From: Armatimonadota bacterium
GTDB lineage: Bacteria > Armatimonadota > SYMT01
Assembly: GCA_041690135.1 (NCBI GenBank)
Contig: JAWLHY010000007.1
Coordinates: 320,001 to 384,000 of the forward strand
Direction: 5' to 3'
Length of the DNA stretch: 64,000 bases
Shown here: positions 1 to 64,000 of the stretch, piece by piece
Position numbering within the stretch: the first letter of the stretch is position 1
How the letters are laid out: the number at the start of each line of letters is the position of its first letter
The notes under the pieces: generated by a model
Told to the model about the DNA's origin: nothing
Databases searched by the model: none
What the model saw: the letters and a program-made list of their open reading frames with translations, nothing else
Made by a program: the position numbers and the translations under genes

Positions 1-423
1 GGGCCGGCTGCGGTCCGCCACCAGTTGCTCCACCGGCGCGCGACCCTCCGGATCTCCCCGCAGGAGCAGAAAGATCGAGAGGCAGTCCTTCACCTTCCCG
101 GTCCCCATCTGGCCCCACACCTTCTTCAGGGTGGGATGGTCCGCCTTCACCTCCACCAGCCGCTCCGTGATCTTCGCCAGCACGTAGTCGTGGGTCACGA
201 AGTCCGTAAACGGCGGCTTCGGTCGCGGCGTGGGTTGGACCATCTCATCCCGGTACAGCCGCAGCCCGGCCTGCGCGAGCTGCGTCGGCAGCCCGTTCGC
301 CGGCAGCTTGCTCCGGATGCGCGCCAGGGCAGGATGCGGCGCGGTCTCAGCGCGCGAAGCACCCGGTGCCAGGCCCATCCAGCCGCATAAGAGTCCTGCA
401 ATGAGCCTTCGCACCACCCACAT
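1..423 (-). CDS. Secreted hypothetical protein, partial (runs off left edge)
   Basis: Read manually: ATG at 423, open for 141 codons to the window edge, MWVVRRLIAGLLCGWMGLAPGASRAE... (signal-peptide-like), GC3-rich codons; absent from the ORF track. Confidence 0.65.
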   Translation of the reverse strand, partial: MWVVRRLIAGLLCGWMGLAPGASRAETAPHPALARIRSKLPANGLPTQLAQAGLRLYRDEMVQPTPRPKPPFTDFVTHDYVLAKITERLVEVKADHPTLKKVWGQMGTGKVKDCLSIFLLLRGDPEGRAPVEQLVADRSRP

Positions 424-659
424 CCGGCTTTCACGGAGATTGGAATGGGGCAGGATACTCTCGGGTGAAGCCATTCACACAACTCCGTTCTCACGCTCGC
501 CCAACACCTGCGCCAGGGAAAGGTCGGTTCCAGGGAGAGTGTAGGTAATAGTTCTATCGATTGCGAAATGCCCGATCTGAGTGGAAGAGCATTTGACCGA
601 ATCGTTCCGAAGAACATGAAACACAGAAGAGCAATGTGCTCTCATGATGTCGATTGATC

Positions 660-1112
660 TCACTTCGCCTCCGCAAGCAAGCTGGGCTCATGAGATTGCA
701 TATACTCAAGTATTCGTACATATACTTCGTCACTGAGCAGGGTTGGCAGTTGACGGTCGAGTTGGTCAAAAAACTCGGAAACAGTAGGCTCGTGTGCCTC
801 AAGCCAGGCCCACCTTTCCGTCTCCAAAACTGGTGGCACACCACCCGGGAACACTGTCATGCTTTCCCTGAACACTCTTGCCCCCTCGAGAATACCTAGT
901 ACCGCCATTGATTGAGACACATCTTCCGCATCCCAACGGTTCTCGTAAAAGTATCCTAGTCCCCCATTATCCGTGAGAGTCAGTGCTGACCAACCCGTAT
1001 AGATATGTCGGCTTGCTGGTGATAAGCTGGTTAGCCCTGCGGAATTCACTTTGAGGGCTAGTTTTTCGCAGACTGACTCCACTACGTCCACAATTGACCG
1101 TTCATCCATCAT
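660..1112 (-). CDS. DUF4375/DMP19-like protein, probable toxin immunity protein
   Basis: NGGLGYFYEN motif typical of DUF4375, acidic helical protein, lower GC, first gene downstream of the RHS toxin tip; SD GGAGGG before ATGATG. Confidence 0.7.
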   Translation of the reverse strand: MMDERSIVDVVESVCEKLALKVNSAGLTSLSPASRHIYTGWSALTLTDNGGLGYFYENRWDAEDVSQSMAVLGILEGARVFRESMTVFPGGVPPVLETERWAWLEAHEPTVSEFFDQLDRQLPTLLSDEVYVRILEYMQSHEPSLLAEAK

Positions 1113-1288
1113 GCGCCCTCCCATAGATGACCCACTTCAATCAGTTGCAGTTGTGGCTGTAAACGACGAAACATGTTTGTCCCACCAGTTAGCGTGTGCC
1201 AAATCCAAGAGAAAATGTGCCTTACCTCGTCTAGGTCCATGATGCAACCATAGCTGATATGACAGAACTTCTGGCTGTTGTGCCACTG

Positions 1289-4200
1289 TCATAATGGTGG
1301 GCCGAACGAGAGTGGATTACGCTGGTGCCACTGTGCAGGATTCCGTTGGTAGATACCGCGATTGAGTGGGTCAGCCCAGTATTCATCATACTCAGCTTGA
1401 CGAGCCTTCAATGCAAATGGAGTAAACTCCCAGAACGTCATTAAGCCACCCGCACATCCTTGCAAACGACCAAGGACACCATTGATTCTGACTCCCGAAA
1501 GTCGGGCCAGCGAGCGTTGTATTGACGCGCGAGCGGAGAACCGCTGCGTAACAAACCGGTTGAGATAGCTTCGTATAATTGGGTTTCTTGACTTCCGGAC
1601 GGCATACACAAATCGGTGGGCCTGCGCATCGGACATGGTTTGTGGAGTGATATTGTGTTTCGACAAGTAGGTATCCCACATTCCTTGCACAGTCCGGCTA
1701 TAAGCGGAATGCTGAGTATAGTCATGCCCGTAGGGAATGGGGCCAGTAACTGCATCATCGAGGATACGCCTTACACTTGTGCGTAAGGGTAGATCCCACC
1801 AGATGGCTTTGGGTACGTAGTGGTGACCTTTGGGGGCTAATCCGAGTGGGTCTACTGAATTCACCGGATCGTTCTCACAGTAGCCGTAGAGGTTCAACCC
1901 TCCGGCCCAGCCGATGGGGTCCCGGCTGATGAACCGGCCGATGGACGGGTCATAGTACCGCTGGTACAGGTAGTCCAGCCCCAGGCCGTCCGCCGCGGTC
2001 CGCTCGTAACCGTGGGCGCCGCCGTAAAGGAACGGCGTCGGCTGGGAGGGCGCGCCGCCGGCGGTGCCGCTGGTAAAGTCGGTCCCGCCGCTCGCACTCA
2101 CGTTCCCGAACGCGTCGTAGCGCACGGCTGCCGTAACCGGTTCCCAGTTGGCCGCGCCGTGGTCCAGGTAGCGCGTGGAGCCATGCCGGTCGGTGTGGTA
2201 GAAACGGTCCCAGCCGCCCTTCCGGTGGGCGAAGCCGGGCGTGTGCAGAGTGCCGGTCGCGCCCTGGGCGTCGTAGAGCCCGTAGTTGTCGGTCCGGGTG
2301 CCGGCGGCGCCGTCCGTCACGCGCAGGCGGCTGCCATCGGCGGCGTAGGCCGCGCCGAAGAGGGAAGTGCCGCCCTCGGAAACGTCCGCGAGCCGGCCGT
2401 CCGCCGTCCAGCGGAAGTTGAGGAAGTGGTGCGCGCCGGCAGCGTCGCGCCGGTCCCGGGTGAGGATCTGCCCGAAGGCGTCGTAGGTGAACCGGTTGTA
2501 CGGCTGCGTCTGGCCGGCGGAGGGCGGCGCATCCGCGGCGGAATTGGTCCAGAGGAGTTTGTCGGCGGCGTCTACCCCATACCACTCGCTCTGGCCGTTG
2601 CGGACCACCTGCCGGCGGTTGCCGTGCGGGTCGTAGCTGTAGAAGAAGCCGCTGCCGAGGTCGGGGTGGCGTTCTTCGCGCAACTGGCCGAGTGGATCGT
2701 AGACATAGTCATGTGCCTTCCCGAAGTGGTCGGTCTCGCGGATCAGGCGTCCGGTAGCGTCATAGGCGTGCGTGAACCGGTTGAGGAGATCGCCCGACGC
2801 CCGGTAGTGGGTGATTTCGTGGACCTGCCCGGTGGGCAGGTAGGTGTAGTCCGCGAGCGTGCGGGTAGGAACGCCTCCGCTGCCCGGCATCGATTGGCGG
2901 ACCAGGTCCCCCGCGCGGTTGTACTCGTTGGCAAAGGCCTGGCCGAGGGGATTGAGCCAGCCGCTCATGCGGCCCTTGCCGTCTTCGCGCATCTCCCAGG
3001 TACCGATGCCGGAGACGGTGGCGCGGACGATCCACCGCCGCATGTCCGCGTCGGCCTGGTACTGGACCTGCAACTGGCGCCGTCCGTCGGTGGGGGCCAC
3101 CTGGATCACGCGGCCGATCCCATCATAGGTATAGGTCGTGGCACCGTTCGCGTCGGAAGTACGGACGACTCTCCCGAACTCGTCGTAGGTCGTCTCCGCG
3201 GTGTAACCCGGGGCGCCGCTGGGGCTCGGCGGCACGTGGACCCGCTGCAGGCGGTGCAGCGCGTCGTACTCAAAACGGGTAACCAGCGCCTGTGGCCCGC
3301 CCGCGGCGGTATACGGGCGCATTGTCCAGGCCAGTGCACCGGCGTCGTCGTAGCCGTAGTACTGCAGCGTGCCGTCGGGGTGCCGGACCCGGGTGACCTG
3401 CCCCTCGTTCACCTCCGGTAGGACCAGGGACCCGTCCTCGGCATAGCGCCGGTAGTCGAACTCCACGGCGCAAGCTTCCCCTTTGGGTGGGATCAGCCGG
3501 GCCAGGGACCCGTCGAGGTTGTATTCGTACCGGGTGATGCGTTGCTCCGGCTCACCCACCGCCTGCGTCACCCGGAGGGGCTGGCCGTCGCCGTTGTACT
3601 GGATGACGGTTTTGACCCCGGCTTCGTCCGTGATGTCGTAGGGCCTTCCGGCGGGGTCGAGGCGGACGACGGTGTCCACGGTAGACCCGGGCCGCCGGGC
3701 GATTACGGCGAGGCAGCTATTGCCCTGCCCGCTGTAGAGCAGCGACGACTGCCGGCCAATCGGGTCGGTGAACCGCCACGGGAGACCGTCCGAGTTGTAC
3801 TCGATGTACGAGACGGAGGGCATCCGGTCCGCCGCTCCCAGCGGGGCCAGGTAGTTGTACGGGGAGCGTGAATTTACGGGGCGGCCATAGGTGTCGAACT
3901 CGACAGAGGTCATGCGCCCCGTCTCGTATTCGTGGAACCCGTTGGGCACGCTGGGCGCATTCTGCGCGTCGTAGCCGAAGTTGGTGGTCAGGAACTGCAG
4001 GGTGGATCCGGACCGCACCTGCATGAGATCGCCGCCGGAGCTATAGGTCCACCACATTCGCTGGTCGTGGGGGGCACCGTCCACCGCGCGCGGATAGGCG
4101 ATCCAGTGCAGCGGTTGGTTATAGGTCCCGAATTGGGTCTCCGAGACGTCGCCCAGGGCGTTGGTGCTGCGCACGCCCGTGATCGTGCGGTTATCCGCGG

Positions 4201-7200
4201 CAAAGGTGTACTCCAGCGTCGCCAGGGCGGGGGTTCCGTCCGGTTCCCGGTTGGTGCGCACGCTGGTCAGGTTATGGTAGGCATCGTAGGTGTAGCGGAC
4301 GTAGCGCCCGGTGCTCTCCTCCCGGATTCCCGCCAGGTCGCGGCCCGCGTACTCGTAGGTGAGACTGTTCCCACCTGGGTAGGTGAGCGTGGTACCGGCC
4401 CGGACGATCGCTTTCTCACGGCCCCCTTCGGTGGTGTCCAGATACCACGCGCGGACCAGCCGCCCGTCCCAGTCCATCCGGCTGGCACGGCCCGAGTTCA
4501 CCCCCTCGTACTCGTAGTAAACGGTTTTACCGGTCGGCTCCGTCTTGGCGATGACGAGATCCCCGGTGTAACTTCCGCCATAGAACGGCACGGCGGAAGC
4601 CGTGGTCCCATAGGAGAAGCCCCAGAGGTAGTCGACCCGGTTGGGGATTCCCGGCCCCTGCGCGCGCACGCTCGTCAGTCGCTGACGCGAGATACCCCAG
4701 TCGTCCGGCACCCCGGTGTAGCCGAAGGTGTGCTGCCGTCCGTGCGGATCTCCTACCTGCGTCAGGACGCCGTTGGTGTAGGTGAAGCTCAGCCCCCAGC
4801 CGGTGCCGTCCACCACGCTTTGCAGAAAGTCTTCCTGCCAGGTCAGGTCCACCGTGCGTCCCCAGCGGTCCAGCACCCCGGTGAGCAGGAAATAGGCCGT
4901 GGCCGTGCCCTCGTCCTTACGCCAGAAGACCCGGGTGAACTGGTAGCGGGTTCCGGCGCCGTCGGTTGCCTCAAAGGTGGCATACGGTACGCGCACCTCG
5001 ATCTTGACCACGGAGGAGGTATTGCCGCCGTCCGCGGTGATGCGCTTCTCCACCCACGTGCGCGAGGTGCCGGCGCTGGCCAGGGAGTGGTAGCTGTCGT
5101 TCGGCTCCCAGGTGAAGTCGTTCAGTCCGCTTCCCGGTATTTTGCGGAAGGAGACCACGCCCCCATTGCCGGTGTGCCACAGCGCGTGTTCTTCGCCCAC
5201 CTCGTCCTGCACCACCTCCACAAACTGCGCCTAGGCATGGGTCCAGCGGGAGTTGCGGGTGGCGAAGTGTGCGAAATCCGGGCTGGCCTGCGTCTTCGCC
5301 CAACCCGGCTGGTTCAAGGCCGGGTCCGCCCGGAGGTTGGAATGATAGTGCAGGGAGAAGCCGAGTTCCGTACCGCGGTAGGTCCAGCTCGTTACCGGCA
5401 CGTCGAACATCACGGCGCCCGAGAGCGGGTCGATGGAAGAGAACCCGGGCGCGCAGGAAGTGCAGCCGCAGGCGTCGTCGCTGCTCACGCTGCGCTGGGT
5501 GACGAGGCCGGGGTCGTCAATCCCGAAACACCAGGTGGTCGGCATGTGCGCCTGCGGGTCGTACGGGGGATCGTCGCTCGTACCGTGCTCCAGGCCCAGG
5601 AGCCCGTACCCGGCGTCGTCCACCTCCACCCAAACGTGGAAGTCTCCGGTGGTAGGCCCGTCCAGGGGCGGCTGGTAGTGGGTGATCTCGTCCACCTGCG
5701 AGGGGTCAAGTGCGACGAATTCTCCCACGGAGTTCAGCTTCCCGAAGTAGCCTCCTACGTCGTCCCGGTAACGCGTGATGCGGTGCCCGGCCGGGTCTTC
5801 CTGGGCCAGGCCGTTGGGGAAGGAGCAGCCATCCGCCGTGCACTGGTCCGTGTCGGGGACGAGATCCCCTTTCCGCAGGCTCAGCACCTCGCCCCGGAAG
5901 ACCCGGGGGGCATCCATCCCGTTTCGTTGGAGGAACAACGGCCAGCGGGCCTGGTTGGTCGAATCGGCCCACTCATGAACGTGGACCGCCCCGAACACCC
6001 ACACCATCGCATACAGCACTTCCGGGGCATCGTCGTAGGCGTCGAAGAACTCCCCCTGTTGCCGGGTCCCAGAAATACTGCCAATGGTCATCAAGGGTGA
6101 CCGAAAGCGTAATCGGGCCCTCGAAGTGCGGGGTCATGTAGTGGGTGACGAGCGCGGGATCGCTCGCGGGAACAAACGAACTGAGGTCCGGCCCGGTCAG
6201 GTAGCCGAATACGCCGCCTGCCCCGTCGTCGCTCCACGCGACCGGCTGCACCGGGTTGACCACCTCGCCGCCGGGTTCCACGCCATTCGGATCGTACCAG
6301 CGGTCCGTGTCCATCACCGCGGGGAACACCAGGTTCAGCGGGATCACTTCGTAAACCCCGGCCGCTCCCGGCGGGTTCAGAGAAGCACCACCCAGGTTGT
6401 TCACTGCTTCCCACTGCCTTGCACCGGGACCGTTTCCGGGACCGCCGCCCGGGCCTTCCAGTACCGATACGACGGCGCTCCCCTCCGTGGGCTGGTCATT
6501 CCAGGAGGTGATCCACCCGAGCTCCGGATCGTGAACGGACGTGACATCGTCGATCCGCACCGTGAGCGTATAATCGCCGGGAGTGGCCGGGGCCTCCCAG
6601 TGGGTGATGAGCAGCGGGTCCGTGGTGGGGGTCCACTGGCCCACCACGTCGTAGTATCCAAAGGCGCCGGCGGAAGCCTCCCATGCCACTGCCTGTGTCG
6701 CATTGGTCGCCATGGTGCCCAGTGTGCACGAGGGCGCGGAGCAGTAGTCCCAGTCCTCCGGAAGCTGCACGGACACCGAAACTCGCCCGCCGGCCTCCAC
6801 CATCCCCGGCGTGTCGACCCAGGGAGTGCCCAGGTCGTCCATCGGGTACCAGTCGTGTTCGTGCGCCTCGATCTGTACGGTGACGGTCCGCGTTACGTCG
6901 GCGTCGTTAGTGGTGGGGACGCTGTAGATCCGCGGGTCGTTGGCCCCATAGCCACTCCATGGCGGCGTTTGCGCCACATCGGCGGCAGTGACGGTAATGG
7001 AGGCGGTACCGGGAGGGCCGCAGCGGAAATGCGTGGGCCATTGGGTGCTCACATGGAACTGACCATAGGCATCCAGGTGGCCGAGATCGCCGCGGGTGGC
7101 CGTGAACGCCAGTTGAACCTCGTCGGAGACCCATGCGCCCAGCGCGCAACCATAGGGGTTGAGCCCACCACAGTGGTCGTTGTCGAACGCGTAGGGGGAG

Positions 7201-7400
7201 AGTGCCAGGATCTCATTCGGGGTCGCCGCAGTGGCGGAAATGTCGAGTGAGCATTCGATCGGCGTCTCTTGAGACCCGGGAAAACTGTGGCTATGCTCGT
7301 GGTGAATGACAGCGAGCACCACCTCGGGACGGACCAGAATGCCGAGTAGGGTGCCTAATCCAAACAGCACCCTGAGCCAACCCTGCGTGTTCCGTCGCAT
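1289..7400 (-). pseudogene. RHS/YD-repeat polymorphic toxin (about 2,036 aa reconstructed) with Sec signal, N-terminal repeats, RHS core and AHH/GHH-like nuclease tip; interrupted by a frameshift (6052-6056) and TAG (5231-5233)
   Basis: Three collinear ORFs (5973-7418, 5231-6094, 1289-5221); YD repeats; core end RYYDPSIGRFISRDPIG...NLYGYCENDPVNSVDPLGL; tip GHHYVP...GHDYTQHSAY; WTHA*AQFVEVV reads in frame. Confidence 0.85.
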
Positions 7401-7493
7401 CGCCGCCTCCCCATGCAACTGGTTGCCGGACCGGAGTTTTAGCGCTCCAAGGCCAGGCTTTCCCTTGACCGGATGTTGAGCAACCGTTGAGCA

Positions 7494-7523
7494 TTTCTAC
7501 GGTACCCTGCCCTACAGTGTCAA
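7494..7523 (-). promoter_or_regulatory. Putative sigma70 promoter for the RHS gene
   Basis: TTGACA-18 nt-TAGAAA on the minus strand about 95 nt upstream of the ATG at 7400. Confidence 0.35.
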
Positions 7524-7668
7524 GAGAGATTTTAGGGCCAGACAGTTCGGGAACGGCCGCATTTAGCAAGCGGGCATTTGCAATGCAGGTGACGGAGCCT
7601 GCCGGCCCATCCTGGATATCCTGCACATCCTGTTCCTACTCCGCCTGTGCGCGGACGTGGACCCGGTC

Positions 7669-8328
7669 TCAGGTTGGCGGCGGAAGTTCCGCGGAGGGGC
7701 AAAGGTCGTTAAGGGTGCAGCCGGCGCAGTTCGGCTTGCGCGCGGAGCAGACCCGACGCCCGTGCAGGATGATGAGGTGCGAGATCGCCGTCCACTGGGT
7801 GCGCGGGAACTTTTCCATCAGGTCCCGCTCGATCTTCACCGGGTCGGAATGCTCGGTGAGCCCCATCAGGTTGGAGAGCCGCGTCACGTGCGTATCCACG
7901 GCGATCCCTTCCGCGCGGTTGAAGATATTCCCCAGCACCACGTTGGCGGTCTTGCGGGCCACGCCGGGGAGGGTGAGGAGCTCTTCCATCGTGCCCGGCA
8001 CTTCTCCCCCGTAGACTTCCAGAATCCGCTGGCACGCTCCGCGGATATTCTTTGCCTTGTTGCGGTAGAAACCGGTGCTGTGGATGTCTTGCTCCAGCTC
8101 CTCCGCCGGCACGCTCAGGTAGTCCTCTGGAGTGCGGTACTTCTGGAACAGGCTCCGGGTGACGATATTGACTCGTTCATCCGTACACTGCGCGGAAAGG
8201 ATGGTGGCGACCAGGAGCTCCAGCGGGTTCTGGAAGTTCAACTCGCACCGGGGCTCCGGATAGAGCTCGTAGAGGCGCTTGAGGAGTACTCGCGGCGGGA
8301 TCGGCTTGCGTTTTCGGGTGCGCGGCAT
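7669..8328 (-). CDS. nth: Endonuclease III
   Basis: LLVATILSAQCTDERVN, HhH motif LPGVARKTANV, AVDTHV, C-terminal 4Fe-4S motif CSARKPNCAGCTLNDLC. Confidence 0.96.
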   Translation of the reverse strand: MPRTRKRKPIPPRVLLKRLYELYPEPRCELNFQNPLELLVATILSAQCTDERVNIVTRSLFQKYRTPEDYLSVPAEELEQDIHSTGFYRNKAKNIRGACQRILEVYGGEVPGTMEELLTLPGVARKTANVVLGNIFNRAEGIAVDTHVTRLSNLMGLTEHSDPVKIERDLMEKFPRTQWTAISHLIILHGRRVCSARKPNCAGCTLNDLCPSAELPPPT

Positions 8329-8512
8329 GATCTGGATTCTATCCGGGTTGAAGCCGGTCTGGCGGGGCCGGTCCGGCGGAAGGGTTTGCCGAGCGAAGCC
8401 TTTGCGATTGCCGTGGCCTCGCGGGTAGGCGCCGTTTACCACTCTCACCGGGTTCCGGGTACAATGCATTCACTCCTCTCCCGGAGGTTTTTCGGACGAT
8501 CGGAGGTTCGAC

Positions 8513-8848
8513 ATGTCCAGGATCTACCAGAAGTTCCAGGGGATGGTTTCGCGCCGGCGGATCGAGGCGATCCTCGAATCGATGCCGGAAGAGTTGCGTG
8601 TTCCGCTCACGATGGACGACGCCGGCTGGCATGTCGATGAGATCGGGGAGGCGCTGGGCATGAGCGCGCTCGAAGCGAAGCGCTGGCTTCTCCGCGCGCG
8701 GGCGGAGTTTCGCGCCCGGCTTCTCGCGAACGCGGCAGAGAGACCGGGCGCGGCGGAGAGCCCCTTCCCCTGGGATGGGGAGCAACTGCGCCAGTTTTGC
8801 TCCGAGCACGATGTGGCGGCTGCCGTCCGCGGCTTTTACGGCCTGTAG
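8513..8848 (+). CDS. Small sigma-70 region-4-like HTH protein
   Basis: LESMPEELRVPL...WHVDEIGEALGMSALEAKRWLLRARAEFR resembles ECF sigma region 4; SD GGAGG. Confidence 0.65.
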   Translation: MSRIYQKFQGMVSRRRIEAILESMPEELRVPLTMDDAGWHVDEIGEALGMSALEAKRWLLRARAEFRARLLANAAERPGAAESPFPWDGEQLRQFCSEHDVAAAVRGFYGL

Positions 8849-8860
8849 CCGGATTCCGGG

Positions 8861-9247
8861 TCAGCGCGGGGGAAGCGGGACGCCGGTCGGGGCTCCGCCC
8901 GCGTTAACCGGCTGGCCCGTGGGCGCCATTCCCGCGGTTGGAATCCTACCGGCTTGGGATGGACCGGCTGCGGGCGACATCCCCGGTGCGGGCGCTATAC
9001 CGGATCCGGGCTGCGGCGTCGGAACGCCCGACCCCGGCGCCGTTCCGGGTCGATTGGCCGCGGGAGTGGGCCCCAGCGAATCGGCGATGTCGCCGACGTC
9101 CCGCATGTAGTTCGTGTAAGGATTGGTCCCACCCCCGCCGGATTTGGGCCGGGGCCGCTCGCGGACGAAGTAGAACCACGTCGCTCCCACCAGCAGCAGG
9201 CTGACAATCCCGATGATTACGGCTGTTGCTCCCCGACTTTCCTGCAT
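8861..9247 (-). CDS. Single-TM Pro/Gly-rich hypothetical protein
   Basis: Hydrophobic AVIIGIVSLLLVGATWFYFV then a P/G/A-rich tail; SD GGGAGG. Confidence 0.6.
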   Translation of the reverse strand: MQESRGATAVIIGIVSLLLVGATWFYFVRERPRPKSGGGGTNPYTNYMRDVGDIADSLGPTPAANRPGTAPGSGVPTPQPGSGIAPAPGMSPAAGPSQAGRIPTAGMAPTGQPVNAGGAPTGVPLPPR

Positions 9248-9798
9248 GGCCCCTCCCGTTCGGTCCTCGTTGTCGCTGGACGGCGATTCAGCGTGACTGG
9301 GCACCTTCCGGAATCAGTTATCGGTTCGGTCGGCCGCCACTGGAGGGGGTTACCCCGTGCCTGCACCGGACCCGAACTAAAAAACTCCTATTATTTTTGT
9401 GGGCCTGCAGGTAATCCCACTCACCTCGCAGAACCATGGCATGAGAAGCCACAAACATTATGTCGGCAGGCGCTAAGCCTGCCACTCCAGGCAGGTTGGT
9501 TGGTCTTTTCACTTTAGCAACCACGAAGAGCGACCGACATGAAAATTGGCCTGCACCGGCCGGATCTCCAGGATCTCAGCTGACCCGCGGATGTCAGGCC
9601 GATCTGGTGGCTTTGGGTATCACCTGCGGCTTGTGGGCTTGGGCAGTTTCCGAGCACACGGCGAGGTGACGGCAGAAAGGTCCCGAAAACTCTGTGTGAC
9701 AGGGAGCGATTTTCCCTGCCGCTTGAGCCAAATCCGGGATATTCTGTGATGTGAATGCTCGACAAGAGCGTAAGTAAACACTCCGAGAGGGACACACA

Positions 9799-10380
9799 AT
9801 GAGCACGAACGGCGCTGAAACAGCGGAAGCGGCCGCAACCCCCACCTGGGCGGCCGGCGAGGTGATCTGGAAGGAGGGCGAGAAAGCCACCCCGATCCGC
9901 GTCAAGAAGGGGATCGTCGCCTACCGGCGCGGCAACATCGCAATCGGCCTGTTGGGTCCGGGACAGGTCATTCTCCCGGTTCCCGGCGTGGCGGGCGGCA
10001 GCGTGGCGGCTACGGATCTCGTGGCGGTCACCGAGACCTCGGCCACCGAGGTTAGCCCGGCCGATATTCAGGGCTCGGACCTGGAAGGCAGCGTGAAGGC
10101 GCTGATCACCGGGGCGGACCGCCTGGGCAATATGCCCCTGGCCCAGCGGCTCGCCGCCATCCTGCTGGAGATGACGGCTCTCACCAGCCACCCGGTGGTG
10201 CATTGCCGCCAGGATGTTCTCGCGATGGTTGCGGCCGCTCGCCGCGAGACCGTCTCCACCATTCTCTCCGTGTGGCGCGACGAAGATTGGATCGACACGC
10301 GCTACAGACGGGTAATCATCCGCGACCGCGATGCCCTTTCTCGCGTGCTGGACGAAGTGCGGGGCGCCGCCACCGCCTAG
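9799..10380 (+). CDS. Crp/Fnr family transcriptional regulator
   Basis: Degenerate cNMP-binding N-terminus and HTH QDVLAMVAAARRETVSTILSVWRDEDWIDTRYRRVIIRD. Confidence 0.85.
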   Translation: MSTNGAETAEAAATPTWAAGEVIWKEGEKATPIRVKKGIVAYRRGNIAIGLLGPGQVILPVPGVAGGSVAATDLVAVTETSATEVSPADIQGSDLEGSVKALITGADRLGNMPLAQRLAAILLEMTALTSHPVVHCRQDVLAMVAAARRETVSTILSVWRDEDWIDTRYRRVIIRDRDALSRVLDEVRGAATA

Positions 10381-10410
10381 TCCCCGCCGAGGGAAGGTTC
10401 ACGATAGATT

Positions 10411-10444
10411 CGGGGGGCGCCACCGGCGCCCCCCGTTTTCGTTT
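10411..10444 (+). terminator. Intrinsic terminator
   Basis: CGGGGGGCGCC-ACC-GGCGCCCCCCG stem followed by TTTTCGTTT, between convergent genes. Confidence 0.8.
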
Positions 10445-10467
10445 CTCGCCCGCATCAGACTTTGCTA

Positions 10468-11625
10468 TCAACCGTCGCCCGGCACGACGGACACCGGCAA
10501 CCGGCCGTTGACGGCTTTCGCATCCCCCGGCGCCTCCGGGCCGGCACTCACTAGTCGATAGTCTCGGCCGAGGGGCTGGTACTCGAATTCCTTCCCGGTG
10601 AAAGGATCGATTCCCAGGGCGCCGATCCGCAACTCGGCCAGGGATCCGGGCAGCTTGGTCTGTTGCCAGCGGTAACTCCGCACTCGCGCGTGGCACGCGA
10701 GCAGGCGTACCATCGCCGATTCGCGCGTGTAAGTCCGCATCGATTGCCGGAGCACGTTATTCACCGGCCCCAGGAGGCCTTTCGCCAGTTCCGGAGCATC
10801 GGAAATGTCGATCGCTGCGCGCTGCCAGGGCGGCTTCCGCATCTCCGCGAACGCGCGCGCGAACAGCTCGTCAGCGTAGGCTTCCGCCTGCGCGAAGGGG
10901 TTGACGCCTTCAGCCCCTTCCGTTGTGAACTGCTTGCGGTACTCGGCCAGGCGGGTCTTGACGACCTTCCGCTCCGCCTCCAGCATGGGAATCAAGGGGT
11001 CTGATTGGCTCAGCCATTCATGACAGACCTGCGAAAGGAGTTCGCAGTCCCGGAGGGCGAGTTGGTCCAGGTGTCCTCCCAGCGACCGGAGTGTGGAAGC
11101 CCCGATGGCCACCCCGACCATGCCGGTGAGCAGGGAGTCGGTCTGGACCGCGCGCCCCAGTTGGAGCCCCTGTCGCGCTACCAGTATCGCCTCCTGCACT
11201 CGCCCGTCCGCCAGCAGCACGTATTGCTGCATTACCAGCAGGCGACCCAGGCGGCGGAAGCCGTTGATTTCCGGCGGGATCTCGGGGCCGGGTACCTTCT
11301 GCCGGGGCGAAAAAACAGCCTTCGCCAGGCCCTGTTTCACCAGGGCAAGTGCTCGCTTCACGTCGCGCTCCGCGAGGACGCCCCGCTTTGCAGTGAGGGT
11401 GGCCTCCCGGTCGGTCTCGACCTTCCGGAACGGCTCGTTCCCGGCGAGGATGTCCGCGGCGAAGACCAATTCCTCATAGCCGTTCTTGCCCGTCGGCTCG
11501 GGCACAACTTTCTTGAAAACGTTGGGACCCTTGGCCGGCACCGTGACCGGCGTTCCCTGGGCGTAGGCGGCGGTGCCCGCCAGCAGCAATGATAGGCAGA
11601 GGGTCCGTAGATCCGGATGCGGCAT
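10468..11625 (-). CDS. Secreted helical hypothetical protein
   Basis: Signal peptide MPHPDLRTLCLSLLLAGTAAYAQ; C-terminal LPGSLAEL...DPFTGKEFEY...YRLVSAGP (pseudopilin-G-like tail). Confidence 0.7.
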   Translation of the reverse strand: MPHPDLRTLCLSLLLAGTAAYAQGTPVTVPAKGPNVFKKVVPEPTGKNGYEELVFAADILAGNEPFRKVETDREATLTAKRGVLAERDVKRALALVKQGLAKAVFSPRQKVPGPEIPPEINGFRRLGRLLVMQQYVLLADGRVQEAILVARQGLQLGRAVQTDSLLTGMVGVAIGASTLRSLGGHLDQLALRDCELLSQVCHEWLSQSDPLIPMLEAERKVVKTRLAEYRKQFTTEGAEGVNPFAQAEAYADELFARAFAEMRKPPWQRAAIDISDAPELAKGLLGPVNNVLRQSMRTYTRESAMVRLLACHARVRSYRWQQTKLPGSLAELRIGALGIDPFTGKEFEYQPLGRDYRLVSAGPEAPGDAKAVNGRLPVSVVPGDG

Positions 11626-11776
11626 CAGCGTTCCTCCCGAGGTTCTCTGTTTTCCAACGGGTGAGCATTGTCTGAGGTTACGGACGGTCGGAGTGATAAA
11701 CCAATAAGGTTGCCGCCAAAACCGGTTTGCAGTCGTCATCAGTTTTCTCGGATCCCACCTTTCGGAGAGCGCTCTC

Positions 11777-12754
11777 GTGCCGCCGACCACCCAGATGTCC
11801 GCTCTCGACCGCCTCTTCCACCGGCACGGCCTGGGCCCCGTCCGTACGGTCGAGCCGTTAAGTGGCGGACAGCTCAACAACGTCCGGCGCGTGAATGGGG
11901 AATGGGTGCTGCGGTGCCGGGAAGCCGCGCGCTCCACCGGCTCCCTGGTGCGCGAGGCGGCCGTCTCTCAGCGGATTCAGGGCCGCATCCCGATCCCGGA
12001 GCTGATTGCCTCGGGGGTCGATGACCTCCTGGGCGAGTACCTCATTCAGAAGTGGGTTCCCGGGCGCAGCCTGTTGGGGGCCTGGATCGCCAACCCGGAC
12101 GTGCAGACGCGTGAGTGGTGGATCGTCCAGTGGGTTGCAGTGGTCCGCGCTCTGCACGAGGAGCGGTTCGATCAGCCCGGGGAGTTTTGCGGGGCCGAAT
12201 TCAAAGGCGCTGCCAGTTGGCGAAAGTACCTGGAAGCCCGCATCCGGAAACGGTGCGACCTGCTCATGCGAGTTCCCGGCGCGGATCGCGAGCTGGTGCT
12301 GGCGGCCGAGCGCTTCGCCCGGCGGCTCGCGCCCGCCCTGGAAGACGGTCCCTGCTGTCTCATCCACCGCGACCTGCACTTCGGCAACGTGCTGGTGGAA
12401 GGTCCCCACCTGGCCGCGCTTCTCGACTTCGAGCTGGCGGAGGTTGGCCCCCCGGATTACGAGCTCGATACCATCTACCGCTTCCTGCAGTATCCGGCGC
12501 TTTACGCGGAGCCCGGAGCGGCCCAGGGCCTCACGGCCTCCCGCTTCGCCTCCGTCTGGATCCGGCTCAAGCGGGGCTATCCGGAGTTGTTTGCGGTGCG
12601 TTACCTGCGAGAGCGCCTCAGCCTCTATGCCCTCGACCGCGAACTTTCCTGCCTGCTCCAGGTCTACCGGAACGCCTGGGGCCAGGAGCGGGTAATCGAG
12701 GAGATCCTTGGTCGCGTCGGCGTCATCCTCCAGGGCCGGTATGGACCGACGTAG
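11777..12754 (+). CDS. Aminoglycoside phosphotransferase (APH)/choline kinase family protein
   Basis: LSGGQLN, HRDLHFGNVLV and LLDFE kinase motifs. Confidence 0.88.
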   Translation: MPPTTQMSALDRLFHRHGLGPVRTVEPLSGGQLNNVRRVNGEWVLRCREAARSTGSLVREAAVSQRIQGRIPIPELIASGVDDLLGEYLIQKWVPGRSLLGAWIANPDVQTREWWIVQWVAVVRALHEERFDQPGEFCGAEFKGAASWRKYLEARIRKRCDLLMRVPGADRELVLAAERFARRLAPALEDGPCCLIHRDLHFGNVLVEGPHLAALLDFELAEVGPPDYELDTIYRFLQYPALYAEPGAAQGLTASRFASVWIRLKRGYPELFAVRYLRERLSLYALDRELSCLLQVYRNAWGQERVIEEILGRVGVILQGRYGPT

Positions 12755-12846
12755 GGATAGTGAGAGTAGGGGAGTGTGGAAGTGCTTGCGCAGCCCATCA
12801 GCCGACATCGCTACCACACTCCCCTACCTCGACACCCTCTCCACAC

Positions 12847-14949
12847 CTACTGCGTCGCTTTGCGGATCTGAAGCTGTTTCGGGTCCCACCCCAGCTTCTT
12901 CGTCGTTTCCAGCGGATAGCTCCAGTCCCTGGCTTCCGTGTTGTACAGGACGACCCGGGTGTTCTCGGCTGCCAGCGCCACGGCCTGGGGCACGTCCATG
13001 AACTTCAGCACATTGAGGAGCGCCGGCCCCTGCTGGTGCGATGCCGGGAGATCCCAGAGATCGAGCCGGGCGATCTTCGGCTCGAAGAGGGAGGCGTAAA
13101 GCGCGACTCCGGCCATCGACCGCTCGCCCTGGAGCCACAGCGGCGCCTCGGCCAATGGTTCGAGTGTCCGCAGGGCCTGCGCGGCGCGGCGGACGTCCCA
13201 CACCTGCATTCCCTCCAGGGTCTGGCCCAGCAGCATGAAGCGGCGTCGCACCTGGGTCTGCTTCTTCGGGGTGGGGTCCCAGGCGGTCGGCCCGGCCCCG
13301 CGCGGAGCCACGTAAGCCATGGTCCACTTGAAAGACCGGAACATCTTTTCCGTGTCCGCGAACGCCTGTTTGTCCGCGGCCGGCTCCCCGGCGGCACGGA
13401 TCTCCGCCGCCAACTCCCGCTCGAAGCCGGGACGCATCCCGGCGAGCCACTTTTGCCATCCCTCATCGTCCAGCACGTTCAGGACCGTGAGGTCCGGTTT
13501 CTCCAGGCCCGCGCGGTGTGCCACGTAGAGACGGAGGGGGAGGTGGCTCTCGCTCTGGAAGTCGTAGGCGGTCAGGCTTACCCCGTCCTGTTCGGCCGCA
13601 AGGACTTCCTTCACCTGTAGCTCGCCCGGCTTCTCCGGCCAACCGTTGAAAGACTTCTCTCGCAGCAGCTGCAGCCATTGGTCCCGTTGGCGCTGCCAGT
13701 CCGCCGGGGAAGTCGGCACGGCGGGAGCTTTGGCCCGGTCCACGAAGGTGTCGTGAATGCGCGTGTTGCGTTGGTCGAGCGGCAGCTCGGAAAAAACGCG
13801 GAGTTGCTCCGGCTCGAACAACCGGATGGCGGTGTTCTCCACCGGCGATTCATCGCCCTTCAGGAACCGGTTGAACCAGCGGATGGCGGGGACCTGCAGG
13901 TCCTGCGTGTCCTTGTGCGGTCCTTCGGTGATCAGCAGGCCGAGCTTATCGCCGGCCTTGTTGAGATTGTAGATGCGCCGGACCTGGGCGTGGACGCGGA
14001 CGATCCCTTCCAGCGGGAAGATGGAGTCCTTGTCGGTATTGGAGAGCAGCAGCGGGCGCGGTGCGATCAACGCGGCCACCTGCGCGTAGTCCCACCGGTA
14101 GGTGTTGACCATGAACATACAGTCGCAGTGGCCCTCCACCACGCCGTCCACCACGTGGTTCTCCAGGTCGGTGATCCCCGCCACCGGCACGGCCGCCTTG
14201 ATCCGCTCGTCCAGGGCCGCCACCCACCAGCTATACGCCCCGCCGCCGGAACGACCGGTCACGCCCAGGCGGTCGCGGTCCACTTCAGGGCGGGACTGAA
14301 GGTAATCCAGGGCCCGGATCCCGTTCCAGGCCTCCACTCCCGCGGGCGTGTAGCCGCGCGAGAGCCACCACCACATGCCTTCCCGGAAGGTGCCGTGGTG
14401 GAGCCCTTCGATCTCTCCCAATTGCAGGGTGTCGATGATCAGGCACACGTAACCGTTCCGCGCGAACCAGCCGCCGTGATGCTGGTAATGCGACTTGGCC
14501 CCGTAGCTGATTCCGTTCTTCTTGATATTGCCGTGACCGCACACGTAAAGGATCGCGGGGGCGGGCCGTTCCAGCCCCTTCGGCACATAGAGGTTGCCGG
14601 TAACGTAGAGCCCTGGCCGGGATTGGAACTGTACCCGCTCCACCGTGAACTGGGGGTGCTCCACGCGCCCGGTGACCTGCGCCTGGAGATCCGTCCTTTC
14701 CGGCATCGGCCAGAGGCCCAGCATCTCCTGCAGTTGGCGCCGGTAGGTCTCGCGACGTGCATTCCAGTCTTCCAGCGTGCTCACGTCCGCCAGGCACCGG
14801 TCCGCCAGTTCGCGGGTCTCCGCGCGGAAGTAGTCGCTCAGGACGCGGTCCCCACGGCTGGTGTCGCGCTTCGGGGCGTCGGCGGCCAGCGTGGCCAGGG
14901 AGCCGGAGAGTAGTGTGGCAATCAACAGGAAAAAGGGCAGCTTGTTCAT
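12847..14949 (-). CDS. Secreted two-domain alpha/beta hydrolase (acetylxylan esterase-like)
   Basis: Signal peptide; VTGNLYVP, CGH, LDYLQSRPEVD, GVTGRSGGG nucleophile elbow. Confidence 0.85.
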   Translation of the reverse strand: MNKLPFFLLIATLLSGSLATLAADAPKRDTSRGDRVLSDYFRAETRELADRCLADVSTLEDWNARRETYRRQLQEMLGLWPMPERTDLQAQVTGRVEHPQFTVERVQFQSRPGLYVTGNLYVPKGLERPAPAILYVCGHGNIKKNGISYGAKSHYQHHGGWFARNGYVCLIIDTLQLGEIEGLHHGTFREGMWWWLSRGYTPAGVEAWNGIRALDYLQSRPEVDRDRLGVTGRSGGGAYSWWVAALDERIKAAVPVAGITDLENHVVDGVVEGHCDCMFMVNTYRWDYAQVAALIAPRPLLLSNTDKDSIFPLEGIVRVHAQVRRIYNLNKAGDKLGLLITEGPHKDTQDLQVPAIRWFNRFLKGDESPVENTAIRLFEPEQLRVFSELPLDQRNTRIHDTFVDRAKAPAVPTSPADWQRQRDQWLQLLREKSFNGWPEKPGELQVKEVLAAEQDGVSLTAYDFQSESHLPLRLYVAHRAGLEKPDLTVLNVLDDEGWQKWLAGMRPGFERELAAEIRAAGEPAADKQAFADTEKMFRSFKWTMAYVAPRGAGPTAWDPTPKKQTQVRRRFMLLGQTLEGMQVWDVRRAAQALRTLEPLAEAPLWLQGERSMAGVALYASLFEPKIARLDLWDLPASHQQGPALLNVLKFMDVPQAVALAAENTRVVLYNTEARDWSYPLETTKKLGWDPKQLQIRKATQ

Positions 14950-15096
14950 GGGGGAAGTCCGTCCGATAACAATCTGGGGATCCGCGACGGTGGGTCCAGC
15001 CGCGCCTCGGACAAAGAGACCTTTTCCCGTTAGGGCTGCCGAGTCCTTCGTGCTGGCTATATCGGAGTTGCTGGCGGCACAAAGGACTCGGCTGTA

Positions 15097-15924
15097 TTAC
15101 CCGGCAACCGCCTGGACTTCCCACACCAGTTCCTGAACCTTCCTCCGGTCGAGCGTTCCGTGGGCCGTTTGCAGTTCCGCCGGTTGGAGGAAGTGTCGCT
15201 TGTCCAGGTCCAGTCCGGTTGACCTCAAGGTCCGTATCCACAGATCCGTGATCCGGTCCCAGGCCAGATCGCTGGAGTCGCTGCTGGTATGTCGGTTGAC
15301 GAAGAGACAGCGGAGAGACGTGTTTCGGAAGTGGAACGGAGCTCTCCCCAGTTCGTCGGCCAACAGTTGGTCGTACGAGCGCCGGTCGTCGGGAATGGGG
15401 GAGTCGGGACGCATGTCGCTCGGCAGCAAGATGAGGCGCGGCATGACCTCCTCACGGTCGTACAGCCAGGCTGCATGGCGTAAGGCCGAAAGGAGCGCGC
15501 TTCCCCGCGGGGGATTCGTGGGCGTTCGCAGCGAGCGGAGTGTCTGGTCGAGTTCTTTCTTTTCGCGCATCAACTGCAATCCGCGTCCCCGCAGCCCCAG
15601 CCGGGTTGGGGGGAGGAGCACATCACCATCCTGCCCGCTCCTGTTATCTGCTGCGAGCACGCCGAAGCTGGACCCGGCCGGAAGCTCCGCGAGAACGGTT
15701 CGGGCAACCTCCACCGCCTGCGGGAACAGGGCCGGGCTGGAGCGATCGACGATTACCAGCACGGAAAGGGGCTGACGGGCACCGGGACGAGCCGACTGCG
15801 GCGGTGCCGGCTGCGTGGAGACCGCGGGTCGTGTGGTCTCCGGCAGAGTCACGCACCCCGGCAGCAGTAATGCGATGAGCAAAGTGAGCGGACGGCGAAT
15901 GGGATGGCTTCTTGCTGACGTCAT
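15097..15924 (-). CDS. Lipoprotein with VWA-like domain
   Basis: Lipobox LLPGC; VLVIVDRSSP and LILLPSDMR resemble VWA strands with a degenerate MIDAS; ATGA overlap with the upstream gene. Confidence 0.6.
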   Translation of the reverse strand: MTSARSHPIRRPLTLLIALLLPGCVTLPETTRPAVSTQPAPPQSARPGARQPLSVLVIVDRSSPALFPQAVEVARTVLAELPAGSSFGVLAADNRSGQDGDVLLPPTRLGLRGRGLQLMREKKELDQTLRSLRTPTNPPRGSALLSALRHAAWLYDREEVMPRLILLPSDMRPDSPIPDDRRSYDQLLADELGRAPFHFRNTSLRCLFVNRHTSSDSSDLAWDRITDLWIRTLRSTGLDLDKRHFLQPAELQTAHGTLDRRKVQELVWEVQAVAG

Positions 15925-17816
15925 TGGTTTGTCTCCAGAGAATCACGGCTTGTGTCGCCGTTTGTGGGGAAGGTGTAGAGCGGAGAGCGACGGCCCATGG
16001 GCCGGATCCGGTGCCCGGCTGCCGTTGGAGGCATAGGCCGTGAGGCCAGGGGCGAGGATTCCGCCGGAGCCGTGGTCTGCGGATCGCCGGCAGATGAGAT
16101 CGACCAGCGCACCCCCTTACGCGAGCGCAGCCGGAGGGCGCGGGAGAGGCTCTGCCGCGCGAGGCGGATCCGGAGCCGTGTCGTGTGCAGTACGGCGGAC
16201 AGTTCGCCCCACACGGCTTCCTCCGGGGAGGCTGCTGCCTGCTGGGAGCACGATAGCCCGTCGAGTGCGGCGGCGGCGGCGGCGATTGCGCTTACCGCCG
16301 CCTCGCGCACTTCTTCGGCCTGGCGCACGGCGAGCGCCAGTTCCCCGGACACCGTTGAAGCGAGTTTCCTTACCTCCTGCTCGTTGCGGTCGTGTTCCGC
16401 CGCATTCAGCTCGGTGGTCGACAGCGCCTGCGATAGGTGAGCCTTCTGTTTGTGCCCGGCCAGGGACTCGAGAAGATGAAACGATCTCTCCTGGAGTACC
16501 TGGAGCGCGGCCTCAAGGCCGCCATCGTTACAGGCGTGCCGGGCCTGGTCCAACTGGCGCTTCCCGCGCCCGGTGACCTGCACCGTTGCCCTGGGATCGC
16601 CGCTCCGGAGGGCTCTAGCCTGTTGCAGCAGACTGGCGATCTCTTCAAGAGCATGTTTCTCCCAGGCCGCGAACGTCGCGTACGCCTGCTCGTTGCGGAT
16701 GCGCCGCACGTTCTGCGGGGCACTGGTGGCCTCGATCGCGAGTGTTACCTGGGTGCTTTTCCCCATCTCCAGCAGGTAATGCGCGGCTCGCCCGTCGCCG
16801 TGACCGCTGCGCCTGAGGAGATCGCCGGCGAACTGCTCCAGACCTCGAGAGATCTCCTCGAGCCGGGTTGCGCGCTCCATCAGCGAGGCGGACACCTGGT
16901 CCCGCCGGCCGGGCGACATGCTGTCCCGTAGCTGTGCGGCTTCAGCGGCGACTTGGGTCGCGTCCCGCCGGGCTGCGGCGCAACGCTCTTCCGTGCGGCT
17001 CGCCGTTCTGCGGAGGGCCTGGGTCTCCGCCCGCAAGGCATAGACCTGGTCGGTGAGGTAGCCGGAATCCTCACTGCCGAATGCGAGAGTCAGCCAGGCG
17101 GAAACGGACAGGAGGGCCAGGCTCTGGATGCGATGGTAGAAGCTGGCGCAGGCCGGTTCTCCGAACAGGGCCCACCCATACTCCGCGGCCAGAACTGTGG
17201 TTACCGGCGGAACGAACCCCAGTAGCGCTGCGACCAGTACTCCGTAGCTGGCGGGGTCGCTCCAGTTGGCTGCGGTGCCAGGGGTGGCGTAGTACGCCCG
17301 AACGGTGGCGCCCACCGTTTCCAGTCCGATCAGTAAGGCCAGGAAGCTCCGGATCCAGAGCGTTGGTTCTCCAGCGCGCATCGCGATGCCGAGCTTGATG
17401 CCGGTGGCGATTTCCGCCAGCAGGACCAGTCCTGCCATGGCAGCCGCCAGCAGGGAAATCTCGTCCCACGGCGGTGCGGCTCCAATCCCGTCGCCAGGCA
17501 ACCAGAGCGAGAGCACCTGCGCGAGAATGGGGAAGTTGATCAGGGTGGCGACGCAGCCGAGGACGGAGAGGAAACTGCCCAGCGCAAATAGGGCGTAGCG
17601 CTGCACTTCCGTGCGGTTCTCGTCCAGTTGCAGCCGGCCAGCACCCCACGAGGTCTTCCCAGCCTCGTGCCATCGCTTCGCTGCCCGGCGGATATTGCGG
17701 ATCAGGGGAGGCGTCGCTCCGCGTAGTGCGCAGAAGATCTCGGTGGCGATGCGCACCGCCAGGAGCGTCGCTCCCAGGATCAAGGTGCCAATGAAATCGA
17801 ATTCCAGGACGGACAT
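15921..17816 (-). CDS. Multi-TM membrane protein with long C-terminal coiled coil
   Basis: Several hydrophobic segments in the first ~250 aa, then an A/E/R/Q-rich helical region; SD GAAAGG. Confidence 0.65.
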   Translation of the reverse strand: MSVLEFDFIGTLILGATLLAVRIATEIFCALRGATPPLIRNIRRAAKRWHEAGKTSWGAGRLQLDENRTEVQRYALFALGSFLSVLGCVATLINFPILAQVLSLWLPGDGIGAAPPWDEISLLAAAMAGLVLLAEIATGIKLGIAMRAGEPTLWIRSFLALLIGLETVGATVRAYYATPGTAANWSDPASYGVLVAALLGFVPPVTTVLAAEYGWALFGEPACASFYHRIQSLALLSVSAWLTLAFGSEDSGYLTDQVYALRAETQALRRTASRTEERCAAARRDATQVAAEAAQLRDSMSPGRRDQVSASLMERATRLEEISRGLEQFAGDLLRRSGHGDGRAAHYLLEMGKSTQVTLAIEATSAPQNVRRIRNEQAYATFAAWEKHALEEIASLLQQARALRSGDPRATVQVTGRGKRQLDQARHACNDGGLEAALQVLQERSFHLLESLAGHKQKAHLSQALSTTELNAAEHDRNEQEVRKLASTVSGELALAVRQAEEVREAAVSAIAAAAAALDGLSCSQQAAASPEEAVWGELSAVLHTTRLRIRLARQSLSRALRLRSRKGVRWSISSAGDPQTTAPAESSPLASRPMPPTAAGHRIRPMGRRSPLYTFPTNGDTSRDSLETNQ

Positions 17817-17928
17817 GAGTGACTACCTTTCTATAAGCGTGGGTGCGGTCGATGCGTGCGGGCCCGGCAACCGGAGAAGTGCGGAAGTCTGCGGCCGAGT
17901 TCCAGTATCCAAGCGGTGGGTGGGCACT

Positions 17929-18741
17929 TTATTCGGTCCGGTGGACGGTGACCTCGGCGAGACGCTTGCCGCCGGGAAGGCGCACCTCCAGGCGGAAGGT
18001 TTCTCCGGCTCCTCCCTGGTCATCGCCCAGGTGGGCGATCCCCCGGAACTCACCGGCGGACACGAGGAACGGTCCGTCCTGAACCCAGGGCACTCCCGTA
18101 GACCGGGGGATAACCACCACCTCCAGGTGCTCGCCGTCCAGCCCCGGCGCCGAGCCCGCCACCGTGCAGGTCGGCCCACGCTGTCGAGCGCCGTCGGTGG
18201 GGGAGCTGAGGGTGACCGTGGGAGGGGGAATCGACCTGGGCTTCCGGCGCTCCGTGGAACTGCGGGTAGGCGTGGCCGTTCCGCCGGACGTGGTGACGCG
18301 GACGGGCAGCATCGCCTCCGCCGTGCACCCATCCGCTGCCCGCAGCCGGACCGGGATTTCGTCATCGCACCGGAAGGCCGGCGGATGGTAGCGGGTAGGA
18401 CCGCCGTTGGGTGCGACCTGTCCGTGTCCGTACGTCTTCAGGGCACCGAAACGGGGGGAGCCCAGCACCCACTCCACCACCGGCTCGCCGGTGCATTCGT
18501 GGACCGCGTCGATGTGGCCGTCCAGGTTGGCGCCGTCGGGGTCCCCGACTCGCACCCGGATCTCGCCGATAGTTCGGATCCGGATGCCGGGCCCTTTCCC
18601 GGCGTCCGGGGCATTCGTCGCCGGAAGCGTGGAGGCCGCCTCGGGTGTTAACGATTGGGACGGGCGTTTGATCCGGGCACAACCACCGCTGAGAACGAAG
18701 GCGGCCAGTAGCCCGAACGCCGCAGAACGATTGACTGACAT
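17929..18741 (-). CDS. Putative lipoprotein with Ig-like beta domains
   Basis: Lipobox VLSGGC; TVTLSSPTDGA..CTVAGSAPG Ig-like pattern. Confidence 0.55.
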   Translation of the reverse strand: MSVNRSAAFGLLAAFVLSGGCARIKRPSQSLTPEAASTLPATNAPDAGKGPGIRIRTIGEIRVRVGDPDGANLDGHIDAVHECTGEPVVEWVLGSPRFGALKTYGHGQVAPNGGPTRYHPPAFRCDDEIPVRLRAADGCTAEAMLPVRVTTSGGTATPTRSSTERRKPRSIPPPTVTLSSPTDGARQRGPTCTVAGSAPGLDGEHLEVVVIPRSTGVPWVQDGPFLVSAGEFRGIAHLGDDQGGAGETFRLEVRLPGGKRLAEVTVHRTE

Positions 18742-18824
18742 GAGACTGGCTCCTCGGCGCCCCACCAGCGGGGCGCGCTCAGTCTCATGCGGCAGAACAT
18801 TCCGGGAATTTTCCCGACCTTGAC

Positions 18825-19994
18825 TTATGGGCGATGGAGGAACCCCCGCCACGAACGACGGAGCGCTTCCGGGAGCGGGCTGTTCAGTTCGAGGAGCGGG
18901 GCGGCGTCTTGCCTTTGGAGTTGGTCCACCCAGAGCAACAGGTCGCCCGGTGCGGGGGCAGGCCGGGATCCGCCCGCGGTACCCCGGTCGCCCATCTCCA
19001 GGAGTTTGGCCGCCGCCGCGGTTCGTTCCGTTTTGAGGTCGGGACAGTTGGCCATGTACAGCAGCAACGCCGCTCGGAAATACTCACGGAGCGACACTTC
19101 ATTCGACCACGACCGTGCACGGGCCCAGACTGCAGCCTCCTGGAGAGCGTCACACAGAATCTGTGCCTGGTCGGTGCTCCGCTCGTGCCACTTGAACTCC
19201 GTGCAGATCCAGTGCAGCTCCTTCCGCAGCAGGGGGCCCAGATCCGGTCCGCAATCCCTATGCGCGGACTGCCGAATCAAGTCCTCGACCGTCTCTTGCC
19301 AGCGCGATTTGAGACTACCGGCCCGCAGCCGGTCAACAGTCGCCTCCAGGTGCTCCACCACCAGATCCACGCCGACACCCTTGGCGAGGCCGCGCGCTCG
19401 GATCGCATCCAGGGCCACCTGGCACCGGTGAATTTCCCGAATGCGCAGTTCTTCATTGACGGGAACGAACCACGGATCAACGGCCTCCAGGTTGGTTTCG
19501 TAGGCTGGGAACCCTTTCTCCGCACCTCCGAAGCTCGATCGGAAGTGATCGGTGTTCTTACCGGGCGCGCCCAGGACTCGCACTTTGGCTCCCACCCACC
19601 TCGAGAAGCCGTCGTTCAGGTGGTTGATCAAGCGCGAAAGGCGCCGCATTTCGACGGAGTGCGCCTCCGATTTTTGGATGTAGAGGCCCCAGGTCCAGTG
19701 AAAGGCCCGCTCCATAGTTCCGAGGGTGAAGTCCAGATCGCAAAGTGCCGCGTGGCGCAACAACCAGTAGTCGGTCCCGCTCACGACAAGATCCTTGCGG
19801 CCCAGCCAGGTCAGGCGGGCGCCCTCCTGGAGCGGATCGAACTCGATGCGGAGTCGCAGAGATGGAAGTGTGGTGACCCGCTCGCGCGCGGGAAACGCCG
19901 CATACCAGGCTTCGATGGCCTCGAGCCGCTGGCGTAGCTCGTGCAACGTTTCGGCGATGCCGTCGGGGGTGCTTTCCGGTGTGCTCATGGTCAC
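18825..19994 (-). CDS. Cytoplasmic hypothetical protein, possibly with a winged-helix DNA-binding region
   Basis: 389-aa ORF in operon; coiled-coil start then RRLSRLINHLNDGF helix; same frame as the upstream SBP gene. Confidence 0.55.
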   Translation of the reverse strand: MTMSTPESTPDGIAETLHELRQRLEAIEAWYAAFPARERVTTLPSLRLRIEFDPLQEGARLTWLGRKDLVVSGTDYWLLRHAALCDLDFTLGTMERAFHWTWGLYIQKSEAHSVEMRRLSRLINHLNDGFSRWVGAKVRVLGAPGKNTDHFRSSFGGAEKGFPAYETNLEAVDPWFVPVNEELRIREIHRCQVALDAIRARGLAKGVGVDLVVEHLEATVDRLRAGSLKSRWQETVEDLIRQSAHRDCGPDLGPLLRKELHWICTEFKWHERSTDQAQILCDALQEAAVWARARSWSNEVSLREYFRAALLLYMANCPDLKTERTAAAAKLLEMGDRGTAGGSRPAPAPGDLLLWVDQLQRQDAAPLLELNSPLPEALRRSWRGFLHRP

Positions 19995-20042
19995 CGCGTC
20001 TTGAAGGAGCGCAGGGGAGTCGGCTGGTGGACCGGGCTCCCG

Positions 20043-21623
20043 TTACGGAGGGTTCGGGGTGGGACGTTGGGCGGCCAACTCATCCCGAATCTGTTCGAGT
20101 TGCAGATACTCCTGGTTGCGGAGCTCCACTTCTTTCCGCCAGGCCGATTGGCGCAACGAAGATCGGACGTACAATCCCGTCACGATCAGCAATGCAACCG
20201 ATAGGCCGGCGATCAGGGTCAGTGCCAGGCGGCTTTGTTGTTCCTGCCGGACCGGTTGATTGGCGGCGGCTTCCGCGTTGGAGAGCGCTTCCCGGACCAG
20301 CTCTCGCCGGTGGGGTGCCGATGCCGGCTCGACTTCGTAGAGGGTGCCCAGTCGTTTCCAGAAGAAGTAGAGCTCGTCCAGGACCGCCTGCACTTCCATC
20401 CTTGCAGGCCATGCCGCGAGCCGGTGGGCCGAGGATCGGCTCCGGAGCGTGGCCAGATGTTGCGGGGAGCAGTCTCCGCCCAGGGCGGCATCGAAGAAGC
20501 GCCGGAATTCGAAGCGCCGCCAGGCGGTGTCGGTTGCGGGCAGGAACTGCACCATCTCGACGTGCCGGAGCTGGTTCTCCTCGCGCAGCAGGAACGTGAT
20601 CCAGTCCTGCTCCGGTTGAAGGGTTGCCGCCTGGGTGCCCGGGGGACCGATCACCGTCAGGACAGAGCCGCCCGTTACCGCCCGCACCGGATCGTCGCCA
20701 AGCGCGGGGGGCAGTACCGCGCCGATCTTCCGCTCCCAATCGGGTCCCAGTTGCCGACGCGCCCGCCAGGCGACCCAGGGCTCCATCACGGTCATGGCGC
20801 ACCGGCCGTTGAGAAAGTCTCGCGTTAGATCCAGGTTGCTCCGCTCATCGGGATCCAGGAACCCCTCTTCGGAGAGCGTCATCAGGAAATCGGCGGCCCG
20901 CTTTGCGGATCCCCGCGACAGGCGCGCTTCCTGCAATCCGGGAGCGTCTTCCAACAGATTGCCGCCGGCCGCTCCTACCCAGAAGTCCAGGTTCCAGAGG
21001 ATGTCCCAATCACGTCGCGTCGAAATGGCCAGGGGAGTGAGGCCCTGGTTCTTGATGCGACGAAAAGCCCGCAGTAGCCCGGTGCGGGTTTGGAGGTCCG
21101 CCGGGTCCACGTGCTTCTTCCAGTACCACAGGAGGCGCACGTCGTTGAAATACCGGTGGTGGGTTCTTACGATGCCCTTGTTCTGGAAGTGACGAAGCCA
21201 GGTGTCTCCCAGGACTGCCACGAACGGTTCGCGGGCGACGCGGCTCTCCGCCTCCAGGCGAGACAACCACTCCGGGGGATCGATGAAAGTGACGGTCACC
21301 CGATTTGCGGGGTACCGGGTTTCAAACGCCTGGATGTCGCGGAAGAGCTGCTTCTGTCCCAGCACCATCCGGGCGAGCCCGTGGTTACTCAGCAACTCGC
21401 TCTCGGTGTTCTCCACATTCGGATGATCGCGTTTGAACCGGCGCACCTCCGCAGGACCGGGGATTTGGGAGACTGGTTGCTCCAGGTGCGGCAGGCAGAG
21501 AAAGCGGATGCGGCGCTTCGCGGCGGGTTGAGCCGCGGCCCCGGCCGCCCACCCTGCGAGCAAGACCAACGCCAGCCAGGCGGCGGCCCTCCCTGCCGGC
21601 GTCAGTAAGGAACGGGGAGCCAT
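20043..21623 (-). CDS. Extracellular sugar-binding protein (SBP family 1-like) with C-terminal TM helix
   Basis: Signal peptide; LGDTWL, DVRLLWYWK, FLNGRCAMTVMEPW, AVTGGSVL, FLPAT SBP motifs; TM LALTLIAGLSVALLIVTGLYV. Confidence 0.75.
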   Translation of the reverse strand: MAPRSLLTPAGRAAAWLALVLLAGWAAGAAAQPAAKRRIRFLCLPHLEQPVSQIPGPAEVRRFKRDHPNVENTESELLSNHGLARMVLGQKQLFRDIQAFETRYPANRVTVTFIDPPEWLSRLEAESRVAREPFVAVLGDTWLRHFQNKGIVRTHHRYFNDVRLLWYWKKHVDPADLQTRTGLLRAFRRIKNQGLTPLAISTRRDWDILWNLDFWVGAAGGNLLEDAPGLQEARLSRGSAKRAADFLMTLSEEGFLDPDERSNLDLTRDFLNGRCAMTVMEPWVAWRARRQLGPDWERKIGAVLPPALGDDPVRAVTGGSVLTVIGPPGTQAATLQPEQDWITFLLREENQLRHVEMVQFLPATDTAWRRFEFRRFFDAALGGDCSPQHLATLRSRSSAHRLAAWPARMEVQAVLDELYFFWKRLGTLYEVEPASAPHRRELVREALSNAEAAANQPVRQEQQSRLALTLIAGLSVALLIVTGLYVRSSLRQSAWRKEVELRNQEYLQLEQIRDELAAQRPTPNPP

Positions 21624-21624
21624 C

Positions 21625-22422
21625 TTATCTGCCTTGCCCACGGATAGGCGTAAGCTTCACCTGCACTCGCGTGAGTTGACCGGCCCGAGCCTCTACACCT
21701 TCGATGCTTCCCTGGAACTGCCTCCCGTCCGCGAGCTTGCAGGCTACCCGGCAGTTTGCCGGCATCCCTGCAGCCACCGGTAAGGGCGCCGCCCCCTCCA
21801 TCCCGGTGGCGGAGGCAAGAGTACCGCCGGAGAGGACCACGCGAGCCGCGGGCGCCGGGCTGCCGTCGGGAAGGAGAGCTTCAAAGATCACTACCCCGGT
21901 CCGGAGGTCCCCCAGAGCACGGAGTGCTCCCTCCGCGGGGCTCCAGAAGAAGCCACCCTGCGGATCCCAGCAGCGTGCGTGCGAGAGATAAGCCGCTTGG
22001 GCGTAGGCCATTGTGGCCTGCTTCCGACTCACGGGTGTCGGCGGCTTGTCCCGCATCAGCGCTTCGGCGGTGATGAAGAAACAGGTGGCAGTGTCGTTCA
22101 GGAGTCCCCGCTCGTGGATCGCCTTTTCTTCTGCTGCGGATACGGTCCCCACTGGCGGCGATTGAGCCTGTTCCTGGTTTATCTGCGCGCTCAACCGGGC
22201 CTGCATGGCGCGTGCCTGCGTGTGGAAAGCGCCTGTCACTTTCCGCGCGCAGGCAACGGCTTCCGCGGTATTTCCCAGGGTCAGGTGCGCCCAGGCCTGG
22301 CTGGTCCATTTCACGTTGTCCGGCTGGCTCTCGGCGGCGGGATCCGCCGGGGAACCCGCCACGCCGGCGAAGGCCAGGCAAAGGAAGACAGATGTCCAGC
22401 ATCGACGGATCCGGTGAGACAT
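21625..22422 (-). CDS. Secreted TPR-like protein (CWDPxGxFWxP family)
   Basis: Signal peptide; LLNDTATCFFI...ARCWDPQGGFFWSPAEGA, a motif recalled from proteins adjacent to glucan-active genes. Confidence 0.6.
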   Translation of the reverse strand: MSHRIRRCWTSVFLCLAFAGVAGSPADPAAESQPDNVKWTSQAWAHLTLGNTAEAVACARKVTGAFHTQARAMQARLSAQINQEQAQSPPVGTVSAAEEKAIHERGLLNDTATCFFITAEALMRDKPPTPVSRKQATMAYAQAAYLSHARCWDPQGGFFWSPAEGALRALGDLRTGVVIFEALLPDGSPAPAARVVLSGGTLASATGMEGAAPLPVAAGMPANCRVACKLADGRQFQGSIEGVEARAGQLTRVQVKLTPIRGQGR

Positions 22423-22609
22423 TTTGAACTCCTTGAAATCCCGTCAGGAAGGAACTTGTGGGCACAACTCGACAATTCCTCCGTCAGGTGCTGCGCCCCG
22501 GATGCCTTGCTGCCCCGCGCGCTTCTAACCCTTCCCCCCGGAAAATTCCCGGAACATTCCGGGGGAGTCCGGGTGGGGACGGAGGATCGACTGGTGGTAG
22601 GAGGGTGCC

Positions 22610-24571
22610 ATGCGACGTACCGGAGAGATGTTGAAATGGCTGGGGCTGGTGGGCCTTTGCCTGGCCGGGGCCGTGGTCGACGGCAGAGTTCAGGAACCTG
22701 CACCTCCGGCAGTCTCCGGACCGGCCACGCGTGCCTTTGAGTACCTCTCGGAGCAGATGGATGCGACGCATTCCAGCTTCTGGATCTACCGCGATGTCGA
22801 CTCCGGGGCGAACCACTACTACCCCAGCCGGTGGCTGAATGGGGCCACCAATATGAAAGTGGACCCCGCCTGGCGGCAGAAACCCTTCTCGGGCGACACG
22901 TGTATCCGCATCGAGTGGGACGGGAAACCGGGGAAAGACACTTTCCGCTGGAATGGTCTCCAGTTTACGGACTCGCCCACCCCGGAAGGCGATCTCGGCA
23001 CCGGCTACGACCTGAGCCGGGCCGTCGTGCTGCGGGGGCGGGTGCGGACCGAGACCCCCGGCATGCGGATCCAGACCCTCGTGTCGTACCCCGAGGCTCC
23101 CGGTGGGGTGACCGGGGATTGGACCGCTCCCCTCCATCGTGAATGGGGCGCTTTCGAAGTAAGTCTGGAAGGCCGGCAGGAGAGGCTCAATCCACTGCAA
23201 GTGCCCCTAACCGTCGTATTCAACGACTTCTTCGTGCCGGATCCCAAACGGGGCTGCGTTGTCTACCTGGATGAACTGGAGGTAGTCCTTTCCGAGCCGG
23301 CGCGCCGAAAACGATTGGACGAGCCGCGCCTGCTCGCCAGCTTTTCGCGCCACCCCGACGTGGATGTCCCCGCAAACAGATGCGTCTCCTACACATATGA
23401 CGTGGCAATTGTCGCGCTCGCTTACCTTGCCCGAGGTACGCCCGACGACGTTCGGCGGGCCCGCATTCTTGGCGATGGTTTGCTCCGGTGCCAGGAGCAA
23501 GACCGGGCGTTTTCCGACGGCCGCCTGCGGAACGGCATGCTGGCTGGGGACCTGGAACTACATCCGGGCGATAAGGTGCGCCTCCCGGGGTGGTGGGATC
23601 CGGAAGCGGGAGCTTGGAGAGAGGATCGCTTTCAAGTCAGCAGCCACCTGGGAAACACATGCTGGGCCGGCCTGGCTTTTCTCACGCTCCATGACCGGAC
23701 AGGAGACGCCCAATACCTTTCCGCCGCGGTGAAGCTGGGCGAATGGATCCTGAAGAACTGCCAGGATAAAATGCGCCCCGATGGGTTTATCGGGGGCTGG
23801 GAAGGCTGGGAAGCACGTGAGCTGGCCGCCAGGGGCCGGCTTCCGGTGACGCGAAGGCCAACCCCTCAGGTTCCGGCGGCATATAAGTCCACCGAAATGT
23901 GCCTGGACGCGATCCCCTTCTTCGCGCGCCTGTATCAGCGGACGGGGAACCGCAGCTATCTGGAAGCCTGCCACAGCGCTCGGAGACTGGTGCTGAAAAT
24001 GTACCAGGGCGGTCGCTTCGTCACCGGCACGCGCGTCCCAACCCCAACGCAGGTGGGGGATCTGCCCAACCCTGGACCTACCCCGCTGGACGTCAACACC
24101 TGGGCCGTGCTCGTGCTCGGAGCCACCCCCGAAACGCGCGCGGCCATGCGCTGGGCGCAGGAAGCCTGCCGGGTCAACGAGCGGGAGAGGAGGAGGTTCG
24201 ACGGGTTTGACTTCAACGCAGACGACCGCGACGCCGTTTGGGTAGAAGGGACCGGCCAGGCTATCCTGGCACTGCGCATGCTCGGACAGGAGAAGGAAGC
24301 GAACCACTTTCTCTCCGAACTGCGCAGGATCCAGGCGAGCTGCCCCGGTGGCGATGGGAAGGGCCTGGTGGCGGCCACACGGGATCGGATGACCACCGGC
24401 TTCAAGCTGACCGCAGTCAGCGCGCGGGGGGAGTTGGAAAGCGTTGATTGGCTGTACTACCGCCAGATGGCAATAGCCGGTACGGCCTGGTTCCTTTACA
24501 GCGAATTAGATTACAATCCGTATTGGGACTGCCCGACCGACCGGCCGGTCCCCGTGCTTCCAGACCTGTGA
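22610..24571 (+). CDS. Secreted CBM-like plus (alpha/alpha)6-barrel putative glycoside hydrolase
   Basis: Signal peptide; NHYYPSRW...GYDLS...VYLDEL (CBM-like); YTYDVA, KSTE, LDVNTWAVL, WVEGTGQ (six-hairpin-glycosidase-like). Confidence 0.65.
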   Translation: MRRTGEMLKWLGLVGLCLAGAVVDGRVQEPAPPAVSGPATRAFEYLSEQMDATHSSFWIYRDVDSGANHYYPSRWLNGATNMKVDPAWRQKPFSGDTCIRIEWDGKPGKDTFRWNGLQFTDSPTPEGDLGTGYDLSRAVVLRGRVRTETPGMRIQTLVSYPEAPGGVTGDWTAPLHREWGAFEVSLEGRQERLNPLQVPLTVVFNDFFVPDPKRGCVVYLDELEVVLSEPARRKRLDEPRLLASFSRHPDVDVPANRCVSYTYDVAIVALAYLARGTPDDVRRARILGDGLLRCQEQDRAFSDGRLRNGMLAGDLELHPGDKVRLPGWWDPEAGAWREDRFQVSSHLGNTCWAGLAFLTLHDRTGDAQYLSAAVKLGEWILKNCQDKMRPDGFIGGWEGWEARELAARGRLPVTRRPTPQVPAAYKSTEMCLDAIPFFARLYQRTGNRSYLEACHSARRLVLKMYQGGRFVTGTRVPTPTQVGDLPNPGPTPLDVNTWAVLVLGATPETRAAMRWAQEACRVNERERRRFDGFDFNADDRDAVWVEGTGQAILALRMLGQEKEANHFLSELRRIQASCPGGDGKGLVAATRDRMTTGFKLTAVSARGELESVDWLYYRQMAIAGTAWFLYSELDYNPYWDCPTDRPVPVLPDL

Positions 24572-24589
24572 ACTTGCGGCCCTGTATAC

Positions 24590-24618
24590 TTGACGGCCCA
24601 CCCCAGGAGTGCTACGCT
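24590..24618 (+). promoter_or_regulatory. Putative sigma70 promoter
   Basis: TTGACG-17 nt-TACGCT with extended -10 TG, upstream of ATG 24666. Confidence 0.45.
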
Positions 24619-24665
24619 AAACCTGACTAACCTGACCAGGTTACTTGTGTTTTCTCGAGGGCCAG

Positions 24666-25388
24666 ATGTACCCGGTTTCCGTGCCGCCGATCGAAACCAC
24701 CGCCGATTGCCTCCGCGCTTTTTTCATGAGCGGCACGGCCCTGCATCCCGGTCCGGTAGCGGAACTGGCGCCCCGTAGCGGCAACTGCCCGACGTTCCCG
24801 CGGAATGGATGCCTGGCATCCGTTCCCTGTGGTTTGGTGGACGTGCGGGACCTCGCCGCTACCCTGGTTCAACTGCCGGCGCCCCCCTGGAGCGAGCCGG
24901 AGCTCCGCTTCCGGGTGCGCCCGGAGGTCGCCTCGCGGCTGGCGCGGGCCGCCGAGATGCTTCCCAGCGACATCCGTATCGGCTTCTGGGAGGGTCTGCG
25001 TCCCCTTTACGTGCAGCAAGCGCTCTGGGAGACCGGCTTCGACTACCTCCGCCGCACCCATCCGGAGCTCACCGTCGACGCGTTGGAAAGCGTGCTCGAG
25101 CAATTCGTGGCCCGGCCGTCCGGAGCGGTGCCGCCGCACAGCACCGGTAGCGCCGTGGACCTCGCCCCCGTGAATGCCTTTGGCCAGGTGCTGTCTCCCA
25201 CGGATGCGTGGGGCCGCCTCGCCAACGAGACGCTCGCCCGGGCTCTGAACGCCGCCGGGCTCGCCAACTACACCCCCGAGTGGTGGCACTGGTCTTACGG
25301 CGACGAAGAGTGGGCGCGGGCATACGACTGCGCCCCCATGGCCTTCGCCACCGCCCCGGAATTCGACGGGCCGGGTGGGGGCATCTAA
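24666..25388 (+). CDS. D-Ala-D-Ala dipeptidase (peptidase M15D, VanX/DdpX-like)
   Basis: EGLRP..Q, PHSTGSAVDL, EWWHWSYGD. Confidence 0.88.
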   Translation: MYPVSVPPIETTADCLRAFFMSGTALHPGPVAELAPRSGNCPTFPRNGCLASVPCGLVDVRDLAATLVQLPAPPWSEPELRFRVRPEVASRLARAAEMLPSDIRIGFWEGLRPLYVQQALWETGFDYLRRTHPELTVDALESVLEQFVARPSGAVPPHSTGSAVDLAPVNAFGQVLSPTDAWGRLANETLARALNAAGLANYTPEWWHWSYGDEEWARAYDCAPMAFATAPEFDGPGGGI

Positions 25389-25392
25389 ACCA

Positions 25393-25569
25393 TCAGATCC
25401 GGATCAAGCGCCGCACCAGGCCCACGATAAAGATCACCACCAGCGCGACAATCGCCAGGTGCAGCACGGTCCATGCCAGCCCGAGCACCACGCTCACGAT
25501 CTTCAGGATCGTCGGTAGCAGTACCAGCGCCAGCACGATCCCGAGTACGATCTTCCAGGTCTCGCTCAT
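25393..25569 (-). CDS. Small membrane protein (58 aa)
   Basis: MSETWKIVLGIVLALVLLPTILKIV...; two hydrophobic helices. Confidence 0.65.
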   Translation of the reverse strand: MSETWKIVLGIVLALVLLPTILKIVSVVLGLAWTVLHLAIVALVVIFIVGLVRRLIRI

Positions 25570-25823
25570 TTCTTCTGTCCTTCCCGCGCACTTCCGCCGA
25601 CCGGTACCCATGGAACGGTTGCGGCGGGTCCGAGGTTGCGCTTTCTGCGGACCATCCCCTCCAGTATACCCCGGTGCCAGGCGTGGATAGGGGTCTGGAC
25701 CGGCGGATGGTCGGCAGAAAGGCGGTTCGCCGGACGCCGTTTGCAGGAATAGAAGGGTGGCAGTGCCCAAAGGAGTAGGGCGGCCGGGCAGAAGCCGGGC
25801 GAGCCCAATCCGCACTGCCGCAT

Positions 25824-26843
25824 GTGATCTCCCCGAGCAGGCCCGAACCGGTGATGGACGACAGACCCCTCCCCCCGCTTCCCCGTCGTAAGAAGCGCCG
25901 CCGCGGCTGGCGCCACCAGATGCCCCGCTTCCTCCTGACCCTGGCGGCGGGTGGCCTCCTGGCGTTCTTCCTGGGGCAACTTCGGCCTGTGTTGACGGCC
26001 ACCGCGCAGTCCCGCCCCGCCAAGCTTCAATCCGCGGAAGTCCGCGGGGAAGAGAACCCTCCGTCTCGCGGGACGCCCGAGCGGATGCAGGCCCTCCAGA
26101 CCGAGCTGCGCCGCCGGGTGGCGGAAGCGCCGGCCCGCGCCGCGGCGGTGTACGTTCAGGACCTGCTCAGTGGTAACACGGCCTCCGCTAATCCCAACCG
26201 GGAGTTCCTGGCCGCCAGCCTCATCAAGCTGCCCGTGATGGCCGCCGTCTACGAGGTTTGGGAGAAGCAGCCCGAGAAGAAGACGCGAAACGCCCTCACC
26301 TGGATGGAGTGGATGATCACCGTCAGCGACAACGCCAGTACGGATCGCCTGATCACCATCGCGGGCGGAGCGGACGATGTGGTCGACTTCTGCGCCGAGC
26401 GGGGCTGGCCGAATTTCCGGGTAACCCACGGCATCTACGCACATCGCCAGCGGAAGGGACCCAACATCTGCACCGCCCGGGAGGTCACCGAATTCCTCGC
26501 CGCGCTGGACCAGCGGAAACTGGTGAGTCCGGCCGCCGATGAGGAGATGTGGCAGGTGATGTGCCGGTCGAAGAAGCTGTTGCGCATCCCGGCCGGCGTA
26601 CCGAAGCTGCCGGGGGTCCTGGTCGGGAACAAGTCGGGCACGCTTTCGAACGTGCTGCACGACTCGGCCATCGTGCACACGCCCAACGCCCGGTACGCGC
26701 TCACCGTTCTCATGTCGGGCCACCGGGGCGAATACCGCGGCAACCGCTTCTGCAAGGAGATCTCCCGGCTCGTGTTCGACACCCTCCACGGCCCAGCCGA
26801 GACCCCGGAACTCATCACCACCTCCGGAAAACGCAGTCGCTAA
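25824..26843 (+). CDS. Class A beta-lactamase-like serine hydrolase with N-terminal anchor
   Basis: AASLIK (SxxK), SDN and KSG motifs. Confidence 0.88.
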   Translation: MISPSRPEPVMDDRPLPPLPRRKKRRRGWRHQMPRFLLTLAAGGLLAFFLGQLRPVLTATAQSRPAKLQSAEVRGEENPPSRGTPERMQALQTELRRRVAEAPARAAAVYVQDLLSGNTASANPNREFLAASLIKLPVMAAVYEVWEKQPEKKTRNALTWMEWMITVSDNASTDRLITIAGGADDVVDFCAERGWPNFRVTHGIYAHRQRKGPNICTAREVTEFLAALDQRKLVSPAADEEMWQVMCRSKKLLRIPAGVPKLPGVLVGNKSGTLSNVLHDSAIVHTPNARYALTVLMSGHRGEYRGNRFCKEISRLVFDTLHGPAETPELITTSGKRSR

Positions 26844-26855
26844 CCAGCAACCCAC

Positions 26856-27974
26856 TCACCCCAATTCCAGGGCTAACTGGTCCGGCTCGAACGCGGGCCG
26901 CGCGGTGCCGGTGCGGAACCCGACCAATCCGTGCCGCTCCTTGAGGCGCTGGATCTCCGCCAGGATCCCGCGCGAGTAGTTCGTAAGCGCCTCGGTATGG
27001 TTTGCGGCATAGAGCCTGCGGTAGAAGGGGACCAGGTCCGGAAAACGCTCTTCGATGAAGGGGAAGAAGCGCTTGCGCGAGCAGTTCCGCAAGAACAACA
27101 CCTGGGCGGCCAGGTAACTCGCACCCGCCTCCCGGGCCGCTCCGATCAATGTGTCCAGGTCCTCCAGCCGGTCGTTGATACGCGGCAGCACCGGCATCAC
27201 GAACACGCCCACCGTAATTCCCCGGTCCGCCAGTTGACGAACTGCGGCGAGGCGCTTGTCCGGACGGGGCGCCCGGGGCTCGATCCGCCGGGATAACGTG
27301 TGGTGGGGCGTGGTGACCGTCACGTTGACATGCACCTCGTTGTGCTCGCTGATCCGCTCCAGCAGGTCGGCGTCCCGCGCCACGAGATCGCTCTTGGTGG
27401 TCACCGAAAGCTGGAGGCTGCGGCGGCCGGCCAGCACCTCCAGCACCGCGCGCGTGATCCCGTAGCGGCGCTCCGCAGGCTGGTACGGGTCGGTCGCGGT
27501 GCCGATGGCCAGCCATTTCCCCGCCAGGTCGCGACGGCGCAGGTCGTTCAGCAACACCTCGCGGGCTCCCGTCTTGACGAACACCTTCCGCTCGAAGTCG
27601 AGCCAGTGCTCCAGCTCCATGTATTCATGGGTGTACCGCGCGTAGCAGTACACGCAGCCGAACTCGCAGCCACGGTAGGGATTGAGGGTGTAGTCGAAGG
27701 GCACCCGCTGGCTGTCGCACGCCGCGATCACTGTGCGGCAGGGTAGGTCGCGGTACTCCACCTCATTCCGCTCGTCGATCTCCACGGCACCCGCGGCCAA
27801 CCGCGCGATCCCCTTCAGGTGGCTCCCCTCCGTCTCCGGGCAGAGCGCCGTGAGCGGGACGAACGCCTCGCTCCCAACTCCGGCCGTTCCTCCGGCTCGC
27901 GGAACCGCCTCCACCCGTTGTGAATCAAAGGAAGCAGGCGGAGGCGGGTCCTGAAACAGGCTGCGCTGGCGCAT
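26856..27974 (-). CDS. Radical SAM protein, SplB/Rv2578c-like DNA-repair family
   Basis: LNPYRGCEFGCVYCYAR, IGTATDPYQPAE, TTKSDLV; SD GGAGGA. Confidence 0.9.
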   Translation of the reverse strand: MRQRSLFQDPPPPASFDSQRVEAVPRAGGTAGVGSEAFVPLTALCPETEGSHLKGIARLAAGAVEIDERNEVEYRDLPCRTVIAACDSQRVPFDYTLNPYRGCEFGCVYCYARYTHEYMELEHWLDFERKVFVKTGAREVLLNDLRRRDLAGKWLAIGTATDPYQPAERRYGITRAVLEVLAGRRSLQLSVTTKSDLVARDADLLERISEHNEVHVNVTVTTPHHTLSRRIEPRAPRPDKRLAAVRQLADRGITVGVFVMPVLPRINDRLEDLDTLIGAAREAGASYLAAQVLFLRNCSRKRFFPFIEERFPDLVPFYRRLYAANHTEALTNYSRGILAEIQRLKERHGLVGFRTGTARPAFEPDQLALELG

Positions 27975-28010
27975 CAATTGGTCCTCCTGGGTTCTATTTC
28001 CACTTGAGGG

Positions 28011-28039
28011 GTTATACCAAACGGATTTTTGCGTGTCAA
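28011..28039 (-). promoter_or_regulatory. Near-consensus sigma70 promoter of the radical SAM gene
   Basis: TTGACA-17 nt-TATAAC with extended -10 TG. Confidence 0.65.
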
Positions 28040-28452
28040 CCAGCCAGCCAGGCGGCTTCATCCCGCCCAATCCAGTGGGGCACCGCGAACGCTAAACAGT
28101 ACCGGAGAAGACTCGACCCGTTTGAGATCTTCGCGACCTACCTTCTTCCGTTTCTTTCCGCGTTCTTCCGTGTGTTCCGCGGGCAAAATGGTTCCTCAAT
28201 TCCGCGGTTTTGTTTAGGGCCAGGATCGTTCGCATTGCTCCCTTCTGCCTGTCTTCCATTCAGGTCGCGACCTCACCCATTCCCATGAAAGAAGGGAGCA
28301 ACCGGAATTCCGGCCGCCCCCTTTCTCCCATTTTTCGCTTTTCCCGTTCAAAAGGGGGAACGGCAGCGCAATGGCCATGGTCGCTCCCATTCCCCCATTC
28401 TTCCCTTCCCCCATTCGCCCCGGTTTCCAGGGTCCGGGTGGATGGGCAAAGG

Positions 28453-31400
28453 CTACGGTCGCACGCGGATCTCATTCCCTACTGGGGACCGCACGTTCAG
28501 CAGCACTCCGCCGACCTGCACGGCCTGACCGTTGTCGACGTAGGTGAGCACGAGGCGGTCCTTGCGCACCCCGGGCTGGCCCAGGTCCGCGGCTTCCAGC
28601 CGGAATGGCACTTCCACGCCGGTGCGGATGCGGAGCGTTCCGAACAGTGAAGCGGTCTTGCCGTTCACTCGCATCGCCGTCAGCCGGGTCGCGGTGGCAG
28701 TGTAGCCCAGGTCCGGAATCCGTAGGGAGAACGAGCCGTAAGGTACCCGCTTGCCTCTTCGGAGGATGTTGACGACGTTCAGCCGGAACGTGGAGAAGAC
28801 CGGCAGACCGCCGTTCAACTCGCTGGCGTCCACCGTGCCGCTGCCGATCACCGTGCCCCGGTCGGTGGAACTGTCCGGGAAGGTGGTGGTGAGCGCAGCC
28901 GTGTGGCTGACGAGACCCAGCATGGCGCGGATCGTGGCGGCCTGTTGGCCGACGATCGGCAGCGTTTCGACCGGGAAAGTCGCCGTCGTCTGCCCGCCCG
29001 GCACCAGGACAGTGGCGGGCACGGAGACCACGTTGGGGCTCAGGCTCTCCAACTCGACCACGGTGCCGTGGGTCGGCGCGGGGCCGTTCAAAGTCACCGT
29101 GCCCTGGCCGGTGCTGCCGGCTTCCACCGTGGTGGGCGCAATGCTCACGCCCACCAGGGACACGGGGTACCCTTCGAACCGGGCCGCCCGCAGCGCCTGG
29201 GTGGTGAGGCCGGAGGTGGCTACCAGCGACACTCCGGGACCATCGACGAGCAGGTCGACCACGTAGAACGGACCGTCCACCGCGTTCTGACCGATCGTGA
29301 GGCCGTTGAAGTTGAACGTGAGGGTGTGGAGTCCGCTGGAGAAATAATCGTCTCCTGCCACAAAGCCCAGTTCGTGCCCGGTCCGGTCGATCAGGCGGCC
29401 GCTGTAGCTGTAGTAGCCGCTGAGCTGGAGGTCCAGTTCCAGCTCGGTTTCCAGCAGGTCGAAGAGCCCGTTGGCATTGGTGTCTACGCCTCGCGAGGCG
29501 CCGGCGCCCGTCAGGGCGATCGCGTCGTGCTGGAACACGCGGAAGTTGTATCCGGCGGTGTCGTAGGCGTTCTGCGCGTAGTCCACCGGCAGGACATCGG
29601 TGTCCGTCACCTCGGCCAGGGCAAGGCTGGCGAGGCGGTAGGGACCGCTCACCCGGCCGTCGTAGAGGTCCTCTCCCGAGAACTCCAGATCGAGGGTGGC
29701 CGCTCCGGGATTCAGCTCCGCTTCCACCGTCGCCTCATGCGAGTGGCCCTGGCCATCCTTCAGGATGCCGCGCAGCCGGTAGGTGGTGGTGTCGGTAACG
29801 TTCACCCCCACCCGGACTCGCAGCACGTTGAAGAGGAGGTCGGGGTCGCTGTCGTCCAGACCGCTGTCCTGATAGCTGCCGGAGAAGCTGGTGGCGCTGC
29901 GGCTCACCGTGGCCAGGGCATAGGCGGAGCGGCTGAAGGGGGCGCCGGCGCCGGTCAGGCCCGTCGCCGTGACCACGAGCGGGTAGTTGCCGGGCTGCAC
30001 GGTGGTATCGAAATCGCCGGAGTAGATGCCGTCGTTGGCCTGCCCGTCCCCATTGATTCCGTCGTCGTGCAGCGCCACCGGGATCGTCGTCTGATCCGGA
30101 AGCGTTACCTGCGCGCTCACGGTCGCTCCCGGGAGGGCGGCTCCGCCTTCGCTCAGCACAGCCCGGAGCTGCAGCGTCTCCCCCCGGCGGACGGAAAGAC
30201 GCTCGGCGCCGGCCGCAAGCGACAGAGTCGAGCCGCTGATCCAACCATTCACCGCGTAGTGGGTGGCGCCACTCGGGTCCGTTACCTGCGGCGCGCGGAC
30301 TTCCACGGTCCACAGGCCCACCTGCGGGGCTGCGAAGCGGAACACCTCGAACTTCGCGCCGGAAAGGTCGCCTTCCGATACGGAGATGTTCGGATTCCCG
30401 CCGATGTTGGTCCGGTCGAACCGCTGCCCCGAGGGAGAGACCAGCGTCAGGTCCAGGTTACCGGAGGGGTAGAGCACGGAGAAGTAGGCGGGGGCGCTGC
30501 GGTCCACGGGCAGGGTGTGGGTCCGCACCTGTCCCTGCTGGATCGCGCCGGTGGCGGTTGCCGTCTGGCCGAGGCCCGCCGCGGGTGCCAGCGCCTGCCG
30601 GCCGACGCGAATGCCGGAGCCGGACGGTGCCTGGCTGCCGGTGCTCCGGAGCCGGTCGAGCACCAGCGCGAACACCCGGGCGGAGTTGGTCTGGGCGATG
30701 TTTCCGCTTCCGGACGTCAGCACGGCGTGCCGGGCGTCCAGGTCGCTGCCGATGGTGGCCACGACCGGCTTCTCCGCGTAGGAGAGCGCGTGGGCGGAGC
30801 TCACGGGCACGATGCCGTCGTTGGCGAGTTGGCCGCTCTGGCCGGTGATCTCCGCGACGAAGGCGTCTTCCTTGAAGACCGGGCTCTGGTAGTTGCCCGC
30901 CAAGCTGACATAGGTCACATTGCGGTTGCGGCCGTGGAACTCGTTCCAGAGGTTCATGTAGGCCGTGGTCTGGTAAGCACCGCCGCGCCCGGCGAGCCCG
31001 CTAAGGGCCTGCCGGATATCCGGGGGAAGCTGCAGGGTGGCGCTCTGGATGGCGTCCGCCAGCGGCGTGCCGGCGTTGGCTGTTCCGATCTGGATCAGCC
31101 GGTCGATGTCGGCCGAGCCCTCCGCGAGCTTGCGGGCGTCAACCCCGCCGCGATCGTGACCGATCAGGGTGACCTGGTCCACACCCAGCCGCGCCCGCAG
31201 GTCATCGACACGGGTTCCGAGGGTCCGGGCGTTTTCCGTGTAGGAACGGGTGCTGGGCAGGTTGACGAGGAGCGGCTCCGGCAGGCCCGCCTGCTGGAGC
31301 GCCGTGCTCCAGTTGATACCGGAGGGGCTCTGCCAGATGGGAGGACCCCCGAACGAGCCGTGGACCAGCACCGTCGGTCGCGCGGCCTCGATGCTCAGGG

Positions 31401-32079
31401 CTGCCCAGTCGATCGCCATGCACCAGCTCTCACTGGCATTGGCCACATCGATGTCGATGCGGATCGTGTTGATCCCGGGGGTAGGGGCACCTCCGGGATT
31501 AGGCGTGGCGAAGTTGACCCACTCGATCGGTACTTGAAATCCGTTGAGCTTCCAGACGCTGTCGTCGCCCGTGAGGTACTCGGTGGGGACGATATGCCCG
31601 TTGAACGACACACGGTCGCGTTCCGGCTGCGTTCCGAAGCCGCCTCCGTAGAAGTCGATGTCGTACGCCGGCATCCGCAGGGTGGCGAACTGGCCGATGA
31701 GGCCGTTCTGCTTGAGACGAGCCACGTCTCCCACCACCCGCGTCACTTCGATGTTGAAATAGAGGGGCCCATCCGAGCGATAGGAACAGCCGGTATCGAG
31801 ACCCGGCGCCCGGTCCACCACGAAGGTGGTGTCCGTGCCCTTGGGTGGATCGAAGGGCGAGGAGCCGTAATGGCCGGCACTGTTAACGAAAAGCTGGCGG
31901 CCGCCGCACGGCTGGTGGCGGTCACCGATAGGTTTCGGGTCGGCGGCGCGTCCGGGCCGGCCGGCCAGGGAGAGCAGCACGAGCGTTCCGGTGACCAGGC
32001 TGACGACCCCGCGCCAACTGATGGGGGACGGGGTGCGGGACGCAGGCGACAACGGTTCTGTTGATGGGATCTGCTTCAC
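28453..32079 (-). CDS. Large secreted protein: lipase-type alpha/beta hydrolase, choice-of-anchor-X-like and Ig-like domains
   Basis: Signal peptide; VLVHG, LIGHDRGG, IGTANAGTPLA, NDGIVP; LHDDGINGDGQANDGIYSG. Confidence 0.8.
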   Translation of the reverse strand: MKQIPSTEPLSPASRTPSPISWRGVVSLVTGTLVLLSLAGRPGRAADPKPIGDRHQPCGGRQLFVNSAGHYGSSPFDPPKGTDTTFVVDRAPGLDTGCSYRSDGPLYFNIEVTRVVGDVARLKQNGLIGQFATLRMPAYDIDFYGGGFGTQPERDRVSFNGHIVPTEYLTGDDSVWKLNGFQVPIEWVNFATPNPGGAPTPGINTIRIDIDVANASESWCMAIDWAALSIEAARPTVLVHGSFGGPPIWQSPSGINWSTALQQAGLPEPLLVNLPSTRSYTENARTLGTRVDDLRARLGVDQVTLIGHDRGGVDARKLAEGSADIDRLIQIGTANAGTPLADAIQSATLQLPPDIRQALSGLAGRGGAYQTTAYMNLWNEFHGRNRNVTYVSLAGNYQSPVFKEDAFVAEITGQSGQLANDGIVPVSSAHALSYAEKPVVATIGSDLDARHAVLTSGSGNIAQTNSARVFALVLDRLRSTGSQAPSGSGIRVGRQALAPAAGLGQTATATGAIQQGQVRTHTLPVDRSAPAYFSVLYPSGNLDLTLVSPSGQRFDRTNIGGNPNISVSEGDLSGAKFEVFRFAAPQVGLWTVEVRAPQVTDPSGATHYAVNGWISGSTLSLAAGAERLSVRRGETLQLRAVLSEGGAALPGATVSAQVTLPDQTTIPVALHDDGINGDGQANDGIYSGDFDTTVQPGNYPLVVTATGLTGAGAPFSRSAYALATVSRSATSFSGSYQDSGLDDSDPDLLFNVLRVRVGVNVTDTTTYRLRGILKDGQGHSHEATVEAELNPGAATLDLEFSGEDLYDGRVSGPYRLASLALAEVTDTDVLPVDYAQNAYDTAGYNFRVFQHDAIALTGAGASRGVDTNANGLFDLLETELELDLQLSGYYSYSGRLIDRTGHELGFVAGDDYFSSGLHTLTFNFNGLTIGQNAVDGPFYVVDLLVDGPGVSLVATSGLTTQALRAARFEGYPVSLVGVSIAPTTVEAGSTGQGTVTLNGPAPTHGTVVELESLSPNVVSVPATVLVPGGQTTATFPVETLPIVGQQAATIRAMLGLVSHTAALTTTFPDSSTDRGTVIGSGTVDASELNGGLPVFSTFRLNVVNILRRGKRVPYGSFSLRIPDLGYTATATRLTAMRVNGKTASLFGTLRIRTGVEVPFRLEAADLGQPGVRKDRLVLTYVDNGQAVQVGGVLLNVRSPVGNEIRVRP

Positions 32080-32370
32080 TTACTTACCTCTTTCCGCAGA
32101 GCGTGCGGATTGGCGTTACCGCAGGAAAATGCAGGGGGTGCAGCTTGTGTGGCGGCGCTGATTGATTGTTTTTATGTTAAGCGGTCGGTTAGGGGCCAGG
32201 GATCAGTGTAACCGCGGGACGTTCCCCCGAAACCGTCGCATGTCACACCGCACGCGCGAAGCAGTTCACGCCGGGGGCGTGATCGGTTTAACTGCACGGG
32301 GCTCCAAGTCTATTTGTTCAAGTGGAGCGCCGGTGAGGGGCTCCGGACGACGGATGGGCGGGCGGGTCGC

Positions 32371-33039
32371 ATGGAAGCGGTTGCGGAAAATCAGGGGAGC
32401 GTGGTGGGAGCGGAGCGCCAGCCGGCGTTCCGTCCCCAGGTAGTCGTTACCCTCTCGCTGCTGACGGTGGCGCGGGGACAGCTAAAGGTGTTGGTCCTGC
32501 CGGGCGGATCGGCATCTTGCACTTTGCCGGCGTGCGTGCCGCGTCCCGCGCAGTCTCTCGACGATACGGCGCGGGAAGAGGCGCGGCGTTTAGCGGGAGG
32601 GCGCAATCACTGCGTGGAGCAGTTGTTCACCGCCTCGGTGGCGAATGCCGACTTGGTGGGTCCCCTGGTGGAGGTCAGCTATCTCGGCCTGGTGGCGGAG
32701 GAGTGCGGCTATCCAGCCGCCGGAGTCGATCCGTCCGGCCCGGCCTGGTGGCCGGTGGCGACGTTGCCGGCGCTTCGCTCCCACCACATGGAGGTGGTCC
32801 GCACGGCCCACCAGCGGCTCCGTAATCTCCTGGTGGAAAGCCCCGTGGCCGCTCATCTCCTACCGGCGGAGTTCACCCTGTCCGACCTCCAGCAGCTTTA
32901 TGAAACGGTTCAGGACCGCGTGCTGGACAAGCGCAACTTCCGGAAGTGGATTCTGGCGAGCGGGTTTGTGGAGCCCACGGATCATGAACGGCGGGACGGG
33001 GCGCATCGCCCGGCCCGCCTCTACCGTTTTGCCCGCTGA
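32371..33039 (+). CDS. NrtR-family Nudix-related transcriptional regulator
   Basis: Degenerate Nudix domain plus LLPAEFTLSDLQQLYETV..LDKRNFRK...HRPARLYRF wHTH. Confidence 0.88.
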   Translation: MEAVAENQGSVVGAERQPAFRPQVVVTLSLLTVARGQLKVLVLPGGSASCTLPACVPRPAQSLDDTAREEARRLAGGRNHCVEQLFTASVANADLVGPLVEVSYLGLVAEECGYPAAGVDPSGPAWWPVATLPALRSHHMEVVRTAHQRLRNLLVESPVAAHLLPAEFTLSDLQQLYETVQDRVLDKRNFRKWILASGFVEPTDHERRDGAHRPARLYRFAR

Positions 33040-34014
33040 TCAACCACGCTCGAGCATCCGGATTCGGCAGTACTCCCCAAAGCCGAGGCGCCGGTAGAGG
33101 CCGCGGCCCATCTCCGTCGACTGGACGATGGCCCGCGTGCAGCCCTGGGCGCGGGCCGTTTCCAACGCGGCGGCTGTGATGTGCCTCCCGATACCCCGGC
33201 GTCGCGCCTCGGGTAGGGTCGTAACACAGTAAATCCCCGCCACCTCTCCGGTCTCCTGGGGAAGCCAGGGCGGCTCTGTGCTCGCCAGATGTCGGTCCGT
33301 AGCCCCGGAGGGGCGGCTGGAGACGGGTGCCCGCGAGCGGGCGGGGGGGTGTGAACCCCCGGACCTGGTGCTCTCGTGGAACAGCCCCGGCGCATGCGTC
33401 CGTATGGAAGGGGCGACAGAGCCGTGCCCCGTTAAAAAAGCTGAACCGCTCTTCTGAAGCAGCGCCGTGGCCACGGGAGCCGCATCCTGGTGGGCCAGCA
33501 GGAGCGTGAACGGCAACTCCGCCCCCTCCCAGGCCCGCAGCAGCAGCTCACCCACCTGGCCCGAGGCGCCGAAGCCGCGCTGGAAGACCCGGACCCACTG
33601 CCGGAGCGCCTCGGGTTCGCGGACCACGCTCACGCGTACCCGCTCTGGTGGGGAGGGGGAGGGGGAGGTCGCGGTTAGCTCCATCGCCATTCCCCGCCAG
33701 CCACTCGCCCCGCTCCAGCCGCTGCCCAGCAGGTGGTGCGCCAGATGCTCCGGTCGCGACGACGGCGTTATCCACCAGCACGCGGGCACCGAAAGCGCGG
33801 CAAAGCGGGAGGTGACTTCCGCCACCGCCGCCGCCAATCCCTCTGCGGGCAGGCGGCTACGCAGCACCAGGTTGAACATCCCCACCGGTACCTCGGCGAC
33901 CAGTTGGGTGACTTCCGGCGAGTGGTAGACTCGCGTCTCCGGCAGGCGGCAGAAGTTGAACAGGAACCGCTCGAGGTTCCCCTCGATGGCGGCTACGGCT
34001 TCCGCTGCCTCCAC
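33040..34014 (-). CDS. GNAT acetyltransferase with an in-frame ~65-aa insertion
   Basis: VAGIYCVTTLPEARRRGIG...GLYRRLGF; non-GNAT insert at 33250-33456. Confidence 0.85.
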   Translation of the reverse strand: MEAAEAVAAIEGNLERFLFNFCRLPETRVYHSPEVTQLVAEVPVGMFNLVLRSRLPAEGLAAAVAEVTSRFAALSVPACWWITPSSRPEHLAHHLLGSGWSGASGWRGMAMELTATSPSPSPPERVRVSVVREPEALRQWVRVFQRGFGASGQVGELLLRAWEGAELPFTLLLAHQDAAPVATALLQKSGSAFLTGHGSVAPSIRTHAPGLFHESTRSGGSHPPARSRAPVSSRPSGATDRHLASTEPPWLPQETGEVAGIYCVTTLPEARRRGIGRHITAAALETARAQGCTRAIVQSTEMGRGLYRRLGFGEYCRIRMLERG

Positions 34015-34018
34015 CGGA

Positions 34019-35776
34019 CTACTTGAGCTCCAGCATCTCGACGGCCGCCAGCAGGCACATCGCGCCGCCCCGGTCGTCGAGGCCGAAGGTCGCCGGCCGC
34101 TCGTGATAGTGGCGAACGGTGGGGCCCGCGCCCGTGCCGGAGCAGACGTCGATCAGCGAGCCGTCTTCCGCGATCCGGGGCAGCAGGCCTCGCCATGCCT
34201 TCTGCACCACCGGCCGGTAAGACGCATCCAGCCATCCCAGGCGCACTCCGCGCGCCATCGCCGCCAGGTTCATCGCCGTGGCGGTGACTTCGCGGTAGCT
34301 CTCCGGGTGGTCGATCACCTGCCGCCAGGTGCCTTCCGGCGTCAACTGCCCTTTCAGCGCGGCCATTTGCTTGCGGTAGGACGAGAGGATCCCCGTCCGC
34401 TGGGGATGATCGGCCGGCAGGTAAGTGAGCCCCTCCATCAGCCCGAGGGAGGCGAACCCGTTCCCGCGACCCCAGCAGTGAGGCGCGTCCGGAGCGTGGA
34501 CGAACAGGCCGTCCGGGCGCTGCAGCTTCTCGGCGTAGAGGGTGAGGGTGCGGGCCATCAGGTCCAGGTAGCTGCTGTCGCCGGAGAGCTTCGCCGCCCG
34601 CCCGAGCAGGGTGGCGGTCATGAACATGTCGTCGGTCCAGTACCGCCCGAACTGCGCGGGATCTCCCGCCTTCTCCGGCTTGTAGAGGGCCGCGCCCTCC
34701 AGCGCCAGCTTCTTGGCGGCCTCGTTCCCGTCGAGCTCCGCCAGGTCCGCGAAGATGAGATGCCCCGCCAGCTTCGCCACGTCCGGCCGGCCGTCGAGCG
34801 CCGGTTTCGCGCCGGAAAGGTAGACGCCGACCGCCTCCCGGACGCGGTCGTTCCACTGCGGGTTATTAGTCAGTCGGGCGAGGCGCAGCTGGCTGCTCCA
34901 GGTCACTGCGGGGATGTAAAGGACCGAGGGCTTCTGCGGGTACTTCGGGGCCAGCAGCGCGGCGATCTCCGCGGGCGTGCGGCTCAGCCGGCGCAGCACG
35001 GCCTGGCGCATGGGAGAGCGGGGCAGGTTGGCCGCCGCATCGAGCAGTGCCTCCAGGTGCTTCGGACCGTCCGTGCCCCGGGCGTCCACGGTGAGGGTGG
35101 GGACCGTCCCCAGTCCGGAAGGGGTGCCGCGGCTAAGCGCCATCGCCAGCGTATCCGGGCTTACCAGCGGCAGCGCCTTCACCGATTGCCCCAGCGAAGC
35201 GTAGGCCGGGGGAACGCGCCAGGTGGTGCGGGTGCCCCCGTTCACGATCAGCACCAGGTCGGGCGCCTGGAACGCCAGCCACCGCCAGAGGTAGCGGCCC
35301 TCCACATTCTTCCGGTCGTTGAAGTAGCCGTCCTCTGGCGGGTATCCCACGGTCGGTTTGCCGAAGGTGTCGTTGGTCGGCTTGAGGTCGCGCAGTCCTT
35401 CCGGGTTGCCGCAGGGAATCGCCGTAACGCTCCACGCCTGCCGGAGGGCGGCCGGCGCCTGGGTCTTGAACCAGCGCAGCGCGCCCAGCGCCGCCTCGAC
35501 ACCGCGATCGTCCCCATCGAGCCCGCCGATGATCACCAGCCGGCGTTTGGTGCTCTCCGGAGCTTCGCGGCTTTCCAGGCTGCGGAGGGGGAGGTTCTTG
35601 GTGGAAACTCCCGCACTCAAGAGGACGGAGGGCTCGCCCGGCAGCTTCGCGAGAGCTTGTATATCCGTGTCCAGCTTGGCCAGTGGGCTCGTTCCTTGCG
35701 TGCTTCCGGGCCGCCCGGCGGCGGCGCAAACCACGGCCGCTCCGGCAGCCAGAATCGCTCTCCAGTCCATCCTCAT
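34019..35776 (-). CDS. Secreted fusion of a degenerate M14-peptidase-like domain and a GH105/GH88 glycoside hydrolase
   Basis: RLVIIGGLDGDD, IPCGNPEG (M14-like); YWTDDMFM, WGRGNGF, EVTATAM (GH105). Confidence 0.8.
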   Translation of the reverse strand: MRMDWRAILAAGAAVVCAAAGRPGSTQGTSPLAKLDTDIQALAKLPGEPSVLLSAGVSTKNLPLRSLESREAPESTKRRLVIIGGLDGDDRGVEAALGALRWFKTQAPAALRQAWSVTAIPCGNPEGLRDLKPTNDTFGKPTVGYPPEDGYFNDRKNVEGRYLWRWLAFQAPDLVLIVNGGTRTTWRVPPAYASLGQSVKALPLVSPDTLAMALSRGTPSGLGTVPTLTVDARGTDGPKHLEALLDAAANLPRSPMRQAVLRRLSRTPAEIAALLAPKYPQKPSVLYIPAVTWSSQLRLARLTNNPQWNDRVREAVGVYLSGAKPALDGRPDVAKLAGHLIFADLAELDGNEAAKKLALEGAALYKPEKAGDPAQFGRYWTDDMFMTATLLGRAAKLSGDSSYLDLMARTLTLYAEKLQRPDGLFVHAPDAPHCWGRGNGFASLGLMEGLTYLPADHPQRTGILSSYRKQMAALKGQLTPEGTWRQVIDHPESYREVTATAMNLAAMARGVRLGWLDASYRPVVQKAWRGLLPRIAEDGSLIDVCSGTGAGPTVRHYHERPATFGLDDRGGAMCLLAAVEMLELK

Positions 35777-35877
35777 GCGCTTCTCTCGTCCGTTCCGTGC
35801 ACCCGATCGTGTAAAAATAAGCTGTCCGTTCCCGATTATCGGCCCCAGGCCCCCATACATTGACCAGGAAGGCTGCT

Positions 35878-36642
35878 ATGCTCCTCCCCAACCCCGCCGG
35901 CAACTACCACTTCCTCTCCGGGATCGAGCCCTACTCCAGCGGGGTGGTGGCCGACCCCGGTTTCGAGATCATCCATGTCACCCTGGCGCGCCCCTGCCCC
36001 TGGCAGGAGGGGTTCGACCGGATCGAGGCGGTTTTGAAAGAGGCCGGACGCCCGCGGGCGGCGCTCTGCGGGATCGAGTTGCGCTCCCCCGCGCCCTTCA
36101 CGCGAGCAGGCTTCATCGAGTTCAACCAGGGCTACTGCCGGGTGATTGAGGCGTGGGAGCTGCTGGTCGACGGCCGGAACCCGGTGGCCCGGACGAACGT
36201 GGCGCCGCAGTGGGCCGCTCCCGCCGAGCCGTCGCTCTACGGCTTCTCTTATACCATGCCTCTGGCGGCTCCCGCCGTGTCCGCCGCACCCACCTTTGTG
36301 GTGGCCGGGGGCGGCGACCTCCGCGGCGGACCCCTGATGGAAGCGCAGGTGGTCCGTCCCGGCGAGACCTCCGAGGACGCCCTGCGCGAGAAGGCCGCCT
36401 ACGTGATGCACGTGATGGAGAAACGCCTCACCGGCCTCGGACGCACCTGGGCGGACGCGACCGCCATCGACATCTACACCCCCCACGCTCTCCCATCGGT
36501 CCTCGGTCCGGTGATCCTGGACCCCGCCGGCCCCGCCGCCATCCACGGGGTCCGCTGGTTCCCCTCCCGCCCCCCGATCGATGAACTGGAATACGAAATG
36601 GACGTGCGGGGTGTACGAACCGAGCTCGTACTCATGGGTTAG
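35878..36642 (+). CDS. CnbZ-like (2-amino-5-chloromuconate deaminase/RidA-fold) protein
   Basis: GNYHFLSGIEPYSSGVVADPGFEI, CGIELRSPAPFT, NPVARTNVAP, RPPIDELEYEMDVRGV. Confidence 0.75.
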   Translation: MLLPNPAGNYHFLSGIEPYSSGVVADPGFEIIHVTLARPCPWQEGFDRIEAVLKEAGRPRAALCGIELRSPAPFTRAGFIEFNQGYCRVIEAWELLVDGRNPVARTNVAPQWAAPAEPSLYGFSYTMPLAAPAVSAAPTFVVAGGGDLRGGPLMEAQVVRPGETSEDALREKAAYVMHVMEKRLTGLGRTWADATAIDIYTPHALPSVLGPVILDPAGPAAIHGVRWFPSRPPIDELEYEMDVRGVRTELVLMG

Positions 36643-36727
36643 CTCATAGGTGTTGGCGGGGTGCGAGTTCTCGACACAGACGGACACGAGAGGGGGCAAG
36701 AAGGGACACAGACTCCGACGGGAGTTT

Positions 36728-37215
36728 GACACGGAAGACACGGATACGACGGAAGGGCACGGAGGGTACGGAAGGGTGGGGAACGTACCGCGAAGCGCGT
36801 GGCGAGCCCTGGATGAACGGAAATGTAGGGGCAGCCGTACACCCGGCAGAGCTAGGGCTGCGCTTGCCCTCTTCTCGACTGGATGAGCGCCGGCAAAAGA
36901 GCACTGGCACCAGCGAACCCGGGGCCCGTAGCTCGGGCGCTGCGCGGGCTAACGCGAAAACGCGAAAAGACGAAAGACGCGAAAAGGGCGGGCACGCTGG
37001 GCGCGCTCGGTAGCCTATCAGGTGTTCAAACCGCGGCTTTGGTGGGGGGGAGGGTGACTGTAGGGGAATGGTCGCAGCCCCTTCCCCAGGTCATCGCTAC
37101 CGCACCCGTCCGCCAACCGTGATCCCGCCATCGGTCCGGACGCAATTCCGTGCGGTTATCATCCCTGTCCCGATCCCACCGCCCATCGACCGGGTTTACT
37201 TTCATCCTTCATCCC
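36728..37215. repeat. Left composite repeat block (four short modules)
   Basis: GACACGGAAGACACGGAT, GTACACCCGGCAGAGCTAGGG (36837-36857), GGGCGCTGCGCGGGCTAACGCGAAAACGCGAAAAG (36935-36990), TTCATCCTTCATCC; all recur inverted at 56245-56640. Confidence 0.75.
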
Positions 37216-37326
37216 CCTACGGGCCGAATGGCTTTCGCCTTCAACCCCTGGTCCCCGCAGTGCTGCCACTTTCAACCCCTGGCCGCCGGGGGGCTTCAAC
37301 CTTCAACCCTTGGCCCCCGAGGGGGG

Positions 37327-37389
37327 CTTCAACTTTCAACTTTCAACTTTCAACTTTCAACTTTCAACTTTCAACTTTCAACTTTCAAC
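37327..37389 (+). repeat. Heptamer tandem repeat (TTTCAAC)8 plus one CTTCAAC
   Basis: Counted directly; partial TTCAACC units also occur upstream. Confidence 0.95.
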
Positions 37390-37402
37390 AGAAACTCCCA
37401 TC

Positions 37403-37888
37403 CTAACCATCCTGTTCATCCTGTTCCTTCGTCCCCTCCAACCGCGGCACAACCTCCGCCTCCCAATAACTCCGCTTCCCGATCCGCGACCGATCCACGT
37501 CCGGCAGCGACGTCCAGGCCCGCGACCGCTCCCGGCTGGCCGCCACGTCGAAGCCGGGGTAGTCGTCCGCCACGAAGAGCCACTTGTGGTGGTAGATCCA
37601 GGGATCGGCCGGCTGCGACCGGAAGACGGCGCGGCCGTCGGGGTGGACCGTCCACAGGTCGCCGACCACCGGCTCCGGGGCGGTGTCCCAGTCCGGGCTG
37701 CGGATAAAGGTGACTGCCCCGGTCCGGTGGTTCAGCTTGACCACCGTACATTCGAATTCTTCCGGCAGGTGCCGGGCGGCCTCGGTTACTACAAGGCCGA
37801 GCCGGTCCGCATAGAGACGGTGGACGTAGACCGAGCCGCCGATCTCCTTGCCGACGCCGTATTTCGGGGAGCGCTTCTGTTCGGGCAT
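37403..37888 (-). CDS. Stand-alone homolog of the C-terminal domain of the PT-associated methyltransferase
   Basis: VGKEIGGSVYVHR / VVKLNHRTGAVTFIRSPDWDTAPEP / DPWIYHHKWLFVADDYPG aligns by eye with VGRLVDNALIVHR / VIKLHRFSGKVSYLVYPEFDTDPHP / DPFILYRKEALVPEEFPG of 39158-40744. Confidence 0.75.
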   Translation of the reverse strand: MPEQKRSPKYGVGKEIGGSVYVHRLYADRLGLVVTEAARHLPEEFECTVVKLNHRTGAVTFIRSPDWDTAPEPVVGDLWTVHPDGRAVFRSQPADPWIYHHKWLFVADDYPGFDVAASRERSRAWTSLPDVDRSRIGKRSYWEAEVVPRLEGTKEQDEQDG

Positions 37889-39157
37889 TTTGAATTCGGC
37901 CTCACCACGGAGTCACGGAGAAACGGAGTAGTACACGGAGAGGCGCAGGCAACCTTTTGCGCATTGACCAAGGCGTACTCGTAAGGTGTGGCAAGTGGAC
38001 TCAGTTGGTGTGCCGCTTGTCCCTTGCTTTCTGGAGTTGATGGAAAGCTTCTCCACGCCTTCCTTTCCCTGGCACGCTACCACTGGTGTTCACGCATTCT
38101 TGGCCAGGGACCTTGCAGGGGGCCATGTTACTTGTGGCTTTCATCTCACCCGGCCCGGCTGCCGGGTGGTCCACTCGCGCCTCACTGGCTCCGAGGCACC
38201 CGTTCGGCAGCGTTCTCCTGGCAATGCCTGTGTTGAAGACACCTTTGGTGTTCGCCACTTCCTTTTACGGGTACCGGGTAAGTCCCCCCGCGCCCTAGCC
38301 GCTCCCAGGCTCCCTTTCGGCTGAGTTCTCCCGGCAATGGCTGAGTCCTGCGGCTGTGCTGGAGTCACTTCTGGTGTTCGCCACTGCTTTACGGCTACCA
38401 GAAGGTCCCCCCAGCCCTAGCCTTGGGATCCCACCCTCCCGCGGAAGAAGCCTCCGCTCGGCCTTTCACGCTCCCTGCCCGCTCGCGGGCGCCCGTCGCT
38501 AGCGGCCGGCTGCGGCGTGCATCCCAGTCGCTCTGCCCGCGCCGCGATCGGGCGCAGTCCCTTCCACCGAGCGTGTACGGGTGGGCTCCCGGCGTCTTCG
38601 AGCTATCCCCCCTCTGGGGGATCACAACTGGCCGGCCCTGCCGGCGCGGGTTGGCAGCGCCTCAGCCCCCTAGCGCGGACGAGCAGGATAGCGTCATTCA
38701 GCCACTTCGCGTCGTGCAGGACATGGCAACCTCTCTTCATAGAGGGCGTGTCGGACGCCCTCACCTGTGACCTCCCCGGAGGGGGGAGGTCGCTCGACGA
38801 CGTGCCGAAGCTCCCGTCCAGCGCCCCCATGGGTTCCGCCGCGGGCCGTGGCGCGGGAAGCCAACCCTGGTGCGCACGCCGGAGCCAGCCGTTAGCCGGG
38901 GCCCCTTTGGGGTGGCGTGAAAGGCTGAGCGGAGGCCCGGCACGCGGGAGGGAGCTTCGGTGCGGCTAGGGCGCGGGGGGACTACCCGGTAGTCGGTCCG
39001 ATTGTGGCAAACCATCATCGGAGCTTTACGAACGCAAAATGCAGGCCGAGATGCGCCTGGCACCCGGCCGTTGGAATGCTAATTGGTGAAAACTCACCGT
39101 GCCCTCCCAAAACCCAAAGCAGGGACAACCCCTCCCAAAAACCAAACCCTAACCCAA

Positions 39158-40744
39158 ATGACCCCACCCACCCCCAACCCCCGCCCAGGCCCCGACCCCG
39201 CCACCGACGGCGCTTCCCCGATCGAAGGCCACCCCGCGACGGAAGGCGACTCCGCCTTGGAACCGGATCCCGCCACCGAAAGCGACGCCACCCCCGAGAT
39301 CCAGCGCCACCGCACCGCGATCCGGCGGGCGAACCTCTCGGTCCCCATCCAGTGCCTCCTCCGCGACGGCCTGCTGGACCCCGCCAGGAGCCTGTTCGAT
39401 TACGGCTGCGGGCGAGGCCAGGACCTGGAGCTGCTGCGGGGGATGGAGATCCCCTGCGAGGGGTGGGACCCCGTGTACCGTCCGGACACGGAGCGCCGGG
39501 CCGCGGACCTGGTGAACCTGGGCTACGTGATCAACGTGGTCGAGGACCCCCAGGAGCGGGCGGAGGCGCTGCGGCAGGCGTGGGGCCTCAGCCGTTCCCT
39601 CCTGGTGGTGGCGGCCCAGCTCGACGTTGCCGCGCCGGCCCAGGAACGGACCCGTTTCAACGATGGGGTGCTCACCTCCCGCGGGACCTTCCAGAAGTAC
39701 TACCGGCAGTCCGAGCTCCGCGCCTACCTGGAAGAGCAACTCGGGACCGAGGCGATCCCCGCCGCGCCCGGAATCTTCTACCTTTTCAAAGACGAGACCG
39801 CCCAGCAGCAGTTCCTCTCCAACCGATACCGCCGCCGGGAGGTGGTCCCGCGCCGCCGGATCTCGGAGATCCTCTTTGAGCAGAACCAGGATCTCCTGGA
39901 GCCGTTCATGGAGCGCCTCACCCAGTTAGGCCGGCTCCCGGGTCCCGAGGAATTCCCGGAATCGGCCGCGCTGATCGAGCGCCTGGGCTCCCTGAAGCGC
40001 GCCTTTGCCGTGATCCGACGGGTGACCGAAGAGGAGCCGTGGGAGACTATCGCCCGGCACCGCTCCGACGACCTGCTAGTCTACCTTGCCCTCGCGCGGT
40101 TCCACAAGCGCCCCATCCTCTCGAAGCTCCCCCTTGGCACCCAGCGGGACGTGAAGGCGTTCTTCGGGACCTACGACCGGGCCTGCCGCGCCGCGGACGA
40201 GCTGCTGATGACCGCCGGCGATGCGGAAGCGATCGACACCGCCTGTCAGCGGGCGCCCGTCGGCCGGCTGGTAGACAACGCCCTCATCGTCCACCGGTCT
40301 GCCCTCGACCACCTGGAGCCGCTCCTCCGGATCTACGAAGGCTGCGCCCGGGCGCTGGTGGGGGAGATCGAGGGGGCCAACGTGATCAAGCTCCACCGGT
40401 TCTCCGGAAAGGTGAGCTACCTCGTCTACCCCGAGTTCGACACCGATCCCCATCCGGCGCTCCGGCTGCGGGTGAAGGTCAACCTGCGGACCCTCGACAT
40501 GGAGTGGTTCGACTACGCCAGCCGGGAGGACCCGTTCATCCTTTACCGGAAGGAGGCGCTGGTCCCGGAAGAATTCCCCGGCCGGGAGAAGTTCGCTAAG
40601 CTGACGGCCCAGGAAGAACGGGTGGGGCTGCTGAAGCACGAGCGGCTGCTAGATACCCGCGGCAAGCTGGCGATACTCCTCGACCGGGCGGGGCTGAAGC
40701 TCGCCGGGCACAGCCTGCGCAAAGCATCCCGTTCGACCGGGTGA
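39158..40744 (+). CDS. DNA phosphorothioation-associated putative methyltransferase
   Basis: RHRTAIRR, FDYGCGRGQD (SAM motif), GWDP, VNLGYVINVVED, LTSRGTFQKYY; adjacent to the dnd cluster. Confidence 0.9.
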   Translation: MTPPTPNPRPGPDPATDGASPIEGHPATEGDSALEPDPATESDATPEIQRHRTAIRRANLSVPIQCLLRDGLLDPARSLFDYGCGRGQDLELLRGMEIPCEGWDPVYRPDTERRAADLVNLGYVINVVEDPQERAEALRQAWGLSRSLLVVAAQLDVAAPAQERTRFNDGVLTSRGTFQKYYRQSELRAYLEEQLGTEAIPAAPGIFYLFKDETAQQQFLSNRYRRREVVPRRRISEILFEQNQDLLEPFMERLTQLGRLPGPEEFPESAALIERLGSLKRAFAVIRRVTEEEPWETIARHRSDDLLVYLALARFHKRPILSKLPLGTQRDVKAFFGTYDRACRAADELLMTAGDAEAIDTACQRAPVGRLVDNALIVHRSALDHLEPLLRIYEGCARALVGEIEGANVIKLHRFSGKVSYLVYPEFDTDPHPALRLRVKVNLRTLDMEWFDYASREDPFILYRKEALVPEEFPGREKFAKLTAQEERVGLLKHERLLDTRGKLAILLDRAGLKLAGHSLRKASRSTG

Positions 40745-40888
40745 AGATAAAGCGTTGGTCCGCGGCCTTACTTGCCAATTGAAGCGGCATTCGGAAGTTC
40801 GGCAGGAAACAGCCCGCAGGGTGGCGAACAGTTGTGTGTCGAAACCGTCCCGAACGAGGGAGCGGAAGCATCGAAGGGACCTCCCGCC

Positions 40889-41212
40889 ATGCTCACTGCA
40901 AACCGCACCAATGAGAATGCCGCCGCTACCCCGCGTACGACACCCCTGTTCCCCCTCGGCCGCCTTGAGGCCACGGCGCGGGCGCTTGCGGCGTTGGACG
41001 AGAGCGATGAGACCATCGACCAACTCCTTGCCCGTCATCGGATAGGAGATTGGGGCGTCGTTTGTGCCGAGGACTGGGCAATGAACGATCGAGACGTCCA
41101 TGCCGGCTACCGTTTGCATTCCGCCTACCGGCTGTCCACTGGCGTGAAGGTGTGGGTCATGACTGAAAGCAATCGAATGCTGACTACTGTGCTGCTGCCA
41201 GATGAGTATTGA
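40889..41212 (+). CDS. Small mobile-element-associated conserved protein
   Basis: LFPLGRLEAT...RHRIGDWG...SAY...WVMTE...TTVLLPDEY, a family common on plasmids/ICEs. Confidence 0.75.
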   Translation: MLTANRTNENAAATPRTTPLFPLGRLEATARALAALDESDETIDQLLARHRIGDWGVVCAEDWAMNDRDVHAGYRLHSAYRLSTGVKVWVMTESNRMLTTVLLPDEY

Positions 41213-41245
41213 TGATAGGTCAGAGTGCGTGCAGACCAGCTTTCC

Positions 41246-42618
41246 TAGTGGTCTGTCCCAGAAGTCCGTAAAGTAGTCGTGGCAGGTGCGGTACCGGTGT
41301 GATTCAACCCAGTAGGGTCCCACCGGAGGTGCTCATGCCACTACCCAAACCGCACTACCAACCCACTTTCACGTCCGAACAACTCGCCGAAGCGCGACAG
41401 GTGGTCGCCTGTCATTCTTCACCCCAAGCCCAGGTCCGCCGCGCCCGGCTGGCGCTGGTCCTGGCCGAACACCCGGACCTCTCCCACAAGGAGGTGGGCG
41501 CGCTCTGTGATCTCGACGATGAAACGGTCTATAAGTGGCGCCGCCGCTGGACCCTCCACGGTTGGTCGCTCACCGATGCCCCGCGGTCTGGCCGGGTACC
41601 CGCAAAGCGGGTGGGGCGGGCTTTTCCCCCTGCGGAGACCGTCCTGATTAAAGCCCTCGCCTGCGAACGCCCGGTGAATGAGAAACGGCGGGCGCTCGCG
41701 CGGTTGTCGGTCTACGATCTCTGCCTCCAGGCGTGGGAGTTGGGCGTCACCATGTCCTACAGTACGGTGTGGCGCCGTCTGCGCGAGGACGCCCTCCGCC
41801 CCTGGCTCTTTCAACAGGGGTTGTTTCCGCGCGACCCCCGCTTACTCGAGAAGGCTACCCCGATCCTGGAACTCTACCACGGCCGCTGGGAAGGCCAGCC
41901 GCTCGGCCCACGGGACCTCGTGCTCTCGGCCGATGAAATGACCGGCTTGCAGGCGCTCTCGCGGATCCACCCGGCACAGCCGCTCACCACTCCCTCCCAG
42001 GTGCCGCTCCCTGGCCGGCTGAAACGGCGGTATGACCCGCGGGTCCGCGTAGAGTTCGAATACGCGCGGCATGGCACACTGTGCTATCAAGCCTTCTTGA
42101 ACGTGTTTACGGGTCGAGTGTATGGTGAGGCCCACGACAGCAACGGGATCGACACCTTCGAACGGAGTCTCATGCACTGCCTGCAGCAACCGCAGTACCG
42201 GGACATGGAGCGGGTGTTCCTGATCGTAGACAATGAGAGCGCCCATCATCCGAATACTTCCCCGGCCCGGATTCGCGCCCAGGACCCACGGGTGATCACG
42301 GTGCATCTCCCCACCCACAGTAGCTGGCTCAACCAAATCGAGCTGTATTTCTCCACTCTCCACCGCAAGGCGCTGACCCCCGCCGACTTTCCCAGCGTCG
42401 CGGCGCTCCGGCAGCGGATCTTCAGTTTCCAACTCCTCTATAACCAACGGGCCGAGCCGTTCCAATGGCAGTACACCCGGGACCACTTGGAAGTCTACAT
42501 CGAACGCTTGGCCCTACACGAAGAGCGGTTTGCGGAGGCCGCGGCCATCATTCGGGCCCGGCGGCAAGCACAGGAGCCGGCCGCCGACTGCCTTACGCAC
42601 TAACGAATCGCACCACTA
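41246..42618 (+). mobile_element. IS630-family insertion sequence
   Basis: Ends cTAGTGGT...ACCACTAg (short inverted repeat, TA duplication in a CTAG site) flank the transposase. Confidence 0.85.
41335..42603 (+). CDS. IS630 transposase (single frame)
   Basis: HTH VYKWRRRW..DAPRSGR; DDE triad SADEM / IVDNESAH / SSWLNQIELYFS. Confidence 0.92.
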   Translation: MPLPKPHYQPTFTSEQLAEARQVVACHSSPQAQVRRARLALVLAEHPDLSHKEVGALCDLDDETVYKWRRRWTLHGWSLTDAPRSGRVPAKRVGRAFPPAETVLIKALACERPVNEKRRALARLSVYDLCLQAWELGVTMSYSTVWRRLREDALRPWLFQQGLFPRDPRLLEKATPILELYHGRWEGQPLGPRDLVLSADEMTGLQALSRIHPAQPLTTPSQVPLPGRLKRRYDPRVRVEFEYARHGTLCYQAFLNVFTGRVYGEAHDSNGIDTFERSLMHCLQQPQYRDMERVFLIVDNESAHHPNTSPARIRAQDPRVITVHLPTHSSWLNQIELYFSTLHRKALTPADFPSVAALRQRIFSFQLLYNQRAEPFQWQYTRDHLEVYIERLALHEERFAEAAAIIRARRQAQEPAADCLTH

Positions 42619-43048
42619 GCTAAATCTACCTGGCTCGACAGATGGCACCACATCCGCATGCATCAGAGACCTTCCAGATAGGAGTCTTTGATCCAACCGC
42701 CACATACCCCACCCATTAGTGTCGTATCCCATGCACACTCAGACCGTTAACGACTTCCGACTCCGCGCCAGGAGATTGCCCTCGATGCAGAACAACTGAG
42801 CCCCGCCACCCACGCTGTTTGCTCACAAAAAAGATTCGAACAAGGAAGGAGGATCTCGACAACTTACTGGATAAAAGAGAACCAAGCCCGCGTCACTCTG
42901 CTCGCGGCACGAACTCACATTCTTCCGCGGCGTGGACAACCGATAACCTCACTGTCTACCTAGCTTCGGCCAAAGCCTGAATTGGCGCGCATGCCAAGGG
43001 AAGATGCGTTACGTTTCGGCACAATAGCTAGGAGGCATGTGAGCCGTG

Positions 43049-45187
43049 ATGTTGAGTGATCTAATGCTGCGTCTTGAGTACCGAAGTGACGAAGTGGTTC
43101 TCGCGGACGATCTCTACGAGAAATGCCTCCCGCAGTGCAGTCACTTCGATCGCGCCGTCGGGTTCTTTTCTGCGAGCGTATTCGCCGCTTGCCCAGAGGG
43201 ATTTCGTGCATTTTTCACGTCAGGTGGGAGAATGCGAGTTGTCTGCTGTCCAATACTCAGCCAGTCAGATATTGAAGCAATTCACAACGGGTATTTCGAC
43301 CGACCAACACTCATTCGTTCAGCATGTCCGGAAGTGCTCACCAATGGACGAGCAAAGGCACTGCTGGAAATCCACAGGCTAACATCGTGGCTTATAGCTA
43401 CAGGAAGACTAGATGTCCGCATTGCTCTACGTGACTCAAGAGGAGGCAACCACATCTACCACGAAAAACTCGGTCTCTTCGGTGATCGAACTGGAAACTG
43501 GATTGCGTTCTCCGGTTCGGCGAATGAAACACTTTCGGGCATTGAAGGAAACTTCGAAGCTATAGATGTTTTTCGCTCTTGGAGTCCAGAGGAACGTCGC
43601 CGTGTCGATCAGAAACTGCGTGCATTCAAACAACTGTGGAGAAACGAGACTGCGGGAGTTGAAGTAATAACCTTCGCCCAAGCTGCAACACGAGGCGAAC
43701 TAAAGGTGCGGACTACTTCTGCACAGGCGAATAATAAAATTCCCCACGGCACAGAGGTCATCACCTCAATAGAAGACATGGAACCACTACCTGGCATTGA
43801 GGAGCTTCTCCTCATCCCCAGCGACACCAAGCTTCGAGACCACCAGAAGGTTGCCGTTCGCAAATGGTTTGAATCAAATGGACGCGGATTGTTTGTAATG
43901 GCAACAGGCGCCGGCAAGACTATTGCTGCTTTGGCCGCTGCAACGAAGCTCTATGAATGGCTAAATGCTCCGCTTTTCATCGTAATTGTCTGCCCCTATT
44001 TGCATTTGTGTGCACAATGGATTGAAGAAGCTAAGCAATTTGGGCTTGACCCCCTTCTGTGCGCCGTGGATCGCCGTACTTGGTACGAGCCGCTCTCGAC
44101 AAGGTTGTTCAACCTTGCGTTCGGCACCCGCAAACTAGCTAGTGTTGTCGTATCGAATACTACATTCGCTTCACAGGCATTTCAAACACTGCTCAACAGA
44201 GCCCCCAGAGCATCGCTGCTAATCGCCGATGAAGTGCACCATCTTGGAGCTCCCGGACTGCGAACTGCGTTGCCAGAGGGCTTTGCATTCCGAATCGGGC
44301 TATCGGCTACTCCCAGTCGTTACCAAGATGCTACGGGTTCTGCGAAGATACTCGAATACTTTGGCGACCCCGTCTGCAGCTATACCCTGAAGGATGCTCT
44401 TCAGAGCGGAGTTCTTTGTCCCTATCGTTATATACCCGTTCTCGTTGACTTAGAAGACGATGAACTGGAATCGTATGTTGAGCTCACACGGAAGATCGGA
44501 CAGCATATTCGCGTAACTGACCCTCGAGAGGGAAATACATATCTTGACTCTCTTCTGTTAAAACGAGCACGCATCACTGGCACAGCTCGCGGGAAAATCC
44601 CAGCACTGGCCGAGCATCTTGCTCCTCTGCGCAAAAGCACACATAATCTCATTTACTGCGGTGACGGCACTGTCGAAGGAGAGATCGAACAAACCGTCAT
44701 CCGACATGTCGATGCTGTCGTTCGGGTGCTTGGACGGGATCTTGGAATGGCCGTTGCAAAGTATGTTGCTGACACTCCGCTTACGAAGCGACACCAGTTG
44801 AGACGGCGGTTTACCGATGGAGATCTCCAAGGACTTGTTGCCATCAGGTGTCTCGATGAAGGGGTTGACGTTCCAGAAACTAGGCGGGCGTTTATTCTTG
44901 CGAGCAGCACTAATCCACGACAGTTCATTCAGCGCCGCGGGCGCATTCTCCGGCAGGCTGCTGGCAAGGAGATGGCAGAAATCTACGATTTTATCACCGT
45001 TCCAGCACCTGAGGAGATCGAGCCCACCAATCCCATTTATGGCACTGCGCGTAGACTCTTCCGCAGAGAACTGAGTCGAATCGTGGAATTCGCAGGACTT
45101 GCGGTAAATGGACCTGAGGCGCTGAACGTACTCCTTCCCTTAAGGCAGAGCCTTAACCTCCTTGATTTTGGAGAAGATGATGAGTAG
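43049..45187 (+). CDS. pbeA: PLD-nuclease/SF2 helicase, PT-system restriction component (PbeA-like)
   Basis: DRAVGFFS, YHEKLGLFGD...FSGSANET (PLD); MATGAGKT, IADEVHH, GLSATP, LDEGVDVP, QFIQRRGRILR. Confidence 0.8.
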   Translation: MLSDLMLRLEYRSDEVVLADDLYEKCLPQCSHFDRAVGFFSASVFAACPEGFRAFFTSGGRMRVVCCPILSQSDIEAIHNGYFDRPTLIRSACPEVLTNGRAKALLEIHRLTSWLIATGRLDVRIALRDSRGGNHIYHEKLGLFGDRTGNWIAFSGSANETLSGIEGNFEAIDVFRSWSPEERRRVDQKLRAFKQLWRNETAGVEVITFAQAATRGELKVRTTSAQANNKIPHGTEVITSIEDMEPLPGIEELLLIPSDTKLRDHQKVAVRKWFESNGRGLFVMATGAGKTIAALAAATKLYEWLNAPLFIVIVCPYLHLCAQWIEEAKQFGLDPLLCAVDRRTWYEPLSTRLFNLAFGTRKLASVVVSNTTFASQAFQTLLNRAPRASLLIADEVHHLGAPGLRTALPEGFAFRIGLSATPSRYQDATGSAKILEYFGDPVCSYTLKDALQSGVLCPYRYIPVLVDLEDDELESYVELTRKIGQHIRVTDPREGNTYLDSLLLKRARITGTARGKIPALAEHLAPLRKSTHNLIYCGDGTVEGEIEQTVIRHVDAVVRVLGRDLGMAVAKYVADTPLTKRHQLRRRFTDGDLQGLVAIRCLDEGVDVPETRRAFILASSTNPRQFIQRRGRILRQAAGKEMAEIYDFITVPAPEEIEPTNPIYGTARRLFRRELSRIVEFAGLAVNGPEALNVLLPLRQSLNLLDFGEDDE

Positions 45188-45365
45188 AGTGAAGGATACC
45201 AACGAGACGCAGGCGAAACTCGTGGCCATCTTGGACAACCTTTCCAAAGAAGAAAGGCAACTTCTTACGGACGTGCTGATAGCCGAACGCGCAAAGTTGT
45301 ATATGGGTCTCCCACGTGGGATTCACGAAGACCTATGGCGTATTGTAACGGAGACTATCCGATGA
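45177..45365 (+). CDS. pbeB: Small helical protein (PbeB-like)
   Basis: 62 aa, overlaps both neighbours; assigned by position and size. Confidence 0.6.
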   Translation: MMSRVKDTNETQAKLVAILDNLSKEERQLLTDVLIAERAKLYMGLPRGIHEDLWRIVTETIR

Positions 45366-47434
45366 TATTCGAAGAGCTTATGTTGAAGGATTTTAGGCAG
45401 TTCGCGGGTGAGCAGTGTCTGCGCTTCGCAACCGAGCCGAACAAGAATGTCACCGTTATTCACGGCTTCAACGGTTCTGGGAAGACTACATTACTCAACG
45501 CGTTTACCTGGTTATTATATAATGAGTTTACGCTCGACTTTGAAGCGCCAGAACACTTGGATTCTGAAGCAGCCTTCTCTAATGTTGCGTACGGAGACAG
45601 TCTCACAGTGTCGGTTCGTGCGGTGTTCAGAGACGGGCAACGCAAATATAGTGTAACACGGACTAGGATAGTTCAAAAGTCAACTGATGGAAGCAGGCTC
45701 CTCGTTGAACCAGGCAAACTACGACTCACTTTCATCGATGAAAGTGGCGAGACCCGAGAACCGAGTAATCCGCAAGACACACTAGAGCAGATGTTGCCGA
45801 GGCGCCTCTTTCCCTTTTTCTTCTTTAACGGTGAACGTATTGAACGATTAGCTCGAGCTGATGCATACGAAGAAATTGGAAAGGGAATTAAGACACTGCT
45901 TGACATTGAGCTATTCGACCGCTCAATTGGTCATCTGGAGGGAGAAACATCCAAGAAGCTCCGGGTGGAGATTGCCCGTTGTGCTGGGGAGGAGGGAGAA
46001 CATGCTAGAGAAGAGCTTGACCGTCTCCTAGAGGCAGAGGAGAAACAAACGGGGCGCCTCCGTCAGTTTGAGCGAAATCGAGCAGCGCTTGAAGAGGAAC
46101 GGGAAGCCATCGATAGTAAGCTCGCAAGCATGCCGGATCTGGCTAAATGGCAAGCTGAAAGAAAGGCTGCCGAGGAACGCGAGAAAGACATCAAGCGCCA
46201 AATGAAGCAACGCAAGGAGGAGCTTGCCAAGGAATTCTCGCGGAGTGCCTACCTCCTATTGACGCCTGACGTGCTCGATGCGGCGAAAGCGGTCCTTTCT
46301 GGTGCACGACAGAAAGGTGAGATCCCAGGCCCAATTAAAAGGCAATTCGTTGAAGACTTGCTTGCAAGACGAAAGTGCATTTGTGACTGTGAACTGGTTC
46401 CTGATACTGTTGCCTACAAGGAGGTGGAACAATGGCGCGACCGGGCATTTTCAGATGCTTTGGAGTCGGCAGTTACGGTAACGCAGGCGCGCATCGAGTC
46501 GTTTGGCCAACGCGCAGAGGAGTGCATCAGAAGAATAAATGATTTGCAAGCAATCCGCGATGAACTGTATTCTAGCCTCCAGGATGTGCAAGAGGAACTC
46601 AGCGAACTCTCAAATAAGATTGGCGATCGGGAGCAAGGTGAAGACCCTGTAAAGTTGGAGCGCAGACGGAGAGAGGTCGGTGAGTTACTTACTACATGTA
46701 TCCTGCATATTGCCGACCAGAAGAAAGCGCTCGATGAACTCGCGGAATCTATTCGTGGAAAGAAGAGGGAGATCGATGCCCTGGACATCGCTGATGAGAA
46801 GGGCAAGCTCGCGCAAAGGAGGCTAGATGCAGTCTCAAATGTAATTGCTGCCTTGAAAGAGATTCGGGAGGTGCGATATGAGGAGCTGCGACAGGATCTC
46901 TCCGATCAATTGAGTGACGTGTGGAGAGGTATTGCTGTCAAAGATTATCATGCCCGACTCGACGATGATTTTCGGCTGAGTCTTACAAAGGACGTGGGAG
47001 GACAGGTAGAGCCGGTACGAGGTGCTTCGACAGGGGAAAAGCAGGTATTGAGCCTTGCCTTTGTTGGAGCACTCATTGCAAAGGCCAAGAATACGTTCGA
47101 GCGCTCGAAGCAAGCAAACCACCTGTTTCGTGGAGGACTTTACCCGTTAGTGATCGATTCACCGTTCGGCAACCTCGAGGTCGAATATCGTCGTGATGTA
47201 GCGAAGTGGATCCCTACTCTTGCACCGCAACTTATCTTGATGGTGTCCGAGAGCCAGTTTCGGCAAGAGGTGGAGCAAGAGCTTCTTCCGCGGATTGGCA
47301 AAGAGTGGATTCTTAAGTGCGAGACGCCCAGGAACACGGGGCGTGACATCGCACTCTTGGGACGGTCTTATCCGTATGTGATTCAGTCGATGGATGGATT
47401 TGAGAGAACAGTGTTCGAGGAGGTAGAACTATGA
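45362..47434 (+). CDS. pbeC: SMC/Rad50-like ABC ATPase with CxC hook (PbeC-like)
   Basis: GFNGSGKTT, FFFFNGERIE, coiled coils, CICDC, ASTGEKQ, LVIDSPFGNL. Confidence 0.8.
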   Translation: MIFEELMLKDFRQFAGEQCLRFATEPNKNVTVIHGFNGSGKTTLLNAFTWLLYNEFTLDFEAPEHLDSEAAFSNVAYGDSLTVSVRAVFRDGQRKYSVTRTRIVQKSTDGSRLLVEPGKLRLTFIDESGETREPSNPQDTLEQMLPRRLFPFFFFNGERIERLARADAYEEIGKGIKTLLDIELFDRSIGHLEGETSKKLRVEIARCAGEEGEHAREELDRLLEAEEKQTGRLRQFERNRAALEEEREAIDSKLASMPDLAKWQAERKAAEEREKDIKRQMKQRKEELAKEFSRSAYLLLTPDVLDAAKAVLSGARQKGEIPGPIKRQFVEDLLARRKCICDCELVPDTVAYKEVEQWRDRAFSDALESAVTVTQARIESFGQRAEECIRRINDLQAIRDELYSSLQDVQEELSELSNKIGDREQGEDPVKLERRRREVGELLTTCILHIADQKKALDELAESIRGKKREIDALDIADEKGKLAQRRLDAVSNVIAALKEIREVRYEELRQDLSDQLSDVWRGIAVKDYHARLDDDFRLSLTKDVGGQVEPVRGASTGEKQVLSLAFVGALIAKAKNTFERSKQANHLFRGGLYPLVIDSPFGNLEVEYRRDVAKWIPTLAPQLILMVSESQFRQEVEQELLPRIGKEWILKCETPRNTGRDIALLGRSYPYVIQSMDGFERTVFEEVEL

Positions 47435-47898
47435 GCGAGCCGAGACGTATCCGTCCACCGAAAGAGTATGAGAAACTGATCGACAAACTTGTTGAAGGGG
47501 GAGTGTTCGAAAGCAAACAGGCTGTGATGATGTTTGCTGCGGCTTTGGGAAAACGCTTCAACGGTCGTAAAGAGATCGGACAACCCGGTGATGGGATCCG
47601 TTGGCACATATTTGAGAAGGCAGGCGATGACGCATTTGTAAACGCGCTTGCGCTAGCGGAAAGCAATGATATAAACATTCTAGATCCAGAGCGTGGCGAT
47701 GGAGAGGATGTTCAGTTGGTGTTTGAGGAATACGCCGCAGGCGGTTTCGAGTATTTGAAGCCGCATGTTACGGAAGCGCCGGGTGATTGGCTAGAAAATG
47801 CGCTGTCGATTATTCAGGAATATCGGGGGGCACATCCATTACCACCAGGGCTGGAGGATATGGACCCAGCAGGGTTGGAGTTGATCGGGGATTTTTGA
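47431..47898 (+). CDS. pbeD: Dnd-associated protein 4 / PbeD-like
   Basis: RRIR...VFESKQAVMMFAAALG...FEEYAAGGFEYL; ATGA coupling with the ATPase gene. Confidence 0.7.
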   Translation: MSEPRRIRPPKEYEKLIDKLVEGGVFESKQAVMMFAAALGKRFNGRKEIGQPGDGIRWHIFEKAGDDAFVNALALAESNDINILDPERGDGEDVQLVFEEYAAGGFEYLKPHVTEAPGDWLENALSIIQEYRGAHPLPPGLEDMDPAGLELIGDF

Positions 47899-47927
47899 TC
47901 CCCGAGAGGGAGTTCTTGTTCAGCACA

Positions 47928-49097
47928 TCAAAAGAGTGACTTCAAACTTTCTACAGCATTGATGAGCACCGTGACGGCGGTATCGATTTCATTGTCCTTA
48001 TTGGACCTTCCGACACTCAGCCTCACGGCACTGTGGGCGCGCGTGTTCCCGTAGCCAAGTGCAAGTATGACGTGTGAGGGTTCGACTGAAGAGGATGTAC
48101 ACGCTGATCCTGTTGCCAACGCGAGGTTGTGAAGTTCGGGTAGCAAGGCTTTGCTTTGGATACCAGGGAAGGTGATGTTGAGGTTGTTCGGGAGTCGATC
48201 GGTTGGGTGTCCATTCAAAGCAATGTTGCCAATGGCCGTGGATAAGGTGTTCCAAATCTGGGCGGTCCAGTTGCGAAACCTTATGGCATCTGAAGCCATT
48301 TCTCCTTTTGCGATCCGAAGGGCCTCCCCAAACCCAACTATTCCTGGTACATTTAGTGTCCCTGAACGCATCCCGCGCTCGTGTCCACCACCAAAGTGGA
48401 TTGGAGCAATTCTAGCGCGGGGATTGCTGGCTCGCACATAGAGTGCACCGATTCCTTTGGGTCCGTAGATCTTGTGAGCGGACATTGAGAGTAGGTGTAT
48501 GCCCATCCGTTTTACATCGATGGGTATGTGCCCCACGGCCTGGGCGCCGTCGCAGTGAAAAAGGATCTCATGCTCTTCGGCAATGGCGCCGATCTCTGCG
48601 ATGGGGGCGAGCGTGCCGATCTCGTTGTTTGCCGCCATGATTGAAACTAAAATTGTGCGGGGGGTGATCGCCTTACGCACGTCTTCGGGATCGACGCGCC
48701 CGTATTGGTCGACGCGTAAGTAAGTGACCTGCTTGCCAAACTGTTCGAGCCTCTTGCAAGCATCCAAAACAGCTTTGTGTTCCGTCACCGATGTGATGAT
48801 GTGGTCACCGCGGTTGGTGTAGCGTTCGGCCACGCCCAAAAGGGCGAGATTGTCGGATTCGGTAGCCCCGCTGGTGAAGATGATCTCGTCAGGGTGAGCG
48901 TTGATCAGAGATGCGATGTGCGCGCGTGCTTGGTCGACTGCCTGTTTTGCCTCGTATCCGAATTCGTGGTCCGTACTCGCGGCATTTCCAAACACTTCCG
49001 TAAAGTACGGCAGCATTGCTTCCAGGACCCGAGGGTCCACGGGCGTAGTTGCGTTGTGATCGAGGTAGATCCGCCTAGGCTTCATCGTGGCCACCAT
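47928..49097 (-). CDS. dndA: Cysteine desulfurase of the PT system
   Basis: IYLDHNATTP, FTSGATESDN, SAHKIYGPKG, GSACTS; overlaps dndE. Confidence 0.92.
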   Translation of the reverse strand: MVATMKPRRIYLDHNATTPVDPRVLEAMLPYFTEVFGNAASTDHEFGYEAKQAVDQARAHIASLINAHPDEIIFTSGATESDNLALLGVAERYTNRGDHIITSVTEHKAVLDACKRLEQFGKQVTYLRVDQYGRVDPEDVRKAITPRTILVSIMAANNEIGTLAPIAEIGAIAEEHEILFHCDGAQAVGHIPIDVKRMGIHLLSMSAHKIYGPKGIGALYVRASNPRARIAPIHFGGGHERGMRSGTLNVPGIVGFGEALRIAKGEMASDAIRFRNWTAQIWNTLSTAIGNIALNGHPTDRLPNNLNITFPGIQSKALLPELHNLALATGSACTSSSVEPSHVILALGYGNTRAHSAVRLSVGRSNKDNEIDTAVTVLINAVESLKSLF

Positions 49098-49524
49098 CTA
49101 TCTCGTTCTCCTCTGCGCTCGCTTCCGGTAATGCGAGATCAAGCTCCGCTCGCACTTCCGATGGCATCAGCAGTGCGAGATCGTGGATCCGTCGGACCCG
49201 CTTATGCAGGAGCATGACCCCACGACCGATATGCGCGCGGAAGTAGAGCCCTAACGTATCGTCATCGGTAGGCAATCCATCTTGTTCGCACCGAACCTTG
49301 ATCAGCGCGACAAACATTCGGTCCCAATGCCCGGTAAGCACCGGACGCTCGATCTCTCGCTCCGACGTGGGCGGGTAGTGGGCGGGGTTCGGAAGGGTTG
49401 GGTCTTCCAGCGAGAGACAGAACGCGATCCGGCAGAGAATATTTGGCGTGAGGCCGGTCTTGGCTTTGAGGCTGGAGAGATTCTTTGACGTCTCTTCGCT
49501 TACCTTTAGACGATTGAGTTTCAT
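49075..49524 (-). CDS. dndE: DNA sulfur modification protein DndE
   Basis: LKAKTGLTPNILCRIAFCLSL...FRAHIGRG. Confidence 0.92.
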   Translation of the reverse strand: MKLNRLKVSEETSKNLSSLKAKTGLTPNILCRIAFCLSLEDPTLPNPAHYPPTSEREIERPVLTGHWDRMFVALIKVRCEQDGLPTDDDTLGLYFRAHIGRGVMLLHKRVRRIHDLALLMPSEVRAELDLALPEASAEENEIDGGHDEA

Positions 49525-51572
49525 CCGACGAGGTCCAGCTCAGGAGTCAACTTGGGGGTAGGCGCCGGTTCCTCAAGGTGCACGAACGTTCCCCCAGTCT
49601 CCAGGTTGTATTCCAGGTCGTAGGTTCGCGCTAGGAGGGGTTCGAGGCTTTGAGCGATCATCGCGTCTGCTTCGGCATCGGTTGCGAGAAGAACGGTCTG
49701 CTGACTAACGCGGGGGAAGAACTGTTCGACCATCGCTTCTCGATGGTCAGCATCTAGCCTGGCCACGGGTGTATCCGTTATAACGGGGATAGGCAGTCGG
49801 GAAACATCCCGCATAGCCCAGAGAGTTGCTGTGGCGAGCAGTTGCCGTTCCCCGGCGGACAGTGAAGCTCGGTCGAAAGGCCGTCCATACCGGTAAAGCG
49901 TAAGTGCGAATGTACTTGGATCGATCACGACGTCTGTAACAAACCCCGGCTTGCGGCACAATTCTTCGAACCGCAGGGTTATTGCCCGTTGAAGTAGCGT
50001 CAGCTTGTGTTGGAGGAGTTGCTCGCCATACTGTTCCAGCACTCGTTGTGTTTTGAGGACCAGGTCGACGCGACGGTGCCCCTTGTTCGCATCGTCCAGC
50101 CGTTGGCGAACGGCTTTTAGGCGCCAGCCAGATTGCCGGTGTTCGAACTCTTGCTTGCGCCTCTGCTCCTCCAGTGCTTCCTTCTGGGCGTAGATTTCCC
50201 CGAGTCGATGATGAAGACTATTCAGGTCCCTGATGATCGGGGCCAAGGTCTCCTGTGAAGGGATCTCCGCTAGACGGTGCTCCACATCCACCATTTCTCT
50301 TTCGAGGCGTGTAAGCTCAGCAGTGGCCTGACAGAACTGCCGGGGAATGTTCGTCTGGCTATCCTCTGCCCACGACGTGAGAAGCGCTTTATCGTGGCTG
50401 GAAGCGTGGAGAAGCAGATTTCGGGTACCATTGGACCCACAGGCGAAGTCCTGCAGCAAGCGGTCTCGGAGAACTGCCGCAACGCGTGTACTGGCTTCAG
50501 CGCTTGGTGCAGTTGCAATGCCGTTCCAAAGAGCAGGGTTAGCGAGTTCCTGTGCCAGCAGGGCTTCTGCACGCGTGGCCAACTCGCGAACGAGTTGGGA
50601 TTGCTGCAGTTGGCTTTCTTGTTCCAATCGCTGTACGATCAACTGACAGTACTTGGGCGAGACGGCGAACGGCAACAAACCTGATGCAAGTTCGTGAATG
50701 TTGATGCGTTGCCTGTCGATCTCTCCCCGAAGCCGATCAGCCTGTCGCCGGAGTTCACCAAGGTGATAGGCGAATCCGTGCCCTTCTTGTGCAAGACGCT
50801 GCTCTTGGTGTGCGATGCTTCCCTTCAACAGTGCCAGGCGTTCATTGGTATCGACGAGTTCCGCCTCTGTGTTTCGTAATCTGTCTGCAAGACGGTCGAC
50901 TTCGGCAGCGGCATCCTCCAGCTCTCGACTGAACTCTTTGCTGCTGCCATCCAAGCTACGGGATAGATAGACGTCCAGATCGCCTTGGAGGCGGTGTACC
51001 AGATCTAATCCCAAGAGGGAGTGCACCATCTCCGCCAACAGACTGCTGCTCGAGGCATCCGCGGACAGGGCGTCGAGCTTCTCATTGTCCAACAAGAAGA
51101 GTTCGCTTACACAGACCGGCACTAGTTCGCGCAGGAATGCTTCCTTCTGGTCGGCATTTAAGTCGTCGAGTAAGTGGTAATCCTCGGAGACCTCTAGTTT
51201 CTCAACAACTCCGGACGACCCGCGTTTCCACGAACGTCTGATCTCATAGTGAAACTTACGTCCAGAAAGAACATATTCTAATGCCATGGCCACGCCCGCC
51301 TCAGTTGGCTCTTGAAGGCCTGGCGCTGGACGGTGAATACGGGCTTCCAGGTGCTTCTCGTACTCATCTCGGCTCACACTGCTGCCCAGAGCCAATCTCC
51401 CGTGAAGACAGAGGCGGACGGCCTCTAGCAGGGTAGTCTTACCAACGCCGTTCTTTCCCGTGATCAGCACCAATGGACGTTGGTAATGTCCGTCGGACGA
51501 AGGCTTTAGGTTGAAATTCTGAAATCCTGCGTAGGGTCCGAAATTGCGTATCCGGAGCTGTTTGATGATCAT
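49521..51572 (-). CDS. dndD: DNA sulfur modification ATPase DndD
   Basis: NFGPYAG, GKNGVGKTT, LSAGERQ, ITDTPVARLDADHR, LATDAE. Confidence 0.93.
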   Translation of the reverse strand: MIIKQLRIRNFGPYAGFQNFNLKPSSDGHYQRPLVLITGKNGVGKTTLLEAVRLCLHGRLALGSSVSRDEYEKHLEARIHRPAPGLQEPTEAGVAMALEYVLSGRKFHYEIRRSWKRGSSGVVEKLEVSEDYHLLDDLNADQKEAFLRELVPVCVSELFLLDNEKLDALSADASSSSLLAEMVHSLLGLDLVHRLQGDLDVYLSRSLDGSSKEFSRELEDAAAEVDRLADRLRNTEAELVDTNERLALLKGSIAHQEQRLAQEGHGFAYHLGELRRQADRLRGEIDRQRINIHELASGLLPFAVSPKYCQLIVQRLEQESQLQQSQLVRELATRAEALLAQELANPALWNGIATAPSAEASTRVAAVLRDRLLQDFACGSNGTRNLLLHASSHDKALLTSWAEDSQTNIPRQFCQATAELTRLEREMVDVEHRLAEIPSQETLAPIIRDLNSLHHRLGEIYAQKEALEEQRRKQEFEHRQSGWRLKAVRQRLDDANKGHRRVDLVLKTQRVLEQYGEQLLQHKLTLLQRAITLRFEELCRKPGFVTDVVIDPSTFALTLYRYGRPFDRASLSAGERQLLATATLWAMRDVSRLPIPVITDTPVARLDADHREAMVEQFFPRVSQQTVLLATDAEADAMIAQSLEPLLARTYDLEYNLETGGTFVHLEEPAPTPKLTPELDLVG

Positions 51573-53014
51573 ACAGATTCACCATCCGCCATTGGGAACA
51601 GTGTCCCGTTTCCGTTCCTCTCCTGTTCGTGCTCTTCTAGTGCTTGCTCCAGGGTGCGCCAGTCTTGTCGCAGGACACGGTCGATTGTCTTGTGGATTGT
51701 GGCTCGGCGGCGCATGCCGAGATGTGCTCGCTCGGCATCCAGCAGTTGCTGAACTAGGCGGACGGGCGTCTCGTGTGCCTCTGCAATCTGCGTAAGCAAG
51801 TGGGCTTCCTCTCGCCCGGGAGTACTCACATCATCTGCCTCGAAGTGTAGTTGCTTACCCAGTGCTTCGGCATAGATGCCAGGCAACGCATCTTCCCAAT
51901 CCTGCCGTTCCGTCACCCAGATATGGCGTATCTCACGCAGTTCATCTTCCTCAATCAGCATGAAGGAAGGGTCGTGTTCCCACACCTCCCGTTGGGCGCG
52001 GAGCAGTCGCCGCAGGATGGTTTGACAGAACGCCAAAGTGTAGGTCCGATAGCGAACCCGACCATCGTCGGTGATTTTGATACGGCCGTCTCGGCTCCTA
52101 TATTCGCGGTCGATGTGCTTCTGGTCGGAAGACTGAGTAGCCGCCAGCCAGTCGCGAAAGTTTAGAAGTGGCTCCAACCACTCTTCCCCAGAGTCAATCA
52201 TCGCCTGCATCGAACGATCGCGCGCGACGACCGTGCAGGTCCAACAGCCAAAGCGACTGTTTCCGCAAGAGGGGGTGCTCTTGTCAATCACTAGAGGGCA
52301 CTCACCGGACTGCGCCGAGCGGTAGAGGGCAGCCAGGCTCGTATTGTCTCCTCCCCACGGCGATGGAACCTGGAGAAGATACTTCCAGACATCGTCCGCG
52401 GAGAAGTGCTCGACAGGCATGAAGACCCAGGCGCCGGGAAGCTGACCGTGCCGCGCAAGGTCATGCCCTTTTACTTCATGAAGGTTGATTACCTGATCCC
52501 GAGAGGCGCTCTCGCCACGGCGGGTGCCAAGTACCAGAATGACGTCACCATGCTTTGCCACCTGTTCTAGGATGAACCGATTCGAAGGCTGGATCTTCAA
52601 GCGATCGGTACACCAGCGAAAGTTGTTGCCCGGCGCTGGATAACCTCGTCCGATCAAGTTCACCCAGAAGGTGTCCTGTAGCCGCGGTTTGAGCTTGTGG
52701 GTGGAAAACGGCAATCCTCTTGACGCAGCCGCATCGCTCAGCTGCCGGAGAGTCGTGTTGATGTAGTCCACAATTACTGGTGTTTCCACCAGTGTATCCG
52801 TCGAGATGACGTAAATAGGCTTGGTTAACTGGTCAGGTGGCAGGTCCGCAAGCGCGTACCAGACCAACTGCAAGACGGTGGTCGAGTCCTTGCCGCCACT
52901 GTATCCAATCACCCAGGGATGGGGGTAACGTTGATAAATCGCCCGAATGTGTGCGTAGGCCGCTTCAATAGGATTGGCGGGAGCTTCTCGGGGTTCTTCG
53001 AATAGCATTCTCAT
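51569..53014 (-). CDS. dndC: PT sulfurtransferase DndC
   Basis: PWVIGYSGGKDS, DTLVETP, FRWCTDRLKI, GECPLVID..TPSCGNSRFGCWTC. Confidence 0.96.
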   Translation of the reverse strand: MRMLFEEPREAPANPIEAAYAHIRAIYQRYPHPWVIGYSGGKDSTTVLQLVWYALADLPPDQLTKPIYVISTDTLVETPVIVDYINTTLRQLSDAAASRGLPFSTHKLKPRLQDTFWVNLIGRGYPAPGNNFRWCTDRLKIQPSNRFILEQVAKHGDVILVLGTRRGESASRDQVINLHEVKGHDLARHGQLPGAWVFMPVEHFSADDVWKYLLQVPSPWGGDNTSLAALYRSAQSGECPLVIDKSTPSCGNSRFGCWTCTVVARDRSMQAMIDSGEEWLEPLLNFRDWLAATQSSDQKHIDREYRSRDGRIKITDDGRVRYRTYTLAFCQTILRRLLRAQREVWEHDPSFMLIEEDELREIRHIWVTERQDWEDALPGIYAEALGKQLHFEADDVSTPGREEAHLLTQIAEAHETPVRLVQQLLDAERAHLGMRRRATIHKTIDRVLRQDWRTLEQALEEHEQERNGNGTLFPMADGESV

Positions 53015-54162
53015 CGGCTGATCGCGGCGGTTCGTCTAGAGGAACGGGTCGATCGAGGCTGGGTATCTTTGGCTTCGAGGACGCTCCAGAGGTAATCAGT
53101 GGTCTGTTGCAGGTTGCGTCGGGATCTGCTCATTTGCCCGCCAACCATCGCGCAATCCCAGACGACAGTATTAGAACGGCACCAGTTCACGTCGGAAAGT
53201 GCGGTGATCCGCCTCCGCCATTCGGTGGGGTATTTCTTTAGCAACCGGTGGCCGGCAAGACCGATAGCGTGCAGAACCACGGTATGGACGTTGACATACT
53301 CACGTCGCAGGTCACAACTTCGAACCTCCCGCGCAGCGGCCTGCCGCCACTGGGGGATGGTATCACTCAGCAAGCACCAAAACTCGTGGGCGAGTAGACA
53401 TTCCTCTGCCGACACAGCGTCGGACTCTCGCTTCCCCAGAAGAGCAGCGCTTGCCTGAAAGAGTCCATTCAGCGTGAAGAGCTTGGTCGAACGATTGGAG
53501 ATCGTAGTCCGTTCGAGTTCGGTGAGACCACTGAAGCACGGGACCTCCTCTGCCAGTTTCCTCGCCAAAACGGATAGAGGCGACCGATTGTCATAGAGTA
53601 CGTCCAGAGACTTGGTGGGCCGCACAGCGTGCTTGTTGAGGTCGGCAAAGAGTTGTTGACTCCGATTCAAGCCCGCGTCGAGATAGAAGACCACCGCGAT
53701 GGTCTCGTTACCCAGATCCGGTTGTTCCTTGAGGGCGGCTTCGATCCCGGCTCGCCGATGCTGTCCATCGTTGATCACAAAGCGTGCGGACATTGGGACT
53801 ACAAGAGTGCCGACGTCGTGTTCTTCGCTCCCGACCACAAGCGGCTTGAAGACGACCTCACCGTCGATGGATGCGGTGATGGCCGAGAAGGCGTATCCGT
53901 TCCGATTCTCCAAGATGTAGCGGCGGATCTCCGGGATCCTGGCTGAATTCAAGACGCGCTGGGCTCGTAACTGAGGTGGGATCTCAGCTTCATCAAAAAG
54001 AAAAATGCGCGGCAAGAGCCGGAGCGGACACATCGCCACAAAATAGGGCTGGCCTGCCTGGATGCCCCTTAGCGCGGGGAATGTGTACGTGTATCCTGGT
54101 GCCAAGTGCGAAGTCCTTCCGACAGAGGGAAGTATATCCTTGCTCGTTGGAAGTATATACAA
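53011..54162 (-). CDS. dndB: DndB (DGQHR domain) regulator
   Basis: FPALRGIQAG, RAQRVLN, INDGQHR, QQLFADLN; true start may be a few codons internal. Confidence 0.93.
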   Translation of the reverse strand: MYILPTSKDILPSVGRTSHLAPGYTYTFPALRGIQAGQPYFVAMCPLRLLPRIFLFDEAEIPPQLRAQRVLNSARIPEIRRYILENRNGYAFSAITASIDGEVVFKPLVVGSEEHDVGTLVVPMSARFVINDGQHRRAGIEAALKEQPDLGNETIAVVFYLDAGLNRSQQLFADLNKHAVRPTKSLDVLYDNRSPLSVLARKLAEEVPCFSGLTELERTTISNRSTKLFTLNGLFQASAALLGKRESDAVSAEECLLAHEFWCLLSDTIPQWRQAAAREVRSCDLRREYVNVHTVVLHAIGLAGHRLLKKYPTEWRRRITALSDVNWCRSNTVVWDCAMVGGQMSRSRRNLQQTTDYLWSVLEAKDTQPRSTRSSRRTAAISR

Positions 54163-54205
54163 GCCCGCCGAGGATGGCTACCGTCGCCAGTGGCAAAAAT
54201 GCCCA

Positions 54206-55006
54206 TCAGTGTGATGTCGGCGCGGTCTGTTGGTTCCAGGGTGGGGTCAACGCCGCAATCAAGCGGCTCTCCAGGTCGCCGGGGTCCGGAATCCCGCAGA
54301 ACCACAGGTCGAGATAACGCTCCGCCTCGGCTAGCTTCAGGATCTCGCCATTGATCCTGCAATTCGTGGTCTGCCCGCCCTGGTAGCAATTCCGCGGAGA
54401 GATCTGCCCATAGCCCAGGTTGAATCGTTGGGCGAGGTCCTGACAGCGGCCGACGTAGCGGGTCTCCATTCCTTCGGCCAGGAGATATACCCCTTCATGG
54501 TTGAGGTGAGCCGGAATCCGGAACCGGCAGAAGGGTCCCGCGCCATGCCGGTGCAACTCCGTGGTGTCGGCCGCACCCTCCCGGTGCGGATAGTGCCGCC
54601 GAACCTTTCCCGTCGCATCGCACTCCGGCTGGATCCGCGTAATCCGGCAGAAGGTATGTCTCAAGAGAATCCATCCGTCGTCGGTCAACGCAACGGGCGT
54701 GGCGCCGGGATCCTGGCCGGTCGGCTTCGGAACGATTGCTTTGCCGGTTTGCTGGGGAGGTCGCGTGTTGGCCACGGTGGGCGCGGGGCGGGCGGTGCCG
54801 ACAGCCGGCCAGTTCACCAGCTTGTGCCCGCCGCATCGGTCGCAGGCTGCCTCCCCACGACCGATCTTCGCCTGGTTGTGTAGCCCTCTGCAGGTAGAGT
54901 TGGCGTGCTGGCGCTGGGAGAGGTTTGCGAGCGTAGCCAGGCAGTCGTCGCACAAGGGACCCGGAGCCTGGGCGAGCAGTGTGAGAATGCGGGTAGGAAC
55001 GGTCAC
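54206..55006 (-). CDS. GIY-YIG nuclease with N-terminal Cys-rich (CDDC...CDRC) HTH-like domain
   Basis: EGVYLL...RYVGRCQDLAQRFNLGYG.ISPRNC...LE..LI....PPWN. Confidence 0.8.
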   Translation of the reverse strand: MTVPTRILTLLAQAPGPLCDDCLATLANLSQRQHANSTCRGLHNQAKIGRGEAACDRCGGHKLVNWPAVGTARPAPTVANTRPPQQTGKAIVPKPTGQDPGATPVALTDDGWILLRHTFCRITRIQPECDATGKVRRHYPHREGAADTTELHRHGAGPFCRFRIPAHLNHEGVYLLAEGMETRYVGRCQDLAQRFNLGYGQISPRNCYQGGQTTNCRINGEILKLAEAERYLDLWFCGIPDPGDLESRLIAALTPPWNQQTAPTSH

Positions 55007-55007
55007 T

Positions 55008-55898
55008 TCAAGCCTCCACGGCCTTCAGGAGTTGGTCGGCGCTGATGCGATACTCGGCGCTGGCACCGTGCAACGTGTACGAGACGATCACGAGTTGCCC
55101 CGCGCTCGAATCCCAGGCGAGGTGAATGTCCTCTTCGTCACCGGCAAGAGGCTGCAGTTCAGCGGCTGGAACTGCGGCGAGCGACCTTGCTCCACTGCTA
55201 CATTCCTCTGCCCGGGTTCCGTTGTGAGCGACGTGGCCGGGACACGCTACGGCCTGAAATGCCTGCAAATCCTCGGCATCCAGATTGATCAACCGGCTCC
55301 GGGGTGTTTCACCTTCGCGCAGGACCAGTAGCCAATTTGTGGGAGGCGCGATGTACGTTGAGTAGCACTGATGGATGACGAAGAGGCCGGGCAGGGGGAG
55401 CGTAGCGCAGAGACCGGCGATTTCGTCCGTCTCCCACAACACCCGACGTGCGATGGCGTCCCAGAGATAACTGCAGTTGCCCTGCCCACTTGCCCAGGCG
55501 AAGCTGAATAGGACGGTCCTATCCCGGAAGGCCGCTGCGTACTCCTGGTACTCCCAAATATCCCGCGCAAGCAAATCGAGGGACGTGAGCGTGTCGGCTG
55601 ACCCGTCGTCGAACCCAATTTGAACTACAGGGAAGCATTCCAGGAGATTGCTGATGGGCTCGCTGGAGTACTCCCGGAAGAGGGTAAGGAACTCGCGGAC
55701 GTCAACCTCGCTGTAGTCGCCGGCTCGAATCGCCTGTTCAAGTTCGGAAGGGGACGGCTCTGGAAAGGAGTTGGGGGTCCGGGTTACGAGGCTCCACAGT
55801 TCCGGGTCAGCGAGTGCCCTGGGCCCAAAGGTGGCGTTCAGCCGGGCGACATCGTAGCAACCTTCGTTCAGCATGCGAACCGTACAAATCCGTTTCAT
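55008..55898 (-). CDS. Hypothetical acidic protein
   Basis: About 296-aa ORF; its stop lies 1 nt from the GIY-YIG GTG start; no family recognised. Confidence 0.55.
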   Translation of the reverse strand: MKRICTVRMLNEGCYDVARLNATFGPRALADPELWSLVTRTPNSFPEPSPSELEQAIRAGDYSEVDVREFLTLFREYSSEPISNLLECFPVVQIGFDDGSADTLTSLDLLARDIWEYQEYAAAFRDRTVLFSFAWASGQGNCSYLWDAIARRVLWETDEIAGLCATLPLPGLFVIHQCYSTYIAPPTNWLLVLREGETPRSRLINLDAEDLQAFQAVACPGHVAHNGTRAEECSSGARSLAAVPAAELQPLAGDEEDIHLAWDSSAGQLVIVSYTLHGASAEYRISADQLLKAVEA

Positions 55899-56068
55899 GG
55901 TCGCATTTGGGTCCTTCAGGGAAGCACTAACGGAGCGAGGGCAATTGGATTGCTTCGTGCCTTCGGAGAACACACAGGCAGGAAGCACCGTCGGTTCTCA
56001 GAGCCCGCCGGCTTACGAGGAAGGCCCGTTCATGCCGGCCCGCATATCTGCCTAATGATTCGCCTGTA

Positions 56069-56242
56069 CTAGGTATCCACTCCTTCGGCCAGGACCCGAT
56101 ACCTCCCGCTCAGCCCCAACAGACCCTCGTCAAAGGCCCAGTGGCACAATCGGCACAGGGCGATCCCATTGGTGGAGTGGTCGTTGTGGGAGGCGCTCCT
56201 GGGGATGATGTGAGCCGCATCGACCGCCGTGTGACCCTGTGT
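56069..56242 (-). pseudogene. HNH restriction endonuclease C-terminal remnant
   Basis: VDAAHIIP...NDHSTNGIALCRLCHWAFDEGLLGL...YRVL; no N-terminus, abuts (TTCATCC)n repeats. Confidence 0.75.
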
Positions 56243-56244
56243 AA

Positions 56245-56640
56245 GGATGAAGGCGGAAGGATGAAGGATGAACCATGCCCCGGGCGTTGAGTGCAGACAC
56301 TGGGGTGGTGTTGATACCCACCCCACACACTCTTGCTCGGCGGCCGATAGCGGGATCCCGGTGAACCGATAGTTGCAAGTCCAGGATCCCGGGGAAGGGA
56401 CGGCCTAACCCTACGCTCTGCCGGGTGTACTCCGCCGCGCGTACGACCGTTCCCCTTTTCGCGTTTTCGTAATTTCGCGTTTTCGTGTTGGCCCGCGCAG
56501 CGCCCGCAGCAGCCTCCCGCGGTGCAGTAGGGTCACGGGAACCGAACCGGTCCGGCACCCATCGAACAGGAACAGGCCTATCCCCGCTGCCCTGTGCCCA
56601 TCCGTTCCATCCGTCCCATCCGTGTCATCCGTGTCCACGC
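56245..56640. repeat. Right composite repeat block (inverted relative to 36728-37215)
   Basis: GGATGAAGGATGAA (56245-56272), CCCTACGCTCTGCCGGGTGTAC (56409-56430), CCTTTTCGCGTTTTCG...GCCCGCGCAGCGCCC (56452-56505), ATCCGTGTCATCCGTGTC (~56618-56636). Confidence 0.75.
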
Positions 56641-56885
56641 GTCGCCGGTGGGGTGTTCACCGGCGCCAGTACGGGTTTGCCGGCGCTCATCCGGCCCAGA
56701 ACGGGGCAAGCACAACGGTAGATAAACGAGATCGCAATGACGCAGACCACAACGGGCGTTACTCGTGAGCAGCGTTGCTAACGAGTTGCCCTTCATGTGC
56801 CTACCGTCACCAACGGGCACGAGGCCCTCTGCTACCTTCCTCTCCGTGTCCTACTCCGTGTCTCCCTGGTGAGTTCGGCTGGATG

Positions 56886-58298
56886 TTAGCTATGAATAGC
56901 GCGGCCATCCACCGCCAGGGCGGCTTCCTTCACCACCTCGGGCAGGGTGGGGTGGGCGTGGCACACGCGGGCCAGGTCCTCGCTGCTGGCGCCGAACTCG
57001 ATCGCGGCCACGCACTCGGCGATCAGGTCACCGGCACGGGGACCGATGATATGGACCCCCAGGATCCGGTCCGTCTTCGCGTGGGCCAGGATCTTGGCGC
57101 GGCCTTCCGTGTGGCCGATGCTGCGGGCGCGGCCGTTGGCGCGGAAGTGGAACACCCCCTTGCGGTACTCCACGCCGGCTTCCTTTAGCTCCTCCTCCGT
57201 CTTGCCGACCGAGGCGATCTCCGGCTCGGTGTAGGCCACGCCGGGGATGGCGTCGTAGTTCACGTGGCCGTAGCCGGTCACCAGCCGCTCCACGCAGGCC
57301 ACGCCCTCTTCCTCCGCCTTGTGGGCGAGCATCGGGCCGGCGATCACGTCGCCGATGGCGTAGATACCGGGGACGGAGGTGGCGTAGCCCGCGCCCACGG
57401 GGATGCGGCCCCGCGGGTCGAGCTGGATCCCCACGGTCTCCAGGCCCAGGCCATCGGTGCAGGGGGTGCGGCCCGCGGCGAGCAGCACGCGGTCGCACTG
57501 GATCGGGTCGCCGCCTTCATACTCCACCACGCAGCCCTCACCCTCGCGGCGGGCGGAAGTCACGCGGGTGCCCAGGCGGAACTCCAGCCCCTGCTGCTTG
57601 AACATCTTGAACGCCTCGTCGGCGATCTCGCGGTCCATGCCGGGCAGGATGCGGTCCAGGTATTCCAGCACCGTCACCTTCGCGCCCAGCCGCTGCCATA
57701 CGGAGCCGAGCTCTAGGCCGATGTAGCCCGCCCCGATCACCACCAGGTGCTGCGGGACCTCCGGATAGGAGAGGGCCTCGGTGCTCGTGCCGATGCGGTC
57801 GTAGTCCACCTCCACGCCGCGGAGGCCGGCCGGCTGGCTGCCCGTGGCGATCAGGACATTCTTCGCCTGGAGCGCCGTCTCGCCGTCCTCCCCGGTCACG
57901 ATCACCCGACCGGGACCATCGAGCCGGCCCACTCCCACGAACCGGGTGATCTTATTCTTCTTGAACAGCGAATCGACCCCGCGGGTCAGGTTCGTCACCA
58001 CCTGGTCCTTGCGCGCCAGCATCGCGGGCAGATCCAGTTCCACCTGCCCCAGCCGGATGCCATGGGCGGCGAACTCGTGCTGGGCCTCCACGAACCGCTC
58101 GCTCGACTCCAGCAACGCCTTGCTGGGAATACAGCCGATCCGCAGGCAGGTGCCCCCGGACGCGGTCTCCTTGTCAATGCACGCGACACTGAGGCCAAGC
58201 TGCGCCGCGCGGATGGCGGCCACGTAGCCGCCGGGTCCGGCACCGATCACAATCAGGTCGAAAGAGGTTTCAGGGTTCGGGTTCTGTGCGTTAGACAT
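56886..58298 (-). CDS. lpdA: Dihydrolipoamide dehydrogenase (E3)
   Basis: GAGPGGYVAAIRAAQLG, GGTCLRIGCIPSK, HAHPTLPE. Confidence 0.97.
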   Translation of the reverse strand: MSNAQNPNPETSFDLIVIGAGPGGYVAAIRAAQLGLSVACIDKETASGGTCLRIGCIPSKALLESSERFVEAQHEFAAHGIRLGQVELDLPAMLARKDQVVTNLTRGVDSLFKKNKITRFVGVGRLDGPGRVIVTGEDGETALQAKNVLIATGSQPAGLRGVEVDYDRIGTSTEALSYPEVPQHLVVIGAGYIGLELGSVWQRLGAKVTVLEYLDRILPGMDREIADEAFKMFKQQGLEFRLGTRVTSARREGEGCVVEYEGGDPIQCDRVLLAAGRTPCTDGLGLETVGIQLDPRGRIPVGAGYATSVPGIYAIGDVIAGPMLAHKAEEEGVACVERLVTGYGHVNYDAIPGVAYTEPEIASVGKTEEELKEAGVEYRKGVFHFRANGRARSIGHTEGRAKILAHAKTDRILGVHIIGPRAGDLIAECVAAIEFGASSEDLARVCHAHPTLPEVVKEAALAVDGRAIHS

Positions 58299-58323
58299 GG
58301 GGCGTTCCGGTTTTAGTTAGTCC

Positions 58324-59066
58324 GCGAATTTAGCGAATGGTGCGAATTGGGATAGGGGTGTTCAGGCATTCAGCCCCCCCTGTGGGGGGGTAAACGTTCA
58401 GGCACTCAGGCATTCGGGTGGGCGATCTGCGAATTAGGCGAATGAAGCGAATTAGTAGAGGGAGTGTTCGGGTGGCAAACATCCAGGCAGTGCCCACGCT
58501 CGTCATTGCGAGGAGCGGTGTACCTGAAGCAACTTCTCAGCCCAGATCAGCACTTTGTCGAAGCACCTTCGCATTGTCCTGATCCTGTAAACGACGTGGC
58601 AAGCCCCCTGGTTAGGGCACTCGTCCTTACACGGAGGTCTTTATCCTCATCCTGATCCTAATCCATCTCGTCCCCTGGTCAGGAAAGCTGTCGTAACACG
58701 GCACTTCTTATCCTTATCCTGGTCCTGATCCATCCGCCCCTCTCCCGCAGCGTGGCAGAGGTTTACGCCCCGAGGGGGTGCTTGCGCCCCGAGGGGGTGG
58801 GCTAGGGGTGAGGGCACTTTGGTCACCGGCCCCGTCCTGCACACGGGCTCCCCCTCTCTGCGTCGGAGAGGGGGTAGGGGGGTGAGGTTTTCGGGCTCAT
58901 CGAACCCGCCCTGAAGCCTGCACCCAATCAATCCCCCTCTCCCACAGCGTGCGTGTGGCAGGGGTGAGGGCGGCCCACTGCCTGAACGTCCCCGCACAGG
59001 GGTGCCCGAACGTTTACCCCCCACAGGGGGGCCTGAACACCCCAACACCCAAGACCCAACACCCAA
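58324..59066. repeat. REP-like palindrome mosaic between sucB and lpdA
   Basis: Inverted pair 58357-58405 / 59002-59043; GCGAAT iterations; CCCTCTC..GAGAGGG hairpins; GTCATTGCGAGGAGC. Confidence 0.7.
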
Positions 59067-59067
59067 C

Positions 59068-60298
59068 CTACACGTCCAGCAGGATCCTCGCCGGCGACTC
59101 CAGCACGTCCTTGATCCGCTTGAGGAAGGTCACGGCCTCGCGACCGTCCACGATCCGGTGATCGTACGTCAGCGCGAGATACATCATTGGCCGGATCACG
59201 ACCTGTCCGTCGCGGGCCACCGGGCGTTCCTGGATCGAGTGCATTCCCAGGATGCCGCTCTGCGGCGGGTTCACGATCGGGGTCGAGAGCAGCGAGCCGA
59301 AGATGCCCCCGTTGCTGATGGTGAACGTGCCGCCTTGCAGCTCTTCCAGCTTCAGCTTGCTCTCCTTGGCCCGCTTGCCGAAGTCTTCGATCGCCTTCTC
59401 GATCTCGGCGAAGCTCATCCGCTCCGCGTTCCGGATCACCGGCACCGCCAGGCCCTTCTCGCCGCTCACGGCCACGCCGATGTCGTAGTAGTTCTTGTAG
59501 AGGATCTGGTCGCCGCGGATCTCGGCATTCACCTGCGGGATCGCCTTCAGGGCTTCCACGGAGGCCTTCACGAAGAACGACATGAAGCCCAGCCGCACGC
59601 CGTGCTTCTTGGTGAAGGCGTCCTGGTACTCCTTCCGCAGCGCCATCACCGCGGTCATGTCCACTTCGTTGAAGGTGGTCAGCAGCGCCGCCGTCTGCTG
59701 GGCCTCCACCAGGCGCTCCGCAATCCGCCGGCGCATCGGCGTCATCGAGACCGCCTCTTCCTGGCGGTCGCCGTCCTGGGAGAGGGGCGCCGCGGGAAGC
59801 GACCGGGAAGGAGCCGCGGGGGCCGTGGGTTGTGCCGCGGGCGTCGCGGCCGGGGGACGGGCGCCCGAGCCTACATGCGCCTGCACGTCTTCCTTCAGGA
59901 GGCGTCCGCCGGGACCGCTGGCGGGGACCTGCTCCGCGGAAAGGCCGTGCTCGGCCAGCAGGCGCGCGGCGGCGGGCATCACGTGCGCGGGGGCCTGGCC
60001 CGCGGCTTCCGGCTGCTTCGCCTCGGCAGCGGGGGCGGCGGCCTCGGCCGGGGCGGCGGCTACTCCGGCCGCGCCCTCTTCCATGTAGCCGATCACCTCG
60101 CCGACCTCGGCGCTCTCCCCTTTGCGCTTGAGCACCTGCGTCACTGTTCCGGCCGCCGGAGCGGGCAGTTCCACCGTGATCTTATCCGTCTCGATCGAGA
60201 CCAGTGATTCGTTCTTCTCTACGTGGGCGCCTTCCGCGACCAGCCACTCGCCGATCTCGACCGTGGTGATCGATTCGCCCACCGCAGGGACTTTTAAT

Positions 60299-60309
<11 letters not shown>
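59068..60309 (-). CDS. sucB: 2-oxoglutarate dehydrogenase E2
   Basis: Lipoyl [41 protein letters not shown]. Confidence 0.97.
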
Positions 60310-63241
<2,932 letters not shown>

Positions 63242-63363
63242 CGGTGTGATACTGCCCATTCCAGCGCCGGCTTGTGGGGGGCGGCGCTGCCCCACCTGTT
63301 AGTGTAAACGGAACCGCCCCCGCGCTCAAAGCTTTACCGGACAGGCGGTTCTCCAAAGCTGGG

Positions 63364-63954
63364 TTACCCCTCCGGGTCGTCCAGCAATCGCTCCAGCCGG
63401 TCCCACAGAGCCGGCACCAGTTTTTCACGCCAGGAAGCATCCATCAGGCCCACGTCGATCAGGTCCCGCAGTTGCATCCGGTCTATATCTTGAAAGGAAG
63501 CCAGATTCATTCTTACCAGCGGCGTCAGTTTCAGTAGCTGAAAGTCGCCGGTGCGTTCCGATTCGGCTACCTGCGGCGCCGGAGCCTCATCCTCCGGTCG
63601 CACCCGTTTCCCCGCAAAAACAATGTGGATGGCATCCCGCGCGCTAGCATCGGCCCCTTCCAGGAACATGTCCACTCCCCGCGCGTGGCGGTAGTGAAAG
63701 CCGGCCTGCTCCAGGGCCGTCCGGGCGGCTTCAAAATCGGCGGGGTCCAGCAGCAAGTCCACGTTGCGGGTGTTGCGGACCGCCGCCTCGTCCACCCGCG
63801 AAACCCACGCGGCCACGGCGTTCCCGCCGATCACGGCATAGGGCACGCCTGCCGCCTCCAAAGCCGTGGTGGCACGCATCAGCCGGTCGCGGACCTTCTC
63901 CACGGCCCTCGACATCCTTTCCCAGGAGACTTCTCCGATAACCGCCGTTGCCAT
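63364..63954 (-). CDS. Nucleotidyltransferase-family protein
   Basis: YAVIGGNAVAAW...RNTRNVDLL (GG...DxD-like, first Asp replaced by Asn). Confidence 0.75.
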   Translation of the reverse strand: MATAVIGEVSWERMSRAVEKVRDRLMRATTALEAAGVPYAVIGGNAVAAWVSRVDEAAVRNTRNVDLLLDPADFEAARTALEQAGFHYRHARGVDMFLEGADASARDAIHIVFAGKRVRPEDEAPAPQVAESERTGDFQLLKLTPLVRMNLASFQDIDRMQLRDLIDVGLMDASWREKLVPALWDRLERLLDDPEG

Positions 63955-64000
63955 TCCAACCTCTATTGTGTACCGCCGCGTACCGGCCTGACCACCCTGT

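Follow-up and report, generated by a model that had tools for sequence, protein, structure and literature searches.

The window, that is, the whole 64,000-nt stretch of DNA analysed here, carries two divergent genes separated by 1269 nt. The small gene (37403–37888, minus strand) codes for a protein of 161 aa, P0001, a stand-alone copy, here called A-type, of an uncharacterised partner domain of methyltransferases (MTs). Its neighbour on the plus strand (ORF 39083–40744) codes for an MT of 553 aa when read from the TTG at 39083 and of 528 aa in the genome collection, where the start lies at 39158. The spacer between them (37889–39157) holds no ORFs and is largely repeat DNA, including 35-nt inverted repeats at 38281–38315 and 38949–38983 and a 43-nt dispersed unit at 37901–37943. 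An Rfam search of 36500–39300 gave no match, and a sigma-70 scan of the spacer returned 0 sites, which is expected if the organism uses other promoter types. Beyond the MT gene, an IS630-family transposase gene (41299–42603, plus strand) stands between the pair and a Dnd/Pbe island at 43046–54162. The restriction side of this island (43046–47898, plus strand; GC3 0.48–0.52) consists of PbeA (43046–45187; HKD nuclease and SF2 helicase, TIGR04095), PbeC (45335–47434; DndD-like ABC ATPase) and dnd_assoc_4 (47431–47898; TIGR04062). On the minus strand follow the phosphorothioation genes dndBCDEA (47928–54162; GC3 0.60–0.65), with dndA at 47928–49097, dndE at 49075–49524, dndD at 49521–51572, dndC at 51569–53014 and dndB at 53011–54162. 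From the end of the MT gene to the start of the nearest island gene, the distance is 2.3 kb. Since the small gene and the MT gene are compositionally native (GC3 0.86–0.89) and the dnd island is foreign (GC3 0.48–0.65) and separated from them by the IS630 element, the local adjacency to dnd may be secondary.

The MT belongs to the family TIGR04096 ('DNA phosphorothioation-associated putative methyltransferase'; 39158–40744), with a score of 603 bits over model positions 1–476 of 478, for a curated cut-off of 150 bits. A Rossmann-type SAM-dependent core with the motif FDYGCGRG (39296–39847) was located by Foldseek and by Pfam Methyltransf_23, the latter at an E-value of 2e-4 that is below the gathering score, and a C-terminal domain paralogous to the small protein, here called B-type, was placed at 40238–40678 by BLASTP, TIGR04096 and hhalign. 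With the AlphaFold model of the MT (pLDDT 86.9), the core finds its top Foldseek matches among small-molecule and tRNA MTs (E 2e-5 to 6e-4); the best 50 of the 76 significant matches are small-molecule, natural-product and tRNA MTs, with no DNA MT among them, and the structural neighbours include Trm9 from the Trm9–Trm112 complex (5cm2_Z). DNA MTs are typically recognised by a (D/N/S)PP(Y/F) motif or by the PC motif of C5 enzymes. Judged from these best 50 matches of its model, the core appears closer to small-molecule and tRNA enzymes than to DNA MTs. A string of NxxY type after strand four was considered as a possible amino-MT motif and dropped, as it aligns with the ordinary 'D-V-V...h-v-e-D' region of Methyltransf_11/23. 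By sequence, the PDB offered only a chance-level match of the MT to L7/L12 (E 0.18). The family is large, with at least 4157 proteins at E ≤ 1e-10 among 8000 candidates scored, and most homologues of the MT are of about 490 aa. A full-text literature search found neither an experimental characterisation of the family nor a mention of the names TIGR04096 or dnd_rel_methyl; the product name was met only in a Rhodococcus genome characterisation, as far as its title tells.

In P0001, an unnamed domain of alpha/beta type and about 145 residues (approximately residues 5–150) is followed by an acidic tail (150–161), and its AF2 model is of high confidence (pLDDT 93.3). At least 292 stand-alone homologues of 88–282 aa exist, and identity to P0001 ranges from 55 to 75% for the 119 other proteins listed among these 292 matches. 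An alignment of 37 sequences including P0001 contains 24 invariant columns; the invariant residues of the A-type family comprise K14, H23, K51, E72, P96, Y99-H100-H101, W103, Y110, F113, S118, R121-S122, D132, G137 and W142. P0001 aligns with this family over its full length and has all the family-invariant residues, which makes it a genuine A-type member. The GC content by codon position is also similar in the small ORF (0.69/0.46/0.86) and the MT (0.72/0.45/0.89), and the overlapping shadow ORFs differ from both in this pattern. By these sequence features, the small ORF is an intact, expressed-type gene. The net charge of the A-type domain core is mildly basic only (mean +3, sd 3).

The relation of P0001 to the C-terminus of the MT was first noticed as three short alignment blocks in a sequence-only reading of this DNA. 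All three blocks fall inside a single BLASTP alignment between P0001 residues 5–112 and MT residues 389–500 (31% identity over 117 columns, E 7e-9). Comparing the profile of 37 small proteins with that of 24 MTs devoid of the extra domain, hhalign reports a probability of 96% and an E-value of 4.6e-9 over 139 columns, and the AlphaFold models of P0001 and the MT display the same order of secondary-structure elements. Against TIGR04096 itself, P0001 scores 26.4 bits (E 2.7e-6) at model positions 322–463 only, well short of the 150 bits including the SAM-MT core that define the family; from these alignments, P0001 appears as a homologue of one TIGR04096 domain and not as a member of TIGR04096. 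The two copies differ in that YHHKW and DDY of the A-type become LYRKE and EEF in the B-type, and the invariant polar set of the A-type (K14, H23, K51, E72, H100, H101, S118, R121, S122, D132) is partly missing in B. The A-type is a distinct and more conserved subtype of the domain, and the B-type a diverged paralogue. The same reading had described the small protein as devoid of a SAM motif and the domain as uncharacterised. Both statements hold: P0001 contains no SAM motif and matches no Pfam model, no relative was found in the PDB by sequence with the A1 profile, Foldseek against the PDB returned 0 matches at E ≤ 0.001 (best E 0.13), and the wide VIA-align search gave nothing significant (best Z 3.7). 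The ESM Atlas offered no usable match, and no PADLOC model recognised either the small protein or the MT.

A census of 59 related loci shows that the small gene and the MT gene form a two-gene unit, as had been proposed. In 38 loci, the A-type gene either lies next to a TIGR04096-type MT gene or is joined to it in frame. In-frame fusions are seen in 16 (15 with the order MT>A and one A>MT), separate same-strand pairs in two MT>A and five A>MT cases, and divergent pairs in 15, with gaps of 64–997 nt; the pair of the window is likewise divergent, across its longer spacer. No MT is seen in six loci whose flanks measure at least 3 kb on each side (L031, L037, L058, L060, L062 and L068), and a further 15 MT-less loci are too short for judging its absence. 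In the long members of TIGR04096, the A-type domain is 56–63% identical to P0001. For instance, P0124 (771 aa) combines TIGR04096 (residues 14–487) with an A domain (565–719) that is 59% identical to P0001. This MT-B-A order is commoner than A-MT-B, which is found in P0199, P0240 and L024 (681 aa; TIGR04096 at 611 bits); these three have a copy of the domain at each end, as the sequence-only reading stated for longer members. Short two-domain proteins joining MT and A in either order also exist, and of 40 mid-size proteins with an A domain, 10 contain Methyltransf_23/11. Conversely, MTs also occur without the A-type domain: most MT homologues have a length of about 490 aa, and G148 carries an MT scoring 583 bits, with no homologue of P0001 detected there.

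The unit is also linked to DNA phosphorothioation. Clusters of SspD, SspC, DndA/SspA, DndC, DndD-like or DndF proteins are represented in 20 of the 59 loci, and 15 of the 30 loci of at least 12 kb contain Dnd or Ssp genes. In the phylum sample, DndC or SspD occurs in 4 of the 5 genomes with an MT above the cut-off versus 36 of the 296 others. These figures support the linkage to phosphorothioation genes that had been suggested, and a general lack of linkage between stand-alone homologues and phosphorothioation or MT loci, which would have spoken against it, was not observed. Bacterial Dnd and Ssp islands occasionally carry the MT plus A unit as an accessory. Methylases of CxC-DndE systems are accompanied by a domain named MTaX1 (PMC10853773); passages on methylases in that paper describe neither the MT nor the A/B domain of the window.

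The distribution of the domain is much broader than the sequence-only reading implied. A profile search with the A-type domain retrieved 1376 cluster representatives, including giant 'polyvalent' proteins of phages and plasmids and proteins of KVP40-like phages, and 135 of the 150 best matches have no BLAST-detectable TIGR04096-type MT core. The giant hosts (1000–5360 aa) also contain Kinase-PolyVal, LPD38, Mu portal, DUF6884, GGDEF, NUDIX and Methyltransf_23 domains, and Methyltransf_23 adjoins the A-type domain in 4 of 18 of them. Fusions of the A-type domain to NUDIX, NlpC/P60, ParB_N, GGDEF and a polyvalent-protein kinase are found. By tblastn, 51 Vibrio phage records match 86% of P0001 at 37–39% identity; in the KVP40-like phages, no annotated MT adjoins the domain gene, and stand-alone A-type genes are present on Vibrio plasmids as well, with no MT nearby. 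The phage and polyvalent occurrences have no phosphorothioation context. Given the KVP40-like phages and the 135 matches with no MT core, the domain can act in the absence of a TIGR04096 MT. Phages and conjugative elements also carry the dyad of MT and domain, often inside giant polyvalent proteins. To call the pair an undescribed system, as had been done, is an overstatement, as it is an accessory module of some Dnd/Ssp islands and of phages and not a self-contained system.

As the A domain and this MT form a single polypeptide in relatives, the window would contain the split form of a three-module enzyme. From these comparisons, we consider it likely that the 161-aa protein is the trans-encoded A module of this enzyme and works together with the MT. 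The A module would be supplied in trans from the divergent gene, should associate physically with the MT and would act with it on the same substrate, most likely as a substrate- or ligand-binding module involved in targeting or gating. A candidate binding surface may be marked by the invariant residues K14, H23, K51, E72 and Y99-H100-H101-K102-W103, and the B copy, in which the HH and DD motifs are lost, probably serves as a fixed structural copy. Recognition of DNA or phosphorothioate, the task envisaged in the sequence-only reading, gains no support from the mildly basic domain core, from the likeness of the MT core to small-molecule and tRNA MTs or from the phage and polyvalent proteins that have the domain outside any phosphorothioation context, and would be a candidate role at most. 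The prediction of a complex between MT residues 45–528 and the small protein, with both alignments, scored 0.00; as it was run with no controls, this value speaks neither for nor against an association.

The invariant His, Asp and Glu residues specific to the A-type could belong to a catalytic site and not to a binding surface. The A-type protein might then be an autonomous enzyme or reader in the MT pathway that hydrolyses, senses or processes the product or substrate of the MT, and the genetic linkage would reflect a shared pathway and not a complex. Such autonomy would agree with the partial loss of the invariant polar set from the B copy, with the stand-alone genes that have no MT (the six loci with at least 3 kb flanks, the Vibrio plasmids and the KVP40-like phages) and with the fusions to unrelated enzymes such as NUDIX, NlpC/P60, ParB_N, GGDEF and the polyvalent-protein kinase. 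Nevertheless, we hold it to be rather unlikely, as Pfam, PDB, Foldseek and VIA-align reveal no match to a known catalytic fold or family and the MT is by far the commonest identifiable fusion partner, at either end of the domain, a pattern more typical of modules of one enzyme. A role of the small protein as transcriptional controller of the divergent MT gene, in the manner of the C-proteins of restriction-modification systems, is very improbable, even though the divergent arrangement recurs in 15 of the 59 loci: searches with Pfam, NCBIfam, Foldseek and VIA-align brought up neither an HTH nor any other DNA-binding family, the protein is paralogous to a domain inside an enzyme and is itself fused in frame to the MT in 16 of the 59 loci, its core charge is about +3 only, and the domain occurs inside giant virion-type and polyvalent proteins. 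The decoy and regulator roles mentioned in the sequence-only reading likewise gain no specific support. Finally, it is scarcely credible that the small ORF is a gene fragment, left behind by a duplicated MT gene in decay, or has arisen by chance, and this view was rejected. In its favour, the match is confined to the 3'-terminal third of the family model, shadow ORFs are frequent in GC-rich DNA, and the 1269-nt upstream spacer could have accommodated an MT core. Against it, no remnant of TIGR04096 or of an MT core turned up in this spacer, which is repeat DNA, when the genome was searched for the family in six frames, and the ORF keeps a coding GC3 pattern, a model with a pLDDT of 93, all family-invariant residues and full-length conservation across at least 292 stand-alone homologues.

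The trans-encoded module of a split enzyme remains our preferred reading, and it has consequences beyond this locus. The TIGR04096 enzyme is modular, with an MT core, a B domain and an optional A domain, and the A module is separable, fusible at either end or used alone. The same unnamed domain is common to Dnd/Ssp defence islands and to polyvalent proteins of phages and plasmids, and such sharing is typical of modules serving both sides of host–parasite conflicts. The split bacterial form also offers a simple genetic handle on the substrate of the MT, as the two small genes can be expressed together or apart. As a speculation to which we give little weight, the A/B domain might be a new fold recognising the substrate of a SAM-dependent modification tied to the DNA backbone or its sulfur, for example a methylation located at phosphorothioate sites or next to them. 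With the module, bacteria would give their Dnd/Ssp islands a second level of marking or control. Phages and conjugative elements, in turn, would inject the dyad in polyvalent or head-packaged proteins in order to counterfeit or erase the mark, and the free A-type protein would serve as an exchangeable subunit for specificity or sensing.

Among known families, TIGR04096 differs from the small protein by its MT core and helical middle region. PHROG 16075 (e.g. gene KVP40.0371 of Vibrio phage KVP40; function not known) matches the A-type domain at E 1e-23 at positions 19–157 of 306 only, a match that covers the domain and not the whole architecture; the KVP40-type protein is longer than P0001 (320 aa) and has an additional, uncharacterised C-terminal half. 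The A-type domain is also common to P0001 and polyvalent proteins, in which a DarB-like N6-adenine methylase, LPD36 and an SNF2 module have been described (Iyer et al. 2017, PMC5512222); passages on methylases in that paper describe neither the MT nor the A/B domain of the window. P0001 itself is a single-domain, chromosomal protein of 161 aa with host-like codon usage, unlike the polyvalent proteins, in which phages or conjugative elements combine unrelated activities in one multidomain chain, and none of the Pfam LPD models matches it. The sulfur-binding domain (SBD) of ScoMcrA type is a phosphorothioate reader whose fold contains a sulfur-binding pocket. Such a reader would suit the earlier proposal that a phosphorothioation island encodes a module recognising phosphorothioates. 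Neither an SBD nor another reader fold is among the matches of P0001 in Foldseek PDB or wide VIA-align searches, nor is there a family match, although a fold of this kind could go unmatched in such searches. Trans-acting partners of MTs are exemplified by HsdS, the specificity subunit of Type I systems, and by Trm112, the activator of Trm9 and Mtq2. The likeness is that a class-I MT depends on, or is directed by, a small separate protein, and it is one of analogy only, as Foldseek and VIA-align show no sequence or fold relation to the A-type domain. In contrast to HsdS and Trm112, the partner in the pair described here is paralogous to a domain that the enzyme itself contains.

The small gene (37403-37888, minus strand; P0001, 161 aa) and the methyltransferase gene (39083-40744, plus strand; P0002, 553 aa) form a divergent pair. 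The methyltransferase is recorded in the protein collection as a 528-aa form starting at 39158 (P0336), a TTG opening the longer ORF 25 codons upstream of its ATG (39083-39157), and its first ~45 residues are Pro/Thr-rich and predicted to be disordered. P0002 scores 603 bits (cut-off 150) with the NCBIfam model TIGR04096 (DNA phosphorothioation-associated putative methyltransferase) and is thereby a full family member. P0001 gave no match in a Pfam scan and matches TIGR04096 at model positions 322-463 only (E 2.7e-6). The sequence-only reading had taken it for a paralogue of the methyltransferase C-terminus on the basis of three shared blocks, all of which fall within a BLASTP alignment (31% identity, E 7e-9) between positions 5-112 of P0001 and 389-500 of P0002. 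A profile of 37 small proteins compared with one of 24 methyltransferases devoid of any extra domain yielded a probability of 96% (E 4.6e-9, 139 columns), and the AlphaFold models of P0001 and of the methyltransferase (pLDDT 93.3 and 86.9) display an identical order of strands and helices in the two regions. Since these comparisons agree, the paralogy is confirmed and is not due to chance. We refer below to the domain of P0001 as A-type and to its methyltransferase counterpart as B-type.

A pattern scan restricted to one genome per species identified 59 loci with a relative of P0001, mainly in Planctomycetota MAGs and isolates, with a few from Cyanobacteria, Bacteroidota and a Desulfobacteraceae MAG. 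These loci were searched by tblastn with the window's methyltransferase, and the matches at L048 and L060 (<100 aa, <45% identity) were dropped. The methyltransferase precedes the A-type domain in a single open frame at 15 loci and as a separate gene at two; the reverse order is found as a single frame once and as separate genes five times (gaps of 32-3371 nt, one case being only a 40-aa methyltransferase fragment at a contig end). Fifteen further loci resemble the window in carrying the two genes divergently (64-997 nt apart), and no methyltransferase was seen at 21; one flank or both are shorter than 3 kb in 15 of these, and each flank spans 3 kb or more in the other six. Identity to the window's methyltransferase reaches 57-68% in all 15 divergent loci versus 28-52% in the class where it is fused ahead of the A-type domain. 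The 771-aa P0124 combines TIGR04096 (14-487) with a downstream A-type domain (565-719) sharing 59% identity with P0001, and L024 has a continuous 681-aa reading frame scoring 611 bits with TIGR04096. The order A-type domain, methyltransferase core, B-type domain of P0199 and P0240 bears out the earlier claim of longer members with a copy of the domain at each end.

This classical fusion/fission pattern speaks for joint action of the small protein and the methyltransferase, a functional partnership that we consider probable from gene organization. In the window the modular enzyme would be split, one gene encoding the methyltransferase core with the B domain and the divergent one the A domain. 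Because the A-type domain is fused to either end of the methyltransferase or encoded beside it at 38 of the 59 loci, we infer a shared substrate, on which the domain most probably has a binding, targeting or gating role. The main rival, an A-type protein operating as an autonomous enzyme or reader in the methyltransferase pathway, draws on invariant His, Asp and Glu residues peculiar to the A-type domain and on the occurrence of the domain without any methyltransferase; set against the recurrent fusion, we hold it to be rather unlikely. Control of transcription by the small protein would be far less probable still.

The sequence-only reading had proposed that the small protein recognizes DNA or phosphorothioate in trans. 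A high-confidence P0001 model found no PDB match with Foldseek (E<=0.001) and none among 48,161 chains with VIA-align at Z 5 (best Z 3.7), the small-protein profile has no sequence relative in the PDB, and no PADLOC model fits. The Foldseek neighbours of the methyltransferase core (cg3271, CcbJ, KedS8, TylM1, Trm9, METTL6 and glycine-sarcosine methyltransferase; E 2e-5 to 6e-4) are small-molecule, natural-product and tRNA methyltransferases, with no DNA methyltransferase among the matches listed. Besides, the A-type core carries only a slight positive charge (mean net +3, sd 3). Given these blank fold and family searches, the structural neighbours of the methyltransferase core and the low charge, DNA or phosphorothioate reading by the A-type domain is at present a speculative idea.

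That the small ORF is a methyltransferase remnant or a chance ORF is hardly credible in view of its host-like GC at the three codon positions (0.69/0.46/0.86 versus 0.72/0.45/0.89 for the methyltransferase, with a GC3 of 0.90 for the native gene lpdA), a pattern absent from overlapping shadow ORFs, of its 292 homologues among 335 candidates (proteins of 88-282 aa), of the 24 invariant columns in a 37-sequence alignment (including K14, H23, K51, E72, Y99-H100-H101, W103, S118, R121-S122 and D132), and of a 1269-nt spacer in which no methyltransferase-core remnant turned up when the whole genome was searched for the family in six frames. Among the matches listed, 119 other proteins are 55-75% identical to P0001 over ~90% of its length. 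Outside the window, a weak match to TIGR04096 positions 322-389 (L006, G000:C7:117839-118042; E 0.18, one in-frame TGA) may be either a third domain copy in decay or a chance hit.

The divergent spacer (37889-39157) contains no ORF and consists largely of dispersed repeat DNA. Two 35-nt inverted repeats (38281-38315 and 38949-38983) bound an element of ~700 nt, the segment 38404-38995 has at least 10 related copies on other contigs of the genome (66-80% identity), and a 43-nt unit (37901-37943) has more than 20 genome copies (86-93% identity). They have the look of MITE- or REP-like elements that have moved the two genes further apart. In the stretch directly 3' of the small gene's stop codon, 31-nt repeats (37238-37340) lead into a perfect array of the heptamer TTCAACT (8.9 copies, 37328-37389); such a length-variable tract could affect the transcript end or serve as a genome-wide repeat.

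Concerning phosphorothioation, the window harbors a complete dndBCDEA with PbeA, PbeC and dnd_assoc_4 (43046-54162), and an IS630 transposase (41299-42603) sits at the island edge, between the methyltransferase and dnd. The island (41299-54162; 51-57% GC, GC3 of 0.48-0.65, versus 65-69% GC for the genome) is probably a recent acquisition beside a pair of native composition. As the island is compositionally foreign and the pair native-like, their adjacency in this genome may be secondary. All ORFs of the 59 loci were clustered by BLASTP and one representative annotated per cluster, which revealed SF2 helicase/PbeA-like or type-IV-like restriction proteins at 13 loci, SspD at nine, HNH at eight, SspC, BrxL-kinase and DndA/SspA at seven each (the cysteine desulfurase cluster of the last could include housekeeping IscS), DndD-like at six, DndF at five and DndC at four. 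At least one Dnd or Ssp gene occurs at 20 of the 59 loci and at 15 of the 30 loci of at least 12 kb, with the same caveat on IscS; together with the methyltransferase linkage (38/59), this agrees with the expectation that stand-alone homologues are tied to dnd or methyltransferase loci.

Across 301 genomes sampled evenly from the phylum, five have the methyltransferase above the cut-off (G000, the window's own, G148, G293, G248 and G262), 14 have DndC and 26 SspD, and none has both of the latter. DndC or SspD is present in four of the five methyltransferase genomes versus 36 of the 296 others, the former being few and non-independent genomes from four different families; the exception, G262, is 87% complete. 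Because only 4/40 phosphorothioation genomes have it, the methyltransferase is an occasional accessory of such genomes. Strong A-type gene matches are found in three of the 301 genomes, namely G000, G293 (where it adjoins the methyltransferase) and G010 (on a 3-kb contig), and in none of six same-family genomes, and G148 has the methyltransferase without it. At L074 (G262:C377, 202-2659, minus strand), a family methyltransferase has a B-type domain at both its N- and C-terminus, the C-terminal part lying in another frame that runs into a 277-aa ORF with an extra region; in this record, which has masked letters, the frame change may be either a frameshift or an assembly error.

The domain is far wider than this setting. 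A profile search of 1.84 billion cluster representatives returned 1376 matches at E<=1e-3, of which 905 reach E<=1e-10 and 268 reach E<=1e-30. By length, the best 150 comprise 61 proteins of <=230 aa, 49 of 231-500, 21 of 501-1000 and 19 of >1000 (maximum 5360 aa). Among 40 mid-size proteins, 10 carry Methyltransf_23/11, single cases show NlpC/P60, NFACT-R, NUDIX or ParB_N, and 26 have no Pfam match. The methyltransferase may stand before or after the domain. Records matching P0001 include 15 from plasmids and 51 from KVP40-like Vibrio phages (37-39% identity), and viral predicted structures gave one match, a 1232-aa fragment (E 2.6e-10). KVP40.0371 of Vibrio phage KVP40 (L081:3947-4909; 320 aa) combines an N-terminal A-type domain (~19-157) with an unassigned C-terminal half and has no annotated methyltransferase beside it. 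Its N-terminus, MSIIFE, resembles the L/I-x-E cleavage site of the T4-type prohead protease, and would fit packaging into the phage head.

To conclude, the locus is best described as a methyltransferase whose accessory module is separable and consists of an apparently undescribed domain. In the literature searched, no paper names the family as TIGR04096 or dnd_rel_methyl, its product name turned up with a Rhodococcus genome characterisation, and the passages on methylases in comparative-genomics papers on Dnd systems (PMC10853773) and polyvalent proteins (PMC5512222) do not describe this methyltransferase or the A/B domain. The split locus provides two distinct genes through which to probe a large uncharacterised family found on both sides of the phage-host conflict. 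On the phage side, P0001 shares its A-type domain with PHROG 16075 (E 1e-23), a family without assigned function. Finally, in 18 giant A-domain proteins, Pfam detected Methyltransf_23 adjoining the domain in four, Kinase-PolyVal, LPD38 and GGDEF in two each, a Mu portal with DUF6884 in one and NUDIX in one, and no family in four, a make-up that matches polyvalent proteins from phages and conjugative elements (PMC5512222).
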